Origin: Raillietiella orientalis
Lineage: Eukaryota
Length of the DNA: 64,000 bases
Direction: 5' to 3'
Assembly (NCBI GenBank): GCA_036172245.1
Contig: JAYWIR010000029.1
Span: 930,001 to 994,000 of the forward strand
The first letter of the stretch is position 1, and each line of letters begins with the position of its first letter. A model generated the notes under the pieces. It was given only the letters and a program-made list of their open reading frames with translations. It had not been told where the DNA came from and made no database searches. The position numbers and the translations under genes are program-made. Below are positions 1 to 64,000 of the stretch, in pieces.

Positions 1-3000
1 AAACAGCAAAAATGCCCATGTCTGCAAGTTTTAAACAAAGTTTTTGGAACAGCAGCAAGGGTGTATAACATTTGTCACTCCAAATTTTCATTTGTATTTT
101 TTTTCCATACGTTTTGGTCATTTGATGTTAATGGTAGTCTTTGTAAAGGAACATCGTCGTAAATGACATACCCATATAATGACATAATGCATATTAAGTT
201 ATGTAATTTTTTTATAAGGTAAATTTCTTTGAATTTTTGAAAGGAAAAACCCCCTAAATGTGTAATTTCAAAGTTTGGTTAGAACTCGTGTTTTTTATCC
301 TTACAGTGATCTACCGAATCTAAAACTTGAGATCCTACTTTGTATTCGTAATGTAATGTATTCCCATGCATCCAGGGTCAATCTGGAACTATGAATCTCT
401 CGAATCGTTTTCTTAAATAGGCCGAAATAGAGTGTGTCATTGCGAAGATCAAATGCTCATTTATCATTGATGACAGGAAATCGGAAGAAAGTGGCTCTTT
501 ATTTTGGTAATTTTCACGCCATATCGTGTCTACATTCTTCTAAATTGGATCTGCCATCCGTGACACACACACACACACATTACATTTCTATAATCTTCGT
601 CTGCTGGCATGGAGTCAGTAATAAAATATTGGTATTAAACATTTCATGCTCTTTTATTGGTTCTGCACTTTTGACTGAAATGAAGAGTTTGACTTCGTGT
701 TGTAGGCCGCTGATATCTCGGAAGTTTCACACTTTTGCACTTTCTTTACAAAGTTGGTTGGCAGATGAGAACTGAAAAAACGTGCAGCAGCTCATTCCCA
801 TACAAAATGTACTCTGGTGAAAGAATATTTCTTGAAAAAGGATTTCCAAGGCATCTTTAGTTTTGAGTCATAAATAAATTGTGAGGGAAGTTTCTAGAGT
901 TTGACTAATGGTTTTTTGGAAGGAATTTGACACACGGTTTTTCGGAAGGCACAGTGTTTTTTAAACACCCATTAATGCCTTTACTAGGATTTCCCATGCA
1001 ATACAAATCGACACCTAAATGCTTAGGGATACGTGGACGAGGCCAAAGTGTGAGACAGCATCAATATCTGACCCGATATTTCCTCATTACAATTTTGTAG
1101 GAACGAAACTTAATCAGCTAAATAAAAAAAAAGAAAAAAGCTTATAGAAAAAAGGTAATTAAACTTAATCACCTTTTTTTTTTCCGTTGGCTTTCGAGGA
1201 ATTAAACGGCCTTGCCCGGATTTTTATATTCAAGCAGAACTAGTACGAATATGAATATAAATAATGCGTGATAAATTGTCATTCCAAATGTATTCGATAC
1301 AATTAAATAGTGTCAGCATCCTAACAAGCTGATGATAACCACAGCGAATTTTTGTACGCCTTAGAAACGCTGTGGATTTCGAATTGTGGATTGCTTGAAT
1401 CACATTCACGGCATCGCTGTTTACATCATGAAACTCAAATTTGAAAGTATTCTGTTTAATCGAAATTCTTCAAGGAGGTTTTTCTTCATCTTTTTTTTTT
1501 TTTTTTTTTTTTTTCCGATGATGACACTGAGTCTGTTCGCGAAAAGAATTTTCTCGGCCCCAGACATTTTAGCATTGATTCGTAAAGTTTTCACAAGGGA
1601 CAGGTATAAAAGATTCCTGAAATCTATTTTCCGACATGTTTTTGTGCTTATGCTTTTAGAATCAGCTCATAGGGCTAATAAATTATGGGTTCACTGAAAT
1701 TTTTTTCGGATATCTGTCCAGAAAAAAAAAAATTCAAAAGGTCAAGAAATTCAAAAAGCCAGATTTTCTTTCATTCAAGGTGACAACGTATAGCAAACAG
1801 ATTGTTTCTTGGATTCCTTTATCTCAAGATCCACATTCGTCTTTTTTTTTTATTTTGCATTTGTCCAGCCAGTCATCAGTCCACAATCTTTTTGATTCTC
1901 AGCTCATACGAATATTTAGATCATTTATTAAGATTTATGTTTATGTACAATTCTTTTTTTCTCGTTTATTTGCATGATCATAATGTACTGAATGCATACA
2001 TTCTTTTTTAATGAGCGATCACACACGTTTTTATGAGAATATCCTTATATTTTTTATGCAACTTTTAAAAATGAAGTTCACTAAATAGAATTCCATGTTC
2101 CTTGAAACAACGCTTCCTGCAGATCTTTTCCGGCAATTTTAGATTTTCATGTCACAGATGCTTTTCGCTAAAGTTTCTAGCATTTCTAGCATAACATTTT
2201 AATTTCCAAAGCCAGAAGCCCCCTGAATATTTAGAGTTATGATTGACTAATTGTTACCATTCATATTTAGAATTGTTTTTAATCATCCGGTCATACAGAG
2301 CATTGCAGGGAGCTCATATTTTTTTTCTAGAAAATAGGTCGAAATTATGGGTAGTTTGATGAACTGAATAACTTTTGCACCTTTTCTGCCGAGAGATTTT
2401 TGAGATTTTTATCCCCCATCTTCCATACCACTCTAACTAAAATTCTGTCCTAATTTCTTCTCATCGAATTGGTTACATTCATGAATCCTTGTTCACTTCT
2501 GTCGACTGTCATCCTTTGTTCCTGATTATCGTGATTCTTCTCATCACTGCAACTCATCTCCTCGGCATTCGTACATCTCTCTCAAATCATTGCCAAGCAT
2601 CTGCACGATGTTGCAAATAGGAAACAGTGCTCCCGCACTTTGAAATATCCATGCTATAAACTCTGCCGTTCTTCCATCCATCTAGTGAACAAATTAACTT
2701 TGCTATCTCCTAGTTACTTAAAAAATGATGCCGAGGCAAAGCACAGTTCCGTTTTGAAATAGATGTTTCCCTTTTTCACTTGTTCAGTACTTCCATAAAC
2801 TATATTTGTACCTTACCAAACCATCATTTTTCACCACGTTCTTAATAGTTGGCTGGAACGTTATGTTCCGGAGAAAATGGTCTCTGCCACGGATTGTTCT
2901 TTGCATGGAATAGGAAAACAAATGGCTGCGTGGACAACAAAAATTTATGCGGAATACTTTTTTATATAGGCAGTGGGATGTTTTTTTTTTTTTTGTTACA

Positions 3001-3745
3001 GGAAAAATTCTTGTACTTATTATTTATTGTTGGATTCACTCAGTCGTGTGAAAAGTCATTAATTTACTGCATCCATCTCCCGAAACGATGAATCGGGAGT
3101 CAAAAACTACATTTTCTTGGAGAGCGCACGAGTTTGAAGTCTTGATGCTGCAAATTTTGATAATACTTTCGTTATATTTTTGCGTTTGCCATTTGGCAAG
3201 CATACCAACATACATTTGTTTATATGTTCGTGTTCGCAAAAGTATATAGCACATTAACTGATTCTGGCATCGGCACTCATATGCATATTAACACATAAAC
3301 ATTAGCATTTCTATTCACGATCAGTACTTAACATCAGAATATCCATAAATACTATCCGTACACATAAATAGTATCCGTACGTCAGGAAGATGTTTTTGCT
3401 GTTTATTACACTATTTATTGTTGAGGTACTTAAATAGTCAAATACGTATTTGTTTGTGTACTTTGCACGCAGTTGTTTTTCACGCATTTGCCTTCATATT
3501 CACGTACTTGTGCCTGTGTGTACAAAGCTCTGTGTACGTTCTCTTGAGCCGTAACCTTATGGTGTACAATACTCCTGGAGGTGGTTTGCATTTTCGATGA
3601 AGATTACATATTTGAAAACTTGAAACATGGATGTTGTTATCTTCGCGCAGCTGTGTGAGTAGATGGTATAAACTCGGCATTTCCGTTGGTTGTCGCAACA
3701 TTTTGCTCAAATCAGTGGGAGTGACTGCAGACCATTCCATTTAAA

Positions 3746-4850
3746 CCCGGTTGCGCCGGGACGTTTATTTTTGCATATAAACTTATCTACACTGTGACTG
3801 GACCAGTAGTCCAGCCACGCCCTAGAAAGTATCAGCTTGCCGGGCTACCGGTGAGCAGACCGGCGCGGTCGACCTCGGCAGCAGAGGGGAGGGGGAACGA
3901 AACAAAAAGAAAACAAAAAAATAAACAAAACTGGGGAGGGAGCGGGAAGGGATCACTGTCTGCTGGGAGGGTCCGTCATCCTCTGGAGGCTGCCAGCAAG
4001 CTGTTGCTGAATGGTGGATGTCAGATGGGGACATCGCGTCGCCATCCTCAGGAAGCGGGCGGCGTACACGGTGGCATCCCTGTCGCTGGATCCTCCCGTC
4101 ACTTTACTCCATGCCACGACGATCCCCATCAAAGCGTCTCTGGGGTTGCCTCCGGGGATACCCAGGGCCGTGGCAAAGCGTTCCCACAAGGGACGGAGGG
4201 CAACACAATCCACTAACAGGTGGGGGAGGTATTCCCTCTCCCCGCACCTGACACAATTGGGGTTGACACCCCCCCGCGTCCAATGGTGTCGGCGGGGTTG
4301 CAAGGAAGGCCCCAATGCAACACCAGCAGTGTGGGTGGGCTATTGCCACTTCATGGGGAGGGTGCGCGAGTCCATGAGCACCGGGGGCCACTCGAGATGT
4401 TCCTCTGGAACATCCAGTAGCTCGCCCCAGAGCAAGAGTCCGTGTGGGTGGTACTCGGGGTCGCAGCGTTGGTCAGCTGGCCCGTTCTCCATTCCCCGAT
4501 CTTTCGCTCCGTGCCGGAGATTTTCACGGTAACCTCCCATTCTGCCGCGGTGTTGCTGCCTAGATGTTCCCGGAGGGTAGGTGGTACCGCAGCCAGGGAG
4601 GTTCTTCCTGCCCACGCTCTTCCTCGGGGATCTTCGATGATTCCTCGGAGTGTGCGGTGGGCGCGCCGCCCGAACAGAGCTATTCGCTCGCGTTGCGGGC
4701 TCTGCTCCTGAGTCATCGCCCACATCCGAAGGGTTTCCTGCAGCCAGGCAGTACCGTTCGCGGGGTGCAGACCATTCCAGGATGAGGAAGCGTTCCCCAA
4801 TCTGATTCTTCCGAGATATCGTAACATTCGGGAATTGTTCAGAGCGGCAT
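3746..4850 (-). mobile_element. 5'-truncated non-LTR retrotransposon (L1/Tx1-like) ORF2 C-terminus and 3' UTR, frameshifted
   Basis: GC-rich block in AT-rich flanks. Minus-strand ORF pieces (4351-4827, 4340-4723, 3953-4315) end in a zf-RVT-like motif CVRCGEREYLPHLLVDC..LW. The stop at 3953 is followed by a T-rich 3' UTR and AATAAA (3764-3769). Confidence 0.7.
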
Positions 4851-4855
4851 AATTA

Positions 4856-5734
4856 CGAGGCTCATCTCAAAAGTGTGGACATTTCAAAAGTTAGGGCGAA
4901 TCGGATACAAGGAAAGAACGAATAAGAGAAACAAAAATGAATTGGTGGTTCGAAACGCATGCAGCCCCGTGTCGTTTTCCTACATGGTCACCATTTTTTT
5001 CCAAACACTTTCAATACCGTGGAAGAAGCTTTTCGAAACCCTCTGCATATAATTCTGCTGCCTGGGAGTTCAGTCAGTTCAGCATCAGTGCAGCTTCCAA
5101 CTCCTCACTTTCCCCCTCGATCGTTGAGCCACTTCTTGAGGTGCCGGAAAACGTCGTGAGCCAGAACGACGCGGAAGACGTGTGTGGGACCACAAGGTTG
5201 TGCTTTTGGTGGACTTTGTGGAGCCTGGAACGACCACCACTTCGCAAGGCCACTGTGAAACGCTTTCAAAACTGCGGTGCGCCATTCAGAACCGACGGCG
5301 TCGAATGCTGAGATCGGGAATTGTTCTTCTCCTTCACGAAAACGCGCGCCTGGCAACACATGCTGCCCGCACGTTCCAGACAATTCGGAAATTCAAATGG
5401 GAACTTTTCTGACCACCCACCTTACAGTTCTGACCTCACGCTCACTGACTACCACGTCTTCTTTCCTGCACCTCAGGAAGTGGCTCAACGCGCGAGGGGG
5501 AAAGGGAGGAGTTGGAAGCTGCACCGATGCTGAACTGACTGAACTCCCAGGAGCAGGAATGTTACGCAGAGGGTTTGGAAAAGCTTCTTCCACGGGATCA
5601 GAAGAGTTTGGAAAAGAATGGTGACTGCGTCGAAAAACGACATGGGGATGTATGTGTTGCGAACCACCTAATGCATTTTTGTTTCTCTTATTTGTTCTTT
5701 CTTTTCATCCGATCCGCTTTTGAAATGAGTCTCG
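4856..5734 (+). mobile_element. Non-autonomous mariner element (MITE-like) with degenerate transposase C-terminus
   Basis: TA duplications at 4854-4855 and 5735-5736. Terminal inverted repeats CGAGGCTCATCTCAAAAG / CTTTTGAAATGAGTCTCG. Transposase motifs WDHKVVLLVDF, LLHENAR, HPPYSSDLTLTDYH and LEKNGDCVEK are spread over frameshifted frames. Confidence 0.9.
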
Positions 5735-8700
5735 TAAGTAGGAACGGTGAGTTCTTTAAAAGGTCTCATCGTTCCTATGATCTCAGAATTCATTTCTTTC
5801 CCTTTGCTTGTTCTTCCTTCCTTTTTGTGTAATACCAAAAAAAGTGATTACAAAAGAAAAGAAAGGGAAGGAAGAACAAGATGAATCAAAATGAATTCTG
5901 AAAGAAATGTGACTTATGGAAGATGAAAGCAGGTAGGTTATCAGGGTCATTAGGTCGCAAGAGCCAAAATCCACTCTAATAAACTGAACAGACTTGCAAG
6001 AGAATTGTTGTGTTCATCTGAAGTCTACTAGCAGTGCGACCCGGCAGGTCACTTGCGGCCTCTTGCTACAAGATTGCCCGCCGCTGGGATTGAGGAGTAC
6101 CCAGTCTCCCAGAATAGGACTGATCCATCATCTAAGCAAGCCCGATCAAGACGGATGACGAAAATAACGAATAATTGAAGGCGAGGATGAGAATATTTGA
6201 TCATGCTGTGGTGTAAACTTGATTGACTTGTCGGTGCAGTGCATATTTGTAATAATATTGATAAATTTGAAATGACACGCTCACTCAGTACAGATCGTAA
6301 TACCTCTCTTTATGGGAAGCATTGCACCCCCAAAAAATCCTAACCAAAAAATTATGCATGCACTTAAACGTATGTATATTCCTATACAAGCAAACATTTA
6401 CAAATACACAGATATACACAGATATATTTGTACATGACTGAATTCAGGTTTACGATAGCAATTCGTTTCGTTTATTTAAGCTTTCTCAAGTGATTCATCT
6501 AAAAAATCATTAGAATGAATATCTCCGAGTATCTTGTTATTTATGGGCTGGCAACATGTAATCATATCTGTGAGTAGGTCTATTTGAAAGCATTCGTGTG
6601 GGGCAGATACAAAATATGAAATTCTAATGGTGCATTGCAATTCTAAATTTTTTTTTTCGGGTATTACTCTTCTGAATTTCGTATAGGAAAGTTCCCGTAA
6701 CCAGAAAAATGTTTGCTGCCACTTTTGGAGAATCTACCAGAAGTTCTAAAAAGATTACAGGGACATGAACTTGAAAGCTTGCATAGTTACTAATTAATAA
6801 GCATGAAGTAAGGGATTGAAGTTGGCTGCCTGACACATTTCGTAATTGTCAATATTGCTAATGATATTAGCGTACAAAGTGCATCAATCTGCAATTCTTG
6901 TAACAGAAAAATTGCCCACCCGATGGCAGCCTCCGTTGAGGACTGTCAGCGTAAGTACCGAACGCCATTACTTGATGAAGAGTTTCATTCTCAAAGACCT
7001 AATCTCAAAGACACTAGTCAAAGCCGGCAATCGACTTAAAACCCCAATGAAATAAGCGGCGGTCCAAGATTTTGAAAAGGCGATGTGAATATCTGGAAAC
7101 CTGGACACTGAGAGTGAAAAGGCGTCAATGGAGAATGCTATCCATACGTTGGCAAGACGGCCGATGATATGTCACATACTGTGCAATAGACACAAAGAAT
7201 GATTAAGATCGTACATGACATCTCGTAAAAGTCTCGAAAAACGTTTTTCGCATCCCCAGAAGAGCAAATGTTCTCATACTGGAACGTTGTGCGAGAATCC
7301 GGGCACCTTAGAACACTTTTGCATTTCTCGTTTTAGTTGCAATCACATGACAGAACTACAGGACGTTTCTAAGATTAATAAGGAACAGTGTAGATAAGTT
7401 TACACTGGAAGGAAACTGGAACGAACTGGAGACTTCAGAAACATGCTCTGATGGAAGGCATTGAGGATCTGAAACTTGCACATTGCACAGAATAGCACCA
7501 TTTTGAATCGTCCTTGAGGAATTGACCTGAAAATCCCAAATGAAACTGAGCAAAGAGATGAGAAGGATATTTTACCAGATCATGACACAGGGAAGACAGA
7601 TAAAGCTCCAAGCTTGGATGACTGCAACAAGAGGTTATCCCGGTTCCAGAAAACACCTTGCTGGGATTTCACAAGCCAACCAACATGGAAGGATATGGGT
7701 AATGGATAATTTCGTCTGAAGTCCGTTCCTTCGAAGTTCGGTATCCTGGAATGTAGGGTGATTTGCTGCTGCTGTTTGCTTTGCTTCCTTGACTGGCAAA
7801 TACCAGTTCTCAGAAGAACTCGGATGACATTGCGGAAGTATCACGTCTTGTTGCTGTTCGAGAATTTAAGCATTCACTTGATTCCACATCGGCCAATGCA
7901 TGGGGCGTGACTGTGCAACATATCCTCAAAAGGAGAGCATAGATTAAAGGCACGAGGCTCAGCAGTCCTCGACCGATTCACTAATCGTCACCTCCGGTAC
8001 AACTGTATTATCAACGTATCTGTTGAACTGGTCGAGAACGTCAGGAAGAGCACTTTATTTATTTCCTTGTCTTCCTTCTACCTAGGAATGACGTTCTGGA
8101 CTCCAAGAGAAAACTTCCTGAAATCGGATGCATAAGGAGATAGGTGCGTTGCCTTTCTAGGGAAGGGGCTGCTTCAGATACCTAGTGTTCACTCACGAAT
8201 GAAATGAACGGACTCACCGTCTCCAAGGCCTCAGTGGCCGCTTTCTACAGAAAGGAAAAGACCCTACTCAAATGCATAAATTTTTTCTCACTCTAACACC
8301 AGAAAGCTGGAAGCGGAAGTGATGCATGTCTGCCTAGGTCTGAAGGCGATTTTTTCCTTGTGAGTCACTTTTGATACAGACTGTGGTCAAACGCTGCCGA
8401 CTCGATAAAATTTCGTAACTAAGTAGGCGGCCGCAGCTGCAAGCAAGGCGGCCTATCTCTCTCGAGACAAAGTGGATGCAGACAGAGCGATGGCTGGAGT
8501 CTCAGAGGACGCTCGCCCTTGAGCGGCTTCTCGATGACATGGGTGCTAGTCCGAAAATGCACCATACGTTCGTTGGCGTCATTGGGAACATGTGGTAATT
8601 CTCACTCAGAATAAAAGTTGCCATCTTTATTATAGGGATGGCATTTTCTTGAAGAACAAACACGTCTCACCTAAGCAAGCACCTGCTGCGTGAGTTTGGA

Positions 8701-9819
8701 CCTACCTGAATGGGAGGCTGCTGCGATAGAAGAAGGGTTGCCAACTGGTGATGCAGATGATCAAAACGCTCCATTTCTCTTTAACCATGATATTCGCAGC
8801 GCTGCAGGAAATCCCCACTGCCTCTCAGTGGTTTTGTGAAAGAGATTTTCAAGATCTCAAGGCAGTAACAGCGCGAAAATGTAATGTTGAGAACTTCTTC
8901 AGAACGATCTTTTGCATCTTCTGGATGATTTCCAACATGCAGTCGGCACTTTCTCAAGAGTTCATAGATCCATGTGAGGTCTTGCCTGATGGGGAGAGCT
9001 TCTTTGGTTTCGCACTCTCTTTGGCCTATCATCAGGACAGGCTCGGCTCGTGCGCGATGCCGCCACGAGAAAAATAAACAGAGCTCCCGTTAAGGGTTGC
9101 CAAGGAAAAACTCATCGATCGATATTTTTTTTCTTACCTGATCTCTGATTTCCGTGGCTATGAACGGCACTCTCAAGTTTTCTCACCTCCGACCCTTGTC
9201 AAGATCATACCACGGCCATCCTAAGGTGCGGGGAATGATAAAGTATCGATGACGAGCAGCAAGGCTCAACCCCACACTCACCTTGCTGTTGTCTTTCGTT
9301 CTCACGTGGAAAACAAGCAGCGATCCAAGGAAACTGGTAAAATCTTTGGTCAGAGACGAGGCGGCACCAGGTTGAAGATGAGGGTGGTGTTCCTGAAGAC
9401 CTGGATAGAATCATGTCTGAAGCTGGTCCTTAAGCTGTCTCAAGAATTTAGGACAGGTAAAGGTTTTTCTTTTTGTGTTCAATCGAGCAGAGTCTTCTTC
9501 GTGAGAAAAGATCAATCTTAGATGAGATGATGTCGGGATCCAGTTCAGTGCAACCGGTTCAGATGCTCGTTTGTCCTGTTCTTCTCCAGAGAGCAGAGTT
9601 GGTTTTTTAGACGTGTCTCCTTTATGGATTCAGTGCTGGACTTACTAGCTGAGTCTGTTCTTCCATAGGATTGATCTCTCCAAGAGAATGAGAATGACTT
9701 CAACTGGAACAATCTGCGAGCAAGAGTTTTCTGCGGCATTCTTTTAGGAATCCATTTCTGTAAGCCCAGAGGAGACCGACAGGAGCACGCGTTCCATTAT
9801 GTTTTCGTGTCTTAAGAAG

Positions 9820-9960
9820 GGATTCGAAGAGGACCTGGAAACGATCCGCTCGTGGGATTTCTTCTCTGGAAGGAATTATCCAGGGAACCGCTCCTTGTTG
9901 GTACTCCTCTGAAGAGAACCCCGAAGGGTGCTGCCCAAAGGGAGCAGCGAGCTCCTTGCA
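9820..9960 (-). mobile_element. Internal fragment of the tRNA-headed SINE family (copy E)
   Basis: Reverse complement matches CCCTTCGGGGTTCTCTTCAGAG...GGTTCCCT...TTCCTTCC..AGCGGATC of the copies at about 22360-22450 and 32270-32370. Confidence 0.65.
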
Positions 9961-12511
9961 CCCATGCAAGAAGGTCATCTGACCACGTTTGCGGCATTTA
10001 TACCATTGACCAATCATCGGAGACCCTCGCTCAACCAATCATTGTAGATGTACCAATGGGATACAAGGCAGACTGCGGCATGCTCTTCTCTTCGGGGAAA
10101 GGGCTGTTGAAACATCAGATCTGTCATGACCGCGTTGAAGCCAAGGGCAAAGTCCATGTCACTAGACAGAATCGGCGCACCACGGAAGAAATATACTGGC
10201 TCGTCTGAAAGTCGCAACGGAAACTTCGGAAATCTGGATGGAATAGGAGAACTGTTGGTGCTCCAACCCACAAAAGACGGCGGATTCCAGACGCGGAAAG
10301 TGCAGGTGCCTTGGCGGTGCACCACGGACTTACGGCGTCGGCGGCATGGAAGCGGGAGACTGGCTTTGGGAAGAAGAATCCCTTCTCCCTCCCCTTCTTC
10401 TAGAAGTCGCCGTGGCGAGCTACCCAATGGCATCGAGAACGAGAAGAGATCCACCGTGGCGCAATAGCGCTGTTATTCTGCCTCCTCCTCCTCCGAAAGA
10501 TTAGGAATTCTTCTGCGCGTTGAATAGGTTGCAGGGACGGCCCCTAGGTCCCCTCAGTTTCTGCAAATGGAAAGGCTGGATCTCTGCGAGTCCTTCCCTT
10601 TTCCCGTTCTCATCCCCCCACCTGCTGAGGTACTTCACTTTCAAGGGGAAGAGAGCAAGAGGCTGGTCATGGACCCCAAGGATTAGGGGGATGGACGACC
10701 TCCTCTCCTCTGAAGATTTCTCTAGAAGAGCCTGTTCCCGAAGGTCAGCCGGCAGTTTCGCCTGAAGAATGTCTCCCTCCGGAAGATGGTCGCTCGAAGA
10801 AGGTCCAATGGAACGCCTCCGGCTCTTCGTCGAGCGGTTTCCTTGCCGTCCCTTTCGACTCTTCGCAGTCCCTCTGATCGCTCGGCCGACCAGAGTGATG
10901 CCTGCCCACCTTCCCGCTTCTTTCCGAGAGAAGCTGCTCTCAGCCAGGCTCTCTCCCAGATTTTTGCACTCCGTACTTCTGTTTTCTCTTTCCTCCTTCC
11001 AGGGCCGCCGTGCAGCCTTTCCTTCGCGCACGCGCGCCTCCGCCGACGCGCGGCGCTCGCGGAGTTCGCTTCCCCCGTCGGGAAGCGCTCAGAGAGGCGG
11101 CGCGGAGCGAGCATCACGTCTCCAGAGGAGCCAGTCCCGCCCTAATTGCGACCGGGAACGGAGGGAAGATTCCGGCCCTCCCCCCTCCTTCTCTTGCGGA
11201 AAACGAAAGTTCGCCTCTCCTGCTCCTCCCGGAATGAAGATAAATACAGTCTGGACAAGCGCGGGTGATTAATGCGGGCGAGGCAGGCGCCAACCGCGGA
11301 ATGTCTACGAGGAGCGAGAAAAAAAAAAAAAAAAAAGAAGGGGGAAAAGCAGAGGAGCGGGGGGGGGGGGAGAAAGAGAGAGAGAGAGAGAGAAGGCTGT
11401 CGCGAATGGTGCGGCGGCAGGGTTGCGCGCTCCCGGGAGGCGACGTGGCAGCGCGGAGCCTCGCGCGCCATATTTCTTCGGCGCCTGGGCCCTCTCGACG
11501 TTCAATTAACTTGCGGTAAACAGGTCAATCCGGGACGTAAGGCGACGCTGTCCGGGTCACAGGTTACGCAACGCGTCGCTTCTTTTTTTTTTTCTTTCCT
11601 CTTCTCCCCCTCCGTCTTTTCCTCTTCCCCTTTCCTGGATGAGTTCCCGCGCAAGAGACCTGAAGGGGAAGCTTAATTACGCCAACTTGCTCTGCTACCC
11701 GTGATTTATGGGGTCTGGAACGGTCGTCTCCCGTTTCCAAGGTAATTGGCATGTGAAAATGGATGGAAGCGGTTACAGAAGATAACAAGAGCTAAATCAC
11801 TCGGAAGCTGCTTGTCTCCGCCGGAGCGAGTCCTCCCCGTCCCGGAGGATACTGAAAGATGGAAGGCAAGAAGTGCGAAGAACACTTCCCGTGCGCTCCC
11901 GAAGCCGCTCCCGCGCGCACGAGCCCCGCGCGGGCCGGGCAAGGCCCGCACCACCCCACCAGCCTCTGCCGCTGGTGACGAGACGCACGGGGGGGAGGTC
12001 TCTGTCCTGCAGGAGCACCAATCCGAGGACGCCCCTGGGCGCGCGTGCAGACAGCCCCACTGATGCCTTTAATGAGACGCGGGATACTTCCGCAGCGGTG
12101 AGAAGCGACCCTCCCTCCCTCCCCTATGAACCCTGTGGGAGTCCCAGTGGGAGTTTCCCCATCCGAGAAGAGCCGCTCCTCCTCCCTCTACCCTTCCTCT
12201 TCCGGGTAGCCGGCGTGACGCGCGGACGAGAAGGCATGACCTCCGGAGGGAGAGTGCAGCTCAGAGAGATCTTTTTTCTTTTTCTCTTCTCGGAAGGAGA
12301 AGAGGGAGAGGAGAGGAAGACTGTGACCGCCATCTTCAGGGAGCCTCCTCCCCTGCCTCCTAACGGTCACCTTGTTAACGGGCACCGCCGCTGCAGGAGG
12401 GATACCGGAGCCCTGCAAGGACAAGTCTTGAGGTCATCCTAGTGAGATTGTGTCGTTTTTTTCATTTTGACCTCTCCCTCCCACTTCGCCTTCTCCTTCC
12501 GAATCCTGTTC

Positions 12512-13000
12512 CTCCTCTTCCCGCATCCCTCTTATGGGAAGGCGCAAGGTGCGTCCCGAAAGTTTCAGAGTACTTCCAGTACGTTCCTGACCACCTGGGG
12601 ATCTTGGAGAGGGGAAGTCCGTCGCCGAGAGTCGCGAGGGAATCAAGCGAGGCTCATCCCGAGGGCGCAGCCGGGCTTGCGGGAGAAGGGTAGACGACTC
12701 TCCTCCCTCCCAGTCTAGCTCGGCTCCACCTCATACCCCGGCAGTTCCGGTCGCGCGGCGGGGACCCCTAGAGACTCGGAAGAGAGGGGAGGAGTCTGTT
12801 GGCTCCTCGGCAGAGGGAGCGCATCCACCCTCTCCTCTTCCAAGCCAACCTCGAAATCACGGAACCGGGAACGCTCCCCCGCTCCCATTCCCCGAGGAGG
12901 AAGAGTGTTCCGGGAAAGGACCTAGTGCGTCGGTGTCGGCGCTCCCATAGTTTTCTCCCTTCTCGGGCTCCTCGCATACCCTGAGACGGCAGGGGCCGTA
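12512..13000 (-). mobile_element. Degenerate CR1/L2-like LINE 3' end (left member of an inverted pair)
   Basis: 12512-12865 is the reverse complement of about 14105-14460. Translation resembles the CR1/L2 ORF2 C-terminal tail. Confidence 0.45.
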
Positions 13001-13899
13001 ATGGCCCGTCTCCCTCTGAAATGGCTGTTCCCTGGAGCGACCACGCCTGCCCGCAGGCTAGAGGCGGTAACGGTGGTCTCTTTCACCTTGGAAGAGGGGA
13101 AGCAGGGAAATCTGGGACGAATTTCGTGTGCTCCCTCGGGATCCCTTCCTCCCCTTTGCTGTTCTCCACTTCGGGAGGCGCCACCCGAAGCTCCGTTCTA
13201 GCTGCACCCTGTCTAGGATTCCCCCCTTTCCCGCTTTTCTAATGTGATCCTTGCGCAAATCTGAGCTCAGAACTATCGTACGTTCCCGCGCCTTTTGTCC
13301 AGGAACTGAGGAGGGGAAGGGAAGGAATCTGGACCAAGCGCGATATAAGGAGAGGTCACCCGCGGCTTTCCGGGTCGCTCCGGCGCCGAGGCGGCCGGGC
13401 GAGCCGCCCGCCATCCGCCTCGTCCCCGCGAGGGAATTCCCGGAATTCGAACCACATGGAAAACTCCCGACGGGAACGACGGCGCCTTGGAGTCCGGGAA
13501 GCAGCGCAGCACACGAGGACGGGGGGAGCTGCTGCGGAGTGTCGGGAGCAGGTGACGTCCCTGACCCTTTCGGTGGGGGTCTCTGGCAAGCGTGGGGACG
13601 CTAATGAAGCTCCGTCTCCCTGGTGACTTCTTCGCTCCTTTCGAGCCGTTCCATCTGCCCCCCCGCCCTTCCTTCCGTTTCCCCTTCCTCTCGGGAAGGA
13701 GATGAGAAGGAGGACCTCCGGACTCTATCGCAGGTATCTGCGAACCCTGAAGGATTCCTGAATATCCCGTATATTCCCGACGATCAGACCCTCTGAGTCC
13801 CCAGTTCTTCCCTTCGCCCACCTTGTCCAGAGGAGACCTTATCTTTGCAGACGGGCGCTTCCTTCCCTCTTCCGAGATCCGCCAGGGCTGCTCCCCGAA

Positions 13900-14460
13900 C
13901 TAGTCCCGCCATCTCATCACCTGCCTCCTTCCAGTGGGGGAAATTTCCCGGCAGCCGGACGCTCATCCTCGTGTCCGGGAGCTTCCCGTCGGCTCGAGCT
14001 CCCTCTTCCCCTCCTCCTCCTCGTCCCTCTCTTCATTTCAGGGATTTGAAGAGAGCGCGTCACTTCTCTCCTCCCTCTTCCGTTTCGCGATGGCGATTTC
14101 TGGGAGTCCCGTGATTTCATGGTTGACTTAGAAGAGAAGAGGGCGGACGCCCTCCCTCTGTCGAGGCGCCAACAGACTCCTCCCCTCTCTTCCGAGTCTC
14201 TAGGGGTTCTCGCTGCGCGACCGGGACTGCCGGGGTATGGGGTGGAACCGATCCAGACTATGGAGGGGAGGAGAGCCGTCTACTCTTTCCCCACAAGTCC
14301 GGCTGCGCCCTTTGGAGGAACCTCGCTCGGCTCCCTCGAGACTCTCGGCGACAGACTTCTCCTCTCCAGGATCCCTGGATCGTCAGGAACGTCCCGGAAC
14401 TGCTCTGGGACTCTCAGGACAAGCCTCACGCCTTTCCTTAAGAGGGATGTGGGGAGAAGT
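13900..14460 (+). mobile_element. Degenerate CR1/L2-like LINE 3' end (right member of an inverted pair)
   Basis: Eroded motifs DLKRARHF..FRFA (compare LERVQRxFxRFA), LPLSRR, SRIP..RNVPE and TSLTPFLKR (compare WNxLP...SLxxFKxxL). Inverted homology to 12512-12865. Confidence 0.45.
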
Positions 14461-14879
14461 GAGGGGGATGGGGGGTAAGTAAGGGGAACAAAACAATCCC
14501 TGGACGCGGGAAGAAGTTCTCAAGGCATCAGGGGAAGGACCTGCTGTCTGGGCAGGGAAAAGAGGAGAGGAGAAGGGCGAGAAGAATGCAGCTCTGCAGT
14601 TCCGGGAAGGAGTGGGATGCCTTCTCCTCCCGACTGCACTCCGACTTCCCCTAGGAGGGACTCCCGGAACCACCGGGCAGCCTCAGTGGCTGCGTTTTGG
14701 CTCGCGCATAAACAGCAAGGAAGAAAGGCGGGGGGAACTAGGAGTGTCCAGAAAGATGAACGGCTGAAGGAACGGAAAAGGGAGGGCAAAAGGGACAGCG
14801 TGTGTATGGGTGGACGGCGAACTCTCAACACAGCGTTCCACCCTGAAAATTTCGGAAATTATTCGCCGTCTCTTCCAGT

Positions 14880-15420
14880 GCTATGGAAAGAGGAAGCTGC
14901 AGGTCCTCTTTCCTTTTTTTTTTCTCTGAGTTTTTTCCAGAAAGCATCCCAGCAAATCTCTCCAGCACAGCTTCTCCCAGAAGCACGAAGCTCTCGAGTT
15001 GAATCCCGCCCGAAGGCGACAGACATCCTCTGTCCCATCTCATCTCCAATGGTCCAGTCCAGGCGAGTGCTAACCTCATCTGGGGCCAAGCCACCTTCTT
15101 CAGGAGTCTCGAGTTTTTCCTTCTGGCTGCCCAGGGGAGTCGCTACCGACTGTCCCTAAGAACCGCAGCTGATCACACTCTCAGTAGTGAAGCCGACAGA
15201 AGGGAAGGTGTGAATCTCCTTCCCTCTCCCCAGAGTGGTTTAGGAGGCTGGCAACGGTCCGACCCACGCGATGGAACTGCTCCTCTGCCCGTCATCTTTG
15301 CAATCTCCTTCGCCTGGTGGAACAAGTAGAGCAGACCGAACGGATAGTAGAATCCTGTAGTTCGCTGGCTGCTTTCCCACGTTTTTCTGGCTTCTTCTTT
15401 CTTTTCCAAATCTCCAGGTA
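14880..15420 (-). mobile_element. Highly degenerate LINE reverse-transcriptase remnant
   Basis: Minus-strand KQPANYRILLS (compare PxNYRPISLL), EQF..R.GR, and LDWTIGDEMGQRMSVAFGRDSTRELRASG (compare LxWIxxxLxxRxQxV....S....GVPQG). Confidence 0.4.
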
Positions 15421-18400
15421 CTCGAGAACCGCTGCTTTACCGCCCCTTATGGACGTTTGAGAGGCTCGGCAGCGCTGCTGCCACGTGGGGGTCCATATGG
15501 CTCTCCCACCGTCTAAGGTGCTCGTGAAGCAATGAGGGTTCCCATCACTCGCAATTCTCGGATTCTAGTCGAGATGGCATCCGGCCGCTTTCGCAAGCCC
15601 TTCCTACCGGTGCACACTCGAAGCTTCAGCGTCGTCATGCGGGACATTCACTTCGGCATCGATCCTTCACGGTCGTTGCGGACCCGCAATGTTAGATGAA
15701 GGGCGGCCACGCTGCCGCTGATGCTGGCAGCCATCGTTAGACGGTCATCTGTTCCGCCCTTCATTCTTTGGAGACCTCTTTACCACCCTCCTGGTCAGTG
15801 AGGATCGCGGCGCAGACAGGTACTCCTTCCTTCCTCTTCCCTACCATTCCTCCTTCCAGGACTCAAGGACGGAAGCTTCCTTGTTTTTCTATCAGGCGTG
15901 TTCCCACCTCTCGCGTGGTTCGCTGTAACTTCAAACAACCAGCTCGGTTCTCTCCCTTTCATCCTTCCAAACAGGACGGAGAGTTCTTTCCACTGGTCCT
16001 GTGAACAGTATGGACCCACCTAGGGGAGATTTTCCAATCTCCATTCCTAGGAGGTGAAAGACAAGTCCTGCGGAAGAGACTGACCTGCGCACCTTCAACT
16101 GGGGTCTCCTCCCCACAGTTCGGGACCTCTGGTGCTCCCTTCATGACGGTTTCTCCAGCATAGGGAAGAAAGCTCATGGTACGGATTCCTCCGAATGCTG
16201 AGGCAAGATGGATTCCCAGCCTCCTGCCTCGCCTTTGGGCTGCTTTTTCTCGGGAGTGGCCGCGGCGGTCTTTGCTCCGAAGTCTTTCCCTCTTGGAAGG
16301 GGGCGCAAGCGTTTTCCTTCCTTCTTGTCCTCCCCTCTTGCCTTAGTCTCCTTCCGCAGCACCCTCTCGCCATTTTCGGAAGTTTTCTCAATCTTCTTCA
16401 GGGCGGTACAACAAGACACCAGCAGCCTAAGGGGAGCGGAATAGGAAGGGAGAGAGCGCCCTCTGGCTGAGGCCGCACCTTTCGTTTCGTACAACCCGCT
16501 CTTCCGCCTTCCTCCTCGACGGTACGCTGCGGCAGCTCTCCGGGCTTCCTTCGCCGGTCCTGCAGCGCCTCCACGGTAACCCTCGGGAAGAGTTTTTCGA
16601 GGAAAAGTCAAAGATGAGTTCCCCAGGATTCTATCCCCTCTGAATCTGCACCCGAAATCCCCAGGAAAGACTCATCTTCGAGAAAGCGGTGTGCAGCTGG
16701 ACCCACGTGGTGCTAAGGTCGCTCAAGATGCGGCAAGGGGAGAAATCGAATCTCGGCTCCCGAACAGGCACACTCGATCGGTTCGGTTCGAGGTGACCTT
16801 GAGGAAGGAGAGTGATTTATTCGATCTCCGCCGAAAGACAAACGGTCTCTTGTAAAAAAAAAAAAAAAAAAAACTTTTCCTGGCCAGAAGGACTGCTGCA
16901 TGAGCTGGTAATTTCTGAAAGAACATCCCTAGGACGCGCTTCCGGCGCGGTCTGACCGGGCATTTCGCCTCTTCTGCCTAGACTTGGATCGTCAGCTGCA
17001 GCTTTGGAAGGCGCCGAACACACGGGACCGGAAGGCGATTTGTTCTAACGAACTGGTGCGGCCGTCTTAGTGAGATGACGAATGTGCCTCCGCCTGCCGC
17101 GGTGGTCCAAGGTGCACCTCGAGGAAACGTGCACCGCAGATTCAAGACCGCACCAAGCGAAAGCAAGGGGAGAAGAATTCTTCTTCTTTCACGTTTGCTC
17201 TTCATTTTTCTCGGTTCCTTTTTTTTTTTTTTCTTTTCAGTGGAGCCAATCAGACACGGTGGACGGTCACCTGCAAGTTCGTCTTGGAAACGTGGACCGG
17301 GGAGGAGATTTTGCGCCCGAGAAGTTCGTGAGATATCTGGCTCGCTGTCCAGCGTATCTGAGAGAGATCGAGAGAGATGAAGGCACTCATTCGAGAGAAA
17401 TCCTGTCCTTGCCTCCGCAGCCCGTGGCGCACCCGAGAACTGAATCCGTCTTTGTTTCTTTGGTGGCAAGAGTGCAGTTGCGTTTCTTCCGACTCGGGAG
17501 AAAAAAAGATTAGAAAACCCTCAGGAAACGATCAAAAGGCGCTGAAGAAGCGAGCGAGCAGAATCCAGCCAAAGCTAAGACACGTCATCTGCGGAAGAAG
17601 AGCAAGAACGTAACGCCCAGGAACAGGGTGATTTGGCTAATGATGGAGCGGAAATGCTCAGGGTCACTCTAAGAACGCATTTGTCATCTCCTGCGTTTTA
17701 GGTGCCTTCAGCGAACGCATCCTTCTTAGCACTGCTGTTTCTCAACGGTAATTCAGGAGGAAGCATCTTCCCTCAATCCAGAGTTGATCATCCAAGGGTC
17801 GTATTAAGCAGGGCACGCACTTGTCGTGAGCGCTGCCCTGCCTCGGTGCGTCGAGACCACCTGAGCCAGCCACATCTGTTCGCTGGCCACCGGAGGCAAG
17901 ACAGATGACTAGGAGCCGCTCACCGGTGACTGCTCACCGGCAGATTTCTTCCGCGGGCCGAGTCTGCCGCCGTTCTATCATCTCCCCCGAACCGCAGTGC
18001 TCCGAACGAGATCCGAGATTCAGGAGGAACCTGTGCCAAGATTCTCCAGTCGTTTGCCTCTCCCCCTCCCTCAAGAACGTTTCTTTCTCGTCGCGGCGAG
18101 CTGGACGGCAGCTGAAGTTGCGGCGGGTGAGCAGCCAACAAACGGAGAACTTGCCTTCCCACAGTCCACGAAGCACCTCGAGAAGAATCACAAAGATGAC
18201 CGCGCTGTTCAAGGTCCTTGGTTCTCCGATGCTCTTCATCAAAACCGTTCCTGGACTTTGATTCTCCACTTCTCACTCAAAGACAGAATCCAGCAAGTCT
18301 TGTGGAAGGAGGCTTCCTGGCTTCAGTTTTGGATGTGCTCTCGCTGGAAATTGCGCGTTCGAGCTCTGCGTAAGTGTACATTAGTCTCCAGAGGATGCTG

Positions 18401-18586
18401 TCATCTTTAGATATCATAGGCTTTCTGAATAACCAAACCATCCTCTAGTCTCCCAAGAAGCTAGTAGTGCAACCATCTTGATGTAGGCAAGATGGGGATT
18501 CTAGGAGGACTTACCTATGCCAAGGGGTCCCTTGAAATTTCGCGCTCACTTCTGCACAGATTGCACGTGATGACGGACGGCGCAGG

Positions 18587-18909
18587 CCACTTCAAACTCG
18601 TGCACCTGGTCACAGCTTTCGTGCCTACTGAAGCAGCGGAGGGCTTGGCTAGTTATCCGGAAAGCAACGGGCGCATCGCTGTCTGCTCCTTTCAGCTGGT
18701 GATGGTCGTGTGCTTGTCGTAGTTGGCCAGTCGGGAGCTTCTGCTGCGTTGCGCTCGAAGACGTCGTTCATAAAACTGTTCACCGCCGACACGGCCTTGC
18801 TGGAGATAACTGCACCCGGATGCACCTGCTTCGAGACCTTATAGATGTAGACGACATAACTCTCGTTGCTCTTAGGCTTCTTCTTCGACAGCTTCTTCTT
18901 GTCCCTCAT
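18587..18909 (-). pseudogene. His2B: Histone H2B pseudogene (isolated orphon)
   Basis: [43 protein letters not shown], then a frameshift to (R)[43 protein letters not shown]. Two in-frame stops and a truncated N-terminus. Confidence 0.9.
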
Positions 18910-20159
18910 CAATCGGAAAGAAGAGTTTGAAGCTACTCCTTGCACGTTCCTTGAGATCGGATGCATTGGAAAAGAGTTGACACATCTCCATGTCCACAGA
19001 GGTTACAAAGACCGGAAATCGGAATTCTTCCAGACCGGAAATAGCCTCTTACCAGCCATCCAGCATATGAAAGCTGCAGTGGACTGACTTCCTCGGTTCC
19101 GCGTCTGTTACTGCGTCCCTGGCTTCTCGTTTCGTCCTGTTGCGCCTCTGCAAAGTGATCAAAAGATGTTTGCACGAAACGCCCTCCTGTTGAGAGAGAG
19201 AAAAAAACGGATGGTTGCAAGGATGAGAAAACTGCTTATTGGATCTCGGAAAATTCTTCGTAGGTTCGAAATGAGCTCTACCGCAAGTTTCCCTGGATGA
19301 GCAGGGCAACTAAGCTATGGTTCCGACTGAGTTTTTGGAAACCTCGCGAGACCCAGACAGGGGATGCGATGCTGACCTCCGCCTGTTACCTCGTCCACCC
19401 TTCCCCTTCACTAGACTGCGATTCCTCACCACTCATCCTTAAATCCACTGCCGCCACTACCTTCTTCACCCTTTCTTCCCCGTCTTCCCTCGCGGTGCAC
19501 ACTCGACGTGATCAGATCTCACCCTCCAGCATCATTGCGCATCTCATGGAAAGACTAGAGCGAAACGCAAAGCGTCTATGTACTTTCAGCACTGAAGCCC
19601 TCGAGGTGCCGTAGGTTTACGGAGGACAACCTGAGAAGTGTGCTTTCCGAGATCATCAGTCCGAGAACTTCTCTTTTTTTCGAGTTCTTCAGCGAAAGAA
19701 CTCGAAAAAATTATCTCAGTTCTTCGGTATTGATGTCAGAGACTGTTCTGCAAGCGTGTCAAATTTCCTCCTGCCGTTCGATCGGCTGCGTTCCAGCTTC
19801 CCTTTCCTTGTGAACGAACCCTCCCTCGGCAGCAGACCTTTCCCGAGGATTGAGAAGGAAAGTGGTAGAAAGCATTGATCTCTGAGGAAGAAGAAATCGC
19901 TCCTTTCTCGGATGGAGGCGATCATCTCTTGCAGCATCGGGCAGGGAAATTTCCGCAAGGGAACTCGGAGATCACAGGAATGGGGCTGCTCCCGGGAACA
20001 GGGATCGCCGAGGAACGGAAAGAAACAGAAATGATTCAATATTCCGACGAGACCGCACCGCGCCTGCTGAGAAGAGTTCGAAGACTTCCAGGATCTTCCC
20101 AGGAATCGGTAACAAGCAGGATTCAGGACAGATGGATGAGATCGTTTCCCTCTGCAGGT

Positions 20160-20820
20160 CCGTGCGTGGAGCCTAGCGTTGTGGGTTCGAATCCTGTTCG
20201 GAGGAAAGGTCGACTCCAGACAAATGGGTGCATCGTGGATTTCGAGTTTCCCCTGCAAGATGACCCTGGCTAGCTTACATTCAGGAGCGGCACTAGTAGC
20301 TGAAAATCCGTATGCCACCGATGAATGGCTGGGATTGGGAGTCGATCCTCCAGGGTCCTTCCAATAGTCACAATCAAGAAGTCGGTTCCCCTCCGTTCGT
20401 GAAAATGGAGCCTTCCCCTTCCCTTCCCTTCAAGGGGGGATCCTTTCCATCTCGTCCCATGAAGATGGTGGATGGATACCTCTCCAGAGTGTGAAGAGGC
20501 GCGCTGCTCCCTTCAGGGAGCGATCCTTCAGGGAAATTAGGGAGCTTCCCTCAGGGATTCTCTTCAGAAGAGGAGGAAACAAGGAACGGTTCCCTTGCGG
20601 GTTTCCTCCAGAAAAGAAAAAATGGAATGTGAGGTCCCTCTGGAGAGAATATGGAAGAGGTTCCCTTCAAGGATCCCTCCCCAGGAGTGAGAGGAACGGA
20701 CTCCCTTCTACGGAGCCATTTCTGAATTCATAGGGTGGCTTTCTCTAGGGTTCCCTTTATCTTGAAGAATTACACGCACCCTCGGGTGGCGTGGACAGTT
20801 TCAAAGAGCTTCGTGAGTCC
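20160..20820 (+). mobile_element. tRNA-headed SINE (copy C)
   Basis: Pol III B-box GGTTCGAATCC at 20184-20194. Shares body motifs GCGGCACTAGTAGC and GTGAGAGGAACGGACTCC, and the tail TATCTTGAAGAATTACACGCACCCTC, with other copies. Confidence 0.65.
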
Positions 20821-21967
20821 CCCTAAGAGGATGAACGGTTCCTCCAGCACTTAGCGGACCAAAAAAAAAAAAAGTTGGAAGGAGGTCGGTTGGAGTCTGA
20901 CCCGCGCAAGGTGGCACGGTTGGTGAGACTTCCCACCCTCTCTCTTCCATCGCTCTCTACCCCTTTCTTTCTTTCTTTTATTTTTTCAACCCCTCCGGCT
21001 CTTCTGGTGGGCCTCGAGTCAACTTTCCTTCCGCTGCTTCTCCGCCGCATTTCCCACCCTCCTTCCCGGTGCCCAGGCCGTGCTTCGGAATCCACGAGCC
21101 GCTTCCTCCCTTCGCTCCCGCTGGCGCCTCCACACGAAGCCACTCGCGCCCCTGCGAGGAGAGGAGGAACGAGGATCCCAACCCCAACGGGGATCGCCTC
21201 CTCCCGCCATTTTGATGCGCGCGAGGTTTCTTTCTCCTCCATTCGTCTTCCCACCCCGCCAGCTTCCCGTGGCAGGTGATTCTCATCCAGTTAATGGATT
21301 GGGTAGTCCGCGGGGACGCGACGCATCCAGAGTTCCGGGAGCTGCGGGTGGAATTCCGCCGCCGGAGTGCACGTGAGGGCGCGCCGAGCTACCAATCCGA
21401 CGAACCTGGTCCTGAACCGGGATTCCAGAATTCAGAGGAGGGCGCGGAGGGGGAAGAGAAGAGGCGGAGCGGCGCCAACCCATCCGGGACTCCATCTGCC
21501 CATCGGCTTTCAGTGCACTTCTGCATCTTGACCCATCACTGCACCTCCGCCACCCTTCCTTATCAACCCGCTCCTTTTCACTCTCCAGCATTCCCTTTGT
21601 CATCCGGCCGCTCGGCGGACGGCTGGCTGGGAGCCGAAGACGCTCTCCCCCGGCTCTTCCAGCTGCCCTTCCCTTCCTCCTCCAGCGTGACGAAGAGGAC
21701 GGTAGTGCCACGCCCAGCCCCTCGGAGGATGGTGGACCCCAGCGTTGGATGGTTGCCCCCGATCGCTCTCATCCCGTATCCCGCTTCAGAGTTCAGGTCA
21801 GCCATCTTGGAGACTTCCCGAACGAGCTGCAAGCTGCCGCCGGCCTTCGATCCTCCCCCCCCCCCCTCCCCTCAGGAAACCGCCGAGGAAGGGGAAGTAG
21901 GCGTTCTTTGGGCTCCTTCCATCTGTTCCTAGCGTTCGCCTCCCTGACTGACGAGGATCCCGTTCAG

Positions 21968-22655
21968 GAGTCCGCGTCGGAGTCCGTGTGGCTCCACCAT
22001 GCGTCGCAGGTTCGAATACTCCGAAATAAATCGACCAAGTGCGTCGAGGGTTCCAAGTTCCTCTCTCAAGATGGCGCTGGTTGGCCTCCATTCCTTCGGC
22101 TGCGGCACTAGTAGCGGTCCAAAGCGGATGCCCCCAAGGGCGAGTAGCTGAGACAAGGGGAGTCGACCTTCGGGTCCTTCCAGGAATCAAGGAGTGGGGA
22201 ATTCTCCCTCTGGTTGTGCAAAGGAGCGAACCTTCTATTCCGGGAGACCCTCCGCGTCGTACTGATGGAACAGGTGTGTTGCCACTTCTCCAGAGAGTGC
22301 GGAGAAGCGACCCGATCCCTTTGGGGAAGAAGCGCCCTTCTGAATTTCGAAAGTGTCCCTTCGGGGTTCTCTTCAGAGCAGTAAACAGGAGAGGTTTCCC
22401 TACAGGTTCCTTCCGGAAAATAAATTCCTAGCGGATCCTTTCCGGGTTCCCTCTGGAGAAAAAAACATGGAGAAGACCTTCCCGGGGTCCCTCCGGAGAG
22501 AACAAGGAAGGGGTAATTTCCTTCGGGGTTCCCCTTCGGAGACAACCAGGGTGGAGTGGTTTCCTCCGGGGATTCCTTTCCAGGCGTGAGAGGAACGGAC
22601 TCCGAACCCCTTTCTGGATTCATAGGGAAGACCCCTTTCGGGGTACCCTCTGTAT
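21968..22655 (+). mobile_element. tRNA-headed SINE (copy A)
   Basis: Head GAGTCCGCGTCGGAG and B-box GGTTCGAATAC at about 22009. Body is colinear with the copies at 20160, 31439 and (inverted) 22995. Confidence 0.7.
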
Positions 22656-22994
22656 GCATCCCTGAACCTGCCCCCTCGGTGAGGCGATGGATCCGGCCTG
22701 AGCATCCCCTCAGGCCGATCGTCTCCGTGCGTGACCAGTCCTCGTAAGGAGGAGCCGCTTCCCAGAGGCAAGACCCTCTGAGGATTGGCGGAGGGAATTC
22801 CTCCGGTTATTCCGAGAGCACAGAAGGAGGAACAAGAATGGCGGCGGAAGAGTCGGTCGCCCCAAGGTTCAATGACACAGTATCCTGTGCAAGATAACTC
22901 GATCCTGAAAGCTCTACAATTCCGACGAGAGTTCCTCACAAGGATTGCAGGACCCCTCAAGTTAGGGGATATCTCTAGAGAGAACCTCACACTC

Positions 22995-23600
22995 CCGAAC
23001 CACCCTGTGAATCCAGGAAGGGTTCCGGAGGAGTGAGTCCGTTCCTCTCTCTCTTGGAAGGGGACCCCGAAGGGAACCCCCCAACCCGGTTGTCTCCCAA
23101 GAGAGATCCCTTCCCCTTATTTTCTTAAGAGAACTCCCCGGTTTGTAAAGACCTTTTCAGGAGGAGCCCCCCCAAAAGAATTCGTTTCTGGTTTACCCTT
23201 CTGAAAGAGACCCCTAAGGGGAGCAGCACGCCTCTTAAAGACGCCCCGAGGGGGGTCAGTTCCATGGTACGCGATGGAGGGTCTCCTCCCCCCTCGAAGA
23301 AGGGAAGGGAGGGACGGCTCCATCTATACAACCGAAGGGGACCCCCGAAGGGCTGCTTCAGTTCTGGAAGGATCTCAGAGGGTCCGTTTCCAATCCCTGC
23401 CGGTAACAGAGGCGTCCACCAGCGCCACACTCGAATAGGCCAACCAGCGTCATCTTGCGGGGGGCACTCAAAACCCACGACGCTCCCCCTGTTCTCGGCG
23501 CCCGTCCCTTCTCCTCAAGTGGAATTCGAACCCGCAACTCAGGCCACCACCCGCCCTGAGGGGCCGACCACACAGAACGTACTGGACGCCGCCGGGCTTC
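22995..23600 (-). mobile_element. tRNA-headed SINE (copy D, inverted)
   Basis: Reverse complement has GGGTTCGAATTCC (23521-23533), CAAGATGACGCTGGTTGGCCT, GAGAGGAACGGACTC and GGATTCACAGGG. Confidence 0.65.
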
Positions 23601-26499
23601 CGTGGGACGATCCTGCTTCTCCCTCTGCCACGCAAACGTTCCGTGCTCGCCGTTGCGTGGCCGACCTGACCCGCGGGTCAGCCACAGCCAGAAAACCCGG
23701 CGCCGAGGCTCTCCACCGCCCGCTTTTCCTCTGCCCCTGCCGGCGCCCTCACTACCGCGCTCCCGGAGGGAGGAAAAGCTGTTGCACCTCCTCTCCGTTC
23801 TTCCGTGCGCGCACTGGCTGCCTGAGACACGGAAGCGGTTCTGAGCGCAGCTCGGGACCAAGGGCCGAAGCGTCCCGTGGGCACGACAGGTCACCCCCCA
23901 TATGCCCTCCGCCCGGGTTTTTTCCCTTCGAGGAACCCCCTGAGTTGCCTCATGCCCAGCGCTTCGCCTCGCATCTCCCGGAGGGATGATCTTCCGGACG
24001 CTCAGCTGGAACTCCGCAGGGTTCCTGCCGGCCGAGTGAGATCGCGCCGGCCTGCTCTCCCGTTCGCCTCTCGTCCGCGAAGGACCCGCTGGGAAAAAAA
24101 CGCATGCGGGGCACCCACTGAGGGCGTCCCGGAAAAAGAGGTGATCAGCACCAGACGCGCCCGGAAGCAATTGTTCCCTCTACGCTCCCGGTCTCTTCCT
24201 AGCGAGCCACTACTTCGCCGCCGTTATTCCACCTCTCGACCACGCGCTCCTGAGGGCAGGTCGCCTGGCAACCACGCTCTGCCCGACAGGACGGCAGATG
24301 ACAGCTCCTTCCTCTCTGCTCCTTCACCGAATGGAAGAAGGGAGGAGAGAGGGGAGGACAGGAGCATCTTGCGCAATCGTTTCCCCGTTCCGGGAGCAGC
24401 GGGAGCACTGAGCGGTCACCTTGGCAACCTCCTCTTTTACCCTCCTCTCGGACCGGCATCCCAGGAGGAAACGGCGGCCTTCTCCCTGGACGGGTTTTCC
24501 GGCATCCTCCCTGGTCTGGGTTTCCACAAATTGGCTGAAACGTAATTCCCGTGATCCCATCGAAATTTTCCGGAGTTCGAACCGCTGAAAGTGAAGGCGA
24601 AGCTTGTGTCTCGTCTCCCCGAAGTGGCAGGGACGCTTTAAAATTCAAAAGGAAAGTTCCTCTGTCGTTTCTATTTTCGAAGTGGTCAAACTTGCTGGCT
24701 TTCCGCGCCAGCAGCATCCGACATCTTCCCCTTAGACACCTCCTCCGGGATTGTCGCTGCCCGGTATGGTTCGTCTGCTACCCGGAAGAGGCCTCTCGCA
24801 GAGACCACCACTCCGGCGTGGATCCATCCCAGCTGCTGGACCTTGGAGCGCTCCTCCTCATCACTCTCCGAGTTCTAAAGCGGGAACAGGGTCTCAGGAC
24901 TCTCGGAGGATGCCTGTCCGGAGTGGACCGCCTCGCGCCGCAACTCGAGAGGCCGAAGAAATGCCGGGAAAAGGGAGCGGAGAGGAGGGAGGAGCAGCAG
25001 GGAAGTCGGCTCGTCTTCCACCCACCCTCTCCCTCCTTCTCCCAGGGACGAAGGAGACCCACAGCTCTCCTTGCTGCGAGGGCGGCGGTGCAGCCCAGAG
25101 AGAGGAGAGGAGGGCTTTCCTACCAGGGTTTTCCCCACCTCCCGTTTGCCGCTGCCCAGGAAAGACGGGAGGATCCCGTGCATGTAGCTCGCCGGGAGTT
25201 TCCAGGCGGCGAATGCAGGGAGGAGCCCAGACGAAAAGGATGAGGGAGGGGGAGGGAGGCGAGATCTTTCAGGAAGAGAGGGAATGCTGCACTTCCAGGT
25301 GTCGGGTTCTCCGCTAGGAGGGCTCCTCCCGCCCGGGGAGAGCTCGCCCAGAGATGGAAGAGGGCGTCCCCGCCATGTCTCCTGGAGGATGCCGTCCTTC
25401 TCGCTATTGCGCGTGCCCGGGGCGCCAAACCATTCGGGAGCTCCGACGCTCCCAATCCTCACAGAGTAGGTTTGCAAAGGGTCCGGCGAGAGGGAAGGTG
25501 CGAGGGGGGCGAGCGTCCTCCTGGACTGTTCGGGAGGGGGAAGAACCGGTTCGTTCCCAGGCCATTCTCGGCCGTTTCCTCGAAAGTCCGGACGACCAGC
25601 TCTGAGTCAGCGGGCGGACTTCCCTCCCTCCCGTGGGGGGCTCCACGCATCCTCCTTCGCTTCCTCGAGATGCGAGGGGAAGAGCGCACCCAGAAGACAG
25701 CGGGCACTCGCGCCCGCGCGGAGGGGGCGACCCGGAACGAGAGAGGAGCGGAGGACTCGGGAAGCGTTCCAACGGCTCCCCGCTCCTCCTCCTCCACAAT
25801 CGGGAAGGAAAGAAAGAGGAGACCGAAACAGTGCTTGAGTTCCCGGCCGGGGAGGGAGGCGTCCCGCCGGGAGCGGACGAGACCTCATTCCCTCCCCTCC
25901 CTCTCGTCTCTTTCTTTCTCCAGAGGTCTCGGAATTGTTGCTCGGGGAACCGCACGGTTTTGGGAGAGAGGGGGGAGGGGGAAGAGTGGGGGTGATCTCG
26001 AGTCCCCGGCGGTGAGGCGTGGCTCATCTGCAGACCCTGAGTCCTTCCCCTGCTCTCTCCTCTTCATCCCGCATGCTCTGTACTCGACTCCCAGCTGCGG
26101 TCCCCGCTTTCGATTCGTCCGTCACCTTCCTCTTTTCTCCCCTCCCCCCCCCCCCGCATCCCACTCGCGCGCATCCGGGTCAGGGGTCCCGGGATGGAGC
26201 ACGCGCCTTCTTCCTGGGCGTGCGTCACCCAACCCCTCCTCCCCCCATCCACCTCCTCCGCAGCGCAGGCTCGAGCGAGCGCTCCCGGCGCGGGTTCCCG
26301 CCCCGCCCCGCCCCGCCCCTCTCGGTGACGAAGGGCGGAGCGTTCCCGAGCGGGAAGCCAACGGGAGCGAGGGTGCGCGCGTCTCCGTCGCTCCCGGTCC
26401 TCCTGGGCGCTGCTGAGCGGCGGGGACGCTGGAGCTCCCACGGAGCGGGTGGCAGTCGCCGCTGGCGTACGGGAGAGCCGGGCCGCGCGTCCCACAGAG

Positions 26500-29356
26500 A
26501 TGGAGGTGAAGGGCGGCGGCAGCGCCTCTTTCCCTGAGGGCTTCTCGATTGACAGCATCCTGGCGAAGGGCAGGGCGCCCCGGGCAGACGCGGGGGAAAT
26601 CTCTTCCTCTTCTTCCTCCTCGTTGAAGACTGAGGTGGAGGAAGGAGATGGAGGCGAAGAAGAAGAAGAGGAAGAGGCCCGTCGACTGCTCCCCTTCCTG
26701 TCCCGGGACCCCTCCAGAAAGCGCGGGGAGCCCTCCCGGGAGGCCACGGCCCGCGGACAGTCTCGCTGCCGCTGCTGCGATGCAGAGGATGCCGTCACCA
26801 CGTCGACGTCAACGACGGCGGTGGACACCACGAACGGCAGCGACGGCGATGCCTCAGGTAGGTGGGAGAGGGCCGGGAGGGGGCCAGAGCGCAACCCTCG
26901 ACCCATCTTCTCGACGGGGGGACGGGGAGGGGCAGCCTCGTGGTATTCTCCCCTTTCTCTCCCCCTCCCTCGTGCTCCCTGAGAGGCCGCGCCACGGGCA
27001 ATCCCTGCCGGAACCCTAAGGAGAAACCCGAGAAATTCCTTCTCACTCACTGCCTCGGGCGGCCGCAGCGCGCGCGTGCGCGCACCCCTTCCTGGAGGAA
27101 AGGGAGAGGGAGGGAAGCAGAGGCAGACGGACCTGCCTTCCCGACTCTCCCGGGAAGTCCCACGAGGCCTCCTCTGGAGTCCTCCGGTCAAGAGCAGCAG
27201 GAGTCCGGAAGCAGCATTCCCTCTGGGAAAGAAAAGGGGCATACCGCAGCCTGGCCGGGGAGCTCGCCTGACTTACTCCTGGTCCAGCTATTCCGCGGCT
27301 GGAGAGAGGGGGAAATCCGTGGGCGCGACGTGAGGGAAGGCGAGCGGTCCATCCCGATGAGAAGGAGACTGTCATGCCTCCCGGCGCACGCTCTGGTCCA
27401 TGCGGGCGAGAGACGGTCCTCCCTTCCCCATCCGGTAGCGGAGGGTCCCTGGAGAGACGCGCCCCTTGTGAGATGGTTCCCACCTCCTAATCGCCTCCTT
27501 CTCCCGAGGACGTCCGAATGATGGCGGATGCTGCGCATCGAGGGCCCCGAGGAACGGGAGAGGTCTCTTATCCCGTTCCCGATGCGCGACCGACAGTGAG
27601 ATGTGGGAGCGCCGTCGTCCCTTGGAACCGCACCGGAAGGGCACACCCCCTAGGACTAGCCCCAGCTCTCCTTCACCTGTAGATGGACGTGGTCCCCCTC
27701 TTCCTGCACCTAGGGTCGCGTTCAAGACTCCCCAAGGTTTATCGCGCCCGACGCCCCGCCCCCTTTTCTTCTCTTAACGCGCGCTGATTGGTCGTCCCTT
27801 GAAGGCCCCAAGCATTCCTTTCGTCCTGCATGCCGGCCGGGTCGGAAAACTGGCCAAGTGGAGGTCACAATTACTCTGGTCCACGAAAGGCGGGATGCCA
27901 GTGCGCGCTGACAAGAGGGATCCTCCTTCATCTTTTCCTCTTTGTTTCTTCTTTCTCTTACCTTTCTTCTGTTCTTCCTCTCTTCCTCCATTTCTCCTCG
28001 CCTTCCTTCCTTTCTCTCTTCCTCCTCCTTTTCCTTTGCTCTTCATCCTTTTTCTCTTTAGGAAACGTCTTTCGAGATGACAGGGGTAGAACAGGGGCGA
28101 CAGCTCCCTTAACAGCAGCTTTAAGACGAGGGGCGTCCTGGTCATCTCTCTGCCGCTCTCACCTAGAAGGGAGGACATGGGGAGGGAAGATCCAAGGTGC
28201 CACCTCGGCTGGACTTCGAGGGGATGGCGGCGCGACCCTTAATGTCTTCCCCAGCGCGTGCGCGGCGGAAGCCCTCCGTACCCACCGGCTTCTCACTTTC
28301 CCTTCCCTCCTCCTTCGCAGACGCAGACTCCCTGCCGAACGAGGAGAGGAAGAAGCGTCCCAGGACCGCGTTCACCGCCTCGCAGATCAAGACCCTGGAG
28401 ACGGAGTTCGAGAGGAACAAGTACCTGAGCGTCTCCAAGAGGCTGCAGCTGTCCAAGTCGCTGAAGCTCACCGAAACGCAGGTCTCTCCCGGCCCCTGTG
28501 CGACGCGCCCCCTGACCGCAGCCTCCTCTCCAGATCAAGATTTGGTTCCAGAACAGGCGCACCAAGTGGAAGAGGAAATACACGAACGACCTGGAGGTCA
28601 TGGCTCAGAAATACTACACGTCCATTGGCATGCTGGTCCCCAGGCCCATGTGCATCGGAGACAGACTGTGGTAACCATCTGATTGCTTGTTACAGGGGGA
28701 GTTCGGGTCACCAGCTGGCCTTCGGCAAAGGGAGGATGGGGGGTGGTGGAATGAATGGGAAGGTTTTCGGCGCCCCAGGATCCGGAAAACACACGAAAAA
28801 AGCCCCAAAGCAGAAAAAAAGGGCGCGGGGAAGGCGGGAAGAGGGGGGAGGGGAGAGGGAGGACGAAACTCCGAGAAATGATCCGTGAGAATCTCGGTTA
28901 CCCGAGAACAGACTTCCCCCGCAGAAAGCATCCTCTGCACCTCAGCCCCCCTCTCGAAATCGGTTCGTCTTAGAAATTATTTCCTCCTCCTCGTCTCGAA
29001 AAATCCCGCGAGGAAACGATAGAATGTGAATAAGAAGACAAAGGGTCATCTGTAGCAGGCAGTGCGGCTCCGTGTACTCCGACTCTTTCTTTAGGCTGTT
29101 CAATCACGCAGCTCCTCCTCCTTCTACGCCGAGCTTCCACATCCACTCCACAGCCCCGCCTGAATGCCGCTCGTTGCCGAATCCGGTTACTCAGCTGCCG
29201 ACGAATTGCATCCCCAGTTACCACGTAACCCAGCAAAACCCTCCGTACTTCATGCAGACTTACGCCAACATGGGCAGCCCGTGCTCGTTGCCGCCGTGCC
29301 CTCTGCCATCTGTGATCTATTCTGAAAACTATGAGAAACTCCAGGCGATGCGTTGA
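26500..29356 (+). CDS. Nedx: Nedx / lateral muscles scarcer (lms)-family homeodomain transcription factor, 305 aa; exons 26500-26857, 28321-28481, 28534-28670, 29095-29356
   Basis: eh1 motif FSIDSIL in exon 1. Homeodomain RKKRPRTAFTASQIKTLETEFERNKYLSVSKRLQLSKSLKLTETQ|IKIWFQNRRTKWKRK. Family-typical C-terminal motif YTNDLEVMAQKYY...PRPMCIGDRLW|LF. GT-AG introns in phases 1, 0, 2 give 918 nt in frame. Confidence 0.9.
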
Positions 29357-29427
29357 AAATACCAGTGTAAGAGATATATAGAATTCGGTGGATAGTTTGC
29401 GATCTATTATTATTTTAATGCTTGACT

Positions 29428-29433
29428 AATAAA
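29428..29433 (+). promoter_or_regulatory. Candidate polyadenylation signal of Nedx
   Basis: AATAAA about 70 nt after the stop codon, followed by G/T-rich sequence. Confidence 0.55.
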
Positions 29434-30871
29434 CTGGAAGGTACTCTGTATTTTGGAGTATAGATGCATCATCTGCTGCCCAGTTCCATCGAGTGTTGAG
29501 AAATTATGCCGTGTACTTGTCAGCTATCTCCGACCTGAGTTTACTGCTCGGCCCGCAGCAACCTGCTTTTCTCTGCAAGAACAGTGGCTTCTCTTTCATC
29601 CTTCTGCAGCGTTCGCATCGTTCTGAGGATCTTCAATGGCCCGCAAAGCACGGAACCGCAGCCTCCAAGTTTACAAATTTGCGTGGAGCGAATTGAGATG
29701 GCAGACCTGCTTGCTAGATTTGCCTCGACTTTTGATCTAGGCTTCTCTTAGTGCCTGAATTTGCTTTCTTCGGATGGGAAAATGCCTTCAGGTTTCAAAA
29801 AATACACCAGCGAATCAGAAATTGTATATCGCAGCTAAATTTTTTGAAACAAGAAAAAGATCTTCCCTTGTCTTTTATCGTAAATAAGAAAACAAGAATC
29901 ATCACTCAGGAGATCATGTGGTGAATGAGCACTGCATCGAACTGGAGTACACCACCTTGCAAGCTGCACACCAGTTTTTAAATTTAAGTTAACCTATTTA
30001 AGCAATTTTCTGTAACGAGTTATCTGCTGTATCATGAACAATACATCTGTCTGCATAATGTTGTAGCACTCACCTCTGCATCACCTTCTGGAAAAGAGAA
30101 AGGTAAAGGGGGATAAAAGGGGCGGTGCAACTCCTCTCTGCGTTTAGTAGAAAGATTTGCATCTTCACTGATCAGTGGATGTCTTGAAGTTCCTTCAAGG
30201 TAGGAAGGAAAGCGCAAGTTAAGGTTTCCATACCATGAGCTTAAGTAACCTAAGGAGTAATCTAAAGTGAACTTTTCATACTATGTTTTCTTGAAGCAAA
30301 GGTGGAGGCTTCAGAATATGTCAGCATGTTCGGTCTCATAAACTAACAGTAGGAAAGTATTATGCAGATTTTGTACCTTTATTGTGTTGCGAAACGACGA
30401 GTCATTTGGAACGATGTACTCCGGGCTCATGATGACACTGCCACATATCTTTTCACTATGATTACAATTGCGTTGTCTGTACTCTTTTTGTTACTTCAAC
30501 CAAGACAAAGTTCAATTACCCATACCTTTCTGTCCAAAACTTTCAAGCAAAGAATGTGGACACTAATTACGTTCAAACATCCAAGTTTAGTGTCTTCTAT
30601 ACAGCAGAATACACTGAATCTTCGTCATCTTTGCTTCTGCATGGCAACATTTAGAAATTTTCATTTCTTTATGCTTGATTTTTTTTTTGACAACGAGTTT
30701 TATGTCAAAGGAAGAAGCTGAAACAATTCTACATCTTAAGTAGACTAGTTTTGCTTTTTACCACGAACAGTCAGATTTAAGATGTGTATATTAGAGGCTG
30801 AGCGGCTACAAGGTACAGCATTGACACCTGCCGACATATACCTAGACAGGGGATTCTTGAGCACACTTTTT

Positions 30872-31138
30872 CTCCTTCGCAGACGCAGACTCCCTGCCGA
30901 ACGAGGAGAGGAAGAAGCGCCCCAGGACCGCATTCACCGCTTCGCAGATCAAGACCATGGAGACGGAGTTCGAGAGGAACAAGTACCTGAGCGTCACCAA
31001 GAGGCTGCAGCTGTCCAAGCAGCTGAAGCTCACCGAAACGCAGGTCTCCTCCCGGCCCCTGTGCGACGCGCTCCCCGACCGCAGCCTCCTCTCCAGATCA
31101 AGATTTGGTTCCAGAACAGGCGCACCAAGTGCGCATAA
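30872..31138 (+). pseudogene. Nedx: Partial duplicate of the Nedx homeobox (acceptor, exon 2, intron, start of exon 3); pseudogene fragment or alternative terminal exons
   Basis: Matches 28310-28568 including the intron. Exon 2 has 7 substitutions in 161 nt and no indels. Splice sites AG|30883, GT 31044 and AG 31096 are retained. The spliced frame ends IKIWFQNRRTKCA*. Confidence 0.9.
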
Positions 31139-31146
31139 GCGCACGT

Positions 31147-31265
31147 CGCTGCCAGCTTTGGCAATACCCTTTTCCATGAGAGAACACAACGAAAAATTCT
31201 GTCCAGTACCTGATGATCCCCATTCATTCATAAGGCTCTTCATTGACAAAATCTCCCATTGCAAC
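31147..31265 (-). pseudogene. TopBP1: Partial duplicate of the TopBP1 last exon (BRCT7-8 linker)
   Basis: Matches 33575-33684 in the same genomic orientation, with about 6 substitutions and two 4-nt insertions. Encodes EWGSSGTGQNFSLCSLMEKGIAKA versus EWGSSGTEQNFSLCSPMEKSIAKA in the gene. Confidence 0.9.
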
Positions 31266-31438
31266 CAAATCGTTGCATGGACTTCGCATAGCGCTCATAA
31301 GCTCTTTACGTCGATTTCTTACCCAAAAAACAAATCATCTTTACTCAATGCCGTTGTCCAGCATCCCAGCACAAAGCCATTTTTCGAGAACGAGCTCGTT
31401 AAAGTTCGCGCGTTCTTTACTTTCCTTCACAATCCAAA

Positions 31439-32630
31439 GAGCCCGCGTCGGAGGCTTTGTGGTCAAGGCTTCCTCGTGTGGCACTATGCGTCGCGGGTTC
31501 GAATACTCCGACAGAAACTGACGCCACTGCGTCGTTGGGTTCAGGGTTTCTCCTGCAATGGCGCTGGTTGGCCTAATCATTCGGGCGTGGCACCGGAGGT
31601 GGATAAAGCCGGGAGGCCCCCGATGAAGGCCGGAACAATGGGAAATTGACCTTCGGGTCTTCCCAGGAATAAAGGAGTGGGGAGTTCCCCCTCCGGTCGT
31701 ACAACGGAGAGTGGACCCCCTCACTGGGGGACCTCTCCGGTTTCAAGATGGAGCAGGAGCCCTCACGGGCACCTCTCCAGTTGTTCAAAGGAGCGGACCC
31801 CACCTGTTGCGGGGGTCCCTCCGAGTCGTCGCCTCTTCACAGAGTGCAAGGAAGCAAGCGACAGCGATTCCTACATACCCCATAAACAGTAAATACTGAT
31901 CATACTTATCAATAGAACAAACAATAAAGTCCATTCCATTCCTCCCAACCTCATCAATGATCACTCTATTAACACTACCCTACTCCAACAAACAATCCAC
32001 AAACCCACACTCACAACCATCATCCTAACCAACACCACTATATAATTCAAAGCCAAATAACTACCTACGATACATACTAGAATAATAGATACAATAACTT
32101 ATTACTGCTGAAAAGTTTACTTGCAAAATTCAAGGTATTCCGAAAGTAAACCTTCAAATACAGCATTTTCAATATTTCCTAAAAAGTAGAAATAAACCTA
32201 AGAAAATAACATAATAAAGGATGTAAAACTGCGGGAAGCTGCAGCGCCCCTTCTGAGTTTCGGAAGCGTCCCTTCAAGGTTCTCTTCAGAGAAGTGAAGA
32301 GGAGCGGTTCCCTTGTGGGTTCCCTCCGGAGAAGGAATTCCTACTAGCGGATCCTCCGGGTTCCCTTCGGAGATGAAATAGAGAGGACCATTCCCCCTTG
32401 CGGGGGAGTCCCTCCGGAGAGAATGAGGAAGAAGATTCCCTTCGCAGACAACCAGGGTAGGAGGTACGATCCCTCCCTTCCTGGGTGGATCCCTCCTCAA
32501 GCGTGAGAGGAACGGACTCCGAGTCCTTCCTGGATTCATAGGGCGAACCCCCTTCCAGGGTGCCTCCTATCTTGAAGAATAACACGCACCCTCCGCGGGT
32601 GGTGTGGAACAGTGTTAAAGAGCCACGTGC
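31439..32630 (+). mobile_element. tRNA-headed SINE (copy B), split by a ~360-bp insertion at about 31872-32230
   Basis: Head GAGCCCGCGTCGGAG..TGTGGTCAAGGC..GGTTCGAATAC (31496-31506). Homology to copy A breaks at CGATTCCT and resumes at GCGGGAAG...GCGCCCCTTCTG. The tail is shared with copy C. Confidence 0.7.
31870..32105 (-). pseudogene. nad5: Probable NUMT: mitochondrial nad5 5' fragment
   Basis: Extreme C/A skew and G-poor on the + strand. Under the invertebrate mitochondrial code the minus strand reads ..GLWIVCWSSVVLMEWSLMSLGGMEWTLLFVLLMSMISIYC.. (TGA read as Trp), resembling the ND5 N-terminus. Confidence 0.55.
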
Positions 32631-33213
32631 GCCGCGAGGTACTCGTAGGGTCGCTACTGGTCTTTTTTTAAAAAAAAAAAAACTGCATGCACTATGGAGG
32701 CCCCCAAAGATGCCACCCGAACCCCAGTTCCTGAGGTACTTTTATTACTAGGTGCCAAAGCATTTTTTTGCTTCTTTTCCATTACAGGTATCGGATGCCA
32801 AGTGCGACTACTCAACTACCGAAATCAACGACAGCGGAAGCATTAACACGTAACGAAGTGTATTAGTCAGATTCTAATGAAACGTTCTGGGGCTAACAAT
32901 ATCTGAAGGGCCGATAGATTTCTTTTTAATGGCTTCTGTCTTGTGGATAGGGTCTCTCTTAATAGTCTGCACTTTTTACGTGCTTCTTCGTTTTGGGGAT
33001 GGCGCGGCATCACGCTGTCAGTTGTCATTCGGAAATAAAAAATATGTATATCGTTCAAACTTGCCAAATAAATGTTATAAAGAAAAAAATATTTTGATAT
33101 TCTACACAGGAAATTTACACGAGATCGGGAAAATGGTCCTGAAGATCTGATGGAATCAGCAAGAACTTCCTTCCTCAAATGTGATCTGTCGAAATTTTCG
33201 TGAAATTTGCAAA

Positions 33214-36200
33214 TCATGGAACTGGATTGCTGCTCTTTTTTATGAGGGCTAGGTAAGAAGGCTGCATATATTTGAGGGCATCAGGAGGATCTTCATTAAG
33301 GAGGAAATCACTTAAGTACATGGTGTTTAAGCACATCACTTTGAACTGGGCCAAGACTTCCAAATTCAGTCCGTTGATGCCTACTTTCGAGTCATAAAAT
33401 AGGTGCGTGATAGGGGCAGAATTCGAAGGGAGAGAATAAACTATAGTGGCTCCCCCGGCCTCAAGGAGTCTCTGGATCGACTCAGTCTTATCAGACCGGT
33501 TCAAATGCAAATGCACTGTCATATGAGCAAAGGCACCTTTCTTGGTTTCAAGACACTTTAAGTGCCAACGATGTGCTGCCTTGGCAATGCTCTTTTCCAT
33601 GGGAGAACACAACGAAAAATTCTGTTCAGTACCTGATGATCCCCATTCATAAGGATCTTCCTTGACAAAATCTCCCATTGCAACACAGGCATCCACATAT
33701 TGTGGAACAAGCACCCATCGCCCTGCAGCAATGCAAGATAAAGTTTTTTCATTGCGGGACGGCCTAGAAGTCAGTAAATGGGTAACAGAGCTCTCATAGT
33801 GACTGCTGGCACAAAAGTTGGCCCCAAGCTGACGGAGCAAATACATGCAGTGTTCCCGTTCCTGAAGAAAAGCTTATATAACTTTACATATTAAGTTTAT
33901 TACCTCCTCTGTACTCATGCCTGAAACGGCAAACTGACGGCAAACCACAGATCCATTCTCACCACATGATACCCGCTGTAACTCAAGATCTCGAACTGGA
34001 TCATGCCAAGTAATTGGATATGCTGGAGATTCTTCTGGTTGTGTTTCTGCAAGGACAAAAATATCTTGCAATCTTGCAATTAAGCTACACCTACCAGATT
34101 CAGACTGAGATTCAGGAATTGGATGCTGATATGTTTGAACAACAGGGCTACTTTTAGATGTATTCTTATCCTTCCTAAGTGCTGAACGACGAGTAGCATC
34201 AAGCAGAGCTTCCAGTTCATGGCTCACACCATTAGATGCACAAGATAGAGGGGTCATAACAGTATCTTCGTCACAGCGCTCTGGTGTGCAATTTGCTGAA
34301 GGATGAAAGTCCGGATTACTTGTTAAGGGGGAAGATTCCGAAATTATTCGGGCACGCTTGGGAGTGCGGATGCTACCAACATTCAGGCACTGTTTGGAAT
34401 TGTAAGGAGGAGGAAAGGCATCCTCAGCTGGCTTAACACCAGTGCGCTGACATTCCCAGATCCAGTCAGGAGAAACAAGAAAGACATTATCTTGACGTGC
34501 CTTCTGCAGCACTTTAGCAGTGGAATGTGCTCGGCAGACAACATGGGTGACACCATTTCCGTATTGTACCATTAAAGTTGCTCCCAGCTCTTGGAGAACT
34601 GATGCTGCTTTCTCCTGCTTTTCTTTATCTCTAGGTAGATAAATAAATACATTTGTTCCTCTCAAAGGGTAGCTGCATTTAACCTCCCTCTGATGAATTT
34701 CATGTTGCCAATCGTTTTGGGATTTCTTGTAGATTTCATGGAGAGGCTACAGACCATAAGTTGACTGTATAACTTTTATTCCTTACCGTCTCTTTGGATC
34801 GGAACAAATGATAGCGGTCTGCAGGCTGGTCATCTAAGAGAGCTAGCTGAAGCTTTCTTGTAAGAGGAGAAGGACTTTTTAAAGATGTGGGATCAAATGC
34901 TCCATATGGAGTCTCGGGAGTGCGCATTTCTCGCACTTTCTTATAAACACTTGCAGGGAAAGAATCAAGCTTTTGAACAGTTTCAGAGGAAGACTGAACA
35001 TCTCGGGGCTCTAGACTTTGAGGGGTAGAAAAACCAGACTCCTTTGAGCAAGTATTCTCTATCACATTAGGAATATCATCTCCACCTCCAACAAAAAACA
35101 TTCTCTCTAATACACAAGTCTTTTGCTTGAGACATTCTAGCAACCATTCTTTCTTCAAGGTTGGTAAGCCCCAGCTACGAGCAGCTGCAAATTTTTGTCC
35201 AGAAGCAGTAGCACAAACAAGATGTGTAGCAGCTACTAAGCCCTCATTAGGATCTGTTCGTTTGGACATCATTTCCATATAGCTAGTCACATGCTGTTTT
35301 GCATCCTTGGCAAGGCAAACTTACTGTGCACCCAGAAGTTGGACAGTCCGCATAAGAAACATCCGCTCTGGTCCTTGGAATCCTGTGAGCACCACACAGC
35401 AACCAGTCAAACATTTGTAACTGCCTTCCTCACGTGGTAGGGGAAAATGATAATATGCTGCTGACACTAGACTTCCAGTTAACAAGCAATTATCCTGGAG
35501 ATGACATGGTATGAGGAAAGGAAATAACAAAATCAAACTTACCACCCAGGAAACATTGACAACATGGTGTGCCCTAGGTAATTCAAGAGGAACACGAGTA
35601 GAAATAAGGTAGTCAACACATTGATGTTTTTGGCTTGCTTCATTCAAGACAGTGCCACCATGTTCTTCCAACAAGTCAGTCAGAACATCTTCAGGCACTG
35701 CTTCTTCATGAATTTCCCCAATACGAAATGTCAAACCTATGATTTATTTCTGTTGCAATGAAGTTCGAAATTTGACCATACCATCAAATAAATGGATAGT
35801 AGAATGGGCAGTATACTGTTGCAACAACTCATCATCAGCATAAGTGATGCTCTCATCATCTCTAGAAACAGCTGGGCAAGGCAACTGAGTCTTCTGAATC
35901 TTAGGGATCACAGTATTTTCTGAAGATTGTGAATGGCAAAGAAACAATTCTTCATCCACAGGTGTTTTTGCATGACAGCACTGTAAAAGCCACTTCACAT
36001 TCACCACATGAGCTCTTCAATATTCTGTTAAACTCAGAAAAGCCTTTAAATTACAAACCGATTGCACATCTCTTTGGGGAAATCCGCCATCTGTCCAGGA
36101 ACCAAAATATGGGTGACACTATCACAGAACATGCGATACCAAGTAGCACCACTGACATTTAGCAATCGCCTGAGACGCTCTTGAACATTTTTTGAGAAAC

Positions 36201-37652
36201 CATGCAAATATACATGGCAACCATCCAAAAAATGACCATGACGAGCTACTTCATGTGGATCTAACTTCTCAAGTTCTGCAGCTGTAAGTAAAAAATATAT
36301 CATTAAAGCTGGCATTTGGACAAATAACACACCCAATAAATCCGGAATTACTTCTGTCATGTTCAACTCATTAATTAATGTTTCTTGGATGGGTCCATGA
36401 CCTTCAGATTCACTTAGGATGGCACTCATGGCTGTAACATCTAAAGGAGCATTGTTTAGGAGAGAATTCCTGGGTGTGGAATTCTGATGGTGAACTTGAG
36501 CTTGCACTACATAGGGCTCCTCCTCCAACAGGTAGCCATTAGTTTCAGATTCCAGAATCCATTCGGGACGAAGACAGGAGATACCCCAACGACAAGCTGC
36601 CTTATATTTGTCTCCCACCGCCTCAGGAAGTAACAAATGCGTTGTTTCATGTTGCACCAATTGGCCACTATAGGTACCACCTAAAAGCAACATGTAACAA
36701 GTACTGAACAATTTCCACAGACCATTTTTCTCAATGATTTGCTGTAATCGCTGTTTAAATCGACGTCCCATTTGACTGGCTGTGATGACCAGTGATCGAA
36801 AAATAGGGAAAACATACTGGGCAAATTGAGGATCTGTTGCATGCACATTGCAACACTGACTTTTTTCCCACACAGCGTGCATCCACTCCAATGACATTAC
36901 AGGAACTTGCTGCTTTACTGCTACCTGTCATGGTCACAATTAAGGCACTGAATTTGTTTAAACCAACCTGATATTTCTGAGAAATAGGACTGGCTGCTAT
37001 TAAATGGGTGATATGTCCATGGAATGCATTCAAATAAGCACCAGACATCAGTGTTACCTTGTCCTGAATGTCACGCTACAAAACCACTTGAATTAATGAA
37101 TTAATCATATAATTTAACCTTGGTAGCAGCATCAAAACCAGTAGAAGTTATGATAAGCTGATTCATCGATACTGAATAAATAGGATACGGTGTATGCGGT
37201 ATAGGTATTTCTTTTTCTAAACATGCTAATATACAGCGTGGCCCTAAAACACTTCATTAAAGGTAATAACATTTGATAAATTCTATATACTTACACACAA
37301 CGATCCAAATTTCCATTCCGAGACATGCACAATTTGGAAACACGTCTAAATGCTTCTCCATCAAACGGATCAAAGACAAACACATCTTGACGAGATGGAA
37401 AATATGCTAAGCACTGCTGCTCAGTCATCCATTTAGGATTAAGGCCATGTTTTTCACAGAACTATTAATCCATGTACTAATAATGTTCATATGACTCACT
37501 TCAAAGGCAATTCGTAGATCATCACTTGTTTTCTCTTGCTGGACTTGCAAAGGAAGCACAAAATGAAGGCGTATTTTTCCTTTGGCTTGACAACTATTTG
37601 TGCTCAGCATCAAGGAATCTGCTGTAAAGTTTGCCTGACTTTCTGTCTCCAT
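33214..37652 (-). CDS. TopBP1: DNA topoisomerase II-binding protein 1 (TopBP1/Dpb11/Rad4/mus101), multi-BRCT scaffold, 1289 aa, 14 exons
   Basis: Exons 37652-37500, 37461-37295, 37251-37119, 37075-36968, 36924-36723, 36680-36333, 36281-36059, 36014-35782, 35736-35543, 35494-35325, 35282-34787, 34746-34095, 34046-33904 and 33861-33214 total 3870 nt in frame. Repeated BRCT motifs (THLI, THLL, THIL, THLV, THVV, each with a downstream W..C), ATR-activation-like ITWHDP, and C-terminal RNEKTLSCIAAGRWVL..Y....D.YEWG. Confidence 0.93.
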
Positions 37653-40247
37653 ACAAGATCAAGTGAGCTTACAGTTTTCACATCTAAGAAGAAACACAAA
37701 TGCTTAAATAAAAATTAAAACTGAGATATTTTAATTAATATATTATTCACTATAATACATTACATATAAACTTGGAAAATCATGAAATCATCGAGTTTCC
37801 TACAACACCTTTTAAATAAATCCATTTAACACCAGTACTGATTAATTACTCACCTTATTGCTCGCATGAATTAACTTTTTGATGTATTCACGATTGTAAG
37901 GCGTAAAGAATTTAGCGTTAAACACATTTGCAACTTGATATGAATACAATCCTTTTACAGATTCAAACTGCCGAAAAGATAAGGCAAACTTGTAGATCAA
38001 CTCAAAATACACTCAGTACTCTTTATTTACTTTATTTTGTTAATAGACTATCTACGTATAGATGCACAAACACACAACGCTGCTACCTTAAAACGTCTCC
38101 TTAACACAAATTTGAATAGAGTTCATAATAAAAGTTCAGGAATACCAAGATACTATGAAAATTATATTGCGTAATTTTCTTAAACCATGTTCGATCGTTT
38201 AATGTCTATAAAAATTTAAACTCATATCACATTGTGAGAACAATACATTAGAAAACAATAAATGTACCATATGTTGAACAGACAAAAATCTTTTAACACT
38301 ACACTAACTAGTTAAAAGTCTTGATTATCGATTGATTCCATATTTGTTTAAATTCGTAATCTAAACTACTTCATTAAGTTTGGAATGATTGAAATTAAAA
38401 CGGAAAGCAATCTGATATCGTAATCTCTATTTTCTTCATTTCAGTAAAAGCATAATATGACACTTGAATGAATAGGGAACAGTTCCTTGCCAAAGTATGT
38501 GTGAGCGTACAAACACATCCCATTCATGGTGAGCGAAGTAAAACAAATGACATTAAAAGCAAGCAACTTTCATATAAAATATTAGGCAACAGAATTTCAA
38601 GGAGCACATACAGATGAAAATTACTGAGTTTTAAGTAAACATTTACAATGGAAGACTTTAGTGATAGCTGCATGAAAATTCTCACTCTGTGTTGCGATAA
38701 ATGAATCGCTGAACTTATTCTGAGTTCATAGCGTGAGACCTAGATTTTATATCGTTTAGAAAATCATACCATTAACAGTAAGGAATCGAAATTCCTACGA
38801 AATAATAAAATGATTATTACACAGAGGATCTCCTGCATATGAAGCCATTTATATACAACTGAACCAGTTCGAGCTTATGGCTCGTATCACAGGTGTGTGG
38901 ATTTTTTTTGATATATTTATATATTGTATTTCATAACAAATGAAAAGTCAACATAGGTGGCATCGCAAAATTGGAAAACTGCAATATGGAAATACAGACA
39001 CAGATGCAGAGGAGCATAATTATGGATTTATTCTTCATTTATTCTTCTTGTTCCCTTGGTCGATTAGTATACTGTCACATCTCTACGAACAATTGCCCTT
39101 TATTTGTAGTAAAGGATGAATATTTTTTTTTTTTTTTTACGTATTCTTCATCCGCTTTTCTAAAACAAAGCTGTCTAAAAGGCTGTTTCTGTGAATGGAG
39201 AAAGTATTTATTAGAATAGTTATAAGGATGGAAACTAATTATTATTGTGAATTACTCCTATGCATAAATCTACTAAGTACTGTGGTACTAAGCTTCTGAG
39301 TACTTTGGTTGCTAATATACGGTAAATACCCTTCTCACTACAAAAGATTAGTTTTTAGCTTCCCTTTAATATTGTGATTGCTCCATTTTTTCTGCAAACC
39401 GAATGATGTCCACATACTGTGCATCATGTAGTTTTTTCTTCCGTATTTTTTCACGCTCAATGTTGGGCTGTACTATGGATGTTAATTTTAACTTTCTTAT
39501 TTACGAAATATTGTTTGGTAATGTTGCCTGTTTATGTCAAGCGGGAACAGCAATGGTAAAACTAGGTGTATTGTTATATTTATGTACACCTAATTTCTGT
39601 TTATAAATTCTTAATTTTTTCACTTCATATATGAGCATATGAGGAACTCTGTGTTTTTTTTAGAATCGGTGCATCTTGATGGATTGCATGGTTACGTTGT
39701 TTATGCTGATCCTTCTGAGAGCTTAGGTATGATAACATCTAAGTGGAACATGCAATCCTTTTCACTTCCTAGCACGTGAAGTTTAGATACACTTATTTTC
39801 TGAGTATGCTGTTTATCTCGCATAACAGAACTTCATAAAAATGCGGCATTGGAAATACACCAAGTACAATAGAAATCCAATACCATTTTATCTTGTGTTT
39901 ATAGCCAAATTTCATGATAGATAACCACTATGCCATGTTTTTCGCTGAAGTTTGTTTTTACTTTCTGAAAGCTCCCCAAGTTATACTGTAGTTTATTCTG
40001 TGCTATTCGTAATCGATGTTTCCACGAGCTAATCTTAATCCAGATGTGGCTCCAAGTACTACATGCATTGATAAGATTCAAACAAAACAGAAGAAAGATG
40101 CAAATCGAAACAACAATAACACAGTACTTATATTTATCTGTAACTCTATTTTTTTGATATTCTACTGCATCGCATGACGATTTCTTGACAGTCTTCAAAA
40201 TCGCTTCTCACAGAAATAACAATCAAGTAACAAGTCATAAGAAATCC

Positions 40248-43200
40248 CTAGTATGAAGAGGACCACCTCAGTGGAAGAATAATCGACCAATACAAGATAT
40301 TAAATATAAGAAAGCCTAGAGGAAAGAATATACGGCTCTTCTGATCTATCCATTTGGAGATTTGCTGTGGTGTCATGGTTGTGAATTGATTGGCAACTGA
40401 AAAAGAATTTCGGTTCTCATGAAGGGATTCAGCTTTCATGGGGACGTTGATCTCGATGGAGTGGCAGCCGTTGTCTGGGTTTACGAAAAGACTGTTTACG
40501 CTCGTAACTGATTCATAACAGTCCTTGCGTACATTGGGATTCGAGAAGTCGCCGTGATCCTGTACGTCAGAGTGTTCCTTTGACTTCCACTGAAAGTAAT
40601 GTATGCAAGCAAACTAGAAAGCGTACTTACCAAGGACGTAAGTCTGCGTATATCGGATGTACTGCGACACCTCTTCCCTTCTAACGACGTGAAACTTTGA
40701 ATAGGGGAGCTATCTCCGGATATGATATGAGGGAATGACATATCTCGCCTACTGGAACGTGGTGTAACACTTGATTTGAGGATGTACTTGGCATTAGGTT
40801 TTTTGAGAATAACTTCTTTCCTAAATAAGTTTGATAATCCATTTTTACTATTCTGTCGTTCATTAAGATCATTATCACAGAAACATCATCGCAACCTATA
40901 CGGTCTCCCAGTCTCGATGGTCATTCATTTTCTCATATTAAGAAATTGTTTCTCATATATTATTGTTTTAGTTTCTGATAATAAGGTGACTGAAATATGG
41001 CAAGATCAAGTGGTGATAAAGAAAACAGAGCCGAAAGCATGGATAATTTTAAGACTTTTGATTTATGCTACTCCAATACTGACCAATTATGATTCACATG
41101 GTCTTCTAATAAGTGGCATGATTTGCTGTTGGATTTTGGATAGGTGGACAGAATAAGTAGAAAAAACTCATCCGTAATAGCATCCGAACAAAAATTTGAA
41201 CATCTTCAGCAACATTTTTCAACTAAGGGAATTTTTTTCTTGAATTTTAGGAATTCTTTGGATTCGATGAGCAATAAATGTGTAATTGTACAAAATTTAT
41301 GTATATATATGTGTGTGCACTTTGTTAGCGAGCTCGCGCATGTGTTTGTCTGTAGACTTATGAGTGCACATATAAACATATAAGGTGTATGAGGGCGTGA
41401 GCGTATTGTGAATTGCCAAATGTATCATAACATTAACCCCCCAGAAATTCCTGAAGCGGATTTCTTTGTTCAATGCAATTTCTCATATCATCTCATGCTC
41501 GGGTAGTTAAGAGTACGATGCTTTTGGCTCTGTTACGGGGAAGTACTGCTCCAGTGGCAACTATTTATGCAGCCGCAGGAAGATGCTGCAAGTGAAGGTT
41601 TTCACTCCTATTCTTCCTTTCTGAGAACTGGTGAAAGCTTGCCGTCCTTCCAAAGATACCAACGAAAGACGTCAGTATTCAGACATCCCAAGAGCTATTG
41701 ATCAACAAAGACGAGACTGCTCTCCCATAATAGGTTTTGTGTGTATGGAAAGATAAGCCTCAAAGCATCACTTGAAGAACCCTCAAAATTGCAAGTGACA
41801 AAGATGGCCTAAACGTTGTTCTTCAAACGGAGAAAAGAGGCTCAAGAGATCGAGGAAAACGCGAAATTCCTGTTCCTGCAACACTTCAAGCCTCGAACCA
41901 GTGCTTGGAAAGACTCAACATCTCCTTCTCCGCTTAGATACGAGGACTCAAGGAAGTAGGCAGTTGACTTTTTTCAAAGCCTCATACCCCTGTGAGCTTG
42001 CCCAAAAGGTATAAACAGGAAAGCAAAGGATTTTGTCAGAAGGTTGGATGATGAAAATTAGCGGCTCCAAAGGAGTCAGATTGTCACTTTACTTTTCACA
42101 AAACTATGGGCTTCTCCCTGTTTTCATTCTTGTTGTTGTTGTTGCTATTATTATTCTCCATGTACATTTCACGTGCTGAGCCATAAGAATATGCCAAAGG
42201 GATGGGACAATCCTGCAGATTGCCTCTCCAATGAATTATATTTATGAGCTCTGGACTCCAAGCTAGAAACATTCCTATCATGCTGAGTATGTCATACAGA
42301 AGAGAGCAAGACCGCGGAAAAACGAGCCACAACTTTTTCTTTCTGTGATTGCATCTTTTTCTTTTTGTTTCTTTTTTTTGTGTGTGTTTTGAGGCATCCT
42401 GTCTCTTTGCACGTACCTTCTATGATAAATGATGTTTACGAATGCGAATTCCGCCAGGGATAGGAAAATGAAAGCAGTGCACACAAAAAACCAGATTTCT
42501 AAAGCCGTGATATACGACACTCTCGGGATCACATTGTCAGTATTCCTCGTTAGCGTGATAAACGTCAGTAGTGTGCTGGTTCCTGAAACGACACACATAA
42601 ATCCTCATTTTCAGGAGCGGATAGTACCAACATGAGCTGCTGGGGGGACAAAGTGTAGGTGGACGCTCCACGAGGAAAAGAGAGAGAGAAAGAGGAGGAG
42701 GAAAAGAAGAGAGTAGCGAAAAAAGGGAGCTAAGGGAGTTCTTCTTTTTTTTCAAATTTTTTTTTCTTTTCCTCGGGTTCATGGAGGGCAGAAGAGGACT
42801 CCAAGGCAGCAGAAGAACGTCACCGAGGAAAGGTGGAAAGGCGATATCCTCCGGAGGTCTCTAGACAAGAAAGCAAAAAAAAAAAAAAAAATAGATTTCT
42901 TTTTCTTTTTTTATCTCTCCTCTGTATCATCAAAACCCCTCCGGACGTAGCAGAAATGCACTTCCTCCTTGCAGGAACGTGACTTTTTGTTCCCTTTCTG
43001 TCTGCTTCCAAATCCGAAACAGCAAGAAACATTAAGAACAAGGAAGTTCCTCTAGGTATTTTGTGATGCGCTGTCGCGTGGGGCCTTCATCTTCACGCCG
43101 CAGGCACATTGTTTTGCTTCTGTCATAGCAATTGCAAGAAGGGACTCGCCCAGGGATTAGCCTGCGATCAAATAAATGGCTCTCAGAAATGAAAGTTCAC

Positions 43201-46200
43201 CGTACCCTACTAGAATGGTGCCCAACGTTAGTAAAGACATGCTAGCTCAAGCAGCAGAATTCACATTCATTTCTTTTTTATAATGCCGAAGAGGCATGAA
43301 ATCGAAACCTAGGAAACCTCAATATTCCTTTCCTGGGGCGCTTAGCATTCTCGATTCAGCTCTCAAATAAAAGTGCGGTTGAAGTTCGCGTCTATAGAAA
43401 AGAGCTCTTTCGTTCCAAAAAGCACCCTTCTGGATTCCCCACAATTATCCGTATGCAGTCTAGCAAAGTAGCTGATCAAAACCGGAAAGCAGATCTTCTA
43501 AAGGGGAAGGAACTCTCTAAGAGTAACTCAAAAAAATTAGTCCTTACAGACACCGAGGATCAGAGAAGTGCACACGATTATTTAGCTCCGTCTTTAGATG
43601 CTCTTGAGGACTCTTGGTTTGTTCTTTGGGGAATTTCCTTCTACCGGATTCATTCTGTAAACTTTGCTTTTATCTCCTGCCAAGCTGTAAAAGGGAACAA
43701 CCCACTAAGCGACCGTGGCTAGTCACGTAACTTTCTTCAGCTAGAAATTTCTCTCTTTCTTAATGGACTGATGTGTGAACTTCCCTATCCCTGATCGGCA
43801 GAGAACTTTAATTCTACACCTTTTAATTCGAGTTTCCTGTTGACCCTTGACATGGATCAATTAAAAGTGTTCCGCCACGAAGCCATCCAATTGGAAAAAG
43901 CACTTGAAGAACACGAGCCGTTCTTCTGCTTTCAGGAATGTAGACTGAGTGGCGGACGTCAGCCTGAATCTAACGCATCCCTTTCTCAGAGGGACCCTTA
44001 AAAGAGATGGAAATTTTGGAGGTGCTTCTGGAACTGTGGACATTTTCAGTAACATTCTGTTTTGGAATTGTACGTTACATGGTTTGCGGACAGGACGTAA
44101 CATCCCCTTTACATTATGCAATGCCTCACGGAACCTGACATCTACTACTCCTTCATACCTACTTATTTGAATAGCTTCTGGGTTTAAAGGTGGACGTGAC
44201 GGTTTTCTCCACAAAGTTCAGCGATCTGAAGAACAAACCGTGCGTCAATCTGAGGAAAGGTTTCCCTCCACATCACTTCACACACTCCCGTTCGTCCGTT
44301 TGAATATCTGGGAATTCTGTCCATGACCTCGAGCATTCGAAACAAGGATAATGAAGAAGTTCTTGCTGTCTACCTGCTCTAAGTTCTAAAATAAAAGGTT
44401 GAGGAGAGTTAGGTGCTGTTTCATAAGCTTCTGCCCCGCTTGCAGGTATTTATCGATGATTTCCGTCTCATTCCAGAAAGACTCCATATAATGGGGTAAG
44501 GATCTTCTGTATTTCTTAGAGCTATCTTGACACAATGCCAATTATGCGGAAACATGGCTTGGTCTCTTCAAAGTGTACAACAACCAATAGAAAGGAGCTG
44601 AAAGAACATAGATTTCGAAGAATACGTAGACTGCACTGGTCGTGATGCTGGAGATGGCGGTGATTGCAGAACTATGAGGACTTTATGTGCTTATGTTCTT
44701 GAAGCAATGAATATCAATTAATAACGAGCTTAACAACAACGGTGATGAAAAGAGCTATAGGAGATCAGACAGAGCTGCCTGAATAGATCTAGAAAATTTG
44801 AGCACAGCATTGTACAGAGGAGAAAAATCTTTTGAGTTTTTTACACAGAAAAAAAAAGAAAACGAATTGGCTGGTTCGTTTGTCCGTTCGTTTATTCACT
44901 CATTCATTCTTTCATTCACTCAGCTATTATAAACCGTTTGGTGCTGAAAATATTGATAAGAGTACTGCTGAAAGAGCACGAAGTGTTGAGAGTACAGTTG
45001 AGTGTTGAGGGCAATTGACTGCTGTGGAAGAATGTTGGTGGAATGATCTGACAGATACGGATACTTCAAAGGAGTCCAGAAGATTTACCGACAGATAATA
45101 GTAATCATTTCTGGTGAAAAAGTGAACCGGAATTGCATGTTTGTTTGAGTTTGGCCGTCGCTAAGCATAAGGTAGGAAGAGCAGTTGTAAAGGTGATAAC
45201 AAGGAGAGACAACCGTATTTCTTCACATCCCTCACCTTGGATTTCTGATCCCTGATTACCATGGGTACATGTGCATGCCCCTGTGTGCATTTTGATGTTA
45301 TCAACTGTTGCTTATCATGTATTTCATTATAGCTCACTTACCTAAGGCAACTCGAGCCGGGGAAGCGTTTGCGTCTAGCCAGAATGATACCCAGGACACA
45401 AAGACCAGCATGATGCTAGGCAAATAATAAACGATGACATAATGAGCCGATCTTCTGGCCAGAAGAAAGTAGACAGACAGGTAGCTGTTCTCGGTCGCTA
45501 CAACACGGAGAAGATTAAACAGCAGTTACACGGATGATGATGCGTGAAAATGGTTATCAGTGCCCCATTGCTACATCCCCTCCGCATCTACTAGGTCTAC
45601 AACGGAAACACCATCACAGTTTATCGCAAGGGGCAGGGCCCGCTTCTCGGATCACTTCTCACTTTCACCAGGTACTTAGGTAGGATGGTGGTCTGCGAAG
45701 TCTGTACCGCCCCCAAACGTTCGAACAGTTTCCTTCGTAACCGACGAAACGCATTCAGATACACCTTCGCCTTCGCAAGCAGTGAATGTTTTCTGCAGCT
45801 TTCTGCGTTTTCGTTCGTGAACATGCTGTTCGCGTACTCCTCTTAATACTTTGACAGAAGTTCGTGCCTCAGTCCTTCTATCTTCGTTAGATGTACTTAG
45901 AAAAGTCTTCGGAGGCCAAGCACATGTTAGGTTTTGCTTTTTCTCGTCATCGTTGTGTTTGTAACTTGAACATGCTGCAAGATCGCATGAGAGTTTCACT
46001 GGGATGATGTTGCTTAGAAATGCTCACATTAAAGATTTCGGTTTTCGCACTCTCACACGCTGAAGCTTGCCTCTTTAAGACTTAATATCTAACCATCGTT
46101 CGTCTACGATTCGCTCTTAGCTGTGCATCCACCAGCACAAATCAAACGGTGCTCACGCGAAATAACACGCACGATCACAACACGTGTCCGTGTTCACTAC

Positions 46201-49200
46201 GCAACATTCCAACTGTTGTTATGCATACTTAAGAAGTTTTTCTGTTCCCACTGTCTGGAGTCAACTTTTCTGAAGAATACTAAGCGTCTTTCTTCCAGAT
46301 ATGTGTTGATGATTTCAAAGTCGGGAATCTCGAAATTTGAGAGCATCTGCAGAGGAGTATCTTTTTCCCATTGGAGTTGAATATCGGAAGCATTATAGTT
46401 CCAAGTTCCAATCATTATGCTACAGTTCTGAAGATCGAAGGGAAACATGCTGACTTTGATGTTACAGTACAACTGCAGCTTGACACTGAAAATGGAAGCC
46501 TTAGAGAGGTCAAGAAGTTCTTCGAAAGAAATTTAGCTCTAGAGCTATATCGACAACTACAATAGCTCTCTACGTAGTTTCTTGGAAGCAATCAAGATTA
46601 AATCTCATATTACATTACACAAAGATCGTGACTGCAGATGTCGAAAACAAAGAGCTGAAAGCTACGTTCTCTGAGATGCTATAGGAGCTGCATAAAGCAT
46701 TTCCTTCGTTAGAAAACTCTTTGGAGGTATCGAGAAGTTTGCTACCATTGCAGATACTTTCCACGTTTGAAGTGCTAAGCATTTTATGGTTTCGAAGAAC
46801 GTTTTTCGATTAGGATGGAGCATCGTTTTGGAAGCGAAGGATGTGCAAAACATATGCTGGCGGTACCAGAATTCACCTTCTTCTTCCAGTATGAGAAAGA
46901 AGAAAACTCGAAAAGATCAAAAAGAGAGCGTTCACATACTGCAAATTGTCTCCTTGGTCTTGGAATGACATGTGTGTGAGCCACACGAAGAGAGGAAACC
47001 CTACGATGCTCAGGGCATTCGTTTCAACGGAACCAAACAACGGCTTCCAAAGTGATAGAATATGAAACAAGATGGGAGTGACAGAAGCATATCTGGAGGA
47101 GAGTTCGGAACAAACAGACACTGAGTAGTAGCACAGAACTGCGAGTCCTTCCCCGTGAATGAGACAGAAATTTGATAGCTGGAACACTGACCACAAGAGC
47201 TTCAGGAAAAAAAAGCATCACTTGCTTTAGAGATGTCCTATGAAACGAAATGCTACCACAGTGCACTGTGAATAGCCAACCATAAGAACGAAACTTCACA
47301 TGCTGAATACGCAAATCATGAAGAAATTAAAGATTTATGTCGGAAAGAAAGAAGCCACAAAGCAGGGAGGGAGGGGGGAATGTTAGAAGATTTTTGATCT
47401 ATTTTTGCCAAAAGTGGTACGAGTGTTCCTCATGGAGCCATAAGGTGTGTGTATTAAACTTTGAAGGTTTCACGGGTGAAGCATTGTGCCTTGAGAATCA
47501 AAGAGAGAAGAGATTCTCTTCGGGTGAGAAAACTTTCAATTTGAAGAAAGAATAGCATAGGAAACATCTGACTGATAGATTCGTACAACATCTGTGATCA
47601 CAATGCAGGTTATTGCTATGACTTATTCGTAGAAATTAGCACTTAGACCGTGAACTTGGAAGAGGAAAGTCAAAATTCTGACTACTAGCAGATCGATTGC
47701 AAGTTTAGAGAAAAACTTCTACGGATGCCAAAGAATTTACAGTCACGATTTGCGCCTAGATAGCAAATTTACTAGAACGAAGCGGTCAGCAGTAACAACA
47801 GAGGCAACTGGGGCTTACCGGTATCCGAACTGCACACATCCCTCCGGCAAAATATTGACAAAAACGTTTTCTCGCGTTACGTATGACAGCTGAGAGCTTT
47901 CTTCGTTAACGAAATAAACATTTGGCTCCCAGATTTTGTCTCTGTGGTAAGCCTCTCCCCGAATTAAGCGTATGTTTGGCTCTATGTGAGAATATTTCAA
48001 CCTATCATCTTTCCAACGATGCTGCATCAGAAGATAGATCTCGTATTCCTGAGAGAAAATCATCGGATAGCTCCAAAGGATTCTATCCAATAATGAAGTG
48101 ATTTTAGAAGGCATAACTCACTGTATTAAGAGAATCCAAGTGGCTGATGAGGTAGACGGAACATCTGTTATTCACGGTCAGGAGAACGCCTTCTGCAGGG
48201 CGTTCTCTCTTGTTGTATACCGTTGGATCCACCAGTTTTTCGAACAGATCGGAGGGAGTGGATGATCCCGACAAAGTCACAAATTTTCCTTCAGGATCTG
48301 ATTTTTCTTGGACGGTGTTTTCGAGCTGCGTTACTGTCTCACCTCTGAAACCAGGGGGAAAAAAGGAGTCCATGATAATAGGCAGTGCCCGCGTATGTGA
48401 GGGAGAAATGAAGGGCTCAAAAGAACTCTGAATGGCGATGACAAGTGGGTGTGACCGTTCTTAGTGTGGTCACCTCAGTGCTACTCTGAAATTCTATCGC
48501 GAGGCGCAGTGTATCTACATAAAATCCCACAGTATGCACGAGCATCAGGAACTACGAACCTCGCGAGATGGTGTGCACCTGAAATGGGTTTTCGACTGAA
48601 CATTCCTTAGAGTCTTAAAGACGAAAGGGAGAAATCTGGAAGAAAAGAGGAAGGGGAAGAACAAAATATAATAAGAATGTTGAGGGGAGAAGTGCGATTT
48701 CTCATTTCTTCGTTCTAGACACCCCTTCCTCGTAAGCCGACCACTAGAGAGCAACATTATGGTTTTGTCCTTCAGTTTCCCTGAGCAGCTACGGAATACT
48801 GATAAGGGACAGCAGAGAGTGATGATAAGGATTAAAAATTAAGGATTCAGGCAATGAAAATCAATATAACAATGAGAATCTCGGAATGATATCCTTGGTT
48901 GCTTTTGCAAAAGAAATTCATATTTTCCATGGCCGCGAGCGTCTTTTGAGGATGGAAAAGGAGGGTCGTGGTACTTTTTTAGAGGTACTTTACTGTTCTC
49001 CAAGGAATTTTGAGGTTTTGCTTCAGATCCTGAAGGAATCCTAGACGGAATTACGTCTCTTGATGGAGAAGATAAGAGGGATCCACGGGACATCTGCCAT
49101 GGAAAGAAGAGTTTAGCTTGGCCTTTCCACGGAAATCAGATTCGAGGTTTCGTGATCAAGAATGCTTCAGAGGAGGAGTAAGTCCAGCTGTCACGTCTAC

Positions 49201-52200
49201 CGCGGAGCGTAGACAAGAAGTCTTCCTAAAGAGAAAACCTGAGGCAAGCAATGTTCTGGAACTTTTCTGTTGCTGAGACGAACTCATGCTTGCCTCTGCG
49301 AGGTTCTTTTGCCAGTGTTTCTTGAGTAATCTTGGGATCCAGAAAGTCACATAGTATCTGATTCCAGTCATGATGAAGTGACCTCTACCCATTCCTTCGC
49401 TGCCACTTGAACAAAGACATCAAAACAGACATCGGCAAATGGAAGGGGGGAGGAGCGCTTACTCCCACGCATTCAGAACCAGCTGTAGAAGCTCGCGATA
49501 GTAGTTTATTGACCATCTTTATTTCCATCTACATTCACTTCTTCCAAACATGGCATCAAACAGTGAGTGCTTCAGCTGGCAGTCGCACCGAGAACGTACT
49601 GCCCATAGTGTTGGTCCGATTATCCCGAATGCCGCGCCAGAAAAGAGAGTGTCTTCGATATTTATCGACTTCTACATTTTAGTTCGTTCAAGGATGGTTT
49701 GCAAGTCTGCTTAAGAGGCGTTTACTCTCTCGAAGAAGATGAGGACAGCAAATGGTTGCGAAAGGGAGAATATCATCTTTCTCTTCCTCACGTCTCTCTT
49801 TTGCATCTTGCATACCTTTCTAGAAGAAAACGTGATCTGTTTTCTGGTTTGTTCACGCCAAACTCCCGAATGAAGGAGCTGGTGTTCCCTGAAGAACTTT
49901 TGGGAATCGGAAGATGGATTTGCAGCTGAGTCAGCATCCTCAGGGGAAAAAACAAGTGTGAGTTCTCTCGTAACCTTCCTTCTTTCAGTGATCGCTGATC
50001 GATCCTCGTCAAGGATCCTTGATACAAGAAAATGTGATCCAACAGAGAGAGACTTAAGGAGCAGTAGTTCATCCTCCATGCTGGGTATCCTAAAGGAAGA
50101 TTTACAGCTTTCGAAAAGATTCCTGAATTGAACATTTACCTATGATCACACGTGTTACAGAGAAAATTCCTTCTCTTGACGCTGGAGGAATGAAAAATTT
50201 CGTCTAATGAAAAATCTATTAAAAATGACCGATGAAACAAGTGTTCCAGAAAAGGGTACCAGAAACAACGAAACCACAAATCACTCAGAAAAAGGAGAAT
50301 TATCATTGGCGGCGTTTCAGAAGAGCATGAATAAAGTTTTTCGGATTCTTAGATGCTCAACGACAGGATGAGGTTCATCTCGAAATCAGGACAATGGCGG
50401 TTTTTAGGTTCTTTTACTAGAGAGCAAGAAAAGGCGTCATCAAGCAGGTCACGGTACGAGGAACTGCAAAGCGTTTCACACTCCAAAGTCGATCTTGATG
50501 CAATCTCATGGTCATGCATCCTTGGAGACTGTTGAGGATGCGAATGACATCGAGCACTCTTCGGGAAAGTCGTCATCGCTGCTTGGACGGGATTTTGGAG
50601 GAGCTGACCGTCCGAGAGCGAAATTCTACTTTGTTTCCCGTGTTTGGATGGGAGACCTCCTCGGAACCCCGGGTGCTGTAGACAAACGAAGGGTAGGGAC
50701 ACGTGAGAGAAGGATGGAGAAAACCCGTAATGACTCCAGAGATTCCAAGCGAAAGCCGAGCTTCCTTTCTGAGGGGGACAAACGGGCTTATAAGGGATGC
50801 TGCGCAGATCCGAGAAGAGAGATTCCATTAGCCATGCGTCTCATGTGGCTGCAAGAATGAGGGGACAAGCGGCGAAAAGCCCCACCACCATTAGCACACA
50901 CACACACACACACACACACGCAAAGGTGCGGGTTTCCGGAGCAAGCCCGAAGATTCAACTCTCGGAACCGTGCTCTCTCTTGAAAGAAGAAGAGGAGGCT
51001 GAAGCGAGGCGCCTAGCGGAAGTGAGCTGCGATAAGCTAAGGGAAAGAAGCGGATCCTCATCTACCCGCTACCTGCTATGCTTAATTATGGAGACATGGA
51101 AGATTGAGGCACTAGATGGAAGAGGCGGATGGATAGCACTCAGCACTCTTCTCATGTGCTTCACAAAATGACTTGACTTCCCGTGACCAATTTCCCTCCG
51201 ACCAGCAAAGGATTCGGGACCTTTCTTCTCTTTTACTGCAACTCACGGGCACATGAGTGAGCGATTCTTACTCTTATCCTCTAGACGATTCACAGAGGGA
51301 AACACGTGTGAAGCATCCCCACGATACACCGTTCATCAGTTAACTGAGCGTGTGTGCTGGAGGTACGTCACGTGTTCAGTTATTAGGAAGGCGATTTGTG
51401 CGCCCAGTACCGAAGAACGGGACTGAGATACTCTGTGCTGATGATTCATTCTCCTGGCAAGTTCTCTACTACTTTTCTCCTCACTAGCGCACCTCTGGAC
51501 AGGACGGCTTGAGAGAGACAACATTAAGCTGGAAAGTGAACAAACCAAACGAACGGAAGAAAAAAGAAACAAATGGCATTCTGAACTGTAAGAGACTACA
51601 GCCACGGGAGGAAAAGTGCACAACAGGCAGAAATAAGTGATCTAGTACGAGGTGACTGTAGAAGGCGAGGTGCAAATCAAAACCAGTGGGCCAGAGCCGA
51701 AGAACCGAAGAGGCTTCGATTCTTCTCAAGGTCAAGAGCTGGGGAACCCTATCGGTCTTGCATGAAGGGGATGTTGGAGCTATTTCTGGAGAAGTGTATC
51801 CCGGTTGTTCAACTGATTACTTCCCATTTCTCTGGGGACCCGACCTCCACTCACAGGGCAAGTATGAGGTGTCATATGAAACTTTAGTTGACACCTATCA
51901 CCAGAACTCTCAAGGAATTGAGCGCTGACGTCCAAGTTTGGAAGCAAATGGAGAAGACGTTCAGGGATACAGAATCTAACCGAAGCGTTATCTGCTAACA
52001 ATCCCTAAGATTCGTGCTGTGGTCATTCAGCAATCTCTTTAGAAGGAGCATTTCTTCCGGATTCTGGATTCAAGAGTTGGTGCAAAAGAAATGATCATCT
52101 GATGCTGCATCAGCTATTAACACACTTCTGAGTTGGGTCACCTCTTCCGCTTAGAGGACGGATTCTTTGAAATGGAACAGTAGTGGAAGTGAGCGGGCAA

Positions 52201-55200
52201 GGGAATGATGCAGTTAGTTTGTCTTTCCTTCCCTCTTACTCTTTGTTTCCCTTCTTTTCCGTTATTTTCCAGCGACCATCCGACCAAAGTGGTCGATGGT
52301 CTTCACTCCGATTGCCTTGACCACAGACGCACAGAGGACGTTCATTCTTTTCCCTTCAAGATCTCTTTCCTCCTCCAGAGCTCTGGAGTTTTTTTCCCTT
52401 TGCTGAGGGGAGATCTCCATGAAGATGGTTCTTTCTCACTAATGCACATCCCAATGGCTTGCCGACATGGAAAAAAACTTCATTTTCGAAGGCTTCTCGC
52501 AGCACAGCAACGGAAGCTGACAAAGGATTCGTCTGAGAGACTCATCTTGAAGGCGATCGTGAAGCCAACATGGGCAAATGATTGTGGGGTGGAAACCCTG
52601 GATGTCTCGTTGCTCTATTCGATTCAGAAAAGTGCGTCATGATGTTCATACTAGAATAAGTGTCACTCGCCCTCCCTAGCTCCACTCTTGCTGAGGAGTA
52701 GCGCGAAGTCTTCTGATTCCTTAGGACCGGAATCACAGTGATCTCGTACTGTGATTTCGTGCAGTAGATGCTGTAAACCAGAATGATTCTGTGGAATTTA
52801 CCGCCACCGATGAAACCCATTAGAAGATATCTCTACCCTTCACTCACAGGAAAGATGTCTCACCGTAGACTGCATTCCAGTGACTTTTGCAAAAGAACCT
52901 TCTTTCGAATGTCCCGCTCTTAGGTTCCCACTCCTGATGCCCCTTCTCCCAGTTCCTGAAAGTTCTCCTATGTTCTTTCTTCATGCTATCTTTTCTTCAG
53001 CATCTCTTTAGCACTAATTCTCTTCCATTCTTTCGACCCTTTGGTCCTTGGGTCAGGCATTAGAGTCCGTCAGAGCTGCAGATTGAATGCCCCTCCCTGT
53101 GAATCGCAGCTGATAGAAGAGGTTTCATTTCTACAAACAGCATGCAAAGGAGGAAACAGAAAAATCGTTGAGAACTCCTCCAGTCTTTGCAACTCCGGAA
53201 CAGCAGATGGTATGGGCAGAAATTGTCGAGTGGAGATGGTGAAGTTGTCCTAGGTCGAGCAGTCAGCTCTCAAGCTGGGAGCGAAGGAGCTGTTATGAAT
53301 GCAGGAAGGCTTGAGAATGGTATGATCTTCCGAAGGAAAACCTGGCTCAATGCGGATTGTCCCCGCTTTCGTGAAGTTAAAAGCTTAGGAATTAGAAGGG
53401 ATCGACAGAAGGCTCCTAACATCTGGATGCTGTGGTGGTCCAACGATGCAAAGGACGGCAAGATAATTTTGCTTCAACTTTTTTTCAGCTTTGTAAAAAA
53501 AAAAAAAAGCAAAAAAAAAAAAGGCGAAAGATTCCTGAGCATCTTTTCAGTTTAGTCTTTGCAAACGAACATCATCAGCACTGATTTCTCCCAAATTTCG
53601 ATTCGCGGAGACATAATCGGAGCGCCTGGCCATCATGCCTTTCAGGCGGCTTCGCTTCAAAATCCCGGACCAACAAACTCGCGAAAGATCTTAAAAATAA
53701 ATATGTTTATTTTATACGTATTAATATATAATATATATACGATTAATGTTTATATTACTGTGTATTATGCAGATTATAAAGAATAGATATGTTTGCTGAT
53801 TATGCATATAAAGATATATCTATTGATCCATAGACTATATACGTAATCTATTTTAATATATGTATTTATTAAAATGTACCAGCATACATACGATTAATAG
53901 GAATATTATTTTAACGTATAGATATTTGCATTTATTGACATGCATATTGTTATAATAATCAATATGTTTATTATATATTAATAAAAATATTTTCATATAG
54001 AATTATAAAATATTGGAAGATTATAAAAAATCAAGACACCTGTCCATTATATATATTTATATATAAATCAATATATAGGTTAATATCCATAATAGTTATA
54101 GATGCTAATATCATTAATAATGTGCTGGCTATATGTATTTATATAGAGATCAATGTACATTACAAAGATTATTTAAAAATACATACTTTCATCAAACATA
54201 TTAATATAATGAACATTGCATAAATATAATGAACTCTACATTTAGTTTAATGTGCAAATTTATTTAAAAGTACATATTCATTGCTATAATTAATAATATG
54301 TATTAATGCATTAATAATATGTATTAATTTGCATTAATCTGTATGTTGAGTTATTTATCAACATACACATTAATGCATATAATTTGAATTTATTTTTTAT
54401 GATAATCTTTGTAATCTATTATTCTATACACGAATATATATTAATACATATTAAACGTATTATGAATTATATTATTAATGCGCATGCTATCAAATAGTAA
54501 TAAACATAAGTGTTGAAAAATACCAGTATTGATAATATGTATGTTAATGAATATTAATAAACATGCATGGTAAAATAAATTTGTGTATTAATCTATATAT
54601 AAACAAATATATTAACATACACAATAAGCGTACATATTTGTTTTTATAATGCATATTAATCTATACATGAATTTGTCTACTGATATGTTATATGTGTTGA
54701 TTTGTAAGATCTTTCGGGATTTTCATCGTCTGTTGTTTCGGCATTCGGGATTTTGATCGAAACCGTTGAAACGGCCTCAGAGCAGTTTACGTTTCGCAAG
54801 GGTTCCTAATGATGAACTTGGATGGGAGACCGCCTGGGAACCCCGGGTGCTGTAGACACTTTCTAGATGTCCACTTGCTTCTTTCGTGTGTTTTCTTATT
54901 TGTTCTGGGTGTTCAGCCCAGTAACTGTGGAGTTTGCTTGCTTGCTTTCCATGCCACCTGCCCCCTCCCCTCCGTATTTTTGCCAGATGACGATGCACCC
55001 TTCTCCATCCACCACGTGGGCGAACATCAAACATCATGCGATATCCTTGTTGATGTATTCCCTCGGATAACCACCGCACTGAAGTCATGCTTTTTAATCT
55101 CTCAGCAGGAAACAAAAGCAGCCTCATTGGTAAAGTCACCAATGATTAACAATGACGCAAGTGGTTATCTCTTCAGAAGCAGCAACGATTCGATAACGTT

Positions 55201-58200
55201 TATCAATGAGAAGCTGCCACGCCAACGCGTAGGGGAACCCATAGGTGGGTTGCCCACCTTCAGTTCTGTCTCTCTAATCAAAGCTCTTTCTGATTCTTGG
55301 AAAAGAGAGGAGGATGGATGTTTCAAGAGATGCCTTTTTGGTCTTCTGAGAATTTCTCCTATTTACAGCTGACCATGCAACGGAAAAGGAGGGACTCGGG
55401 AAATCTCGCTACGATGGTAGAAGAAAAACACCTTCTTTAGTGTTTCATCCTTTTCCACGCGTGCACCTGTTCTCCTTCTCAGTTTTTCCGTGATTCTTCA
55501 TGCATGAGTTCCACTCTTCATCTTCTGTCTGGTGCATCAATCAGAATTGAAACTTTTAGAAAACGAACTTTCTTCAAGGAAACATGCCTCGTGGCCTTTT
55601 TCTGCTCGAAGAGTTCATTGCTTTCATCTGGGAATGTCAAAACGTCTCAGTTTATGTGATATCAGTAAAGGTTACTGCTAAATAATCACTGTAGTAATTT
55701 TCTGCTAGTGTCTCAGCAAAGTTCCTTGGGTTCCTTGCTTAGAAATAGATGGAATCGAATGCTGTTTTTTTTTTTTTTTTGGACTTCGTTGAATCCAGTC
55801 ACCGAAATCCAGCTTTTTTTCCTTTCACTACAAGAAGTGTTCTTTTTTATGAAATCAAGATCTCTCAGAACTACAAATCATGGTATTTTATTGAAATGAT
55901 AGCTACGGTAACGTGTTCTGGAGGCAGTTCTTTCATTTCATTGCCTAAGATGGACCAGAATTTTTTTTTATTAAGAAACTTTCCTCTGTGGTTTCTTGAT
56001 AACAAATGCAAATAAGTAAAATCAGAAGTATTTCAGTATCTTTTTCGACTTCTTTTAGAATTCCGAGGATCCAGTTTGCTCCTGGAAAGGATTTTCTAGT
56101 AGTTCAGTAGCGTACTCTTCCATCTGTAAGCATCCGTTTTCAGATGTTTAATATCATTCTGTCACATTCAGAGACTCTTGAATTCAAAAGAGATAATTCT
56201 ATCCATACATATCTGTAGATTGATCTAGGAAAAGACTTCACTTTTTTTTTTCTCAACAGCAATTCTTTTATTGTACGTTATCATTTTAGCTGACCTTGGA
56301 GAAGTTACAAAAAATGCCCAATATTTTGAGAAAAGATCAACTTATTCGATGCTTGCGAACTTGATTGCTGGTTATTTATATATCGATGTCACATTGTGCC
56401 AGCATTGATCTTGAATTCAAATTAGCATCCAAGTGAAAATCCCCAATGAACACGGTCAAATTTTCTGACAATCCCCAAATCTCCTTCTAAGAGACAGTTT
56501 GCCCGGTATGAACTGATCAGCCAGTCTTTCCCAGTAGTTCTTGTCTCCTGTGTTAAAAGCTCAGACTGGTAATTACCGATGTCTCCTAGAGCATCGGTAA
56601 TTACCGATTTGAACTTTTAGTCGATGCTCTTACGATGGAAGCACAGCTTAGCTGTCCAGCTGTTTACGGTTCCTGCCAGCAATGGATCCGTTTATTTTGA
56701 ATGATCCTTTCTAATTTCCAACAAGGTTCAGGTGACATCAAGATTGTTGTTTCTAGATCTGGAACGTTATTTAGGATGCTGGATCTATTTTTTATTTGAC
56801 CATTAGTTGTGTGTTTTGTCGAATATACGAGATGATTATTTTGGCGTTTGATCTTTTCACAACCCGCCCAGGAATTTCTAGTAGTAGTTTTACAATAATT
56901 GAATACAAGAATAGATGCAGAATCTGTTTCGAGATGAAAATGCAATTTTATTCCTTCCTAATTCCCGAATTCGATGTGCGTTTTTGTACTTGAGTTTTTT
57001 CTTATGCAACTGTAATCTGAGAATTAGACATCCGCATACTTGTGACCTTCACGATAATCTTCATAGAGCACCGCTTTCTTTTCTTTTCTTTTTAAACTAA
57101 AAGCATCATTAACCTATATAATATTCAAGCTCTTCATTTCGAGCCTAAGTCTTCGAAATTAATTTCGAAGACTTCACTCGTTTAACATGAACTTAAAACA
57201 TAGACCTTCTCATACGTTTCTCTATGTTGAACTAAGAAGAAGAACAGCTGCTGAAATGGAAGAACTGATCTCGAAGAAAAGTCTCCGTTAGATGAAATAG
57301 TCTCAGTAGAAGAGCATTACGTAACATCAAAATGGCACGAGCTGGGGTTGCAGTCAAATAGCATAACATATACAACGAAGATGTACTGTATATCTTAATA
57401 GCTAATGTCACATGCCATGCTTGCCACCATCCCAAGTACAGTGGACAGTTTGACAGACAGTTTGCTTCTGGAACCATCAGTCAGTCCATCTTGCGCCCTT
57501 TTTAACAGTAATCCAAACTGATAGAAACCAACGTACAAAAACCATCTGCAGATATCTCAGTTGGTGAAGGTATCGCTTCATAGGATAACTAGTGTTGATG
57601 AAGCATCTTTTAGCATGCTGAAGAACTGATATGAAGCCGTTGCAGTTTTGCATGATGATAACACAAGTACGATAACTGGAACGAGTTCAGAGACAGTGCC
57701 GAAAGAGATTGTGTTTAAACCTGAAAAACCAATGAATAGAACCAAAGGGAATGTTGATCTGAATTCACGACACCTGAAGCATACCGAGAGAGCACCACCA
57801 GTTCACTTTGAAAAAATCTCAGGATTCGATTAAGGGATCTGAAGAGATAGCGGACTTCTCATATCTCACTGTCACGAGTACAGAAATTCCCCTTTCTTGG
57901 TCAAGTTCACCTCATTTATATTCCGTTTCCAAAGGAGAGGAAACTTTCTTCTTCATCTGGAAACATCGTTCATCTCTTCGAAATTCCCTCGTGAATGACT
58001 GAATGAACGCTGCATGAATGCTGGAGACATCTGGTATTCATGATTGATGAAGAGGAAGCATTATTACTGGAAGATTCTTGAGGTCAAACATCAGCTATTT
58101 GAAAATCCTATGTTCAAAGTGAATTAAGCTTAGGTGAAACCTGCAGAAAATTCCAAGAACCATTTCCTTAGAACCAAAATTTTTCCTTTGGACCCACACC

Positions 58201-60234
58201 CTACTTTACTTCTTAAGAAATTCAGTTATGTAACAGTACCATCCATTAGCTGTTGAGAAATTCAGACGCTAAAAACATCAAGGACAAACTCTCCAAGACA
58301 CAGAAACACAGTGTTGCCTTTCTATTTACTCTTCCAGTCATGTATTTAGTGCCACATTCTCATGAGTACAAAGAAATTCATCATATGATTCCAATATTGC
58401 ATGTATAATATCAAAAATCGTTAGAAACTTTTAATATGACCTGTAACGATTTTCACTCATGCCTTTCATGGAAACGAATATAGAAAAAATCAACTCTTGA
58501 GAAATTCATGTTAGCCACATTTTCTAAAGCACCATGGTTCTGCTATGGGAACCGACCGCACGGGTGAATGAAAACCACTAAGAGTGCTACATCCATAGAA
58601 AGAGATATGTTTATTTTCTTATAGTACGATCAATGCCTATGCAGTTACGGGAAATTTTCTCATTTGAAAGAAAGCAAGAAATCACTGGAATACCCTGGAC
58701 GAATGAAAAACGCCTTGAGATTTTCTTGAGGGGAGAGAAAAGACTGTTGGCTTTTCCAGGAAAGGAAAAACATATCTTGTGTGTGGATAAGAAAAAGTCT
58801 TGAAGCACATGCCCGCAAGATTTGGAGAAAGTAAGACTCTTAAGAAAAAGGCGGCAGTAAGAGCGATCTGTTCGACGAAAGCGGCATAAGAAGGAATAGC
58901 AAGATGGCGGAGAACTAGTGGACGAAAGATTGGATGTCTTGACAGTGGTGTGCTTACTTTATGTTCACTCGTGAGCGTAGTTCGCTTTGGTTTGCTTTTT
59001 TTCCCTAAGACTCGAATGGGTGAGAATGAAATTCAGACAGTTCAGAAGATTACCCCAAAGCGAAGCTTCACCCCATTCTCCATCAACGATGAGTTGTTTT
59101 GAGGGCTAGGCGGATACTTCAAAATTGAAACGAGAAATGTACACTTTCCTCTATTGCCATTGCTTTTACATTAAGAGTGACAATCTGCTCAGGGCAAAAT
59201 CATTAAGAATCTACAGAAGGGAGAAAGCGCAGAATGACTGTAAGCCAATGGTCCAACAAACTTTTTCGTCTCCCGGTAAACGCTCAGTTTCCGACCTTCA
59301 GTGGAAAACCATATTTCATGAATTTTCTTAAATATGGTTTCGGAGCAAGAAAGCACAACAAGCTATTGGGCAGGACATGTCAGCAGTATCAAGCATGATA
59401 TTTGCTTTTTTCTATCCTGTCAAATAGTAAGATGAGAAGTAAGCAGGAAGTTACCAAGTCGAACACGGAGGCTGTCTCTTGAGGAAATGGCTGCTCTTGG
59501 AATGCAGCTCATGCTACTAAGAAATATGCAAAGCAGGGAAGCCCTGGGACCATATTGTGAATTGATGTGGTCCCATTTTGATTTGCCTCGTTTCATATCG
59601 TCACACACATGCTCTCTGACGGAAAATACTATCTTATTTTTCCCATCTTCCCCTATGCTATCTTATTTTTGTATAATAACTAACTGCTCCTCAACTCTCA
59701 ATCAACGAAAAAAAAACATAAAAGCTTTTAAGAGATGATGAGTTTTGTAGCATTTGACATAAGCTAAGGTTCATAAACCGAAATCTTTAGCTAGAGAAAT
59801 GGAAATCATAATGTCCAGAGTTTAACCGGTTTCCATCCTCAGGAATGAAAAAAGCTTGTTCTTTCATAGATTACGCAAAATGATTCTAGCGACTTATTAT
59901 CTAGGAATAGGAAGCTTTCGTCATGAAATTGTTAATGACAAGTATCAGCATAATTACAAAATCATTAGGTTTTCCGCCGGCATTCACAGATTATGTATTC
60001 AGGAATAATATGGTTAAATATCCCGTTCGATACTATGCATAGTCTTCCCAACTTGCTACAGTATTTTGTTCTTATACTTTGCTTATTCTTTAATAATCTA
60101 AAAGCTGGATCGAAAAGGGATCTTTCAAAATTTTTTTCCTCTCACCTCGAAAATGCTGCGATCCACAAAAGCGAGTACACAACACAGATTTTCCTGTCTC
60201 TAAAAGTACATGCATCGTTCATCTTGCAGACCAT
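40248..60234 (-). CDS. Cys-loop ligand-gated chloride channel subunit, pHCl-2/Hodor (insect group I)-like, about 550 aa; exons 60234-60146 (candidate), 48344-48122, 48048-47819, 46485-46229, 45497-45342, 42582-42417, 40820-40631, 40589-40248
   Basis: YNKRERP, WKDDRL, IWEPNVYFVNE, Cys-loop CNIKVSMFPFDLQNC, M1 YYLPSIMLVFVSWVSFWL, anion-type PAR motif followed by VALGTSTLLTFITL, M3 FIFLSLAEFAFVN, and family-like KKPNAKYILKS and FTTMTPQQISKWIDQKSRIFFP. Exons total 1653 nt in frame. Exon 1 is less certain than the rest. Confidence 0.88.
50644..50683 (+). pseudogene. 5S rRNA 3'-terminal fragment
   Basis: TTGGATGGGAGACCTCCTCGGAACCCCGGGTGCTGTAGAC matches the box C and 3' end of metazoan 5S rRNA. The 5' two-thirds are absent. 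Confidence 0.75.
51730..52050 (-). mobile_element. Degenerate LINE reverse-transcriptase remnant
   Basis: Minus-strand LDVSAQFLES and SYDTSYLPCEWR..NGK..PGY..IAPTSPSCKT resemble the RT N-terminal SxxxGxLPxxWK...NYRPISLTSxxCK. Confidence 0.35.
53637..54775. mobile_element. Non-autonomous TIR element (Mutator/Phantom-like MITE) with a ~1-kb extremely AT-rich interior
   Basis: Imperfect inverted ends TTTCA..CGG.TTCG..TCAAAATCCCG..CAACA.AC..CGAAAGATCTTA.AAAT.AA at about 53637-53700 and 54697-54775. The composition change lies exactly between them. No TSD seen. Confidence 0.6.
54816..54857 (+). pseudogene. 5S rRNA 3'-terminal fragment
   Basis: ACTTGGATGGGAGACCGCCTGGGAACCCCGGGTGCTGTAGAC is a near-canonical 5S rRNA 3' end. 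The 5' part is absent. Confidence 0.8.
57147..57174. repeat. Perfect 28-bp palindrome
   Basis: AAGTCTTCGAAATTAATTTCGAAGACTT equals its own reverse complement. Confidence 0.9.
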
Positions 60235-60890
60235 CGTTGAATGAAAATGTTACTTACTATATTTCAGCACCTTGAAGAGACACAAGTTTGGGGGGAAGAA
60301 CTGCTTTTCCGATATCACTCCTGTTATCTCATTATCTGGGATGACTTTTCCGCAGTTGTGCATTTACAGGGAAGGAGGGTGGAGGGGGGCAGCATGCTGC
60401 TCCGAATTGGAAAGGATTACAGCTCATGGGTTTCGACATGTGCCAGTCCGTGTTCTACTGCTTTCTGTCTTTAAAGGTGAGGGTGAATCAAAAGTTGGCC
60501 TTCCCATCGAGGCACGCAGTCAGTTTGCTCAGAGGAAAGGATCTCCTGCTTCGAAGGATTTGGAAATTGCTATCGTGCATGCAGAGGATATCGGCCTTTC
60601 CACATCATGAATGTAGTACGTAGGAAGAGCCCGGCATGAAGAGCCAGCTGAATAAAACCAGCACTGGATGAAGAAACGAAGGCTTGGCCAGTCTCCTGGA
60701 ATGATGAGCTAATTTGAATTGAATCCTGATTAGAGTAGAGCATGAACATTCGTGAAGCTACAATTACATTTGTGAACAAATACTGGTCAAAGGCTGGCTG
60801 GCTTGCAGAAGAAGACTTGCCTGCTAATGGATTGTGCATAGAATTTATTTATATATTGATTTATGAGCAAAATTTCGTATGACCGGGGTA

Positions 60891-60987
60891 CGGGAAGGGA
60901 TCACAGTCTGCTGGGGGCGGTCCTCTGCATCCTTTGGAGGATGCCGGCAAGGTCTTGCTTGATATAGACGTCCAGGTGGCGCCGTCT
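60891..60987 (-). mobile_element. Short fragment of the same L1/Tx1-like family as 3746-4850
   Basis: CGGGAAGGGATCACAGTCTGCTGGG..GGTCC...CATCCT.TGGAGG.TGCC.GCAAG matches 3943 to about 4040 (ORF2 stop region). Confidence 0.7.
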
Positions 60988-63900
60988 GACCACTATCCGT
61001 AGATAGCGAAGAGTGAAGTGGCTGGCGTCTGGGACTCAAGAAGCTGCAAAGATGCACCACCGCTACCAAAAAAGATATTATCGGGTCCAACTAGATTATG
61101 ATGTTGGCCTGGGTCGGTAAGATCTGCCTCATCAGGAATAATCATAAATAAATAAGGACGGACGATGGTTGTGCGTTTCGTATGAAAGGATTCTTCTGGT
61201 AAGCATTATTAGTAGAGGAAAACATGCGACAAACCCAATTCAGAAGAGTTCTTCATCACTCTTAAACTCTCATGACTGCCATGATCCATCCACAACCAGG
61301 GCGAAAACAGTGAAACTTCAACATGACCCCTTACAAGTATCTGGATTCAAACCGACTTAAAGCTATTCCAGGAAGCGCCTTCACGATTCCTTTTCGCTCC
61401 TCATGAAGCTGGCAGATGCTGCTTTCTACAGGATACTTGTATGAAAGAGCTCTTTTACACAGCAGTTGCTCCATGGAGATGTCCGGGGATCAGTACGGAC
61501 CTTGAAGAGCAGTTGTTATCTATTGAGAGAATCACAAAAGGTGATGCACCACGGTGAGAAATAGAGACCTGGAATTATCTTGCTCAGTCTATCGAAACTG
61601 ATTGTAAGGGAGGACCATGTTGGCAAGCTGAACATCAGGGAAGAATCCAAGCTACTGGGGTTTTCATGGGCTCAGTACTTGTTCTCTGTTTCTTCGTGTT
61701 TCAGTTCCTCGAATACTGAAAGAGCTGCAATGAAAAATGGAGTCTGAAGTGGAGCAAACATGTGTTGCGTTTCCCATGGCGCCGAGCATCCCGTTGGCAT
61801 GCAGTCCGCATCGACATCGACTATTCACCACGGCGCTTCTTTTGACCATTCGAAACTGAGATTTCATGATAATGAACAACAGTTATAATAAGTTTCCATG
61901 AATAAACGAACAAAACATGAATTTCCAAAAATCAATAAGTTTCATGGAGAAATAGAAAGTACTCGACTCGATTAGTTATAAGAACTAGTAGTGAAAACCT
62001 TAGTTACTACTACTACTACTACTATCCATACAGTTTTCATTACTAAAGGCTATAGTCGGGACTAATTGGAAACATCCTAGGAACTGCAAAACAAACTGCT
62101 TTTTGGATTAGGCATCGCGTAGGACTTCAGCTACTATTTGTGTATCACAGAAGTGGAATTTTTTCTTCTAATTTGGACTGTAATTCCCGGTTTTTATACC
62201 TCGTGCAGCTAGAATGAGTTTTTGTTGATAAATTTGCAGTCGATTTGCTCGTATTCATTCCATTCAAAAAATCATCCCCGGAATTTGATTTCCGAGAAAA
62301 TCTGCTGAAGGATTTTTCGACTTTTTGCTCTGCGTGCGGCGCCCACAGTATCGTGTACAACAGAATCGAATGGAATTCAGATGGGAAAAAAACTTCATGC
62401 CGCATCTTCATGTCCTAATTTTTCAAGGCTGAGTGGTGAGTCAGCGATCTTCCTTAAGTAAACAATGAACTTACATGACCTATCTCACTGGAAGAGTCTC
62501 AACTATTTAAAATATCTTAGGTCTGGTGCCCATAGCAAATGCAGGTTATGTAGATGTTGAGCAGGTCTTTCACTTCAGTTGTGCTTTCCCAAAGTACGCA
62601 CATACTCCAAGGATCTTTGCACGAGTGTGGGTTTCATAAAAATCTGTGATAGGATCGTTCAATGATGTTGATTGGCATTTAAAATGGAGGGATGTCTATT
62701 GGAAAAGTTTGAGAGAATACAATATGGACAGAACTACTAACGTAACCATATATTATGAAGTGGTGCAAAGCAAAGCAACCTTCGTGTTCAGGTTTCCATT
62801 CAAGTCATCAGTCATCGTCTCAATCTTTCAAGTGTTCTCAGGGCAGTGCCCAAGGCAAAGTCTCAGATGTACAAAACCAGTATGCAATGCCTTCGTGTTT
62901 GCAAGCAGTCAACTAGCAGTCTACACTCTGAGACCAATGCATATCACTAAGTAAGGCTATTTAGATTGTTGGTCTGGGTTTTATGAATACTTCGTACTTA
63001 TTTCCAGTACAAATAAATGCCAGTTCTTCAAACCATTGCCCAACACGCTTGAAACGAAAGCATCAAACTGGTTACACATGATCTCAGCTGTTTCCATGGG
63101 TAAATGAAAGGAATGGATACGCGTAGTGTCCAAAAATGAAAAACAAGGGAGATATGGCTTTAATCAGGAAAGACTTTGAGTATGGTCCATTCAAGAAACA
63201 CATCTGCAATGAGAATAATCGTGTGAACTTGTGACGAAAAAACAAATAGGTGGAGGAGGTAGGTTGCTTTAGAGCTATCCAAGGATCTTGAATCAGAATA
63301 GAGTGAGTAGTTTCAGAGTCATTATACACCATGGTTTTACAAAGAAAGGAAGGAAGAAATCATCATTACAAATTCATTCTGCTTTCTTCTTAGAACGAAT
63401 ATACCTGTAACGATTTCTTTCTTACAGGATAACATCTAGAATAAACATATTGTAGAAAAGTTCAGTGATGTTTGAAAAAATTCCTGTAAACCCGTTTCCG
63501 ACATGGAACTGTTTTCAGAGTTAAGCCGCAACCATTTTCCCATAGACCTGGAGAAATTAGTTGGGTTGTTTCATTGCAGAGATTATGACCATTTTTCCCA
63601 ATTCGGTTGAATGACCTTGACGAAAACACATTCTTGAAGATTGTTCGCTAGATGTGCCTTCCTTTTAACACATGTACTACAAAGCGGTGTATGAAATGGA
63701 GACGTCCTTTCTTTAAAATATAGTAGATTAAGTGTAACGTAGAAAGTTTGCGGCTTTAGAGATCTGTGTAGTTTTCTCTCTTCAGATCTTCATGGTGTAT
63801 TTCGTAAGAAGAAATTCGAAATTGAATCAAGATTGCCACTTGGAAGTTGCATTCGTTGAAATCAGGAATGATTGTCTTGTACGGTGATTACGTCGAGAAG

Positions 63901-64000
63901 TTGTGTGCTTAAAGTTGTTTAAAATCATTATTATTCACCCATCTATATAGAACACGGAAAATAAGCTGGCAGTTCAAATAGAGTTTGTGTGTTCTCTTTA

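Follow-up and report, generated by a model that had tools for sequence, protein, structure and literature searches.

A chimeric cassette copied from both neighbouring genes lies in the spacer between a Nedx-type homeobox gene and TopBP1

Introduction

How does the spacer between two convergent genes come to hold a short stretch of DNA that is assembled from one piece of each neighbour? This question is raised by a cassette of 394 nt that lies between a homeobox gene on the left and the gene encoding TopBP1 on the right. We studied it within the window, by which we mean the whole 64-kb stretch of DNA that was analysed. An original prediction, made by reading the letters alone, had described the cassette as a homeobox copy fused to a TopBP1 exon copy. 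Here we follow the cassette from its pieces to its donors, its joints, its surroundings and its divergence, and weigh the ways in which it could have arisen.

Results

The cassette holds one piece of each neighbour

When the window was compared to itself by BLAST, the left part of the cassette, A' (30872-31131, plus strand), was found to be a direct repeat of donor A at 28310-28568, with 96.2% identity over 260 columns (E 9e-119). A separate repeat search agreed, and this is the copy that had been proposed. For the right part, B', the proposal had paired 31147-31265 with 33575-33684. This similarity was found as well, with a BLAST core of 31155-31265 (B') against 33578-33684 (B) on the same strand (90.1% identity over 111 columns, E 1e-33). 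In a gapped alignment that included the flanks, the wider limits of 31147-31265 and 33575-33684 add the word GCTGCC and a 4-nt insertion. Counted from a short word shared with the central joint, donor B spans 33560-33684 on the plus strand. The gapped alignment also places all four pieces on one strand in the order A..A'B'..B, so that both copies keep their original orientation, as had been claimed, and the similarity of A with A' and of B with B' ends abruptly at all four outer limits. No further copies of either piece were found in a self-comparison of the 64-kb window. Both donors are still in place, showing that the pieces were copied and not moved. The similarity to two donors is real and far beyond chance.

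Donor A reaches from 11 nt before the end of intron 1 of the homeobox gene through exon 2 and a 52-nt intron to a point 35 nt into exon 3. A' likewise includes no less than 11 nt of terminal intron-1 sequence, followed by the whole of exon 2, the complete next intron and 35 nt of exon 3. The retention of this intron had been pointed out before and is clear from the alignment; in A it spans 28482-28533 (52 nt) and in A' 31044-31096 (53 nt), with GT..AG ends in both. The frame of A' is open and ends in ...IKIWFQNRRTKCA, followed by a stop codon that is contributed by the joint. B' copies part of the last TopBP1 exon, lies antisense to TopBP1 and is out of frame through a 4-nt TCAT duplication.

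A stop-free frame of 262 codons (30861-31646, plus strand) runs through A', the joint, the antisense B' and the spacer, and its database matches are confined to the homeodomain part. In the comparison of this 262-aa ORF with proteins, only ordinary homeobox proteins were retrieved. The matches with a longer coverage (P0121, P0048, P0123, P0124 and P0030) turned out to be short-intron read-throughs of the Nedx genes of other organisms and not counterparts of the cassette.

The two donor genes

The left donor gene (26329-28674, plus strand) has a Pfam Homeodomain match with an E value of 1e-13. Exon 1 lies within an ORF at 26329-26979, and exon 2 (about 28321-28481) encodes homeodomain positions 1-44. 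Exon 2 is followed by the intron of 52 nt at 28482-28533 and by the coding part of exon 3 (28534-28674, stop codon 28672-28674), which encodes the remainder of the homeodomain and a short tail. Among named proteins, the closest relatives are arthropod proteins annotated as 'ceh-19-like/BarH-like' and 'lateral muscles scarcer', automatic names that are inconsistent with each other. The C-terminal tail past the homeodomain matches that of the lms protein P0165. Nedx, CG13424 and lms are reported to be the same gene, which belongs to a family lost from vertebrates (PMC2982225, PMC3002276); the DNA studied here is accordingly probably that of a non-vertebrate animal. The Pfam match, the lms relatives and the match of the tail to P0165 support the predicted assignment of the left donor as a Nedx/lms gene of the NK-like homeobox type.

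We also compared Nedx exon 2 with metagenome contigs and found 26 loci, the best of which has 83% amino-acid identity. At none of the 26 did we find similarity to TopBP1 or the exon in a second copy. These loci are too distant to be used for dating the cassette. Among the metagenome loci L001-L003 and L007-L011, some have a short intron (a gap of ~59-210 nt) at homeodomain positions 44/45 and some have none.

The right donor gene is encoded on the minus strand (33214-37652, ATG at 37652, stop codon 33214-33216). Its last exon, 33214-33861, wholly contains donor B. Pfam BRCT hits, including BRCT_TopB1_SLF1, are collinear from 36927 down to 33217, and the last ORF matches the TopBP1 BRCT7/8 structure in PDB entry 7cmz with an E value of 7e-34. 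In addition, six homologues found in a library-wide HMMER search are collinear by tblastn over 37607-33232. Judged from this homology and domain order, the right gene is TopBP1. Donor B is real exon sequence, as the splicing model below shows, and the term 'TopBP1 exon copy' used in the original prediction is correct. No match was found when the last exon was compared with longer proteins, and no relative was found among metagenome contigs.

Several introns of TopBP1 are either in frame or stop-bearing, and the gene at first resembles an intronless pseudogene. We considered whether it is a processed pseudogene with in-frame stops and frame shifts, and rejected this, as every break corresponds to a GT..AG micro-intron. 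More precisely, the frame breaks coincide with GTAAGT...YAG introns of ~38-43 nt. Splicing these out yields a stop-free model of 1315 aa that aligns end-to-end with the 1445-aa homologue P0173 (E 3e-139). The model is the least-cost path through GT..AG introns, and some of the introns on this path are probably not true ones. The Nedx intron is likewise tiny, with 52 nt. Further to the right, exons of a Cys-loop neurotransmitter-gated ion channel were found on the minus strand (40251-46532; Neur_chan_LBD and Neur_chan_memb); their introns are of kilobase size, unlike the micro-introns of TopBP1.

Joints and edges of the cassette

The central joint covers 31127-31154. It opens with the word AAGTG(C) at 31127-31132, which is followed by 16 nt (31132-31147) that align poorly to B. 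The word AAGTG terminates donor A (28564-28568), and AAGTGC is found both at 31127 in the joint and at 33560, where it sits 15 nt ahead of clear B homology. From the word frequencies of the window, the chance of meeting AAGTGC within 40 nt is 0.9% and that of AAGTG 4.6%. At the left edge, CACTTT is found 10 nt ahead of A (28294) and 2 nt ahead of A' (30864), with a chance of 1.7% within 40 nt. The search windows for all of these estimates were chosen after seeing the data. If CACTTT is counted together with the polypyrimidine tract, which is 8 nt shorter in A', donor A possibly begins at 28294 and A' at 30864.

The original prediction had placed about 15 nt of filler between the two pieces. 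A poorly aligning stretch is indeed present, but it may in part be diverged B sequence that begins at the AAGTG microhomology. The 16 nt of the joint correspond to 10 nt in B and hold the nested words GCGCAC-caa-GTGCGC-ataa-GCGCAC. As single-stranded DNA the joint is predicted to fold with -10.5 kcal/mol (z -2.1), and 5 of 200 shuffles folded equally well. This predicted fold, only modestly above shuffles, is suggestive of snap-back priming and hints at no more than that. A template for the filler in the right flank (CGCATA-GCGC, 31285-31294) was considered and dismissed as not significant: 428 of 3000 shuffles matched equally well, as did 729 of at most 3000 random 16-mers from the window.

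Across the central joint the donor coordinate rises, from 28568 to about 33560, which makes it a joint of the deletion type. Such a joint is not the product of a tandem duplication. A tandem or segmental duplication is expected to give the order A B' A' B with a high-to-low junction, whereas the order found is A A' B' B with a low-to-high junction; on this point the original prediction holds. Splicing as the source of the joint was rejected too. We inspected the sequences on both strands and found no GT..AG reading, which means that the joint was not made by splicing of a read-through RNA.

A deletion-type joint could also be the last of several steps, and an internally deleted copy of the locus put back into itself was the second option of the original prediction. 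A copy of the ~5-kb stretch from A to B could have been inserted inside itself, or two tandem duplications could have come to abut, and the interior would later have been deleted between AAGTG words. The central joint that is seen is precisely what a deletion between direct AAGTG repeats should leave. However, two or three independent events with common breakpoints would be needed, no remnant of the interior of the inner copy was found in the window, and the 16 garbled nucleotides would stay unexplained. The position of the cassette at the midpoint between its donors, described below, is explained no better by such a series than by a single step. We therefore regard a multi-step origin as quite improbable.

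No marks of a mobile element were found at the outer edges. No poly(A) was found at the end of the cassette, which reads ...TTGCAAC, and no target-site duplication (TSD) was found at its edges; the word that follows the A13 tract of the neighbouring repeat described below does not recur just left of the cassette. Inverted repeats of at least 40 nt are absent from the interval 26-38 kb, and a scan for short repeats over 30600-31600 gave no pair with arms at both cassette edges. The 12-nt inverted pair I5 (31102-31113 and 31260-31271, 92%) has one arm that crosses the right edge, but the pair does not enclose the cassette. In the surrounding sequence, searches for Rfam families, tRNAs and tandem repeats produced no relevant match. 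LINE-mediated retro-insertion, giving a class 1 templated sequence insertion polymorphism (TSIP) or a processed copy, should show a TSD of at least 5 bp, a poly(A) tail and a spliced template. It was rejected, as there is neither a TSD nor a poly(A) tail and the introns are retained.

The same edges bear on the capture of gene fragments by a DNA transposon of the Pack-MULE, CACTA or Helitron type whose ends were later lost. Such capture typically yields chimeras of gene fragments that still hold introns, and the cassette is a chimera of this kind. Its edges, however, have neither terminal inverted repeats nor a TSD. Helitron ends read TC...CTRR, whereas the cassette starts with CT and ends with AAC. 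Nor does capture predict that the donors are the immediate neighbours, with order and orientation unchanged. Transposon capture is accordingly a highly improbable origin.

Surroundings of the cassette and a possible RNA template

Between the Nedx stop codon and the cassette there is only one AATAAA signal (29428-29433, plus strand), and only one lies between the TopBP1 stop codon and the cassette (32741-32746, minus strand). They likely mark the ends of the 3' UTRs of Nedx and TopBP1, respectively. With these as the sole signals, ~1.4 kb separate the cassette, centrally placed in the spacer, from either likely 3' end. It is probably inert, lying this far from both signals and with B' out of frame, and neither gene is evidently affected by it.

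To the right of the cassette, at a distance of 173 nt, lies a retroposon-like repeat (copy 1, 31439-32682, plus strand) that ends in A13. Two other copies are found at 21968-22650 and 20537-20873, with 71-75% identity, and an A13 end is present on copies 1 and 3, that is, on two of the three. A candidate TSD of the repeat, the 10-nt word TGCATG[G/C]ACT at 31274 and 32684 with one mismatch, is not significant, with a rough chance estimate of ~20%. Copy 1 holds an extra A/C-rich insert of 420 nt (31830-32247). It also contains GGTTCGAAT at 31497, which we take to be a tRNA B-box-like word; ARAGORN found no tRNA in this copy.

An alternative is that the cassette is a patch templated by RNA. Reverse transcriptase would have copied an unspliced plus-strand read-through transcript of Nedx, which would hold A and, downstream of it, the antisense of the last TopBP1 exon, and jumped within it at AAGTG. 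The cDNA would either have sealed a break, as a class-2 TSIP, or have been attached 5' of the neighbouring retroposon while that element integrated. Several observations fit this scenario. Both pieces share the polarity and order of one plus-strand transcript, and template jumps at short microhomology with a few extra nucleotides would give a joint like the one seen. The poly(A)-tailed repeat lies 173 nt to the right, or only 8-18 nt if the weak TSD is real. The lack of TSD and poly(A) is not foreign to this route either, since class-2 TSIPs are described as having neither and as showing microhomology (PMC5110952).

Other features of the locus point away from RNA. As A' includes the end of intron 1 and the whole intron of 52 nt in A and 53 nt in the copy, an RNA template would have to be fully unspliced. 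For B' to be included, transcription would need to run on for 4 kb after the likely Nedx poly(A) signal (29428), and neither strand of the AAGTG joint can be read as GT..AG. A TSD that brackets cassette and repeat together was not found. Furthermore, cassette and repeat are not contiguous, as the 173 nt in between (31266-31438) match neither a retroposon copy nor any other part of the window. Finally, the copies of the repeat differ by 25-29%, which suggests that the repeat is older than the cassette. Taken together, an RNA template is unlikely, but deserves to be kept in mind. The intron sequence at the left edge of A' and the complete intron make genomic DNA the simplest template. The earlier conclusion that the copy was DNA-templated is the more probable one, although the retained intron would also fit an unspliced RNA.

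Elsewhere in the window, a 19-kb block at 10000-29000 has 51-70% G+C and many long spurious ORFs, and ends at the Nedx gene; the G+C content of the remaining window is 28-58%. A weak histone-fold match (E 4e-6) was found at 18652-19002 on the minus strand. Two direct copies of 41 nt (50644-50684 and 54818-54858) are 95% identical and presumably resemble the 3' part of 5S rRNA (GGATGGGAGACC..GGGTGCTGTAGAC); an Rfam search with these copies gave nothing at the gathering score. There are also two pairs of inverted repeats, one at 12516-12865 and 14106-14457 (~350 nt, 83% identity) and one at 4896-5150 and 5462-5717 (~255 nt, 86% identity), which may be foldback or terminal-inverted-repeat elements.

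Divergence of the copies

A and A' differ by 9 substitutions and a 1-nt indel, and B and B' by 7 substitutions and the 4-nt TCAT duplication in B'. In the coding part of A', three changes are synonymous and four nucleotides alter three residues. A divergence of roughly 5% in both pieces had been claimed. The substitution rates are in fact unequal, 3.5% (9/259) for A/A' and 6.5% (7/107) for B/B', but this difference is not significant (Fisher p=0.26). Equal dates for the two pieces thus fit the data, and a single event, as originally predicted, is compatible with the divergence although not proved by it.

The aligned cores together contain 16 substitutions, of which 11 are transitions and 5 transversions, and only 2 indels. 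A ratio of 11:5 is an evolutionary pattern and not one of sequencing errors. Moreover, at two of the three residues changed in A', six other Nedx proteins side with A, which identifies A' as the drifting copy. Both the substitution pattern and the departures of A' from conserved residues indicate a drifting copy and not an artefact of read errors.

An artefact of assembly is a different matter. Another haplotype or a paralogous locus with a 4.6-kb deletion could have been misplaced into the contig. Divergence of 3.5-6.5% between alleles is plausible for very heterozygous invertebrates and would suit this explanation, and the exact midpoint position could hint at an artefact of alignment or consensus. 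On the other hand, the window contains no N, and the homology stops at 260 and ~120 nt instead of running for a read length. A haplotype with such a deletion would have a truncated homeodomain and truncated TopBP1 BRCT7/8. We also know of no assembler behaviour that puts a deletion joint mid-way into the undeleted allele. Misassembly is consequently as improbable in our eyes as the series of steps considered above.

The cassette lies at the midpoint between its donors

The end of A is 2303 nt from the cassette. The distance from the cassette to B is 2294 nt if B is counted from AAGTG, 2309 nt from the limit given in the original prediction, and 2312 nt from the BLAST limit. This puts the insertion point 3-4.5 nt off the centre of the 4.6 kb that separate the donors, in line with the earlier description 'almost midway'. 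Under uniform placement in this interval, P is 0.15-0.22%, a post hoc value that presumes that the 1.2-1.4-kb repeat was already there; later indels would blur the statistic. Were the repeat younger than the cassette, the gap on the right would originally have measured about 884 nt and there would be no symmetry. A comparison of the two halves of the spacer at word size 7, as would reveal a decayed palindrome, showed no similarity.

The midpoint position is not predicted by one-step repair alone. One could view it as the fossil of a symmetric two-sided process and not as chance, a view that we hold to be rather far-fetched. Two resection fronts or sister forks would leave 30871/31266 at equal speed, or, alternatively, two repair syntheses would converge from the donor edges. 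At each front a short single-stranded or unwound template would be copied, giving the pieces of 260 and ~120 nt, and both run-off products would then be joined at AAGTG. Lengths of 260 and ~120 nt are in the size range of Okazaki fragments or unwound 5' flaps. If so, a germline insertion would preserve the positions of both fronts at a single moment. Should midpoint placement recur at other loci, it would speak for a symmetric intermediate of a kind not specified in current models.

Discussion

A model for the origin of the cassette

The explanation that we favour, and consider reasonably probable, is that the cassette arose in a single event, a patch insertion of the TMEJ, SD-MMEJ or MMBIR kind that was primed by microhomology and templated by DNA. 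It would start from a chromosome break or a released nascent strand at 30871/31266. One 3' end would prime ~2.56 kb back on its own side and copy 28310-28568, giving A', while the other 3' end would prime ~2.42 kb off, again on its own side, and copy from ~33684 back to 33560, giving B'. Error-prone synthesis would then link both newly made ends at the 5-nt word AAGTG and leave ~16 garbled nucleotides. Equivalently, a single nascent strand could have made three template switches, back by 2.6 kb, forward by 5 kb and back by 2.4 kb. In either form the template would be duplex or sister DNA, because copying of the opposite single-stranded tail would give the order B'A'.

The sharp edges, the retained donors, the deletion-type joint and the AAGTG word argue for a locally templated insertion, the first option of the original prediction, whereas the mechanism behind it, including the break itself, the polymerase at work, how many steps were taken and a single date for both pieces, is what we infer from these traces in one sequence.

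The locus would offer a clean natural case, from the assembly of an animal genome, in which the repair of a break filled the spacer between two genes with long pieces of both, introns included. Such repair would be a route by which exon fragments are duplicated and juxtaposed without transposons; here the fragment includes most of a homeobox with an open frame.

Comparison with known systems

In C. elegans, iterative abortive priming by polymerase theta is reported to give patchwork templated insertions whose stretches come from the flanks of the break (PMC8654963). The cassette resembles the TMEJ and SD-MMEJ inserts described there in its near-break template, several patches, microhomology at the joint, garbled nucleotides and donors that are kept. 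It differs in scale, since its patches of 260 and ~120 nt come from 2.3-2.6 kb away, whereas the cases in the cited report map to the immediate flanks (PMC8654963). A second difference from TMEJ and SD-MMEJ is that each end of the cassette was copied from its own side in direct orientation, for which a duplex or sister template is needed.

In MMBIR and FoSTeS, serial switches at microhomology lead to small templated insertions from nearby sequence. These usually accompany a larger copy-number change or rearrangement, whereas at this locus the net change is the 394-nt insert only. Templated insertions at rearrangement breakpoints have been linked to MMBIR (PMC8421209, PMC5120786).

Filler DNA produced by SDSA-type repair arises by ectopic strand invasion and synthesis, and in rice such fillers are reported to measure 1-123 bp with a mean of 13 bp (PMC4423477). 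As in these plant fillers, segments from elsewhere were copied into what would be a repaired break. The rice fillers of that report are, however, tied to transposon excision, while here the host is an animal and no excised element is evident; unlike them, the cassette also has two symmetrically placed donors.

Human class-2 TSIPs are described as patches that seal breaks and lack a TSD or poly(A), with microhomology and untemplated nucleotides (PMC5110952). The cassette shares the absence of TSD and poly(A) as well as the microhomology and the extra nucleotides at the joint. The TSIP donors in that report are distant, often on other chromosomes, and thought to be RNA-derived, in contrast to the cassette, whose donors are at most 2.6 kb off and carry intron sequence.

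On the favoured reading, the cassette would be a fresh example of an already described class of repair scar, with tracts that are longer, and donors that lie farther away, than in the templated inserts of the reports cited here.
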